Of a stretch of 64,000 nucleotides of DNA, positions 1 through 64,000 are shown piece after piece. This DNA comes from Eledone cirrhosa (Eukaryota). The stretch covers positions 19,468,001-19,532,000 of the forward strand of contig OZ024766.1 of assembly GCA_964016885.1 (NCBI GenBank). The letters are read 5' to 3'. The notes beneath the pieces are model-generated. The model made no database searches and was not told the origin of the DNA. It saw nothing but the letters and a program-made list of their open reading frames with translations. A program made the translations under genes and the position numbers. Each line of letters starts with the position of its first letter. The first letter of the stretch is position 1.

Positions 1-506
1 AAACAAGAGAGACCGAAGCAGCAGTCCTTGAGAGGAATAACAAATACTAAGGATACACACACACTCAGTAGGTTTCATTATACTGTTTACTACTGGGTTT
101 TATCTATTATTTCGTCTTCCTGTTGAATCACTTCTATTGTATCGTTGTATTGATACATACATACACGCTAGCTCGAAGTAGCTAGTCAGCAAATTGATGT
201 AGTGATAATTCCTGTCACAAATTTTATTACTTGATATTCAATGTAGCAACAAGTTAATATTGTTATTGTAAAATAAACATTGTCAACATCACAATTCTGG
301 CATTATTCTTTTTATCATTCATACACAAAAGAATACATTTATCCACTACATATGCAACAAATAAATGGGGACACAAATTTCAACACACATACATTCACAT
401 ATATATAGCGTATGTAAATTCTGAACGATACAGATTTGTCAGCACAAGTCTTGGTTACAACTTCTACAAATGAAATGAAAGGGGAAGAATTTCTTAGTAA
501 AACAGT

Positions 507-512
507 TTTATT
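507..512 (-). terminator. Putative polyadenylation signal AATAAA (recurs in all units, e.g. 7049-7054, 36548-36553)
   Basis: TTTATT on +; followed on - by a U-rich/GU-rich tract; just downstream of the ZF relic. Confidence 0.6.
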
Positions 513-584
513 CAAAATATTAACATTGGTGGCACTATTTTGGGTGAGTGATATGGTTTTTATCTTGTCTGAAAGTAATCTTTA

Positions 585-945
585 CAAGAGAATGATTTAC
601 CACAGACATCACAGTGATATAGTTCCTCTCCTGTAAATGTTAGTATCTAGTGAAGCCACAACATTTAGAGAAGGATTTACTGCAGACATCACAGTGATAT
701 AGTTCCTCTCCTGTAAACGTTAGTGCCGAATGAAGTGAGTTATTTCAGAGAATGATTTCCCACAGATATCACAGTGATATGGTCTCTCTCCTGTATGTAT
801 ATGTTTGTGTCTAGTTGAACAAGCTATCATGGATAACAATTTACCACAAATATTACAGTGATTGGCTTTTCTCCAGTATATATATGTTTGTATGAAGTTA
901 AGTAGCAATGAAAGAGAATTGCACAGTGGCATGGCTTCTCATATG
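585..945 (-). pseudogene. Degenerate zinc-finger relic in the 3'UTR of unit 1
   Basis: Frameshifted fingers (CNICGK..., [17 protein letters not shown]) plus 2 copies of the 80-bp unit motif. Confidence 0.85.
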
Positions 946-996
946 AATGTATTTGTGTTTAATTCACCATTTTCAGACAATGAGATATTTTTTTGG

Positions 997-2190
997 TTAT
1001 GGGTTCTCACCCATATGGGTATATTTGTGCCTAGTTAAACTACTTGATACAGAGAATGATTTACCACAGATATCGCAGTGGTATGACTTGTCTCCTGTAT
1101 GGGTACGTATGTGTTTAGTTAAGTTACTACTTGCAGAGAAGGATTTGCCACAGATATCGCAGTGGTATGGCCTGTCTCCTGTATGTATACGTAAGTGTTT
1201 AGTTAAGGTACTACTTACAGAGAATGATTTACCACAGATATCACAGTGGTATGGCTTGTCTCCTGTATGGGTACGTTTGTGTGCAGTTAAACTACTTGAT
1301 ACAGAGAACGATTTACCACAGATATCACAGTGGTATGACTTGTCTCCTGTATGGGTACGTAAGTGTTTAATTAAGGTACTACTATCAGAGAATGATTTAC
1401 GACAGATATCACAGTGGTATGGCCTGTCTCCTGTATGTATACGTTTGTGTCTACTTAAGTTACTACTTCCAGAGAATGATATACCACAGATATCACAGTG
1501 GTATGGTTTGTCTCCAGTGTGGGTACGTTCGTGTTTAGTTAAGGTACCACCTTCAAAGAATGATTTACCACAGATATTACAGTGGTATGGCTTGTCTCCT
1601 GTATGGGGACGTAAATGTGTAGTTAACTTACTACTATCAGAGAATGATTTACCAGAGATATCGCAGCGGTATGGCCTGTCTCCTGTATGGGTACGTTTGT
1701 GTTTAGTTAAGGTACCACCTTCAGAGAATGATTTACCACAGATATCGCAGCGATATGGCCTGTCTCCTGTATGGGTACGTTTGTGTCTAGTTAAGGTACC
1801 ACTTTCAGAGAATGATTTACCACAGATTTCGCAGTGGTATGGCTTGTCTCTTGAATGTGTACGTTTGTGGCAAGTTAAGTTACTACTATCAGAGAATGAT
1901 CTACCACAGATATCACAGTGGTATGGCTTGTCTCCTGTATGTATACGTTTGTGTCTAGTTAAGTCACTACTTTGAGAGAATGATTTACCACAGATATCAC
2001 AGTGGTATGGCTTGTCTCCTGTATGTGTACGTTTGTGTGGAATTAACTGACCATTTTGAGAGAATGATTTACCACAGACACCACAGTGATATGGTTTCTC
2101 TCCTCTAGACTCTGGCATCTCTGCTGGAATAGCCATATCTCTAGACAATGTTTCACATTTAATCTTCTTCACACTCAATTTCGTTTCCAT
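997..2190 (-). CDS. Poly-C2H2 zinc-finger protein, unit 1 (13 fingers, finger 6 has CxxS)
   Basis: 397-aa ORF; 28-aa repeats [28 protein letters not shown] after a 33-aa N-terminus; ends GENP-TAA. Confidence 0.93.
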
Positions 2191-2566
2191 GTTTCTTCTT
2201 CCCTTAGCAGAATTTACAGATGTTATTCTCGTCTTATTTTATATATTATATTCGTGAAGATATTTCTTCTGCTATATTTCCGGCAACGGTGATCTCAGTC
2301 AAGATCTGAAGATGATGTAAACTTCTTTCTGATCCAAGTTTAGTTAAGATTTGAAATCATCTTGTAAATATTTCAGATGCTGATGAAACAATACTTTTCC
2401 AAGAGACACAGTTCTGAGGAAATATTTCACAGTAATTCTGCCATAGATTTATATAAACAGTGTTATATGAGTTCCGTATCAAAAGCTTTAGTCTTGAAAT
2501 GATGATAAATAGAGGGGATGTATTCAAGATTAAAAAAATAATTTTATCCCAATGTCATCTGATATT

Positions 2567-2590
2567 CTGAAATAAGAAAGAAACAGTATG
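2567..2590 (-). other. Putative splice acceptor of the coding exon (CTGTTTCTTTCTTATTTCAG)
   Basis: Polypyrimidine tract + CAG on the minus strand 376 nt upstream of the ATG, conserved in all units. Confidence 0.7.
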
Positions 2591-2866
2591 AGATAATAGA
2601 GAATACTTTAGAAACAGAGATAGATTTAACATTGGAAATTTTATATTTCTATATTGATAAACTGTAGATATCAACTTTCCTGTCCAGAGTAATTCTCTCT
2701 ATTTTTTATCTTTTCTGTTTGGATGCCTTTCCACTCATCAACCACTTTACAGCAAGGACTGGGTGTATTGTTTGTGGCACTAGAGAGGTTATTTTAATGG
2801 TCTTAAGAGCTCATATATATACATACATATATATATACATATGTGTAGATATTTATATATATATAC

Positions 2867-2911
<45 letters not shown>

Positions 2912-3049
2912 CATATAAATTTCACCAGAGATAGAACACCAGAATTAGTCATTTAGTTTACATAATGAGACCACAACACATCCTAGTTATTTTAAATGGG
3001 TGGGATGAATTAAGAGTAGGGTGGTGGTGTAAAAAATCTGAGAATTAAA

Positions 3050-3205
3050 TGAGTGAGGGTGGGGGAAAATTATTTGAGACCTAAGCTAGGGTAGGGGACA
3101 ATTATTTGAGACGAAAGTGAGGGTGGGGAACGATTATTTCAGAAAAAAGTGAGGGTGGGGGACAATTATTTGAGACCAAAATGAGGGTGGGGGACAATTA
3201 TTTGA
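3050..3205 (+). repeat. G-rich ~31-bp repeats (GTGAGGGTGGGGGACAATTATTTGAGACCAAA), 2-5 copies per unit
   Basis: Visible here and at ~12095, 18910, 25225, 33240, 41575, 48525, 54465. Confidence 0.85.
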
Positions 3206-3972
3206 GTTACACACACATCTGCTGAGTTACACACACATCTACTGTGTTACATACACATCTACTGAGTTATACACACATCTACTGAGTTATATACATCTAA
3301 TGAGTTACACACACATCTACTGAGTTACACACACATCCACTGAGCTACACACACATCTACTGAGTTACACACACATCTACTGAGTTACATACACATCTAC
3401 TGAGCTACACACACATCTGAGTTACACACATCTACAGTTATACACACATCTACTGAGTTACACACACATCTACTGAGTTACACACACGTCTACTGAGTTA
3501 CACACACATCTACTGAGCTACACACACATCTACTGAGTTACATACACATCTACTGAGTTACACACACATCTACAGAGTTACATACACATCTACTGAGTTA
3601 CACACACATCTACAGAGTTACATACACATCTACTGAGTTACACACACATCTACTGAGTTACACACACATCTACTGGGTTACACACACATCTACTGAGTTA
3701 CATACACATCTACTGAGTTATACACACATTTACTGAGCTACACACACATCAACTGAGTTACACACACATCTACTGAGTTACACACACATCTACTGAGTTA
3801 CACACACGTCTACTGAGTTACATACACATCTGAGTTACACACACATCTACAGAGTTACATACACATCTACTGAGTTACACACACATCTACTGAGTTACAC
3901 ACACATCTACAGAGTTACACACACATCTACAGAGTTACATACACATCTACTGAGTTACACACACATCTACTC
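3201..3972 (+). repeat. 20-bp minisatellite (CTACTGAGTTACACACACAT), unit 1
   Basis: Tandem 20-mers with 17- and 18-mer variants. Confidence 0.97.
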
Positions 3973-4019
3973 ATACATATTTATAAATAGACACATTATA
4001 CAAAATAATTATTATATAC

Positions 4020-4030
4020 ACTCACATCTA
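4020..4030 (-). other. Putative splice donor of a non-coding 5' exon (AGAT|GTGAGT)
   Basis: Consensus GTGAGT just upstream of the minisatellite in units 1,2,3,7,8. Confidence 0.55.
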
Positions 4031-4274
4031 TGAATGATTGAGGAAGAGCTGGTGAAACACTATAGCAATATGTGTTTCACCCCTTTTGGTTTTACCGGCT
4101 ACATAGCCTATCCGTATTCTTATATCAGATGTGTAGGTGTATTATCTTGTCTAGTATGTATAATGTATGTATGTATATATACAATACATATACACATATA
4201 TATATGCATATATACATGAATACATATATATATATATACATATATTTATACTTTATATATATATATATACTTTA

Positions 4275-4590
4275 TATATATAAAGTATATATAAATATTT
4301 AGACAGAAAATACGGGAAAAATTAGTCAGAAATATTTTAAATATAAAACGGAATAAATTAATGAAAGAAACGTAAAACAGATAAAAATTGTTGAAATACC
4401 TTGAAAATATAAAATATAGAAGAAAGAGGCAGGAATTGATTGAGTTTGAAGTAAATTAATGAATGAACGAAAGTAGGTGGGGCAGGAACAGGAAGTAAAG
4501 ACAGTAGAGTCTCGCAGTAAATGGTAAGGTTTAGAGTAAGAATTATTTTATTCCTGGTTGTATAAATAACATTACAAATAGCACAAATAT
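4275..4590 (-). promoter_or_regulatory. Conserved putative promoter/first-exon block with ETS-like CAGGAAGT (4489-4496) and donor-like AAG|GTATTT (4399)
   Basis: Near-invariant non-coding block in every unit upstream of the gene; motif match only. Confidence 0.4.
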
Positions 4591-4613
4591 CAAATAGATA
4601 AAAATATATATAC

Positions 4614-4668
<55 letters not shown>

Positions 4669-4789
4669 GTCCGAACAGCAAGTACAGTCTCGCAGTGAAT
4701 GGTAAGTGTTAGGGGAAGAATTATTTTATTCCTGGTTGTATAAATAACATTAAAAATATCAAATAGATAAAAAAAATATACGTACACAT

Positions 4790-4888
4790 ATATTTTACCT
4801 TTCTCTCTCTATATATATATATATACGTAAACACACATACTCTATGGTGCAACACAAAAAATATGTGTATATATATATATATAGTGAA

Positions 4889-4930
<42 letters not shown>

Positions 4931-5700
4931 ATATCATTTCACACCTTTTATTGTGAAGATTTTTGATGTTCTATTAAGAGAACCGATTTTACTGAAAATA
5001 TCGAATAATGTACACCATTTTACCAGGGGAAAAAATACTGGTCTACCCACCCACACACATATAAACACACACACACACACGCGTACATTAACATACAAAG
5101 AGACTTATACACACACACACACTTCTCCGTATAAGACAAAAGCTGAAAAATATCTTTTGACATGCTAAAATACCCCCCACTGCTTACAGACACATTCCTA
5201 CTGACCATCCCGCTACCATGAATTACTCTGCTATACACACACACACACACACTTATCTTAATAGCCAATTGACACACATCCCTGCTAACCATTATCACAA
5301 CATCGAACACTTTACTACTACTACACACACACACACATATTTGTTGTGAAAGAGACATTTCTCAGTCTTGGCGCAAAATCAATTTTTTATTCACATGACC
5401 TCTACCGACCAATCAAAATTGTTTGGACCACAAGAATTTTTGCAACACCAAATAGTGCTGGAGCCACTTTTTTTAGCATAAAAACAGGTAGAATTCCCAA
5501 AACTAATCAGATCAGAGCAAACAACACGGACACTCCATCTCAAAATTATTTTTGAAAAGTATCTAGAAATGCGCAATCGGTAATAACTTAAAAACACAAC
5601 TGAATACTAACCCATACAATTACTAATACTCTTTTATTCCTAATTAAACCATCTTTAAACTGAACAATTTGTCAGCATTTTCTAACCTGTTTACAAATAA
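4790..5700. other. Unit-1-specific spacer sequence of unknown origin (CA-rich; likely an interspersed repeat)
   Basis: Replaces the RTE/CR1 relic block; recurs only at ~56265-57165. Confidence 0.55.
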
Positions 5701-5702
5701 AT

Positions 5703-5849
5703 AAAACAAACAAACAAACAAACAAACAAACAGACAAACAAACAAACAAACAAACAAACAAACAAACAAACAAACAAACAAACAAACAAACAAACAAACA
5801 AACAAACAAACAAACAAACAAACAAACAAACAAATAAATAAATAAATAA

Positions 5850-5895
<46 letters not shown>
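5703..5895 (+). repeat. Compound microsatellite (AAAC)n(AAAT)n(TA)n
   Basis: Direct reading; shorter version without AAAT at 57166-57307. Confidence 0.95.
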
Positions 5896-5900
<5 letters not shown>

Positions 5901-5907
5901 GATAGAT

Positions 5908-6183
5908 AGGCACATGGCTTAATTGTTAGAGCATTGACCTTGCAATGGAAAGGTTGTGAGTTCAATTCTCAGACCAGGTGGTGTGTTTTTTCCTTGAGCA
6001 AGACAATTTATTAAACATTGCTCCAGTTTACTCAGCTGTAGAAATGTGATGATAGGGACTGAGATCCATATAATTCCACTGCAAAAAAGCACCCACCACT
6101 CACTGTAAATGAAGTTGGTGTTAGGAAGGGCATCCAGCTGTAGAAATCAAGCCAGAATCAGTTCCCATCCCACCCTTGCAAGC
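5908..6183 (+). mobile_element. tRNA-derived SINE (possibly composite) with an RTE-like 3' tail
   Basis: A-box-like TGGCTTAATTGTT, B-box GAGTTCAATTC, CCTTGAGCAAGACA core, GTTAGGAAGGGCATCCAGC, tail CCCATCCCACCCTTGCAAGC. Confidence 0.75.
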
Positions 6184-7139
6184 TGAATCTAAAAGTTCTC
6201 GCATCTGAGACCACCTATCGTGGCGAGTTTCCCACCATTGTCCTGTCAAGAGACAACAATGATGAACATGCATGCCACTGGACCTGTGACCCCAGCTTCA
6301 AGATAGCTGAAACTCACATGGCTACTCATAAATCAACCTTGTATACACATCTAGCTATAGGGTTATTATAAATACAAGTATAAAGGGAATCCAGCAGCCA
6401 GACCACGAAGCAGTAGTCCTTAAGAGAATAATGATGTGAAACATTCACGTTCTACAGACCTCTTGGGGTCTGCAGACTTCTACTGACCTTTTACTCTATC
6501 TCTCTCCTGGCTCTCACCTTCTCGGCCACAGACTACACCACCAAACAAGAGAGACCGAAGCAGCAGTCCTTGAGAGGAATAACAAATAGTAAGGATACAC
6601 ACACACTCAGTAGGTTTCATTATACTGTTTACTTCTGTGTTTTATCTATTCTTTTGTCTTCCTGTTGAATCACTTCTCGTGTATCGTTGTATTGATACAT
6701 ACATACACGCTAGCTCGAAGTAGCTAGTCAGCAAATTGATGTAGTGATAATTCCTGTCACAATTTTTATTACTTGATATTCAATGTAGCAACAAGTTAAT
6801 ATTGTTATTGTAAAATAAACATTGTCAACATCACAATTCTGGCATTATTCTTTTTATCATTCATACACAAAAGAATACATTTATCCACTACATATTCAAC
6901 AAACAAAAGGGGACACAAACTTCTACACACATACATTCACATATATATAACGTATGTAAATTCTGAACGATACAGATTTGTCAGCACAAGTCTTGGTTAC
7001 AACTTCTACAAATAAAATGAAAGGAGAAGAATTTCTTAGTAAAACAGTTTTATTCAAAATGTTAACATTGGTGGCACTATTTTGGGTGTGTGGTATGGTT
7101 TTTATCTTGTCTGATTGTGTTGCATTAAGTAATCTTTAC

Positions 7140-7660
7140 AAGAGAATGATTTACCACAGACATCACAGTGATAAAGTTCCTCTCCTGTATATGTTAGTGT
7201 CTAGTGAAGCCCCAACATTTAGACAACGATTTACTGCAGACATCACAGTGATATGGTTCCTCTCCTGTATATGTTAGTGTCTAGTGAAGCCACAACATTT
7301 AGACAATGATTTACTGCAGACATTACAGTGATATAGTTCCTCTCCTGTAAATGTTAGTGTCTAGTGAAGCCACAATATTTAGAGAAGGCTTTACCACAGA
7401 CATTACAGTGATATAGTTCCTCTCCTATAAATGTTAGTGCCGAATGAAGTGAGTTATTTCAGAGAATGATTTCCCACAGATATCACAGTGATATGGTTTC
7501 TCTCCTGTATGCATATGTTTGTGTCTAGTTGAACAAGCTATCATGGATAACAATTTACCACAAATATTACAGTGATTGGCTTTTCTCCAGTATATATATG
7601 TTTGTATGAAGTTAAGTAGCAATGAAAGAGAATAGCCCAGTGGCATGGCTTCTCATATGA
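7140..7660 (-). pseudogene. Degenerate zinc-finger relic / 80-bp satellite, unit 2 (4 motifs)
   Basis: TTCCTCTCCT at 7177, 7257, 7337, 7417. Confidence 0.85.
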
Positions 7661-7710
7661 ATGTATTTGTGTTTAATTCACCATTGTCAGACATTGAGAT
7701 ATTTTTTTCG

Positions 7711-9906
7711 TTATGGGTTCTTACCTGTATGAGTATATTTGTGTCTAGTTAAACTACTTGATACAGAGAATAATTTACCACAGATATCGCAGTGGTATGG
7801 CTTGTCTCCTGTATGGGTACGTAAGTGTTTAGTTAAGTAACTACTATCAGAGAATGATTTACCACAGATATCACAGTGGTATGGCTTGTCTCCTGTATGG
7901 GTACGTAAGTGTTTAGTTAAGTAACTACTATCAGAGAATGATTTACCACAGATTTCGCAGTGGTATGGCTTGTCTGTTGTATGTATATTTTTGTGTCTAG
8001 TTAAGGTACTACTAACAGAGAATGATATACCACAGATATCACAGTGGTATGGCTTGTCTCCTGTATGTATACGTACGTGTGTAGTTAAGTGAGTACTTTG
8101 AGAGAATGATTTACCACAGATATCACAGTGGTGTGGCTTGTCTCCTGTATGCATACGTTTGTGGCAAGTTAAGTTGCTACTTCGAGAGAATGATTTACCA
8201 CAGATTTCGCAGTGGTATGGCTTGTCTGCTGAATGTATACGTTTGTGTCTAGTTAAGGTACTACTAACAGAGAATGATTTACCACAGATATCACAGTGGT
8301 ATGGCTTGTCTCCTGTATGTATACGTATGTGGCAAGTTAAGTTGGTACTTCGAGAGAATGATTTACCACAGATTCCGCAGTGGTATGGCTTGTCTCCTGT
8401 ATGTATACGTTTGTGGCAAGTCAAGTTACTACTATCAGAGAATGATTTACCACAGATTTCGCAGTGGTATGGCTTGTCTCCTGTATGTATACGTTTGTGT
8501 CTAGTTAAGTGACTACTTTTAGAGAATGATTCACCACAGATATCACAGTGGTATGGCTTGTCTCCTGTATGTATACGTTTGTGTCTAGTTAAGTGACTAC
8601 ATTGAGAGAATGATTTACCACAGATATCACAGTGGTATGGCTTGTCTCCTGTATGTACACGTTTGTGTTTAGTTAAGTGACTACTGACAGAGAATGATAT
8701 ACCACAGATATCACAGTGGTATGGCTTGTCTCCTGTATGTATACGTTTGTGTGGAATTAACTGACCACTTTTAGAGAATGATTTACCACAGACATCACAG
8801 TGGTATGGCTTGTCTCCTGTATGGGTATGTAAGTGTGAAGTTAAGGTACCACTTTCAGAGAATGATTTACCACAGATATCACAGTGGTATGGCTTGTCTC
8901 CTGTATGTATACGTTTGTGTCTAGTTAAGGTACTACTAACAGAGAATGATATACCACAGATATCACAGTGGTATGGCTTGTCCCCTGTATGTATACGTAT
9001 GTGTGTAGTTAAGTGACTACTATCAGAGAATGATTTACCACAGATATCACAGAGGTGTGGCTTCTCTCCTGTATGTATACGTTTGTGGCAAGTTAAGTTG
9101 CTACTTTGAGAGAATGATTTACCACAGATTTCGCAGTGGTATGGCTTGTCTCCTGTATGTATACGTTTGTGGCAAGTTAAGGTACTACTAACAGAGAATG
9201 ATATACCACAGATATCACAGTGGTATGGCTTGTCCCCTGTATGTATACGTATGTGTGTAGTTAAGTGACTACTATCAGAGAATGATTTACCACAGATATC
9301 ACAGAGGTGTGGCTTCTCTCCTGTATGTATACGTTTGTGGCAAGTTAAGTTGCTACTTTGAGAGAATGATTTACCACAGATTTCGCAGTGGTATGGCTTC
9401 TCTGCTGTATGTATATGTTTAGTTAAGGTACTACTATCAGAGAATGATATACCACAGATATCGCAGTGGTGTGGCTTGTCTCCTGTGTGTATACGTTTGT
9501 GTCTAGTTAAGGTACTCCTAACAGAGAATGATTTACCACAGATTTCGCAGTGGTATGGCTTGTCTCTTGTATGTGTACGTTTGTGGCAAGTCAAGTTACT
9601 ACTATCAGAGAATGATCTACCACAGATATCACAGTGGTATGGCTTGTCTCCTGTATGTATACGTTTGTGTCTAGTTAAGTCACTATTTTGAGAGAATGAT
9701 TTACCACAGATATCACAGTGGTATGGCTTGTCTCCTATATGTGTACGTTTGTGTGGAATTAACTGACCATTTTGAGAGAATGATTTACCACAGACATCAC
9801 AGTGATATGGTTTCCCTCCTCTAGACTTTGGCATCTCTTCTGGAATAGCCATATCTCTAGACGATGTTTCACATTTAATCTTCTTCACACTAAATTTCGT
9901 TTCCAT
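7711..9906 (-). CDS. Poly-C2H2 zinc-finger protein, unit 2 (25 fingers, one with a 2-aa deletion KHIHT)
   Basis: 731-aa ORF of tandem C2H2 repeats with TGDKP linkers. Confidence 0.93.
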
Positions 9907-10404
9907 GTTTCTTCTTCCCTTGGCAGAATTTACAGATGTTATTCTTGTCTTATTTTATATATTATATTCCTGAAGATATTTCTTCAGCTATATTTCCGGC
10001 AACGGTGATCTCAGTCAAGATCTGAAGATGATGCAAACTTCTTTCTGATCCAAGTTTAGTTAAGATTCAAAATCATCTTGTAAATATTTCAGATGCTGAT
10101 GAAACAATACCTTTCCAAGAATTTTTCCAAGACACACAGTTCTCAGGAAATATTTCACACTAATTCTGCCATAGATTTATATAAACAGTGTTATATGAGT
10201 TCTGTATCAAAACCTTTAGTCTTGAAATGATGATAAATAGAGGGGATGTATTCAAGATTAAAAATCTAATTTTATACCAATGTCATCTGATAATCTGAAA
10301 TAAGAAAGAAACAGTATGAGATAAAAGAGAATACTTTAGAAACAGAGATAGATTTAACATTGGATATTTTATATTTCTATATTGATAAACTGTAGATATC
10401 AACT

Positions 10405-10755
10405 TTCCTGTCCAGAGTTATTCTCTCCAATGTAAGCAGTGATATTCCACGATGCTCTATAAACTATATCCTTCTAACTCTTGGGAGGTCTGCTCTATAG
10501 CCTTTACCCAAGAACTTCATTCTTATATGACATTCTAACATGGTAATTGTCTGAGACCTGAGATGTGTAACTTGACAGTTCCTTGTGTAACAGTTCTTTC
10601 TACCTGGAAGGGGAAAATTGTTGTGTAATTGCTTGGTAACAGTCAAAGGATTCTCACACATGGCAACCCTAGGCACCCCAATAACATGACTTGTGTTAGG
10701 CTTGTAGACACAATTAGTGGGAATTTTTATTCCTAGGGATTACATAATTTTAGCG
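10405..10755 (-). mobile_element. Possible ancient intronic LINE relic (in units 2-7 and 9; largely deleted in 1 and 8)
   Basis: Frame KGYRAD...*FIEHRGISLLTL resembles the LINE RT N-terminal KGD..C.NYRGISLL motif. Confidence 0.4.
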
Positions 10756-10866
10756 CTATTTTTTTTTTTTCTGTTTGGATGCCTTTCCACTCATCAACCA
10801 CTTTACAGCAAGGACTGGGTGTATTGTTTGTGGCACTAGAGAGGTTATTTTAATGGTCTTAAGCTC

Positions 10867-11962
<1,096 letters not shown>

Positions 11963-12217
11963 AAATTTCACCAGAGATAGAAAACCAGAATTAGTCATTT
12001 AGTTTACACAATGAGACCACAACCCATCCTATTTATTTTAAATGGGTGGGGTGAATTAAGAGTGGGGTGGTGGTGTAAAAAATCTGAAAATTAAATGAGT
12101 GAGGGTGGGGGAAAATTATTTGAGACCTAAACGAGGGTAGGGGACAATTATTTGAGACCAAAGTGAGGGTGGGGAACGATTACATCAGAAAAAAGTGAGG
12201 GTGGGGGACAATTATTT

Positions 12218-13178
12218 GAGCTACACACACATCTACTGAGTTACACACACATCTACAGAGCTACACACACATCTACTGAGTTACATACACATCTACTGAG
12301 TTACACACACATCTACTTAGTTACACACACATCTACTGAGTTACATACACATCTACTGAGTTACATACACATCTAGTGAGTTACATACACATCTAGTGAG
12401 TTACACACACATCTACTTAGTTACACACACATCTACTTAGTTACACACACATCAACTTAGTTACACACACATCTACTTAGTTACACACACATCTACTGAG
12501 TTACATACACATCTACTGAGTTATACACACATCTACTGAGTTACACACTCATCTGAGTTATACACACATCTACTGAGTTATACACACATCTGAGTTAAAC
12601 ACACATCTACTGAGTTATACCCATATCTACTGAGTTACATACACATCTACTGAGTTACACACACATCTTCTGATTTACACACACATCGGAGTTACATACA
12701 CATCTACTGAGTTACACACACATCTACTGAGTTACACACACATCTACTGAGTTACACACACATCTACTGAGTTATACAGACATCTACTGATTGACACACA
12801 CATCGGAGTTACATACACATCTACTGAGTTACACACACATCTACTGATTTACACACACATCTACTGAGTTACAACACATCTACTGAGTTATACACACATC
12901 TACTGAGTTATACACATCTACTGAGTTACACACACATCTACTGAGTTATACACATCTACTGAGTTACACACATCTACTGAGTTATACACACATCTACTGT
13001 GTTATATACACATGTACATAGTTATACACACATCTACAGAGTTACACACACATCTACTGAGTTATACACACATCTACTGAGTTACACACACATCTACAGA
13101 GTTATACACACATCTACTGAGTTACACACACATCTACTGAGTTACACACACATCTACTGAGTTACACACACATCTACT
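12218..13178 (+). repeat. 20-bp minisatellite, unit 2
   Basis: Same consensus. Confidence 0.97.
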
Positions 13179-13840
13179 CATACATTTTTATAAATAGAGA
13201 CATTATACAAAATAATTATTATATACACTCACATCTATGAATGATTGAGGAAGAGCTGGTGAAACACTATAGCAATATGTGTTTCACCCCTTTTGGTTTT
13301 ACCGGCTACATAGCCTATCCGTATTCTTATATCAGATGTGTAGGTGTATTATCTTGTCTAGTATGTATAATGTATGTATGTATATATACAATATATATAC
13401 ACATATATATATATGCACATATACATATATATATACACATATATTTATACTTTATATATATATATATATATACTTTATATATATAAAGTATATAAATATT
13501 TAGACAGAAAATACGGGAAAAATTAGTCAGAAATATTTTAAATATAAAACGGAATAAATTAATGAAAGAAACGTAAAAAAGATAAAAATTGTTGAAATAC
13601 CTTGAAAATATAAAATATAGAAGAAAGAGACAGGAATTGATTGAGTTTGAAGTAAATTAATGAATGAACGAAAGTAGGTGGGGCAGGAACAGGAAGTAAA
13701 GACAGTAGAGTCTCGCAGTGAATGGTAAGGTTTAGAGTAAGAATTATTTTATTCCTGGTTGTATAAATAACATTACAAATATCAAGTAGATAAAAAAATA
13801 TATACGTACACATATATATATATATATATATTATATATAA

Positions 13841-13896
<56 letters not shown>

Positions 13897-13897
13897 A

Positions 13898-13933
<36 letters not shown>

Positions 13934-14104
13934 ACACCAGGTCAAAAAAAGATATAGAGAAAGTACAGGTTCGCAGTGAATATCTCAAGAATTATTTTAT
14001 TCCTAGTTTTGTATATATACATACACATAAATGTGTGTATATATATATATATACACATAAATATGTGTATATATATATACACATATGTATATATATATAT
14101 ATAT

Positions 14105-14545
14105 AGAATTACCAATGAATACAGTGAAGAATTTAGTATAAAAGTTGGTGTTCATCAAGGCTCAGTCCTTAGCCCCCTCCTATTTATTATTGCCCTTCAG
14201 ACTAAAACAGGAGTTTAAGACTGGCTGCCCATGGGAACTTCTATACACAGATGATCTAACAACTGAACTAGATAAGAAATTCCAAACATGGAAGCATGGC
14301 CTAGAATCAAAAGGCCTTAAAGTTAACATGTCTAAGACTAAAGTTCTAGTTTGTAGGAAGGAAAATAGGGCACAGGTGCCCGCTGGGAAATGGCCATGTT
14401 CAGTGTGTAGGAAAGGAGTAGGTAGAAATTCCATTTTATCTCCCAAATACAAACTATGGGTACATAACAGACGTACTGGGAACACAGGCCAGCTATCTAA
14501 GAAAGTAGATTTTATATGTGGCTGATGCTCAGGTGCAATAAGTAG
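14105..14545 (+). mobile_element. Old RTE LINE reverse-transcriptase fragment (co-amplified with the unit)
   Basis: [14 protein letters not shown]...ELLYTDDL...GLKVNxSKTKV...WPCSVC; frameshifted. Confidence 0.88.
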
Positions 14546-15956
14546 CAAGTTCCAGACGTCAGACCTTCAATATATCCATACCCAGGGAGGCAAGGCATTC
14601 AGAGTATGGTAGATACTTGATGGAGGGTATTCACTTGGTTGCACGTCTCTAAGCAAATTCCAGGAGGTCAATGATCTGAGCAAGACAGGGGTTCCAGACT
14701 CGTGATGCAATTTCTAAGTGTGGCCGCACCATAGCTATTTACAGCTTTAAATAGATAGATAAATGCATGGTTGTACACATGTACACAGCCAGCTTGAGTT
14801 GCCAGTCCGTGGTCCATTGCTGCATTGTGTCCAGATCTAGTGTTCAGGATCTGTCCTTTTTATCTCAAGGGACAGCTCGATGTCATATGCATATTTCAGT
14901 ACTGTGACACTCTTTAAGTTGCCATCTATGTCATTAATAGATGTGTAACGGAATTCTCCTATAAATTACCTGCCGAAGATTCAAAACCGAATCTAAAAGT
15001 TCTCGCATCTGGGACCACCTATCGTTGCGAGTTTCCCACCATTGTCCTGTCAAGAGACAGCAATGATGAACATACATGCCACTTGACCTGTGACCCCAGC
15101 TTCAAGATAGCTGAAACTCACGTGGCTACTCATAAATCAACCCTGTATACACATCCTTCTAGCTATAGGGTTATTATAAATACAAGTACAAAGGGAATCC
15201 AGCAGCCAGACCACGAAGCAGTAGTCCTTAAGAGAAAAATGTGAAACATTCACATTCTACAGACCTCTTGGGGTCTACAGACTTCTACTGACCTTTTACT
15301 CTATCTCTCTCTCCTGGCCTTACTGGCTCTCACCTTCTTGGCCACAGACTACGCCACCAGACAAGAGAGACCGAAGAAGCAGTCCTTGAGAGGAATAACA
15401 AATACTAAGGATACACACACACTCAGTAGGTTTCATTATACTGTTTACTTCTGGGTTTTATCTATTCTTTTGTCTTCCTGTTGAATCACTTCTCGTGTAT
15501 CATTGTATTGATACATACATACACGCTAGCTCGAAGTAGCTAGTCAGCAAATTGATGTAGTGATAATTCCTGTCACAATTTTTATTACTTGATGTTCAAT
15601 GTAGACACAAGTGAATATTGTTATTGTAAAATAAACATTGTCAACATCACAATTCTGGCATTATTCTTTTTATCATTCATACACAAAAGAATACATTTAT
15701 CCACTACATATGCAACAAACAAAAGGGGACACAAATTTCTACACACATACATTCACATATATATAGCGTGTGTAAATTCTGAACAATACAGATTTGTCAG
15801 CACAAGTCTTGGTTACAACTTCTACAAATAAAATGAAAGGAGAAGAATTTCTTAGTAAAACAGTTTTATTCAAAATATTAACATTGGTGGCACAATTTTG
15901 GGTGAGTGGTATGGTTTTTATCTTGTCTGATTGTGTTGCATTAAGTAATCTTTACA

Positions 15957-16400
15957 AGAGAATAATTTACCACAGACATCACAGTGATATAGTTCCTCTC
16001 CTGTATATGTTAGTGTGTAGTGAAGCCCCAACATTTAGACAATGATTTACTGCAGACATTACAGTGATATGGTTCCTCTCCTGTAAATGTTAGTGTCTAG
16101 TGAAGCCACAACATTTAGAGAATGATTTACTGAAGACATTACAGTGATATAGTTCCTCTCCTGTGAATGTTAGTGCCGAATGAAGTGAGTTATTTCAGAG
16201 AATGATTTCCCACAGATATCACAGTGATATGGTTTCTGTCCTGTATGTATGTGTTTGTGTCTAATTGAACAAGCTATCATGGATAACAATTTACCACAAA
16301 TATTACAGTGATATGGCTTTTCTCCAGTATATATATGTTTGTATGAAGGTAAGTAGCAATGAAAGAGAATAGCACAGTGGCATGGCTTCTCATATGAATG
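15957..16400 (-). pseudogene. Degenerate zinc-finger relic / 80-bp satellite, unit 3 (3 motifs)
   Basis: Motif at 15993, 16073, 16153. Confidence 0.85.
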
Positions 16401-16533
16401 TATTTGTGTTTAATTCACCATTTTCAGACAATGAGATATTTTTTGGTAATGGGTTCTCACCCATATGGGTATATTTGTGTCTAGTTAAACTACTTGATAC
16501 AGAGAATAATTTACCACAGATATCGCAGTGGTA

Positions 16534-17772
<1,239 letters not shown>

Positions 17773-19034
17773 TTATATATTATATTCCTGAAGATATTAC
17801 TTCTGCAATATTTCCGTCAACGGTGATCTCAGTCAAGATCTGAAGATGATGCAAACTTCTTTCTGATCCAAGTTTAGTTAAGGTTAAAAATCATCTGGTA
17901 AATATTTCAGATGGTGATGAAACAATACTTTTCGAAGAATTTTTCCAAGACGCACAGTTCTGAGGAAATATTTCACACTAATTCTGCCATAGATTTATAT
18001 AAACAGTGTTATATGAGTTCCGTATCAAAACCTTTAGTCTTGAAATGATGATAAATAGAGGGGACGTATTCAAGATTAAAAAATAATTTTATCCCAATGT
18101 CATCTGATATTCTGAAATAAGAAAGAAACAGTATGAGATAATAGAGAATACTTTAGAAACAGAGATAGATTTAACATTGGATATTTTATATTTCTATATT
18201 GATAAACTGTAGATATCAACTTTCCTGTCCAGAGTTATTCTCTCCAATGTAAGCAGTGATATTCCACGATGCTCTATAAACTATATCCTTCTAACTCTTG
18301 GGAGGTCTGCTCTATAGCCTTTACCCAAGAACTTCATTCTTATATGACATTCTAACATGGTAATTGTCTGAGACCTGAGATGTGTAACTTGACAGTTCCT
18401 TGAGTAACAGTTCTTTCTACCTGGAAGGGGAAAAGTGCTGTGTAATTGCTTGATAACAGTCAAAGGATTCTCACACATGGCTACCCTAGGCACCCCAATA
18501 ACATGACTTGTGTTAGGCTTGTAGACACAATTAGGGGAAATTTTTATTCATAGGGATTACATAATTTTAGCGCTATTTTTTATCTTTTCTGTTTGGATGC
18601 CTTTCCACTCATCAACCACTTTACAGCAAGGACTGGGTGTATTGTTTGTGTCACTAGAGAGGTTATTTTACTGGTCTTAAGAGCTCATATATACACATAT
18701 ATATACATACATATATATATACATATGTATAAATATTTATATATCTATACATATATATATACATATATATATATACATATAAATTTCACCAGAGATAGAA
18801 AACCAGAATTAGTCATTTAGTTTACATAATGAGACCACAACCCATCCTATTTATTTTAAAGGGTGGGGTGAATTAAGAGTGGGGTGGTGGTGTAAAAAAT
18901 CTGAAAATTAAATGAGTGTGTGTGGGGGAAAATTATTTGAGACCTAAGTGAGGGTGGTGAACGATTATTTCAGAAAAAAGTGAGGGTGGGGAACGATTAT
19001 TTGAGACCAAAGTGAGGGTGGGGGACAATCATTT

Positions 19035-19655
19035 GAGCTACACACACATCTCCTGAGTTACACACACATCTCCTGAGTTATACACACATCTACTGAGTTA
19101 TATACACATCTACTGAGTTATACACACATCTACTGAGTTATACACACATCTACTGAGTTACACACACATCTGAGTTACACATACATCTACTGAGTTACAC
19201 ACATATCTACTGAGTTTCACACACATCTACTGAGATACATACACATCTGCTGAGTTACATACACATCTACTCAGTTATACACACATCTACTGAGTTATAC
19301 ACACATCTACTGAGTTACACAAACATTTGAGTTACACACACATCTACTGAGATACATATACATCTGCTGAGTTACATACACATCTACTCAGTTATACACA
19401 CATCTACTGAGTTATACACACATCTACTGAGTTACACAAACATCTGAGTTACATACACATCTGAGTTATACACACATCTACAGAGTTATACACACATCTG
19501 AGTTATACACACATCTGAGTTATACACACGTCTACTGAGTTATACACACGTCTACTGAGTTACACACACATCTGAGTTACACACACATCTACTGAGTTAA
19601 ACACACGTATACTGAGTTACACACACATCTACAGAGTTATACACACATCTACTCA
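19035..19655 (+). repeat. 20-bp minisatellite, unit 3
   Basis: Same consensus. Confidence 0.97.
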
Positions 19656-20352
19656 TATATATTTATAAATAGACACATTATAAAATAATTATTATATACA
19701 CTCACATCTATGAATGATTGAGGAAGAGCTGGTGAAACACTATAGCAATATGTGTGTTTCACCCATTTTGGTTTTACCGGCTACATAGCCTATCCGTATT
19801 CTTATATCAGATGTGTAGGTGTATTATCTTGTCTAGTAGGTATAATGTATATATACAATATATATACACATATATATATGCATATATACATGAATACATA
19901 TATATATATATATACACATATATTTATATATACATATTTATATATACTTTATACATGTATATATATATATATACTTTATATATACTTTATATATATATAT
20001 ATATATATATACTTTATATATATAAAGTATATAAATATTTAGACAGAAAATACGGGAAAAATTAGTCAGAAATATTTTAAATATAAAACGGAATAAATTA
20101 ATGAAAGAAACGTAAAACAGATAAAAATTGTTGAAATACCTTGAAAATATAAAATATAGAAGAAAGAGGCAGGAATTGATTGAGTTTGAAGTAAATTAAT
20201 GAATGAACGAAAGTAGGTGGGGCAGGAACAGGAAGTAAAGACAGTAGAGTCTCGCAGTGAATGGTAAGGTTTAGAGTAAGAATCATTTTATTCCTGGTTG
20301 TATACATAACATTACAAATAGCACAAATATCAAATAGATAAAAAATATATAC

Positions 20353-20386
<34 letters not shown>

Positions 20387-20545
20387 ATATCCACACCAGG
20401 TCCGAAAAAGATATAGAGAAAGTACAGGTTCGCAGTGAATATCTCAAGAATTATTTTATTCCTGGTTGTATAAATAACATTACAAATATCAAGTAGATAA
20501 AAAAATATATACGTACACATATATATATATATATATTTTATATAA

Positions 20546-20598
<53 letters not shown>

Positions 20599-20869
20599 AT
20601 ATAAATATATATATACATATATATACACACCAGGTCCAAAAAAGATATAGAGAAAGTACAGGTTCGCAGTGAATATCTCAAGAATTATTTTATTCCTAGT
20701 TTTGTAAATAACATTACAAATTATACTTAGACGAAGAATGTGGAGTAGTAAATAAATATATATACACATAAATATGTGTATATATATATATATATATATA
20801 CATACACATAAATATGTGTATATATATATATATATACACATAAATATGTGTATATATATATATATATAT

Positions 20870-21310
20870 AGAATTACCAATGAATACAGTGAAGAATTTA
20901 GTATAAAAGTTGGTGTTCATCAAAGCTCTGTCCTTAGCCCCCTCCTATTTATTATTGCCCTTCAGGCTAAAACAGGAGTTTAAGACTGGCTGCCCATGGG
21001 AACGTCTATACACAGATTATCTAACAGCTGAACTAGATAAGAAATTCCAAACATGGAAGCATGGCCTAGAATCAAAAGGCCTTAAAGTTAACTTGTCTAA
21101 GACTAAAGTTCTAGTTTGTAGGAAGGAAAATAGGGCACAGGTGCCCTCTGGGAAATGGCCATGTTCAGTGTGTAGGAAAGGAGTAGGTAGAAATTCCATT
21201 TTATCTCCCAAATACAAACTATGGGTACATAACAGACGTACTGGGAACACAGGCCAGCTATCTAAGAAAGTAGATTTTATATGTGGCTGATGCTCAGGTG
21301 CAATAAGTAG
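20870..21310 (+). mobile_element. Old RTE LINE RT fragment copy
   Basis: Same as 14105-14545. Confidence 0.88.
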
Positions 21311-22023
21311 CAAGTTCCAAATGTCAGACCTTCAATGTATCCATACCCAGGGAGGCAAGGCATTCAGAGTATGGTAGATACTTGATGGAGGGTATTCACT
21401 TGGTTGCACGTCTCTAAACAATTTCCAGATCAATGATCTGAGCAAGACAGGGGTTCCAGACTGGTGATGCAATTTCTAAGTGTGGCCACACCATAGCTAT
21501 TTACAGCTTTAAATAGATAGATAAATGCATAGTCGTACACTTGTACACAGCCAGCTTGAGTTGCCAGTCCGTGGTCCATTGCTGCATTGTGTCCAGATCT
21601 AGTGTTCAGGATCTGTCCTTTTTATCTCAAGGGACAGCTCGATGTCATCTGCATATTTCAGTACTGTGACATACTTTAAGTTGCCATCTATGTCATTAAT
21701 AGATGTGTCAACGGAATTCTCCTATAAATTACCTGCCGAAGATTCAAAACCGAATCTAAGAGTTCTCACATCTAGGACCACCTATCGTTGCGAGTTTCCC
21801 ACCATTGTCCTGTCAAGAGACAACAATGATGAACATACATGCCACTTGACCTGTGACCCCAGCTTCAAGATAGCTGAAACTCACATGGCTACTCATAAAT
21901 CAACCCTGTATACACATCCTTCTAGCTATAGGGTTATTATAAATACAAGTACAAAGGGAATCCAGCAGCCAGACCACGAAGCAGCAGTGCTTGAGAGAAT
22001 AACGATGTGGGGTCTACAGACTT

Positions 22024-22210
22024 GGCGGTGGATTGGCAGTATCGGTAGAGGGTCGGACGCCATGCTTTCCAGCATAGTTACGTCCCTTTACGATCTGAGT
22101 TCAAATCCCGCCGAGGTTGACTTTGCCTTTCATCCTTAAGGGTCGATAAAATAAAGTACCAGTAATGTACTGGATAATTGCTGGCCTTGTGCCTAAAGTA
22201 GAAACAATTA
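22024..22210 (+). mobile_element. Octopus-type tRNA-derived SINE, single copy
   Basis: TGGCAGTATCGG A-box-like, GAGTTCAAATCC B-box, GAGGTTGACTTTGCCTTTCATCC...GTCGATAAAATAAAGTACCAGT body; absent from other units. Confidence 0.82.
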
Positions 22211-22502
22211 TTCTTTTTATCATTCATACACAAAAGAATACATTTATCCACTACATATGCAACAAACAAAAGGGGACACAAATTTCTACACACATACATT
22301 CACATATATATAGCGTGTGTAAATTCTGAACGCTACAGATTTGTCAGCACAAGTCTTGGTTACAACTTCAACAAATAAAATGAAAGGAAAAGAATTTCTT
22401 AGTAAAACAGTTTTATTCAACATATTAACATTGGTGGCACTATTTTGGGTGAGTGATATGGTTTTTATCTTGTCTGATTGTGTTGCATTAAGTAATCTTT
22501 AC

Positions 22503-22780
22503 AAGAGAATGATTTACCACAGACATCACAGTGATATAGTTCCTCTCCTGTATATGTTAGTGTCTAGTGAAGCCACAACATTTAGACAATGATTTATTGC
22601 AGACATTACAGTGATATAGTTCCTCTCCTGTATATGTTAGTGTCTAGTGAAGCCACAATATTTAGAGAATGATTTCTCACAGATATCACAGTGATATGGT
22701 TTCTCTCCTGTATGTATATGTTTGTATGAAGTTAAGTGGCAATGAAAGAGAATAGCACAGTGGCATGGCTTCTCATATGA
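22503..22780 (-). pseudogene. Degenerate zinc-finger relic, unit 4 (2 motifs, internally deleted)
   Basis: Motif at 22540, 22620; lacks the EITHFIRH/MIACSTRH segments seen in other units. Confidence 0.8.
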
Positions 22781-22830
22781 ATGTATTTGTGTTTAATTCA
22801 CCATTGTCAGATAATGAGATATTTTTTTGG

Positions 22831-24108
22831 TTATGGGTTCTCAGTCATATGGGTACGTTTGTGTCTAGTTAAGGTACCACCTTCAGTGAATGATTTACCA
22901 CAGATATCACAGTGGTATGGCTTGTCTCCTGTATGGGTACGTAAGTGTTTAGTTAAGTTACTACTTTCAGAGAAGGATATACCACAGGTATCACAGTGGT
23001 ATGGCTTGTCTCCTGTATGTATACGTTTGTGTCTAGTTAAGGTACCATTTATAAAGAATGATTTACCACAGATATCACAGTGGTATGGCTTGTCTCCTGT
23101 ATGGGTACGTAAGTGTGAAGTTAAGGTACAACTATCAGAGAATGATTTACTACAGATATCACAGTGGTATGGCTTGTCTCCTGTATGTATACGTTTGTGT
23201 CTAGTTAAGTTACTACTTCCAGAGAATGATATACCACAGATATCACAGTTGTATGGCTTGTCTCCTGTATGGGTACGTATGTGTGTAGTTAAGTGACTAC
23301 TATCAGAGAATGATTTACCACAGATATCACAGAGGTGTGGCTTCTCTCCTGTATGTATACGTTTGTGGGAAGTTAAGTGGCTACTTTGAGAGAATGATTT
23401 ACCACAGATATCGCAGTGGTATGGCTTGTCTGCTGTATGGGTATATTTGTGTTTAGTTAAGTCACTACTATCGGAGACTGATATACCACAGATATCACAG
23501 TGGTATGGCTTGTCTCCTGTATGTATACGTATGTGTCTAGTTAAGGTACTACTTCGAGAGAATGATTTACCACAGATATCACAGTGGTGTGGCTTCTCTC
23601 CTGTATGCATAAGTTTGTGGCAAGTTAACTGACCACTTTGAGAGAATGATTTACCACAGATATCGCAGTGGTATGGCTTGACTCCTGTATGTATACGTTT
23701 GTGTGGAATTAACTGACCACTTTTCGAGAATGATTTACCACAGATATCACAGTGGTATGGCTTGTCTCCTGTATGTATACGTTTGTGGCAAGTTAAGTGG
23801 CTACTTTGAGAGAATGATTTACCACAGATATCGCATTGGTATGGCTTGTCTCCTGTATGTGTTCGTTTGTGTGGAATTAACTGACCACTTCCAGAGAATG
23901 ATTTACCACAGATTTCGCAGTGGTATGGCTTGTCTCCTGTATGTATACGTATGTGTCTAGTTAAGTTACTACTTATATAGAATGATTTACCACAGATATC
24001 ACAGTGATATGGCTTCTCTCCTCTAGACTTTGGCATCTCTGCTGGAATAGCCATATCTCTAGACAATGTTTCACATTTAATCTTCTTCACACTCAATTTC
24101 GTTTCCAT
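22831..24108 (-). CDS. Poly-C2H2 zinc-finger protein, unit 4 (14 fingers)
   Basis: 425-aa ORF; sister of unit 7 with the same finger order. Confidence 0.93.
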
Positions 24109-25283
24109 GTTTCTTCTTCCCTTAGCAGAATTTACAAATGTTATTCTCGTCTTATTTTATATATTATATTCCTGAAGATATTTCTATTGCTATATTTCCG
24201 GCAACGGTGATCTCAGTCAAGATCTGAAGATGATGCAAACTTCTTTCTGATCCAAGTTTAGTAAAGATTCAAAATCATCTTGTAAATATTTCAGATGCTG
24301 ATGAAACAATACTTTTCCAAGAATTTTTCCAAGACACACAGTTCTGAGGAAATATTTCACACTAATTCTGCCATAGATTTATATAAACAGTGTTATATGA
24401 GTTCCGTATCAAAACCTTTAGTCTTGAAATGATGATAAATAGTGGGGATGTATTCAAGATTAAAAAATAATGTTATCCCAATGTCATCTGATATTCTGAA
24501 ATAAGAAAGAAACAGTATGAGATAATAGAGAATACTTTAGAAACAGAGATAGATTTAATGATAAACTGTAGATATCAACTTTCCTGTCCAGAGTTATTCT
24601 CTCCAATGTAAGCAGTGATATTCCACGATGCTCTATAAACTATATCCTTCTAACTCTTGGTAGGTCTGCTCTATAGCCTTTACCCAAGAACTTCATTCTT
24701 ATATGACATTCTAACATGGTAATTGTCTGAGACCTGAGATGTGTAACTTGACAGTTCCTTGAGTAACAGTTCTTTCTACCTGGAAGGGGAAAAGTGCTGT
24801 GTAATTGCTTGGTAACAGTCAAAGGATTCTCACACATGGCTACCCTAGGCACCCCAATAACATGACTTGTGTTAGGCTTGTAGACACAATTAGTGGGAAT
24901 TTTTATTCGTAGGGATTACATAATTTTAGCACTATTTTTTATCTTTTCTGTTTGGATGCCTTTCCTCTCATCAACCACTTTACAGCAAGGACTGGGTGTA
25001 TTGTTTGTGGCACTAGAGAGGTTATTTTACTGGTCTTAAGAGCTCATATACATACATATATATACATACATATGTATATATATATATATACATATAAATT
25101 TCACCAGAGATAGAAAACCAGAATTAGTCATTTGCTTTACATAATGAGACCCCAACCCATCCTGTTTATTTTAAAGGGTGGGGTGAATTAAGCGTGGGGT
25201 GGTGGTGTAAAAAATCTGAAAATTAAATGAGGGTGGGGGAAAATTATTTGTTTGAGACCAAAGTTAGAGTCGGGAACGATTAT

Positions 25284-26080
25284 TTGAGCTACACACACAT
25301 CTGAGTTACACACACATCTACTGAGTTATACACACATCTACTGAGTTACACACACATCTACTGAGTTATACACACATCTGAGTTACACACATCTACTGCG
25401 TTACACACATCTACTACGTTACACACATCTACAGAGTTACACACACATCTACAGAGTTACACACACATCTACTGAGTTACACACACATCTACAGAGTTAC
25501 ACACACATCTACAGAGTTACACACACATCTACAGAGTTACACACACATCCACTGAGTTACATACACATCTACAGAGTTACACACACATCTGAGTTACACA
25601 CACATCTGAGTTACACACACATCTACTGAGTTACATACACATCTACTGAGCTACACACATCTACTGAGTTACACACACATCTGAGTTACACACACATCTA
25701 CTGATTTACATACACACATCTGAGTTACATACACACATCTACTGAGTTACACACACATCTACTGAGTTACATACACATCTACTGAGTTACATACACATCT
25801 ACTGAGTTACATACACATCTACTAAGTTACACACACATATACTGAGTTACACACACATCTGAGTTACACACACATCTACTGAGTTATACACACATCTACT
25901 GAGTTACACACACATCTCCTGAGTTATATACACATCTACTGAGTTACACACACATCTACTGAGTTATACACACGTCTACTGAGTTACACACACATCTACT
26001 GAGTTACACACACATCTACAGAGTTATACACACATCTACTGAGTTATACACACATCTACTGAGTTATAAACACATCTACT
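25284..26080 (+). repeat. 20-bp minisatellite, unit 4
   Basis: Same consensus. Confidence 0.97.
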
Positions 26081-27221
26081 TATACATTTTTATAAATAGA
26101 CACATTATACAAAATAATTATTATATACACACACATCTATGAATGATTGTGGAAGAGCTGGTGAAACACTATAGCAATGTGTTTCACCCCTTTTGGTTTT
26201 ACCGGCTACATAGCCTATCCGTATTCTTATATCAGATGTGAAGGTGTATTATCTTGTCTAGTATGTATAACGTATGTATGTATGTAGATATACTATATAT
26301 ATACACATATATATATGCATATATACATGAATACATATATATATATAGACATATATTTATATATACTTTATATATATATATATTTATACTTTATATATAT
26401 ATATACTTTATATATTTATATATACTTTATATATATATATACATATATATACTTTATATATATATATACTTTATATATTTATATATACTTTATATATATA
26501 TATACATATATATACTTTATATATATATATACTTTATATATATAAAGTATATATAAATATTTAGACAGAAAATACGGGAAAAATTAGTCAGAAATATTTT
26601 AAATATAAAACGGAATAAATTAATGAAAGAAACGTAAAACAGATAAAAATTGTTGAAATACCTTGAAAATATAAAATATAGAAGAAAGAGACAGGAATTG
26701 ATTGAGTTTGAAGTAAATTAATGAATAAACGAAAGTAGGTGGGGCAGGAACAGGAAGTAAAGACAGTAGAGTCTCGCAGTGAATGGTAAGGTTTAGAGTA
26801 AGAATTATTTTATTCCTGGTTGTATAAATAACATTACAAATTATACTGAGACGAATAATGTGCTGTAGAAAATATATATATATATATATATATTTATTAA
26901 AATAACAGATTAAAGTTTAAGCAAAGAATCGCTGCTTTCACCCTTAACGGGATCTTCTGAAACTAACAAAGTCAATCTGTAAACGCAGAACTGGATATAT
27001 ATATATATATATATATATATACACCAGGTTCAAAAAAGATATAGAGAAAGTACAGGTTCGCAGTGAATATCACAAGAATTATTTTATTCCTAGTTTTGTA
27101 AATAACATTACAAATTGTACTTAGACGAAGAATGTGGAGTAGTAAATATATATATATATATACACATAAATATGTATATATATATACATACACATAAATA
27201 TGTGTATATATATACACATAA

Positions 27222-27262
<41 letters not shown>

Positions 27263-27291
27263 AATATGTGTATATACATATATATATATAT

Positions 27292-27733
27292 AGAATTACC
27301 AATGAATACAGTGAAGAATTTAGAATAAAAGTTGGTGTTCATCAAAGCTCTGTCCTTAGCCCCTCCAATTTATTATTGCCCTTCAGGCTAAAACAGAGGA
27401 GTTTAAGACAGGCTGCCCATGGGAACTTCTATACACAGATGATCTAACAGCTGAACTAGATAAGAAATTCCAAACATGGAAGCAAGGCCTAGAATCAAAA
27501 GGCCTTAAAGTTAACTTGTCTAAGACTAAAGTTCTAGTTTGTAGGAAGGAAAATAGGGCACAGGTGCCCTCTGGGAAATGGCCATGTTCAGTGTGTAGGA
27601 AAGGAGTAGGTAGAAATTCCATTTTATGTCCCAAATACAAACTATGGGTACATAACAGACGTACTGGGAACACAGGCCAGCTATCTAAGAAAGTAGATTT
27701 TATATGTGGCTGATGCTCAGGTGCAATAAGTAG
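27292..27733 (+). mobile_element. Old RTE LINE RT fragment copy
   Basis: Same. Confidence 0.88.
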
Positions 27734-28846
27734 CAAGTTCCAGACGTTGGACCTTCAATGTATCCATACCCAGGGAGGCAAGGCATTCAGAGTATGGTAG
27801 ATGGTTGATGGAGCATATTCACTTGGTTGCACGTCTCTAAACAATTTCCAGGAGGTCAATGTTCTGAGCAAGACAGGGGTTCCAGACTGGTGATTCAATT
27901 TCTAAGTGTGGCCACACCATAGCTATTTACAGCTTTAAATAGATAGATAAATGCATGGTCGTACACTTGTACACAGCCAGCTTCAGTTGCCAGTCCGTGG
28001 TCCATTGCTCCATGGCTACTCATAAATCAACCCTGTATACACATCTAGCTATAGGGTTATTATAAATACAAGTACAAAGGGAATCCAGCAGCCAGACCAC
28101 GAAGCACTAGTCCTTAAGAGAATAATGATGTGAAACATTCACATTCTACAGACCCCTTGGGGTCTACAGACTTCTACTGACCTTTTACTCTATCTCTCTC
28201 TCCTGGCCTTACTGGCTCTCACCTTCTTGGCCACAGACTACGCCACCAAACAAGAGAGACCGAAGCAGCAGTCCTTGAGAGGAATAACAAATACTAAGGA
28301 TACACACACACTCAGTAGGTTTCATTATACTGTTTACTTCTGTGTTTTATCTATTCTTTCGTCTTCCTGTTGAATCACTTCTCTTGTGTCGTTGTATTGA
28401 TACATAAATACACGCTAGCTCGAAGTAGCTAGTCAGAAAATTGATGTAGTGATAATTCCTGTCACAAATTTTATTACTTGATATTCAATGTAGCAACAAG
28501 TTAATATTGTTATTGTAAAATAAACATTGTCAACATCACAATTCTGGCATTATTCTTTTTATCATTCATACACAAAAGAATACATTTATCCACTACATAT
28601 GCAACAAATAAAAGGGGACACAAATTTCAACACACATACATTTCACATATATATAGAGAATGTAAATTCTGAACAATACAGATTTGTCAGCACAAGTCTT
28701 GGTTACAAATTCTACAAATAAAATGAAAGGGGAAGAATTTCTTAGTAAAACAGTTTTATTCAAAATATTAACATTGGTGGCACTATTTTGGGTGAGTGAT
28801 ATGGTTTTTATCTTGTCTGATTGTGTTGCATTAAGTAATTTTTACA

Positions 28847-29680
28847 AGAGAATGATTTACCACAGACATCAGAGTGATATAGTTCCTCTCCTGTATATGT
28901 TAGTGTCTAGTGAAGCCCCAACATTTAGACAATGATTTACCAGACATCACAGTGATATGGTTCCTCTCCTATATATGGTAGTGTGTAGTGAAGCCACAAC
29001 ATTTAGACAATGATTTACCAGACATCACAGTGATATGGTTCCTCTCCTGTATATGGTAGTGTCTAGAGAAGCCCCAACATTTAGACAATGATTTACCAGA
29101 CATCACAGTGATATGGTTCCTCTCCTGTAAATGTTATTGTCTAGTGAAGCCACAACATTTAGACAATGATTTACTGCAGACATTACAGTGATGTAGTTCC
29201 TCTCCTGTAAATGTTAGTCTAGTGAAGCCACAATATTTAGAGAAGGATTTACTGCAGACATCACAGTGATATAGTTCCTCTCCTGTAAATGTTAGTGTGT
29301 AGTGAAGCCACAACATATAGAGAATGATTTACCACAGACATCACAGTGATATGGTTCCTCTCCTGTAAATGTTAGTGTCTAGTGAAGCCACAACATTTAG
29401 AGAAGGATTTACCACGGACATCACAGTGATATAGTTCCTCTCCTGTAAATGTTAGTGCCGAATGAAGTGAGTTATTTCAGAGAATGATTTCCCACAGATA
29501 TCACAGTGATATGGTTTCTCTCCTGTATGTATATGTTTGTGTCTAGTTGAACAAGCTATCATGGATAACAATTTACCACAAATTTTACAGTGATATGGCT
29601 TTTCTCCAGTACATATATGTTTGTATGAAGTTAATGCAGCAATGAAAGAGAATAGCACAGTGGCATGGCTTCTCATATGA
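28847..29680 (-). pseudogene. Degenerate zinc-finger relic / 77-80-bp satellite, unit 5 (8 motifs)
   Basis: Repeats read TGEELYHCDVCSKSFSKYCGFTR in shifting frames. Confidence 0.85.
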
Positions 29681-29892
29681 ATATATTTGTGTTTAATTCA
29701 CCATTTTCAGACAATGAGATATTTTTTTGGTTATGGGTTCTCAGCCATATGGGTATATTTGTGTCTAGTTAAACTACTTGATACAGATAATGATTTACCT
29801 CAGATATCACAGTGGTATGGCTTATCTCCTGTATGGGTACGTTTGTCTGTAATTAATTGAAAACTTCGAGAGAATGTTTTACCTCAGATATC

Positions 29893-32016
29893 TCAGTGGT
29901 ATGGCTTGTCTCCTGGATGTGTACGTTTGTGTGTAATTAAGTGACTACTTTGAGAGAATGATGTACCACAGATATCACAGTGATATGGCTTGTCTCCTGT
30001 ATGTGTACGTTTGTGGCTAGTTAAGTTACCACTTTCAGAGAATGATTTACCACAGATATCACAGTGGTATGGCTTGTCTCCTGTATGTATACGTAAGTGT
30101 TTAGTTAAGGTACTACTTACAGAGAATGATTTACCACAGATATCACAGTGGTATGGCTTGTCTCCTGTATGGGTACGTTTGTGTGTAGTTAAACTACTTG
30201 ATACAGAGAACGATTTACCACAGATATCACAGTGGTATGACTTGTCTCCTGTATGGGTACATAAGTGTTTAATTAAGTTACTACTTCCAGAGAATGATAT
30301 ACCACAGATATCACAGTGGTATGGTTTGTCTCCAGTATGGGTACGTTCGTGTTTAGTTAAGGTACCACCTTCAGAGAATGATTTACCACAGATATTACAG
30401 TGGTATGACTTGTCTCCTGTATGGGGACGTAAATGTGTAGTTAACTTACTACTATCAGAGAATGATTTACCACAGATATCACAGTGGTATGGCCTGTCTC
30501 CTGTATGGGTATGTTTGTGTTTAGTTAAGGTACTACCTTCAGAGAATGATTTACCACAGATATCGCAGTGGTATGACATGTCTCCTGTATGTATACGTTT
30601 GTGGCAAGTTAAGTGGCTACTTTGAGAGAATGATTTACCACAGATTTCACAGTGGTATGGCTTGTCTCCTGTATGGGTACGTAAGTGTTTAGTTAAGGTA
30701 CTACTATCAGAGAATGATTTACCACAGATATCACAGTGGTATGGCTTGTCTCCTGTATGGGTATATTTGTGTCTAGTTAAACTACTTGATACAGAGAATA
30801 ATTTACCACAGATATCACAGTGGTATGGCTTGTCTCCTGTATGGGTATATTTGTGTCTAGTTAAACTACTTGAAACAGAGAATAATTTACCACAGATATC
30901 GCAGTGGTATGACTTGTCTCCTGTATGGGTACGTAAGTGTTTAGTTAAGGTACTACTATCAGAGAATGATATACCACAGATATCACAGTGGTATGGCTTG
31001 TCTCCTGTATGTATACGTTTGTGTCTAGTTAAGTGACTACTTTTAGAGAATGATATACCACAGATATCACAGTGGTGTGGCTTCTCTCCTGTATGTATAC
31101 GTTTGTGTCTAGTTAAGGTACCATTTATAAAGAATGATTTACCACAGATATCACAGTGGTATGGCTTGTCTCCTGTATGGGTACGTAAGTGTGAAGGTAA
31201 GTTACTACTATTAGAGAATGATTTACCACAGATTTCGCAGTGGTATGGCTTGTCTCCTGTATGTATACGTTTGTGTCTAGTTAAGTGACTACTTTTAGAG
31301 AATGATTCACCACAGATATCACAGTGGTATGGCTTGTCTCCTGTATGTATACGTTTGTGTCTAGTTAAGTGACTACTTTTAGAGAATGATTTACCACAGA
31401 TATCACAGTGGTATGGCTTGTCTCCTGTATGTATACGTATGTGTGTAGTTAAGTTACTACTTCGAGAGAATGATCTACCACAGATATCACAGTGGTATGG
31501 CTTGTCTCCTGTATGTATACGTTTGTGGGAAGTTAAGTTGCTACTTTGAGAGAATGATTTACCACAGATTTCGCAATGGTATGGCTTGTCTGCTGTATGT
31601 ATACGTATGTGTGTAGTTAAGTGACTACCTTTAGAGAATGATATACCACAGATATCACAGTGGTATGGCTTGTCTCCTGTATGTATATGTATGTGTGTAG
31701 TTAAGTGACTACTTCGAGAGAATGATTTACCACAGATATCACAGTGGTGTGGCTTCTCTCCTGTATGTATACGTTTGTGTCTAGTTAAGGTACTACTTTG
31801 AGAGAATGATTTACCACAGATATCGCAGTGGTATGGCTTGTCTCCTGTATGTGTACGTTTGTGTGGAATTAACTGACAATTTTGAGAGAATGATTTACCA
31901 CAGATATCACAGTGATATGGTTTCTCTCCTCTAGACTTTGGCATCTCTTCTGGAATAGCCATATCTCTAGACAATGTTTCACATTTCATCTTCTTCTCAC
32001 TCAATTTAGTTTCCAT
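29893..32016 (-). CDS. Poly-C2H2 zinc-finger protein, unit 5 (24 fingers plus 2 decayed fingers beyond the TGA)
   Basis: 707-aa ORF ending at a Cys-position TGA; the frame continues through two more fingers to TAA at ~29731. Confidence 0.88.
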
Positions 32017-33067
32017 GTTTCTTCTTCCCTTGGCAGAATTTACAGATGTTATTCTTGTCTTATTTTATATATTATATTCCTGAAGATATTACTTCTGCAA
32101 TATTTCCGTCAACGGTGATCTCAGTCAAGATCTGAAGATGATGCAAACTTCTTTCTGATCCAAGTTTAGTTAAGATTCAAAATCATCTTGTAAATATTTC
32201 AGATGTTGATGAAACAATACTTTTCCAAGAATTTTTCCAAGACACACAGTTCTGAGGAAATATTTCACACTAATTCTGCCATAGATTTATATAAACAGTG
32301 TTATATGAGTTCTGTATCAAAAGCTTTAGTCTTGAAATGATGATAAATAGAGGGGATGTATTCAAGATTAAAAAATAATTTTATCCCAATGTCATCTGAT
32401 ATTCTGAAATAAGAAAGAAACAGTATGAGATAATAGAGAATACTTTAGAAACAGAGATAGATTTAACATTGGAAATTTTATATTTCTATATTGATAAACT
32501 GTAGATATCAACTTTCCTGTCCAGAGTTATTCTCTCCAATGTAAGCAGTGATATTCCACGATGCTCTATAAACTATATCCTTCTAACTCTTGGGAGGTCT
32601 GCCCTATAGCCTTTACCCAAGAACTTCATTCTTATATGACATTCTAACATGGTAATTGTCTGAGACCTGAGATGTGTAACTTGACAGTTCCTTGGGTAAT
32701 AGTTCTTTCTACCTGGAAGGGGAAAAGTGCTGTGTAATTGCTTGATAACAGTCAAAGGATTCTCACACATGGCAACCCTAGGCACCCCAAAAACATGACT
32801 TGTGTTAGGCTTGTAGACACAATTAGTGGGAATTTTTATTCGTAGGGATTACATAATTTTAGCGCTATTTTTTTTCTTTTCACTCATCAACCACTTTACA
32901 GCAAGGACTGGGTGTATTGTTTGTGGCACTAGAGAGGTTATTTTACTGGTCTTAAGAGCTCATATACATACATATATATATACATATGTATAGATATTTA
33001 TATATATATACATATGTATATATACATATATATATACATACATGTATATATACATATGTATATATAC

Positions 33068-33098
<31 letters not shown>

Positions 33099-33357
33099 CA
33101 TATAAATCACACCAGAGATAGAAAACCAGAATTAGTCATTTAGTTTTCATAATGAGACCACAACCCGTCCTATTTATTTTAAATGGGTGGGGTGAATTAA
33201 GAGTGGGGTGGTGGTGTAAAAAATCTCAAAATTAAATGAGTGAGGGTGGGGGAAAATTATTTGAGACCTAAGTGAAGGTAGAGGACAATTATTTGAGACC
33301 AAAGTGAGGGTGGGGAACGATTATTTCGGACCAAAGTTAGAGTGGGGGACAATTATT

Positions 33358-34216
33358 TGAGCTACACACACATCTGAGTTATACACACATCTACTGAGTT
33401 ATACACACATCTACTGAGTTACATACACATCTACTGAGTTACACACAATCTACTGAGTTACACACACATCTACTGAGTTATACACACATCTACTGAGTTA
33501 TACACACATCTACTGAGTTACAGACACATCTGAGTTACACAAATGTCTACTGAGTTACATACACATCTACTGAGTTACACACACATCTACTGAGTTACAC
33601 ACACATCTAGTGAGTTACACACACATCTACTGAGTTACACACACATCTACTGAGTTACACACACATCTACTGAGTTACACACACATCTACTGAGTTACAT
33701 ACACAGCTACTGAGTTACACACATCTACTGAGTTACACACACATCAACTGAGTTACACACACATCTACTGAGTTACACACACATCTACTGAGTAACACAC
33801 ATCTGAGTTACACACACATCTACTGAGTTATACACACATCTACTGAGTTATACACACATCTAGTGAGTTACACACACATCTACTGAGTTACACACACATC
33901 TACTGAGTTACACACACATCTACTGAGTTACACACATCTACAGAGTTACACATATCTACTGAGTTACACACACATCTACTGATTTACACACACATCTACT
34001 GAGTTATACACACATCTACAGAGTTATACACACATCTACTGAGTTACACACACATCTGAGTTATACACACATCTACTGAGTTATACACACATCTACTGAG
34101 TTATACACACATCTACTGAGTTATACACATCTACATAGTTACACACACATCTACTGAGTTACACACACATCTACTGAGTTACACACACATCAACTGAGTT
34201 ACACACACATCTACTC
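33358..34216 (+). repeat. 20-bp minisatellite, unit 5
   Basis: Same consensus. Confidence 0.97.
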
Positions 34217-34912
34217 ATACATATTTATAAATAGACACATTATACAAAATAATTATTAAATACACTAATATCTATGAATGATTGAGGAATAGCTGGTGAA
34301 ACAGTATAGCAATATGTGTTTCACCCCTTTTGGTGTTACCGGCTACATAGCCTATCCGTATTCTTATATCAGATGTGTAGGTGTATTATCTTGTCTAGTA
34401 TGTATAATGTATGTATGTATACAATATATATACACATATATATATGCATATATACATGAATACATATATATATATATATAGACATATATTTATACATACA
34501 TATTTATATATACTTTATATATATATACTTTATATATATATATATATACTTTATATATATATATATACTTTATATATATAAAGTATATAAATATTTAGAC
34601 AGAAAATACGGGAAAAATTAGTCAAAAATATTTTAAATATAAAACGGAATAAATTAATGAAAGAAACGTAAAAAAGATAAAAATTGTTGAAATACCTTGA
34701 AAATATAAAATATAGAAGAAAGAGACAGGAATTGATTGAGTTTGAAGTAAATTAATGAATGAACGAAAGTAGGTGGGGCAGGAACAGGAAGTAAAGACAG
34801 TAGAGTCTCGCAGTGAATGGTAAAGTTTAGAGTAAGAATTATTTTATTCCTGGTTGTATAAATAACATTACAAATTATACTGATACGAATAATGTGCTGT
34901 AGTAAATATACA

Positions 34913-34970
<58 letters not shown>

Positions 34971-35085
34971 GTCCGAACAGCAAGTACAGTCTCGCAGTGA
35001 ATGGTAAGTGTTAGGGGAAGAATTATTTTACTCCTGGTTGTATTAATAACATTACAAATATCAAATAGATAAAAATATATATACG

Positions 35086-35120
<35 letters not shown>

Positions 35121-35287
35121 CAGGTCCGAAAAAGATATAGAGAAAGTACAGGTTCGCAGTGAATATCTCAAGAATTATTTTATTCCTAGTTTTGTAAATA
35201 ACATTACAAATTATGCTTAGACGAAGAATGTGGAGTAGTAAATATATATATATATATATACATACACATAAATATGTGTATATATAT

Positions 35288-35730
35288 AGAATTACCAATG
35301 AATGCGATGAAGAATTTAGTATAAAAGTTGTTCATCAAGGCTCTGTCCTTAGCCCCCTCCTATTTATTATTGCCCCTTCAGGCTAAAACAGAGGAGTTTA
35401 AGACTGGCTGCCCATGAGAACTTCTATACACAGATTATCTAACAGCTGAACTAGATAAGAAATTCCAAACATGGAAGCATGGCCTAGAATCAAAAGGCCT
35501 TAAAGTTAACTTGTCTAAGACTAAAGTTCTAGTATGTAGGAAGGAAAATAAGGCACAGGTGCCCTCTGGGAAATGGCCATGTTCAGTGTGTAGGAAAGGA
35601 GTAGGTAGAAATTCCATTTTATGTCCCAAATACAAACTATGGGTACATAACAGACGTACTGGGAACACAGGCCAGCTATCTAAGAAAGTAGATTTTATAT
35701 GTGGCTGATGCTCAGGTGCAATAAGTAGCA
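35288..35730 (+). mobile_element. Old RTE LINE RT fragment copy
   Basis: Same. Confidence 0.88.
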
Positions 35731-36639
35731 AGTTCCAGACGTTGGACCTTCAATGTATCCATACCCAGGGAGGCAAGGCATTCAGAGTATGGTAGATGGT
35801 TGATGGAGCGTATTCACTTGGTTGCACGTCTCTAAACAATTTCCAGGAGGTCAATGTTCTGAGCAAGACAGGGGTTCCAGACTGGTGATGCAATTTCTAA
35901 GTGTGGCCACACCATAGCTATTTACAGCTTTAAATAGATAGATAAATGCATGGTCGTACACATGTACACAGCCAGCTTTAGTTGCCAGTCCGTGGTTCAT
36001 TGCTGCATTGTGTCCAGATCTAGTGTTCAGGATCTGTCCTTTTTATCTCAAGGGACAGCTTGATGTCATCTGCATATTTCAGTACTGTGACATACTTTAA
36101 GTTGCCACCTATGTCATTAATAGATGTGTAACGGAATTCTCCTATAAATTACCTGGCGAAGATTCAAAACCGAATCTAAAAGTTCTCGCATCTGGGACCA
36201 CCTATCGTTGCGAGTTTCCCACCATTGTCCTGTCAAGAGACAACAATGATAAACATACATGCCACTTGACCTGTGACCCCAGCTTCAAGATAGCTGAAAC
36301 TCACATGGCTACTCATAAATCAACCCCGTATACACATCTAGCTATAGGGTTATTATAAATACAAGTACAAAGGGAATCCAGCAGCCAGACCACGAAGCAG
36401 TAGTCCTTAAGACAATAATGATGTGAAACATTCACATTCTACAGACCTCTTGGGGTCTGCAGACTTCTACTGACCTTTTACTCTGTCTCTCTTGGTTACA
36501 ACTTCTACAAATAAAATGAAAGGAGAAGAATTTCTTAGTAAAACAGTTTTATTCAAAATATTAACATTGGTGGCACTATTTTGGGTGAGTGATATGGTTT
36601 TTATCTTGTCTGATTGTGTTGCATTAAGTAATCTTTACA

Positions 36640-37240
36640 AGAGAATGATTTACCACAGACATCACAGTGATATAGTTCCTCTCCTGTATATGTTAGTGTG
36701 TAGGGAAGCCCCAACATTTAGACAATGATTTACCAGACATCACAGTGATATGGTTCCTCTCCTGTATATGTTAGTGTCTCTAGTGAAGCCACAACATTTA
36801 GAGAATGATTTACTGCAGACATTACAGTGATATGGTTCCTCTCCTGTATATGTTAGTGTCTAGTGAAGCCACAACATTTAGACAATGATTTTCTGCAGAC
36901 ATTACAGTGATATGGTTCCTCTCCTGTATATGTTAGTGTCTAGTGAAGCCACAATATTTAGAGAAGGATATACTGCAGACATTACAGTGATATAGTTCCT
37001 CTCCTGTAAATGTTAGTGCCGAATGAAGTGAGTTATTTCAGAGAATGATTTCCCACAGATATCACAGTGATATGGTTTCTCTCCTGTACGTATATGTTTG
37101 TGTCTAATTGAATAAGCTATCATGGATAACAATTTACCACAAATATTACAGTGATTGGCTTTTCTCCAGTATATATATGTTTGTATGAAGTTAAGTAGCA
37201 ATGAAAGAGAATAGCCCAGTGGCATGGCTTCTCATATGAA
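36640..37240 (-). pseudogene. Degenerate zinc-finger relic / 80-bp satellite, unit 6 (5 motifs)
   Basis: Motif at ~36676, 36754, 36836, 36916, 36996. Confidence 0.85.
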
Positions 37241-37292
37241 TGTATTTGTGTTTAATTTACCATTGTCAGACATTCAGATATTTTTTTAGTTA

Positions 37293-37385
<93 letters not shown>

Positions 37386-39401
37386 TCATGTATGGGTATG
37401 TAAGTGTTTAGTTAAGTAACTACTATCAGAGAATGATTTACCACAGATATCACAGTGGTATGGCTTGTCTCCTGTATGCATACGTTTGTGGCAAGTTAAG
37501 TTGCTACTTTGAGAGAATGATTTACCACAGATTTCGCAGTGGTATGGCTTGTCTGCTGTATGTATATGTTTGTGTCTAGTTAAGGTACTACTAACAGAGA
37601 ATGATATACCACAGATATCACAGTGGTATGGCTTGTCTCCTGTATGTATACGTACGTGTGTAGTTAAGTGAGTACTTTGAGAGAATGATTTACCACAGAT
37701 ATCACAGTGGTGTGGCTTGTCTCCTGTATGCATATGTTTGTGGCAAGTTAAGTTGCTACTTCGAGAGAATGATTTACCACAGATTTCGCAGTGGTATGGC
37801 TTGTCTGCTGTATGTATACGTTTGTGTCTAGTTAAGGTACTACTAACAGAGAATGATTTACCACAGATATCACAGTGATATGGCTTGTCTCCTGTATGTA
37901 TACGTTTGTGTGTAGTTAAGTGGCTACATTGAGAGAATGATTTACCACAGATTTCGCAGTGGTATGGCTTGTCTGCTGCATGTATACGTTTGTGTTTAGT
38001 TAAGTGACTACTAACAGAGAATGATATACCACAGATATCACAGTGGTATGGCTTGTCTCCTGTATGTATACGTATGTGTGTAGTTAAATGACGACTATCA
38101 GAGAATGATTTACCACAGATATCGCAGTGGTATGGCTTTTCTCCTGTATGTATACGTTTGTGGCAAGTTAAGGTACTACTAACAGAGAATGATTTACCAC
38201 AGATATCGCAGTGGTATGGCTTGTCTCCTGTATGTATACGTTTGTGTGGAATTAACTGACCACTTTTAGAGAATGATTTACCACAGACATCACAGTGGTA
38301 TGGCTTGTCTCCTGTATGGGTACGTAAGTGTGAAGTTAAGGTACCACTTTCAGAGAATGATTTACCACAGATATCACAGTGGTATGGCTTGTCTCCTGTA
38401 TGTATACGTTTGTGTCTAGTTAAGGTACTACTAACAGAGAATGATATACCACAGATATCACAGTGGTATGGCTTGTCCCCTGTATGTATACGTATGTGTG
38501 TAGTTAAGTGACTACTATCAGAGAATGATTTACCACAGATATCACAGAGGTGTGGCTTCTCTCCTGTATGTATACGTTTGTGGGAAGTTAAGTTGCTACT
38601 TTGAGAGAATGATTTACCACAGATTTCGCAGTAGTATGGCTTCTCTGCTGTATGTATATGTTTAGATAAGGTACTACTATCAGAGAATGATATACCACAG
38701 ATATCACAGTGGTATGGCTTGTCTCCTGTATGTATATATTTGTGGCAAGTTAAGTGGCTACTTTGAGAGAATGATTTATTACAGATATCACAGTGGTGTG
38801 GCTTGTCTCCTGTGTGTATACGTTTGTGTCTAGTTAAGGTACTACTTTGAGAGAATGATTTACCACAGATATCGCAGTGGTATGGCTTGTCTCCTGTATG
38901 TGTACGTTTGTGTGGAATTAACTGAGCATTTTGAGAGAATGATTTACCACAGATATCACAGTGGTATGGCTTGTCACCTGTATGTATATGTTTGTGGCTA
39001 GTTAAGGTACTCCTAACAGAGAATGATTTACCACAGATTTCGCAGTGGTATGGCTTGTCTCTTGTATGTGTACGTTTGTGGCAAGTCAAGTTACTACTAT
39101 CAGAGAATGATCTACCACAGATATCACAGTGGTATGGCTTGTCTCCTGTATGTATACGTTTGTGTCTAGTTAAGTCACTATTTTGAGAGAATGATTTACC
39201 ACAGATATCACAATGGTATGGCTTGTCTCCTATATGTGTACGTTTGTGTGGAATTAACTGACCATTTTGAGAGAATGATTTACCACAGACATCACAGTGA
39301 TATGGTTTCCCCCCTGTAGACTTTGGCATCTCTTCTGGAATAGCCATATCTCTAGACAATGTTTCACATTTAATCTTCTTCTCACTCAATTTAGTTTCCA
39401 T
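37386..39401 (-). CDS. Poly-C2H2 zinc-finger protein, unit 6 (23 fingers; one more lies beyond GGA>TGA)
   Basis: 671-aa ORF; sister of unit 2 (shared KHIHT finger and HIGDKP linker). Confidence 0.88.
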
Positions 39402-40456
39402 GTTTCTTCTTCCCTTGGCAGAATTTACAGATGTTCTTCTTGTCTTATTTTATATATTATATTCCTGAAGATATTTCTTCTGCTATATTTCCGGCAACGG
39501 TGATCTCAGTCAAGATCTGAAGATGATGCAAACTTCTTTCTGATCCAAATTTAGTTAAGATTCAAAATCATCTTGTAAATATTTCAGATGCTGATGAAAC
39601 AATACTTTTCCAAGAATTTTTCCAAGACACACAGTTCTGAGGAAATATTTCACACTAATTCTGCCATAGATTTATATAAACAATGTTATATGAGTTCCTT
39701 ATCAAAACCTTTAGTCTTGAAATGATGATAAATAGAGGGGATGTATTCAAGATTAAAAATCTAATTTTATCCCAATGTCATCTGATATTCTGAAATAAGA
39801 AAGAAACAGTATGAGATAATAGAGAATACTTTAGAAACAGAGATAGATTTAACATTGGAAATTTTATATTTCTATATTGATAAACTTTAGATATCAACTT
39901 TCCTGTCCAGAGTTATTCTCTCCAATGTAAGCAGTGATATTCCACGATGCTCTATAAACTATATCCTTCTAACTCTTGGGAGGTCTGCCCTATAGCCTTT
40001 ACCCAAGAACTTCATTCTTATATGACATTCTAACATGGTAATTGTCTGAGACCTGAGATGTGTAACTTGACAGTTCCTTGAGTAACAGTTCTTTCTACCT
40101 GGAAGGGGAAAAGTGCTGTGTAATTGCTTGATGACAGTCAAAGGATTCTCACACATGGCAACCCTAGGCACCCCAATAACATGACTTGTGTTAGGTTTGT
40201 AGACACAATTAGTGGGAATTTTTATTCGTAGGGATTACATAATTTTAGCGCTATTTTTTTTTTTTCTGTTTGGATGCCTTTCCACTCATCAACCACTTTA
40301 CAGCAAGGACTGGGTGTATTGTTTGTTCACTAGAGAGGTTATTTTACTGGTCTTAAGCTCATATACATACATATATAGATTTATATATATATACATACAT
40401 ATATATATACATATGTATAGATATTTATATATATACATATGTATATATATATATAA

Positions 40457-41260
40457 TCAGGGAAATGGCCATGTTCGATATGCAGAAAAGGAACTGGCAT
40501 AAATTCTATAAAATGCACACAATGTAGGTCCTGGGTACACAAGAGATGTAGCGGGATAGCAGGCAAACTAACAGGTAGGGAGAAATATGTATGCAGTAGA
40601 TGTACAGGGAAATTAGACAGTAGAAGTCGCACTGATAGACACATTTTTCAAATGCGAGAGGGCGCTATAGAAGTGGTGGATAGCTTCCGGTACCTAGGAG
40701 ATCAGATTAGCATGGGAGGAGGGTGTTCCGAGGCCATAGTATCTAGAATAAGGACGGGTTGGAAGAAGTTTAGGGAGCTGCTTCCTCTGTTGACGAAGAA
40801 GGGTTTCTCCCTGCGTACGAAAGGCTGGTTGTATGATGCCTGTGTGAGGAGCGCGATGCTGCATGGTAGTGAGACATGGGCAGCTACCGCAGAAGATATG
40901 CGACGGCTGGAGAGAAATGAGGCAAGCATGCTCCGTTGGATGTGCAGTGTAAATGTGCGTGAACGACCCAGCATAAATGTGTTGAGAGAGAAACTGTGTC
41001 TGAGAGGGATAGAATGTAGTGTACGGGAGAGGAGACTGAGGTGGTATGGACATGTGATGCGCATGGAGGATGACCGATGGGTGAAGAAGTGCCAGGAAAT
41101 GCCAGTTGAAGGAAGACGTAGTAGAGGTAGACCACGAAAAACATGGGCGGAGGTGGTGAGAACAGACCTCAGATCATTGAAGCTCACGGTGGAGATGACG
41201 AGGGACCGTGACGAGTGGAGAGATGCTGTGCTAAATAAGACCCGTCCCACCCTTGCAAGC
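40457..41260 (+). mobile_element. Young 5'-truncated RTE-clade LINE fragment (Cys-rich insert + RT C-terminus) inside the TA tract
   Basis: Open frame [12 protein letters not shown]...WVHKRCSG...FRYLG...LHGSETW...[10 protein letters not shown]...GRPRKTW; more GC-rich than flanks; only in unit 6. Confidence 0.92.
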
Positions 41261-41274
41261 ATATATATATATAC

Positions 41275-41307
<33 letters not shown>

Positions 41308-41319
41308 CATATATAAATA

Positions 41320-41355
<36 letters not shown>

Positions 41356-41630
41356 CATATATATACATATATATATACATATATATACATATATATATAC
41401 ATATATATATACATATATATATACATATATATATATATACATATAAATTTCACCAGAGATAGAAAACCAGAATTAGTTATTTAGTTTACACAATGAGACC
41501 ACAACCCGTCCTATTTATTTTAAATGGGTGGGGTGAATTAAGAGTGGGGTGGTGGTGTAAAAAATCTGAAAATTAAATGAGGGTGGGGGAAAATTATTTG
41601 AGACCTAAACGAGGGTAGGGGACAATTATT

Positions 41631-42176
41631 TGAGCTACACACACATCTACTGAGTTACACACACATCTACTGAGTTACATACACATCTACTGAGTTACAT
41701 ACACATCTACTGAGTTACACACACATCTACTTAGTTACACACACATCAACTGAGTTACATACACATCTACTGAGTTATACACACATCTACTGAGTTACAC
41801 ACACATCTACCGAGTTATACACACATCTACTGAGTTATACACACATCTACTGAGTTAGACACACATCGGAGTTACATACACATCTACTGATTTACACACA
41901 TCGGAGTTACATACACATCTACTGAGTTACACACACATCTACTGAGTTATACACACATCTGAGTTACACACACATCTACTGAGTTACACACACATCTACT
42001 GGGTTATACACACATCTACTGAGTTATACACATCTACTGAGTAACACACACATCTACTGAGTTATACACATCTACTGAGTTACACACACATCTACTGAGT
42101 TATACACACATCTACTGAGTTATACACACATCTACTGAGTTATACACACATCTACTGAGTTATACACACATCTACT
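41631..42176 (+). repeat. 20-bp minisatellite, unit 6
   Basis: Same consensus. Confidence 0.97.
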
Positions 42177-42821
42177 TATACATTTTTATAAATAGACACA
42201 TTATACAAAATAATTATTATATACACACACATCTATGAATGATTGTGGAAGAGCTGGTGAAACACTATAGCAATGTGTTTCACCCATTTCGGTTTTACCG
42301 GCTACATAGCCTATCCGTATTCTTATATCAGATGTGAAGGTGTATTATCTTGTCTAGTATGTATAATGTATGTATGTATGTATATATACAATATATATAC
42401 ACATATATATATGCATATTTACATGAATACATATATATATATACACATATATTTATACTTTATATATATATATATATATATACATATATATACTTTATAT
42501 ATATAAAGTATATAAATATTTAGACAGAAAATACGGGAAAAATTAGTCAGAAATATTTTAAATATAAAACGGAATAAATTAATGAAAGAAACGTAAAAAA
42601 GATAAAAATTGTTGAAATACCTTGAAAATATAAAATATAGAAGAAAGAGGCAGGAATTGATTGAGTTTGAAGTAAATTAATGAATGAACGAAAGTAGGTG
42701 GGGCAGGAACAGGAAATAAAGATAGTACAGTCTCGCAGTGAATGGTAAGGTTGAGAGCAAGAATTATTTTATTCCTGGTTGTATAAATAAAATTACAAAT
42801 AGCACAAATATCAAATAGATA

Positions 42822-42860
<39 letters not shown>

Positions 42861-43127
42861 ACACCAGGTCCGAAAAAGAAATAGAGAAAGTACAGGTTCG
42901 CAGTGAATATCTCAAGAATTATTTTATTACTAGTTTTGTAAATAACATTACAAATTATACTTAGACGAAGAATGTGGAGTAGTAAATATATATATATATA
43001 CACATGAATATGTGTATATATATATATATACATACACATAAATATGTGTGTATATATATATACATACACATAAATATGTGTATATATATATACACATAAA
43101 TATGTGTATATATATATATATATATAT

Positions 43128-43570
43128 AATTACCAATGAATACAGTGAAGAATTTAGTATAAAAGTTGGTGTTCATCAAGGCTCTGTCCTTAGCCCCCTT
43201 GTATTTATTATTGCCCTTCAGGCTAAAACAGAGGAGTTTAAGACTGGCTGCCCATGGGAACTTCTATACACAGATGATCTAACAGCTGAACTAGATAAGA
43301 TATTCCAAACATGGAAGCATGGCCTAGAATCAAAAGGCCTTAAAGTTAACTTGTCTAAGACTAAAGTTCTAGTATGTAGGAAGGAAAATAGGGCACAGGT
43401 GCCCTCTGGGAAATGGCCATGTTCAGTGTGTAGGAAAGGAGTAGGTAGAAATTCCATTTTATTTCCCAAATACAAACTATGGGTACATAACAGACGTACT
43501 GGGAACACAGGCCAGCTATCTAAGAACGTAGATTTTATATGTGGCTGATGCTCAGGTGCAATAAGTAGCA
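43128..43570 (+). mobile_element. Old RTE LINE RT fragment copy (frame intact)
   Basis: ORF 43048-43548 spans QGSVLSP to YTDD to the Cys motif. Confidence 0.9.
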
Positions 43571-44962
43571 AGTTCCAGACGTCGGACCTTCAATGTATCC
43601 ATACCCAGGGAGGCAAGGCATTCAGAGTATGGTAGATACTTGATGGAGGGTATTCACTTGGTTGCACGTCTCTAAACAATTTCCAGATCAATGTTCTGAG
43701 CAAGACAGGGGTTCCAGACTGGTGATGCAAATTCTAAGTGTGGCCGCACCATAGCTATTTACAGCTTTAAATAGATAGATAAATGCATGGTCGTACACTT
43801 GTACACAGCCAGCTTGAGTTGCCAGTCCGTGGTCCATTGCTGCATTGTGTCCAGATCTATAGTGTTCAGGATCTGTCCTATTTATCTCAAAGGACAGCTT
43901 GATGTCATCTGCATATTTCAGTACTGTGACACTCTTTAAGTTGCCATCTATGTCATTAATAGATGTGTAACGGAATTCTCCTATAAATTACTTGCCGAAT
44001 CTAAAAGTTCTCGCATCTGGGACCACCTATCGTTGCGAGTTTCCCACCATTGTCCTGTCAAGAGACAACAATGATGAACATACATGCCACTTGACCTGTG
44101 ACCCCAGCTTCAAGATAGCTGAAACTCACATGGCTACTCATAAATCAACCCTGTATACACATCCTTCTAGCTATAGGGTTATTATAAATACAAGTACAAA
44201 GGGAATCCAGCAGCCAGACCACGAAGCAGTAGTCCTTAAGAGAATAATGATGTGAAACATTCACATTCTACAGACCTCTTGGTGTCTACAGACTTCTACT
44301 GACCTCTCTGGACCTTTTACTCTATCTCTCTCTCCTGGCCTTACTGGCTCTCACCTTCTTGGCCACAGACTACACCACCAAACAAGAGAGACCGAAGCAC
44401 CAGTCCTTGAGAGGAATAACAAATACTAAGGATACACACACACTCAGTAGGTTTCATTATACTGTTTACTTCTGTGTTTTATCTATTCTTTTGTCTTCCT
44501 GTTGAATCACTTCTCGTGTATCGTTGTATTGATACATACATACACGCTAGCTCGAAGTAGCTAGTCAGCAAATTGATGTAGTGATAATTCCTGTCACAAA
44601 TTTTTATTACTTGATATTCAATGTAGCAACAAGTTAATATTGTTATTGTAAAATAAACATTGTCAACATCACAATTCTGGCATTATTCTTTTTATCATTC
44701 ATACACAGAAGAATACATTTATCCACTACATATGCAACAAACAAAAGGGGACACAAATTTCTACACACATACATTCACATATATATAGCGTATGTAAATT
44801 CTGAACGATACAGATTTGTCAGCACAAGTCTTGGTTACAACTTCTACAAATAAAATGAAAGAAGAATTTTTTAGTAAAACAGTTTTATTCAAAATATTAA
44901 CGTTGGTGGCACTATTTTGGGTGAGTGATATGGTTTTTATCTTGTCTGAAAGTAATCTTTAC

Positions 44963-46040
44963 AAGAGAATGATTTACCACAGACATAACAGTGATATAGT
45001 TCCTCTCCTGTATATGTTAGTGTGTAGTGAAGCCCCAACATTTAGACAATGATTTACTGCAGACATTACAGTGATATGGTTCCTCTCCTGTATATGTTAG
45101 TGTCTAGTGAAGCCACAACATTTAGACAATGATTTACCACAGACATCACAGTGATATAGTTCCTCTCCTGTATATGTTAGTGTCTAGTGAAGCCAAAACA
45201 TTTAGACAATGATTTACCACAGACATCACAGTGATATAGTTCCTCTCCTGTATATGTTAGTGTGTAGTGAAGCCACAACATTTAGACAATGATTTACCAC
45301 AGACATCACAGTGATATAGTTCCTCTCCTGTATATGTTAGTGTCTAGTGAAGCCACAATATTTAGAGAAGGATTTACTGCAGACATCACAGTGATATAGT
45401 TCCTCTCCTGTATATGTTAGTGTCTAGTGAAGCCACAACATTTAGACAATGATTTGCCAGACATCACAGTGATATGGTTCCTCTCCTGTATATGCTAGAG
45501 TCTAGTGAAGCCCCAACATTTAGACAATGATTTACTGCAGACATTACAGTGATATGGTTCCTCTCCTGTATATGATAGTGTCTAATGAAGCCACAACATT
45601 TAGACAATGATTTACTGCAGACATTACAGTGATATGGTTTCTCTCCTGTATATGTTAGTGTCTAGTGAAGCCACAATATTTAGAGAAGGATTTACTGCAG
45701 ACATTACAGTGATATGGTTCCTCTCCTGTATATGTTAGTGTCTTGTGAAGCCACAACATTTAGACAATGATTTACCACAGACATCACAGTGATATAGTTC
45801 CTCTCCTGTATATGTTGGTGTCTAGTAAAGCCACAATATTTAGAGAATGATTTCCCACAGATATCACAGTGATATAGTTCCTCTCCTGTCTGTATATGCT
45901 TGTGTCTAGTTGAACAAGCTATCATGGATAACAATTTGCCACAAATATTACAGTGATTGGCTTTTCTCCAGTATATATATGTTTGTATGAAGTTAAGTAG
46001 CAATGAAAGAGAATAGCACAGTGGCATGGCTTCTCATATG
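44963..46040 (-). repeat. Zinc-finger-derived 80-bp satellite, unit 7 (12 motifs)
   Basis: TCCTCTCCTG at 45001, 45081, 45161, 45241, 45321, 45401, then ~45479-45879 at 80-bp period. Confidence 0.9.
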
Positions 46041-46091
46041 AATGTATTTGTGTTTAATTCACCATTGTCAGACAATGAGATATTTTTTTGG

Positions 46092-47369
46092 TTATGGGTT
46101 CTCAGTCATATGGGTACGTTTGTGTCTAGTTAAGGTACCACCTTCAGTGAATGATTTACCACAGATATCACAGTGGTATGGCTTGTCTCCTGTATGGGTA
46201 CGTAAGTGTTTAGTTAAGCTACTTCTTTCAGTGAATGATATACCACAGGTATCACAGTGGTATGGCTTGTCTCCTGTATGTATACGTTTGTGTCTAGTTA
46301 ATGTACCATTTATAAAGAATGATTTACCACAGATATCACAGTGGTATGGCTTGTCTCCTGTATGGGTACGTAAGTGTGAAGTTAAGTTACTACTATCAGA
46401 GAATGATTTACCACAGATATCACAGTGGTATGGCTGGTCTCCTGTATGTATACGTTTGTGTCTAGTTAAGGTACTACTAACAGAGAATGATATACCACAG
46501 ATATCACAGTGGTATGGCTTGTCGCCTGTATGTATACGTTTGTGTGTAGTTAAGTGACTACTATCAGAGAATGATTTACCACAGATATCACAGAGGTGTG
46601 GCTTCTCTCCTGTATGTATACGTTTGTGGGAAGTTAAGTGGCTACTTTGAGAGAATGATTTACCACAGACATCGCAGTGGTATGGCTTGTCTGCTGTATG
46701 GGTATATTTGTGTTTAGTTAAGTCACTACTATCAGAGAATGATATACCACAGATATCACAGTGGTATGGCTTGTCTCCTGTATGTATACGTATGTGTCTA
46801 GTTAAGGTACTACTTCGAGAGAATGATTTACCACAGATATCACAGTGGTGTGGCTTCTCTCCTGTATGCATACGTTTGTGGCAAGTTAACTGACCACTTT
46901 GAGAGAATGATTTACCACAGATATCGCAGTGGTATGGCTTGTCTCCTGTATGTATACGTTTGTGTGGAATTAACTGACCATTTCGAGAGAATGATTTACC
47001 ACAGATTTCGCAGTGGTATGGCTTGTCTCCTGTATGTATACGATTGTGGCAAGTTAAGTGGCTACTTTGAGAGAATGATTTACCACAGATATCACAATGG
47101 TATGGCTTGTCTCCTGTATGTGTACGTTTGTGTGGAATTAACTGACCACTTCCAGAGAATGATTTACCACAGATTTCGCAGTGGTATGGCTTGTCTCCTG
47201 TATGTATACGTATGTGTCTAGTTAAGTTACTACTTATATAGAATGATTTACCACAGACATCACAGTGATATGGTTTCTCTCCTCTAGACTTTGGCATCTC
47301 TTCTGGAATAGCTATATCTCTAGACAATGTTTCACATTTAATCTTCTTTTCACTCAATTTAGTTTCCAT
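46092..47369 (-). CDS. Poly-C2H2 zinc-finger protein, unit 7 (14 fingers)
   Basis: 425-aa ORF, near-identical finger order to unit 4. Confidence 0.93.
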
Positions 47370-48677
47370 GTTTCTTCTTACCTTGGCAGAATTTACAGAT
47401 GTTATTCTTGTCTTATTTTATATATTATATTCCTGAAGATATTTCTTCTGCTATATTTCCGGCAACGGTGATCTCAGTCAAGATCTGAAGATGATGCAAA
47501 CTTCTTTCTGATCCAAGTTTAGTTAAGATTCAAAATAATCTTGTAAATATTTCAGATGCTGATGAAACAATACTTTTCCAAGACACACAGTTCTGAGGAA
47601 ATATCTCACACTAATTCTGCCGTAGATTTATATAAACAGTGTTATATGAGTTCTGTATCAAAACCTTTAGTCTTGAAATGATGATAAATAGAGGGGATGT
47701 ATTCAAGATTAAAAAATTATTTTATCCCAATGTCATTTGATATTCTGAAATAAGAAAGAAACATGATGAGACAATAGAGAATACTTTAGAAACAGAGATA
47801 GATTTAACATTGGAAATTTTATATTTCTATATTGATAAACCAGATATCAACTTTCCTGTCCAGAGTTATTCTCTCCAATGTAAGCAGTGATATTCCACGA
47901 TGCTCTATAAACTATATCCTTCTAACTTTTGGGAGGTCTGCCCTATAGCCTTTACCCAAGAACTTCATTCTTATATGACATTCTAACATGGTAATTGTCT
48001 GAGACCTGAGATGTGTAACTTGACAGTTCCTTGAGTAACAGTTCTTTCTACCTGGAAGAGAAAAAGTGCTGTGTAATTGCTTGATAACAGTCAAAGGATT
48101 CTCACACATGGCTACCCTAGGCACCCCAATAACATGACTTGTGTTAGGCTTGTAGACACAATTAGTGGGAATTTTTATTCGTAGGGATTACATAATTTAA
48201 GCACTATTTTTTATCTTTTCTGTTTGGATGCCTTTACTCTCATCAACCACTTTACAGCAAGGACTGGGTGTACTGTTTGTGACACTAGAGAGGTTATTTT
48301 AATGGTCTTAAGAGCTCATATACATACATATATATACATATGTATAAATATTTATATGTCTATACTTATATATACATATATATATATACATATAAATTTC
48401 ACCAGATAGAAAACCCGAATTAGTCATTTAGTTTACATAATGAGACCACAACCCATCCTATTTATTTTAAATGGGTGGGGTGAATTAAGAGTGGGGAGGT
48501 GGTGTAAAAAATCTGAAAATTAAATGAGTGAGGGAGGGGGGAAATTATTTGAGACCTAAGCGAGGGTAGGGGACAATTATTTGAGTCCAAAGTGAGGGTG
48601 GTGAACGATTATTTCAGAAAAAAGTGAGGGTGGGGAACGATTATTTGAGACCAAAGTGAAGGTGGGGGACAATTATT

Positions 48678-48965
48678 TGAGCTACACACACATCTACTGA
48701 GTTACACACACATCTACTGAGTTATACACACATCTACTGAGTTATATGCATCTAATGAGTTACACACACACACATCTACTGAGTTACACACACATCTACT
48801 GAGTTACATACACATCTACTGAGTTACACACACATTTACTGAGTTACATACACATCTACAGAGTTACACACACATCTACTGAGTTATACACACATCTACT
48901 GAGTTATACACACATCTACTGAGTTACACACACATCTACTGAGTTATACACACATCTACATAGTT
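48678..48965 (+). repeat. 20-bp minisatellite, unit 7 (shortest)
   Basis: Same consensus, ~14 copies. Confidence 0.97.
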
Positions 48966-49291
48966 ATATTTATAAATATACACATTATACAAAATAATTA
49001 TTATATACACTCACATCTATGAATGATTGAGGAAGAGCTGGTGAAACACTATAGCAATATGTGTGTTTCACCCATTTTGGTTTTACCGGCTACATAGCCT
49101 ATCCGTATTCTTATATCAGATGTGTAGGTGTATTATCTTGTCTAGTTTGTATAATGTATGTATACAATATATATACACATATATATATATTCATATATAC
49201 ATGAATACATATATATATATATATACACATATATTTATATATACATATTTATATATACATATATATACTTTATATATATATATATATATAT

Positions 49292-49334
<43 letters not shown>

Positions 49335-50113
49335 TTTATATATATAAAGTATATAAATATTTAGGCAGAAAATACGGGAAAAATTAGTCAGAAATATTTT
49401 AAATATAAAACGGAATAAATTAATGAAAGAAACGTAAAAAAGATAAAAATTGTTGAAATACCTTGAAAATATAAAATATAGAAGAAAGAGACAGGAATTG
49501 ATTGAGTTTGAAGTAAATTAATGAATGAACGAAAGTAGGTGGGGCAGGAACAGGAAGTAAAGACAGTAGAGTCTCGCAGTGAATGGTAAGGTTTAGAGTA
49601 AGAATTATTTAATTCCTGGTTGTATAAATAACATTACAAATTATACTGATACGAATAATGTGCTGTAGAAAATATATATATATATATATATTTATTAAAA
49701 TAACAGATTAAAGTTTAAGCAAAGAATCGCTGCTTTCACCCTTAACGGGATCTTCTGAAACTAACAAAGTCAATCTGTAAACGCAGAACTGGATATATAT
49801 ATATATATATATATATACACCAGGTTCAAAAAAGATATAGAGAAAGTACAGGTTCGCAGTGAATATCACAAGAATTATTTTATTCCTAGTTTTGTAAATA
49901 ACATTACAAATTATACTTAGATGAAAAATGTGCAGTAGTAAATATATATATACATACACATAAATATGTATATATATACATACACATAAATATGTGTATA
50001 TATATACACATAAATATGTGTAAATATATACACATAAATATGTGTATATATATACACATAAATATGTGTATATATATACACATAAATATGTGTATATATA
50101 TATATACACATAA

Positions 50114-50144
<31 letters not shown>

Positions 50145-50181
50145 CACATAAATATGTGTATATACATATATATATATATAT

Positions 50182-50595
50182 AGAATTACCAATGAATACA
50201 GTGAAGAATTTAGTATAAAAGTTGGTGTTCATCAAAGCTCAGTCCTTAGCCCCCTCCTATTTATTATTGCCCTTCAGGCTAAAACAGAGGAGTTTAAGAC
50301 AGGCTGCCCATGAGAACTTCTATACGCAGATTATCTAACAGCTGAACTAGATAAGAAATTCCAAACATGGAAGCATGGCCTAGAATCAAAAGGCCTTAAA
50401 GTTAACTTGACTAAGACTAATGTTCTAGTTTGTAGGAAGGAAAATAGGGCACAGGTGTAGGAAAGGAGTAGGTAGAAATTCCATTTTATCTCCCAAATAC
50501 AAACTATGGGTACATAACAGACGTACTGGGAACACAGGCCAGCTATCTAAGAACGTAGATTTTATATGTGGCTGATGCTCAGGTGCAATAAGTAG
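50182..50595 (+). mobile_element. Old RTE LINE RT fragment copy with a small internal deletion
   Basis: Retains YAD (TACGCAGAT); lacks the GKWPCS segment. Confidence 0.85.
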
Positions 50596-50749
50596 CAAGT
50601 TCCAGATGTCAGACCTTCAATGTATCCATACCCAGGGAGGCAAGGCATTCAGAGTATGGTAGATGGTTGATGGAGCGTATTCACTTGATTGCACGTCTCT
50701 AAACAATTTCCAGGTGGTCAATAATCTGAGCAAGATAGGGGTTCCAGAC

Positions 50750-51180
50750 TGGTGATTCAATTTCTAAGTGTGGCCGCACCATAGCTATTTACAGCTTTAA
50801 ATAGATAGATAAATGCATGGTCGTACACTTGTACACAGCCAGCTTCAGTTGCCAGTCCGTGGTCCATTGCTGCATTGTGTCCAGATCTATAGTGTTCAGG
50901 ATCTGTCCTTTTTATCTTAATAGACAGCTTGATGTCATCTGCATATTTCAGTACTGTGACACTCTTTAAGTTGCCATCTATGTCATTAAAATATGTCAAC
51001 AGAATTCTCCTATAAATTACCTGGCGAAGATTCAAAACCGAATCTAAAAGTTCTCGCATCTGGGACCACCTATCGTTGCGAGTTTCCCACCATTGTCCTG
51101 TCAAGAGACAACAATGATGAACATACATGCCACTTGACCTGTGACCCCAGCTTCAAGATAGCTGAAACTCACATGGCTAC
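50750..51180 (-). mobile_element. Degenerate CR1-like LINE RT fragment (copies at ~14700-15130, 21470-21900, 27890-28010, 35880-36310, 43720-44140)
   Basis: FNDID...LKYADDIKL and, in another frame, QWTTDWQLKLAVYKCTTMH, like CR1-type WxxxWQLxxNxxKCxxMH. Confidence 0.72.
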
Positions 51181-52408
51181 TCATAAATCAACCCTGTATA
51201 CACATCCTTCTAGCTATAGGGTAATTATAAATACAAGTACAAAGGGAATCCAGCAGCCAGACCACAAAGCAGTAGTGCTTGAGGGAATAATGATGTGAAA
51301 CATTCACGTTCTACAGACCCCTTGGGGTCTACAGACTTCTACTGACCTTTTACTATATCCCTCTCTCCTGGCCTTACTGGCTCTCACTTTCTTGGCCACA
51401 GACTACACCACCAAACAAGAGAGACCGAAGCAGCAGTCCTTGAGAGGAATAACAAATACTAAGGATACACACACACTCAGTAGGTTTCATTATACTGTTT
51501 ACTACTGTGTTTTATCTATTATTTCGTCTTCCTGTTGAATCACTTCTATTGTATCGTTGTATTGATACATACATACACGCTAGCTCGAAGTAGCTAGTCA
51601 GCAAATTGATGTAGTGATAATTCCTGTCACAAATTTTATTACTTGATATTCAATGTAGCAACAAGTTAATATTGTTATTGTAAAATAAACATTGTCAACA
51701 TCACAATTCTGGCATTATTCTTTTTATCATTCATACACAAAAGAATACATTTATCCACTACATATGCAACAAATAAATGGGGACACAAATTTCAACACAC
51801 ATACATTCACATATATATAGCGTATGTAAATTCTGAACGATACAGATTTGTCAGCACAAGTCTTGGTTACAACTTCTACAAATGAAATGAAAGGGGAAGA
51901 ATTTCTTAGTAAAACAGTTTTATTCAAAATATTAACATTGGTGGCACTATTTTGGGTGAGTGATATGGTTTTTATCTTGTCTGAAAGTAATCTTTACAAG
52001 AGAATGATTTACCACAGACATCACAGTGATATAGTTCCTCTCCTGTAAATGTTAGTATCTAGTGAAGCCACAACATTTAGAGAAGGATTTACTGCAGACA
52101 TCACAGTGATATAGTTCCTCTCCTGTAAACGTTAGTGCCGAATGAAGTGAGTTATTTCAGAGAATGATTTCCCACAGATATCACAGTGATATGGTCTCTC
52201 TCCTGTATGTATATGTTTGTGTCTAGTTGAACAAGCTATCATGGATAACAATTTACCACAAATATTACAGTGATTGGCTTTTCTCCAGTATATATATGTT
52301 TGTATGAAGTTAAGTAGCAATGAAAGAGAATTGCACAGTGGCATGGCTTCTCATATGAATGTATTTGTGTTTAATTCACCATTTTCAGACAATGAGATAT
52401 TTTTTTGG

Positions 52409-53602
52409 TTATGGGTTCTCACCCATATGGGTATATTTGTGCCTAGTTAAACTACTTGATACAGAGAATGATTTACCACAGATATCGCAGTGGTATGACT
52501 TGTCTCCTGTATGGGTACGTATGTGTTTAGTTAAGTTACTACTTGCAGAGAAGGATTTGCCACAGATATCGCAGTGGTATGGCCTGTCTCCTGTATGTAT
52601 ACGTAAGTGTTTAGTTAAGGTACTACTTACAGAGAATGATTTACCACAGATATCACAGTGGTATGGCTTGTCTCCTGTATGGGTACGTTTGTGTGCAGTT
52701 AAACTACTTGATACAGAGAACGATTTACCACAGATATCACAGTGGTATGACTTGTCTCCTGTATGGGTACGTAAGTGTTTAATTAAGGTACTACTATCAG
52801 AGAATGATTTACGACAGATATCACAGTGGTATGGCCTGTCTCCTGTATGTATACGTTTGTGTCTACTTAAGTTACTACTTCCAGAGAATGATATACCACA
52901 GATATCACAGTGGTATGGTTTGTCTCCAGTGTGGGTACGTTCGTGTTTAGTTAAGGTACCACCTTCAGAGAATGATTTACCACAGATATTACAGTGGTAT
53001 GGCTTGTCTCCTGTATGGGGACGTAAATGTGTAGTTAACTTACTACTATCAGAGAATGATTTACCAGAGATATCGCAGCGGTATGGCCTGTCTCCTGTAT
53101 GGGTACGTTTGTGTTTAGTTAAGGTACCACCTTCAGAGAATGATTTACCACAGATATCGCAGCGATATGGCCTGTCTCCTGTATGGGTACGTTTGTGTCT
53201 AGTTAAGGTACCACTTTCAGAGAATGATTTACCACAGATTTCGCAGTGGTATGGCTTGTCTCTTGAATGTGTACGTTTGTGGCAAGTTAAGTTACTACTA
53301 TCAGAGAATGATCTACCACAGATATCACAGTGGTATGGCTTGTCTCCTGTATGTATACGTTTGTGTCTAGTTAAGTCACTACTTTGAGAGAATGATTTAC
53401 CACAGATATCACAGTGGTATGGCTTGTCTCCTGTATGTGTACGTTTGTGTGGAATTAACTGACCATTTTGAGAGAATGATTTACCACAGACACCACAGTG
53501 ATATGGTTTCTCTCCTCTAGACTCTGGCATCTCTGCTGGAATAGCCATATCTCTAGACAATGTTTCACATTTAATCTTCTTCACACTCAATTTCGTTTCC
53601 AT
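52409..53602 (-). CDS. Poly-C2H2 zinc-finger protein, unit 8 (copy of unit 1, 13 fingers)
   Basis: 397 aa; differs from unit 1 only at KSFF vs KSFS in finger 7. Confidence 0.92.
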
Positions 53603-54278
53603 GTTTCTTCTTCCCTTAGCAGAATTTACAGATGTTATTCTCGTCTTATTTTATATATTATATTCGTGAAGATATTTCTTCTGCTATATTTCCGGCAACG
53701 GTGATCTCAGTCAAGATCTGAAGATGATGTAAACTTCTTTCTGATCCAAGTTTAGTTAAGATTTGAAATCATCTTGTAAATATTTCAGATGCTGATGAAA
53801 CAATACTTTTCCAAGAGACACAGTTCTGAGGAAATATTTCACAGTAATTCTGCCATAGATTTATATAAACAGTGTTATATGAGTTCCGTATCAAAAGCTT
53901 TAGTCTTGAAATGATGATAAATAGAGGGGATGTATTCAAGATTAAAAAAATAATTTTATCCCAATGTCATCTGATATTCTGAAATAAGAAAAAAACAGTA
54001 TGAGATAATAGAGAATACTTTAGAAACAGAGATAGATTTAACATTGGAAATTTTATATTTCTATATTGATAAACTGTAGATATCAACTTTCCTGTCCAGA
54101 GTAATTCTCTCTATTTTTTATCTTTTCTGTTTGGATGCCTTTCCACTCATCAACCACTTTACAGCAAGGACTGGGTGTATTGTTTGTGGCACTAGAGAGG
54201 TTATTTTAATGGTCTTAAGAGCTCATATATATACATACATATATATATACATATGTGTAGATATTTATATATATATAC

Positions 54279-54325
<47 letters not shown>

Positions 54326-54616
54326 CATATAAATTTCACCAGAGATAGAACACCAGAATTAGTCATTTAGTTTACATAATGAGACCACAACACATCCTAG
54401 TTATTTTAAATGGGTGGGATGAATTAAGAGTAGGGTGGTGGTGTAAAAAATCTGAGAATTAAATGAGTGAGGGTGGGGGAAAATTATTTGAGACCTAAGC
54501 TAGGGTAGGGGACAATTATTTGAGACGAAAGTGAGGGTGGGGAACGATTATTTCAGAAAAAAGTGAGGGTGGGGGACAATTATTTGAGACCAAAATGAGG
54601 GTGGGGGACAATTATT

Positions 54617-55446
54617 TGAGTTACACACACATCTGCTGAGTTACACACACATCTACTGTGTTACATACACATCTACTGAGTTATACACACATCTACTGAG
54701 TTATATACATCTAATGAGTTACACACACATCTACTGAGTTACACACACATCCACTGAGCTACACACACATCTACTGAGTTACACACACATCTACTGAGTT
54801 ACACAAACATCTACTGAGTTACACAAACATCTACTGAGTTACACACACATCTACTGAGTTACATACACATCTACTGAGCTACACACACATCTGAGTTACA
54901 CACATCTACAGTTATACACACATCTACTGAGTTACACACACATCTACTGAGTTACACACACGTCTACTGAGTTACACACACATCTACTGAGCTACACACA
55001 CATCTACTGAGTTACATACACATCTACTGAGTTACACACACATCTACAGAGTTACATACACATCTACTGAGTTACACACACATCTACAGAGTTACATACA
55101 CATCTACTGAGTTACACACACATCTACTGAGTTACACACACATCTACTGGGTTACACACACATCTACTGAGTTACATACACATCTACTGAGTTATACACA
55201 CATTTACTGAGCTACACACACATCAACTGAGTTACACACACATCTACTGAGTTACACACACATCTACTGAGTTACACACACGTCTACTGAGTTACATACA
55301 CATCTGAGTTACACACACATCTACAGAGTTACATACACATCTACTGAGTTACACACACATCTACTGAGTTACACACACATCTACAGAGTTACACACACAT
55401 CTACAGAGTTACATACACATCTACTGAGTTACACACACATCTACTC
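54617..55446 (+). repeat. 20-bp minisatellite, unit 8
   Basis: As unit 1 plus about 3 extra monomers, two of them an ACACAAAC variant. Confidence 0.97.
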
Positions 55447-56087
55447 ATACATATTTATAAATAGACACATTATACAAAATAATTATTATATACACTCACA
55501 TCTATGAATGATTGAGGAAGAGCTGGTGAAACACTATAGCAATATGTGTTTCACCCCTTTTGGTTTTACCAGCTACATAGCCTATCCGTATTCTTATATC
55601 AGATGTGTAGGTGTATTATCTTGTCTAGTATGTATAATGTATGTATGTATATATACAATACATATACACATATATATATGCATATATACATGAATACATA
55701 TATATATATATACATATATTTATACTTTATATATATATATATACTTTATATATATAAAGTATATATAAATATTTAGACAGAAAATACGGGAAAAATTAGT
55801 CAGAAATATTTTAAATATAAAACGGAATAAATTAATGAAAGAAACGTAAAACAGATAAAAATTGTTGAAATACCTTGAAAATATAAAATATAGAAGAAAG
55901 AGGCAGGAATTGATTGAGTTTGAAGTAAATTAATGAATGAACGAAAGTAGGTGGGGCAGGAACAGGAAGTAAAGACAGTAGAGTCTCGCAGTAAATGGTA
56001 AGGTTTAGAGTAAGAATTATTTTATTCCTGGTTGTATAAATAACATTACAAATAGCACAAATATCAAATAGATAAAAATATATATAC

Positions 56088-56140
<53 letters not shown>

Positions 56141-56360
56141 GTCCGAACAGCAAGTACAGTCTCGCAGTGAATGGTAAGTGTTAGGGGAAGAATTATTTTA
56201 TTCCTGGTTGTATAAATAACATTAAAAATATCAAATAGATAAAAAAAATATACGTACACATATATTTTACCTTTCTCTCTCTATATATATATATATACGT
56301 AAACACACATACTCTATGGTGCAACACAAAAAATATGTGTATATATATATATATAGTGAA

Positions 56361-56392
<32 letters not shown>

Positions 56393-57243
56393 GTGAATAT
56401 CATTTCACACCTTTTATTGTGAAGATTTTTGATGTTCTAAGAGAACCGATTTTACTGAAAATATCGAATAATGTACACCATTTTACCAGGGGAAAAAATA
56501 CTGGTCTACCCACCCACACACATATAAACACACACACACACACGCGTACATTAACATACAAAGAGACTTATACACACACACACACTTCTCCGTATAAGAC
56601 AAAAGCTGAAAAATATCTTTTGACATGCTAAAATACCCCCCACTGCTTACAGACACATTCCTACTGACCATCCCGCTACCATGAATTACTCTGCTATACA
56701 CACACACACACACACTTATCTTAATAGCCAATTGACACACATCCCTGCTAACCATTATCACAACATCGAACACTTTACTACTACTACACACACACACACA
56801 TATTTGTTGTGAAAGAGACATTTCTCAGTCTTGGCGCAAAATCAATTTTTTATTCACATGACCTCTACCGACCAATCAAAATTGTTTGGACCACAAGAAT
56901 TTTTGCAACACCAAATAGTGCTGGAGCAACTTTTTTTAGCATAAAAACAGGTAGAATTCCCAAAACTAATCAGATCAGAGCAAACAACACGGACACTCCA
57001 TCTCAAAATTATTTTTGAAAAGTATCTAGAAATGCGCAATCGGTAATAACTTAAAAACACAACTGAATACTAACCCATACAATTACTAATACTCTTTTAT
57101 TCCTAATTAAACCATCTTTAAACTGAACAATTTGTCAGCATTTTCTAACCTGTTTACAAATAAATAAAACAAACAAACAAACAAACAAACAAACAGACAA
57201 ACAAACAAACAAACAAACAAACAAACAAACAAACAAACAAACA

Positions 57244-57311
<68 letters not shown>

Positions 57312-57318
57312 GATAGAT

Positions 57319-57594
57319 AGGCACATGGCTTAATTGTTAGAGCATTGACCTTGCAATGGAAAGGTTGTGAGTTCAATTCTCAGACCAGGTGGTGTGTTTT
57401 TTCCTTGAGCAAGACAATTTATTAAACATTGCTCCAGTTTACTCAGCTGTAGAAATGTGATGATAGGGACTGAGATCCATATAATTCCACTGCAAAAAAG
57501 CACCCACCACTCACTGTAAATGAAGTTGGTGTTAGGAAGGGCATCCAGCTGTAGAAATCAAGCCAGAATCAGTTCCCATCCCACCCTTGCAAGC
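57319..57594 (+). mobile_element. Copy of the 5908-6183 SINE
   Basis: Matching sequence in the second higher-order copy. Confidence 0.75.
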
Positions 57595-59121
57595 TGAATC
57601 TAAAAGTTCTCGCATCTGAGACCACCTATCGTGGCGAGTTTCCCACCATTGTCCTGTCAAGAGACAACAATGATGAACATGCATGCCACTGGACCTGTGA
57701 CCCCAGCTTCAAGATAGCTGAAACTCACATGGCTACTCATAAATCAACCTTGTATACACATCTAGCTATAGGGTTATTATAAATACAAGTATAAAGGGAA
57801 TCCAGCAGCCAGACCACGAAGCAGTAGTCCTTAAGAGAATAATGATGTGAAACATTCACGTTCTACAGACCTCTTGGGGTCTGCAGACTTCTACTGACCT
57901 TTTACTCTATCTCTCTCCTGGCTCTCACCTTCTCGGCCACAGACTACACCACCAAACAAGAGAGACCGAAGCAGCAGTCCTTGAGAGGAATAACAAATAG
58001 TAAGGATACACACACACTCAGTAGGTTTCATTATACTGTTTACTTCTGTGTTTTATCTATTCTTTTGTCTTCCTGTTGAATCACTTCTCGTGTATCGTTG
58101 TATTGATACATACATACACGCTAGCTCGAAGTAGCTAGTCAGCAAATTGATGTAGTGATAATTCCTGTCACAATTTTTATTACTTGATATTCAATGTAGC
58201 AACAAGTTAATATTGTTATTGTAAAATAAACATTGTCAACATCACAATTCTGGCATTATTCTTTTTATCATTCATACACAAAAGAATACATTTATCCACT
58301 ACATATTCAACAAACAAAAGGGGACACAAACTTCTACACACATACATTCACATATATATAACGTATGTAAATTCTGAACGATACAGATTTGTCAGCACAA
58401 GTCTTGGTTACAACTTCTACAAATAAAATGAAAGGAGAAGAATTTCTTAGTAAAACAGTTTTATTCAAAATGTTAACATTGGTGGCACTATTTTGGGTGT
58501 GTGGTATGGTTTTTATCTTGTCTGATTGTGTTGCATTAAGTAATCTTTACAAGAGAATGATTTACCACAGACATCACAGTGATAAAGTTCCTCTCCTGTA
58601 TATGTTAGTGTCTAGTGAAGCCCCAACATTTAGACAACGATTTACTGCAGACATCACAGTGATATGGTTCCTCTCCTGTATATGTTAGTGTCTAGTGAAG
58701 CCACAACATTTAGACAATGATTTACTGCAGACATTACAGTGATATAGTTCCTCTCCTGTAAATGTTAGTGTCTAGTGAAGCCACAATATTTAGAGAAGGA
58801 TTTACCACAGACATTACAGTGATATAGTTCCTCTCCTATAAATGTTAGTGCCGAATGAAGTGAGTTATTTCAGAGAATGATTTCCCACAGATATCACAGT
58901 GATATGGTTTCTCTCCTGTATGCATATGTTTGTGTCTAGTTGAACAAGCTATCATGGATAACAATTTACCACAAATATTACAGTGATTGGCTTTTCTCCA
59001 GTATATATATGTTTGTATGAAGTTAAGTAGCAATGAAAGAGAATAGCCCAGTGGCATGGCTTCTCATATGAATGTATTTGTGTTTAATTCACCATTGTCA
59101 GACATTGAGATATTTTTTTCG

Positions 59122-61485
59122 TTATGGGTTCTTACCTGTATGAGTATATTTGTGTCTAGTTAAACTACTTGATACAGAGAATAATTTACCACAGATATCG
59201 CAGTGGTATGGCTTGTCTCCTGTATGGGTACGTAAGTGTTTAGTTAAGTAACTACTATCAGAGAATGATTTACCACAGATATCACAGTGGTATGGCTTGT
59301 CTCCTGTATGGGTACGTAAGTGTTTAGTTAAGTAACTACTATCAGAGAATGATTTACCACAGATTTCGCAGTGGTATGGCTTGTCTGTTGTATGTATATT
59401 TTTGTGTCTAGTTAAGGTACTACTAACAGAGAATGATATACCACAGATATCACAGTGGTATGGCTTGTCTCCTGTATGTATACGTACGTGTGTAGTTAAG
59501 TGAGTACTTTGAGAGAATGATTTACCACAGATATCACAGTGGTGTGGCTTGTCTCCTGTATGCATACGTTTGTGGCAAGTTAAGTTGCTACTTCGAGAGA
59601 ATGATTTACCACAGATTTCGCAGTGGTATGGCTTGTCTGCTGAATGTATACGTTTGTGTCTAGTTAAGGTACTACTAACAGAGAATGATTTACCACAGAT
59701 ATCACAGTGGTATGGCTTGTCTCCTGTATGTATACGTATGTGGCAAGTTAAGTTGGTACTTCGAGAGAATGATTTACCACAGATTCCGCAGTGGTATGGC
59801 TTGTCTCCTGTATGTATACGTTTGTGGCAAGTCAAGTTACTACTATCAGAGAATGATTTACCACAGATTTCGCAGTGGTATGGCTTGTCTCCTGTATGTA
59901 TACGTTTGTGTCTAGTTAAGTGACTACTTTTAGAGAATGATTCACCACAGATATCACAGTGGTATGGCTTGTCTCCTGTATGTATACGTTTGTGTCTAGT
60001 TAAGTGACTACATTGAGAGAATGATTTACCACAGATATCACAGTGGTATGGCTTGTCTCCTGTATGTACACGTTTGTGTTTAGTTAAGTGACTACTAACA
60101 GAGAATGATATACCACAGATATCACAGTGGTATGGCTTGTCTCCTGTATGTATACGTTTGTGTGTAGTTAAATGACGACTATCAGAGAATGATTTACCAC
60201 AGATATCGCAGTGGTATGGCTTTTCTCCTGTATGTATACGTTTGTGTGGAATTAACTGACCACTTTTAGAGAATGATTTACCACAGACATCACAGTGGTA
60301 TGGCTTGTCTCCTGTATGGGTATGTAAGTGTGAAGTTAAGGTACCACTTTCAGAGAATGATTTACCACAGATATCACAGTGGTATGGCTTGTCTCCTGTA
60401 TGGGTATGTAAGTGTGAAGTTAAGGTACCACTTTCAGAGAATGATTTACCACAGATATCGCAGTGGTATGGCTTGTCTCCTGTATGTATACGTTTGTGTC
60501 TAGTTAAGGTACTACTAACAGAGAATGATATACCACAGATATCACAGTGGTATGGCTTGTCCCCTGTATGTATACGTATGTGTGTAGTTAAGTGACTACT
60601 ATCAGAGAATGATTTACCACAGATATCACAGTGGTATGGCTTGTCTCCTGTATGTATACGTTTGTGGCAAGTTAAGTTGCTACTTTGAGAGAATGATTTA
60701 CCACAGATTTCGCAGTGGTATGGCTTGTCTCCTGTATGTATACGTTTGTGGCAAGTTAAGGTACTACTAACAGAGAATGATATACCACAGATATCACAGT
60801 GGTATGGCTTGTCCCCTGTATGTATACGTATGTGTGTAGTTAAGTGACTACTATCAGAGAATGATTTACCACAGATATCACAGAGGTGTGGCTTCTCTCC
60901 TGTATGTATACGTTTGTGGCAAGTTAAGTTGCTACTTTGAGAGAATGATTTACCACAGATTTCGCAGTGGTATGGCTTCTCTGCTGTATGTATATGTTTA
61001 GTTAAGGTACTACTATCAGAGAATGATATACCACAGATATCGCAGTGGTGTGGCTTGTCTCCTGTGTGTATACGTTTGTGTCTAGTTAAGGTACTCCTAA
61101 CAGAGAATGATTTACCACAGATTTCGCAGTGGTATGGCTTGTCTCTTGTATGTGTACGTTTGTGGCAAGTCAAGTTACTACTATCAGAGAATGATCTACC
61201 ACAGATATCACAGTGGTATGGCTTGTCTCCTGTATGTATACGTTTGTGTCTAGTTAAGTCACTATTTTGAGAGAATGATTTACCACAGATATCACAGTGG
61301 TATGGCTTGTCTCCTATATGTGTACGTTTGTGTGGAATTAACTGACCATTTTGAGAGAATGATTTACCACAGACATCACAGTGATATGGTTTCCCTCCTC
61401 TAGACTTTGGCATCTCTTCTGGAATAGCCATATCTCTAGACGATGTTTCACATTTAATCTTCTTCACACTAAATTTCGTTTCCAT
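59122..61485 (-). CDS. Poly-C2H2 zinc-finger protein, unit 9 (copy of unit 2 with two extra fingers, 27 total)
   Basis: 787 aa = 731 + 56; extra ESGTLTSH and DSRHLTTH fingers. Confidence 0.92.
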
Positions 61486-62445
61486 GTTTCTTCTTCCCTT
61501 GGCAGAATTTACAGATGTTATTCTTGTCTTATTTTATATATTATATTCCTGAAGATATTTCTTCAGCTATATTTCCGGCAACGGTGATCTCAGTCAAGAT
61601 CTGAAGATGATGCAAACTTCTTTCTGATCCAAGTTTAGTTAAGATTCAAAATCATCTTGTAAATATTTCAGATGCTGATGAAACAATACCTTTCCAAGAA
61701 TTTTTCCAAGACACACAGTTCTCAGGAAATATTTCACACTAATTCTGCCATAGATTTATATAAACAGTGTTATATGAGTTCTGTATCAAAACCTTTAGTC
61801 TTGAAATGATGATAAATAGAGGGGATGTATTCAAGATTAAAAATCTAATTTTATACCAATGTCATCTGATAATCTGAAATAAGAAAGAAACAGTATGAGA
61901 TAAAAGAGAATACTTTAGAAACAGAGATAGATTTAACATTGGATATTTTATATTTCTATATTGATAAACTGTAGATATCAACTTTCCTGTCCAGAGTTAT
62001 TCTCTCCAATGTAAGCAGTGATATTCCACGATGCTCTATAAACTATATCCTTCTAACTCTTGGGAGGTCTGCTCTATAGCCTTTACCCAAGAACTTCATT
62101 CTTATATGACATTCTAACATGGTAATTGTCTGAGACCTGAGATGTGTAACTTGACAGTTCCTTGTGTAACAGTTCTTTCTACCTGGAAGGGGAAAATTGT
62201 TGTGTAATTGCTTGGTAACAGTCAAAGGATTCTCACACATGGCAACCCTAGGCACCCCAATAACATGACTTGTGTTAGGCTTGTAGACACAATTAGTGGG
62301 AATTTTTATTCCTAGGGATTACATAATTTTAGCGCTATTTTTTTTTTTTCTGTTTGGATGCCTTTCCACTCATCAACCACTTTACAGCAAGGACTGGGTG
62401 TATTGTTTGTGTCACTAGAGAGGTTATTTTAATGGTCTTAAGCTC

Positions 62446-64000
<1,555 letters not shown>

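Follow-up and report, generated by a model that had tools for sequence, protein, structure and literature searches.

Behind each of nine tandem C2H2 zinc-finger genes of Eledone cirrhosa, between the stop codon and AATAAA, lies a tandem repeat with a period of about 80 bp. We consider it likely that this repeat is a non-coding minisatellite descended from one dead C2H2 finger, and that its copies are gained and lost neutrally through unequal crossing-over. On this reading, one locus displays a life cycle in which fingers are shed by stop codons, a dead finger becomes a repeat family, and that family turns over beside an array under selection.

Gene cluster and paralogs

The window, by which we mean the whole 64,000-nt stretch of DNA analysed, contains nine gene units in tandem, 6-9 kb in size, every one of which includes a long minus-strand C2H2 zinc-finger ORF (ORF list and Pfam). 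Units 8-9 repeat units 1-2 at an offset of ~51.4 kb and are close to being copies of them, so that the distinct genes number seven; genes 8 and 9, the copies of 1 and 2, were excluded from the diversity, tree and selection counts. The recurrence may represent a very recent seven-gene duplication, or else an assembly copy. Flanks and tails are nearly identical between the two copies (1-11963 and 51413-63568), and gene 9 has 27 fingers, two of which look hybrid, compared to 25 in gene 2. The gene 7 ORF matches Pfam zf-C2H2 and zf-H2C2_2, and its coding array agrees with that of gene 4, both having 14 fingers with 0-6 differences per finger. Paralog flanks diverge by 3.0-3.7%, and a gene tree built from them gave no resolution. 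A whole-protein search was swamped by unrelated zinc-finger proteins (at least 8000 candidates, the best 120 being listed), and a search with the N-terminal 52 aa returned no matches; 0 of 8 predicted proteins occurred in the protein collection searched.

Other features of the cluster were observed in passing. The gene 5 coding array (29893-32064, minus strand) is mosaic-like, several of its fingers pairing with gene 1 fingers in the tree and two internal fingers clustering with terminal ones. TRF places a 20-bp minisatellite upstream of eight genes, with 14-49 copies depending on the unit, and a 32-bp repeat adjoins it in seven genes. Broken LINE pieces with a reverse-transcriptase match occur at 43042-43545 (plus strand) and at equivalent sites in other units, while a longer piece with a PHD-finger match was seen in unit 6 alone (40457-41260, plus strand). 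AT-type microsatellites of more than 1 kb stand upstream of genes 2 and 9 (10867-11963 and 62446-64000). We take the linker style, the AT microsatellites and the LINE fragments to resemble those of octopus C2H2 clusters.

Architecture of the gene tails

TRF reports the gene 7 array at 44964-45889 (11.6 copies, 92% matches, score 1523) and an array of ~80 bp behind the other eight zinc-finger ORFs also, so that the finger-like 80-bp repeat originally predicted between stop and AATAAA of every gene is present in nine of nine. When the tails are divided at the finger linker, they show a common plan (Table 1): the stop, ~120 nt of decayed remnants, a decayed 84-bp finger (in 8/9 genes), a first 80-bp unit (of a distinct type in 7/9), the core units, a terminal part-unit and then, in all nine genes, 56 nt and AATAAA. 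The gene 7 array thus laid out has eleven full units and a part unit (44946-45889, minus strand) between stop and AATAAA. Counts of ~80-bp units are 2, 4, 3, 2, 8, 5, 11, 2 and 4 for genes 1-9. The first six agree with the counts given in the original prediction; the 12 given there for gene 7 should read 11, because the terminal part-unit had been added for that gene and for no other.

Head-to-tail units numbering 2-11 according to locus are the mark of a variable-number minisatellite, and the distance from stop to AATAAA spans 414 to 1203 nt across genes. Unit number and coding finger number were not significantly correlated among the seven distinct genes (rho 0.50, p 0.26, n 7). In one gene 4 satellite unit a point change creates AATAAA at 22593-22598 (minus strand), a possible early polyadenylation signal, and gene 6 departs from the other genes ~60 nt past the proximal AATAAA (36553 onward, minus strand), apparently by deletion, and has no second AATAAA.

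Table 1. Coordinates of the zinc-finger gene tails and associated features in the window.
Feature	Position	Strand	Remarks
Gene 7 C2H2 ORF	46092..47417	-	stop to stop; first Met 47369; TAA 46092-46094; 14 fingers of 84 bp
Decayed finger remnant spacer, gene 7	45974..46091	-	directly behind stop
Decayed 84-bp finger, 'LLSM' type, gene 7	45890..45973	-	single copy in 8/9 genes
Gene 7 satellite	45012..45889	-	11 units, all 80 bp except one of 78 bp; first a putative deletion hybrid
Gene 7 terminal part-unit	44946..45011	-	66 bp in genes 1, 7, 8; 78 bp elsewhere
Proximal AATAAA	44884..44889	-	predicted polyadenylation signal, presumed in use; equivalent position in 9/9 genes
Second AATAAA	44603..44608	-	~280 nt beyond proximal; listed for 7/9 genes
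Gene 1 tail	569..794	-	2 units + terminal part-unit
Gene 2 tail	7111..7508	-	4 units + terminal part-unit
Gene 3 tail	15927..16244	-	3 units + terminal part-unit
Gene 4 tail	22474..22711	-	2 units + terminal part-unit; hybrid first unit as in gene 7; no decayed 84-bp finger
Gene 5 tail	28817..29526	-	8 units + terminal part-unit
Gene 6 tail	36610..37087	-	5 units + terminal part-unit
Gene 8 tail	51981..52206	-	identical to gene 1 tail
Gene 9 tail	58522..58919	-	1 base differs from gene 2 tail
Early stops, genes 3, 5, 6	16534, 29893, 37386	-	in last fingers
20-bp minisatellites	3052-3971, 12098-13178, 18925-19653, 25285-26080, 33239-34215, 41574-42176, 48527-48959, 54466-55445		upstream of genes; TRF

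The 80-bp unit is a dead finger

Genes 1-7 provide 30 core units, whose consensus, when aligned with that of the 84-bp coding fingers, shows 18 mismatches and a single 4-nt gap. The gap has four equally good placements, all within the last 8 nt, at the H-x3-H/linker end of the unit; the unit is 80 rather than 84 bp, with 4 nt lost at the HxxxH, as was proposed, and the consensus spells the finger quoted there. A stop follows directly after the first His in 26/30 units, while the DNA of the linker and Cys-x2-Cys is nearly unchanged. Unit length is 80 bp in 23 cases, 78 bp in six and 82 bp in one, and the 30 units record three separate 2-nt indel events, where coding units are only ever 84 or 78 bp long. 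All but one of the 30 (29/30) are distinct sequences. A 15-bp near-palindrome lies over the His-Cys-Asp-Ile codons of the first unit (45861-45875) and is partly retained in others.

The 80-bp units are a lineage apart from the coding fingers. For every one of the 30 core units the farthest fellow lies at a distance of 13.5 or less, and any coding finger at 16.5 or more. In a tree of 178 finger-like units over 84 columns, a branch with support of 97/93, from a bootstrap that had not settled, divides 42 rows of the 80-bp family from 136 rows of the 84-bp type. Both results bear out the view that the satellite is not mixed with the coding fingers. We suppose that ~22% divergence and the decayed spacer limit mixing with the coding array, and that selection against crossovers that truncate or frameshift the protein may contribute.

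Absence of protein constraint

Within the first 24 codons, 32 distinct satellite variants fall almost evenly on the old codon positions (10/11/11), and their division into 6 synonymous and 26 non-synonymous changes fits chance (binomial p 0.68). Among 113 coding fingers (first fingers and two 78-bp coding units set aside), the core C, C, F, L and H residues are intact in 111, and core pN/pS, carrier-weighted against the consensus and not a formal dN/dS, is 0.09. To judge from these counts, the satellite is without protein constraint. The most variable sites of the coding fingers are the helix positions (e.g. within 46092-47283), with pN/pS of 3.06 against 0.09 at core residues, which suggests diversifying selection there.

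Nor do the units contain a measurably conserved RNA motif or structure across the 30 core units. Four units fold worse than shuffled sequences (z +1.75), the inverted pairs are short and imperfect among the 25 of 38 listed, and an Rfam scan of 44000-48500 gave 0 matches. The word ACUAAC, presumably a STAR/QKI-type site, occurs in 24/30 units and varies more than average. Tests of neutrality concern the protein and two motifs, in 30 related units. Taken with the separate tree lineage and the lack of an open frame or usable splice signals described below, these results uphold the proposals that a coding repeat has become a non-coding minisatellite and that it is usable as an internal neutral comparison for the coding fingers.

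Gain, loss and exchange of units

Units differ by a mean of 6.86 positions within genes and 6.99 between genes (divergence 0.081 and 0.083). This equality makes them a family common to the paralogs; array-specific concerted evolution, which would make the units of one array resemble each other more than those of other arrays, was not found, and the description of the satellite as homogenised fails at the level of the gene. Since units differ among themselves by 8.3%, compared to 3.0-3.7% in the paralog flanks, we infer that several unit types predate the paralog split.

Footprints of unequal exchange, of the kind that characterises minisatellites, take the form of hybrid and near-identical units. 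In genes 4 and 7 the first unit resembles the first-unit type over its first 48 nt (1-2 differences) and the core type over its last 32 nt (0-2 differences), a hybrid that, by its two parentages, marks an apparent in-register deletion. Near-identical pairs number 7/87 within genes, all of them in gene 7, where four units stand 1-2 bases apart, and 5/348 between genes, one of these being an identical pair (one unit from gene 7, the other from gene 3). Units of genes 5, 6 and 7 have a 2-nt deletion in common, and in its short terminal unit gene 7 agrees with genes 1 and 8 rather than with gene 4. The coding arrays of genes 4 and 7 correspond, yet their satellites number 2 and 11 units. From these patterns the gene 7 array appears to have expanded, that of gene 5 has probably expanded too, given its three adjacent 78-bp units, and the remaining arrays seem contracted or static. 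In the recent copies, tail unit numbers are unchanged (0 and 1 base differences), while the gene 9 coding array has two more fingers than that of gene 2. The satellite had been described as expanding in every 3′ UTR, which does not hold, given a deletion hybrid in genes 4 and 7 and near-identical neighbours in gene 7 only.

Origin of the repeat

The founder of the repeat may have been shed from a coding array. In genes 3, 5 and 6, three of the seven distinct genes, a different stop interrupts the last one or two fingers of each, pushing those recent fingers behind the ORF, and the same shedding likely produced the older tail layers, including the founder of the 80-bp unit. Both shed fingers of gene 5 carry a Cys-to-stop change. 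One finger then lost 4 nt as well as any protein constraint, as the surviving units attest, and the 80-bp unit would have split into several types before the paralogs separated. Out-of-register exchange, whose footprints are visible both within and between paralogs, would subsequently have deleted, duplicated and swapped units, any effect of the units on the mRNA being a side effect. Some observations count against neutrality: at least two units are retained in all nine genes, terminal and first-type units differ by 2.0% between paralogs (the pairs being non-independent), compared to 3.0-3.7% in flanks, and the K-box heptamer discussed below has one variant where 3.2 are expected (P 0.15). Human remnant fingers altered the export and polyadenylation of reporters, and hence a neutral origin is compatible with an effect.

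Alternative explanations

We provisionally assign the array to the 3′ UTR from the positions of the stop and AATAAA. That it is instead absent from the mRNA, or read as coding sequence after splicing or editing, is very unlikely, despite the AG and GT that every unit carries at constant positions, a branch-point-like heptamer in 24/30 and an AATAAA within one gene 4 unit. The branch-like A lies only 8 nt before the AG, there is no pyrimidine tract, and the hexamer of the branch-like word has 6 variants where 2.8 are expected. The three sense frames of the gene 7 tail contain 15-18 stops each and a longest open run of 65 codons, which, together with the unsuitable branch-like word, makes coding rescue unlikely; neither an open frame nor workable 3′ splice signals, as a cryptic coding exon would need, were found in that tail. 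A weak search with the tail peptide among proteins of 192-2000 aa gave no candidate in-frame relative. In 8/9 genes no AATAAA occurs between the stop and the end of the array. Four public sequence runs (one organism, one study, 0.29-0.38 of words, none on record as RNA) were compared through their contigs, which are shorter than the array, over the gene 9 tail (57320-59200) in place of gene 7. Between the last finger and the terminal unit the depth of run X1 is 0.10-0.33 of that of run X2; the ratio is 0-0.03 across the 14 bins that begin at AATAAA, and 0.11-0.23 again over the far-end repeat. This drop resembles a transcript end at AATAAA, in one run and from contigs, which cannot show ends; two low-depth X1 contigs run across AATAAA. 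One X1 contig links the tail end just past AATAAA (59113) to the tail start (58448) and, because a matching piece occurs in DNA-sized runs, probably comes from a paralog with a doubled tail. It is likewise extremely improbable that the differences in copy number are assembly artefacts of a repetitive cluster. The near-exact repetition of units 1-2 by units 8-9 at 51.4 kb, a recent duplication or an assembly copy, would fit such an account; the distinctness of nearly all core units, the gene-specific variants and indels, and the coverage of the gene 9 tail repeat by contigs of all four public runs argue against it.

The His-Cys-Asp codons spell the K-box heptamer in 17/30 core units and 79/122 coding units, and the K-box, a target of miR-2, is among the top conserved 3′ UTR words in worms and flies (PMC1309705). 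Reporters carrying remnant fingers of the ZNF12 3′ UTR were nuclear and poorly adenylated in human cells, and finger-coding repeats are the targets of four miRNAs (PMC6242934). Selection might accordingly keep the array as a copy-number dial, each unit adding a miR-2-family seed site and finger RNA that slows export or polyadenylation, so that repression would grow with unit number, and the 2-7 K-box sites per tail and the spread of stop-to-AATAAA lengths would suit such a dial. We think this unlikely. A single substitution abolishes the K-box in 13/30 units, and the one distinct variant against 3.2 expected gives no significant conservation (P 0.15); the site is inherited from codons, coding arrays hold more of them than tails do (6-18 per gene), and the human effect is independent of DICER (PMC6242934) and is carried to this animal by analogy only. 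A search of the PMC9699675 supplements other than file 2 did not yield the seed letters of octopus miR-2. The wider idea that finger DNA doubles as RNA control, a dead finger being kept and its copy number of 2-11 setting the expression of each paralog apart from its protein, is also quite unlikely. The human reporter result makes an effect of the satellite on mRNA plausible, whether through miR-2 and the K-box or through nuclear retention; selection for that effect is a separate matter. As sister genes that are alike in coding array and have 2 and 11 units, genes 4 and 7 allow a direct test of the regulatory idea. We find hardly credible a chromatin role in which the units, by lengthening the stretch of finger DNA to which repressive chromatin is drawn at ZNF 3′ exons, would dampen expression or recombination in the cluster. 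H3K9me3 on the 3′ exon of human ZNF genes scales with finger number (PMC6242934), and linker and Cys-x2-Cys DNA is preserved almost intact in the units; but the cited mechanism depends on KRAB/KAP1, the best 25 of the 32 Pfam families matched by the gene 7 ORF do not include KRAB (upstream exons may still encode it), and recent exchange is abundant in the cluster.

Comparison with known systems

If neutral, the satellite offers a matched control for the rate at which finger arrays gain, lose and swap units, of use in assessing whether large ZNF expansions show selection on the number or the helix residues of their fingers. The satellite also urges caution, in that ORF and domain counts can take such tails for fingers. 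PRDM9-type coding minisatellites likewise consist of finger-length tandem units with unequal exchange and hybrid units; those units are in frame and selected, whereas the 80-bp units are frameshifted, stopped and unconstrained.

In Octopus bimaculoides, the regions flanking C2H2 genes are reportedly enriched in a tandem repeat of 70-90 bp (Albertin et al. 2015), which is said to have been likened to beta-satellite and not called finger-derived. Its period and its place beside C2H2 genes fit the present unit. The 80-bp unit may be the same repeat, which the supplement of that study may already describe and which our results may explain as finger-derived; our literature search found no paper quoting the sequence of the octopus repeat. 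In mostly non-subscription literature, including the accessible parts of PMC9795677, PMC10547256, PMC9115989, PMC9068888 and PMC9699675, we found no account of a frameshifted finger that has amplified into a repeat of its own.

The nearest parallels are human. Remnant fingers in ZNF 3′ UTRs are termed 'relatively common' (PMC6242934), and eleven complete and degenerate fingers follow the stop of ZNF252 (PMC2865497). As in ZNF12 (PMC6242934) and ZNF252 (PMC2865497), the tails described here place same-strand finger sequence behind the stop of a multi-finger ORF, and as in the human remnants the fingers are inactivated by stops or frameshifts, a stop being present in 26/30 units. A seed word recurring once per finger unit recalls both K-box/miR-2-family sites (PMC1309705) and the miRNA targets of finger repeats (PMC6242934); unlike in K-box/miR-2 arrays (PMC1309705), site conservation here, as judged from sequence alone, is not significant (P 0.15). 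The human remnants, as these articles describe them, are former fingers in decay, whereas the present tails hold a single frameshifted unit that has multiplied into a family of 2-11 copies with its own period, common to paralogs and isolated from the coding array. Human ZNF 3′ UTRs are known to carry remnant fingers; what is unusual here is the independent amplification of a frameshifted unit.
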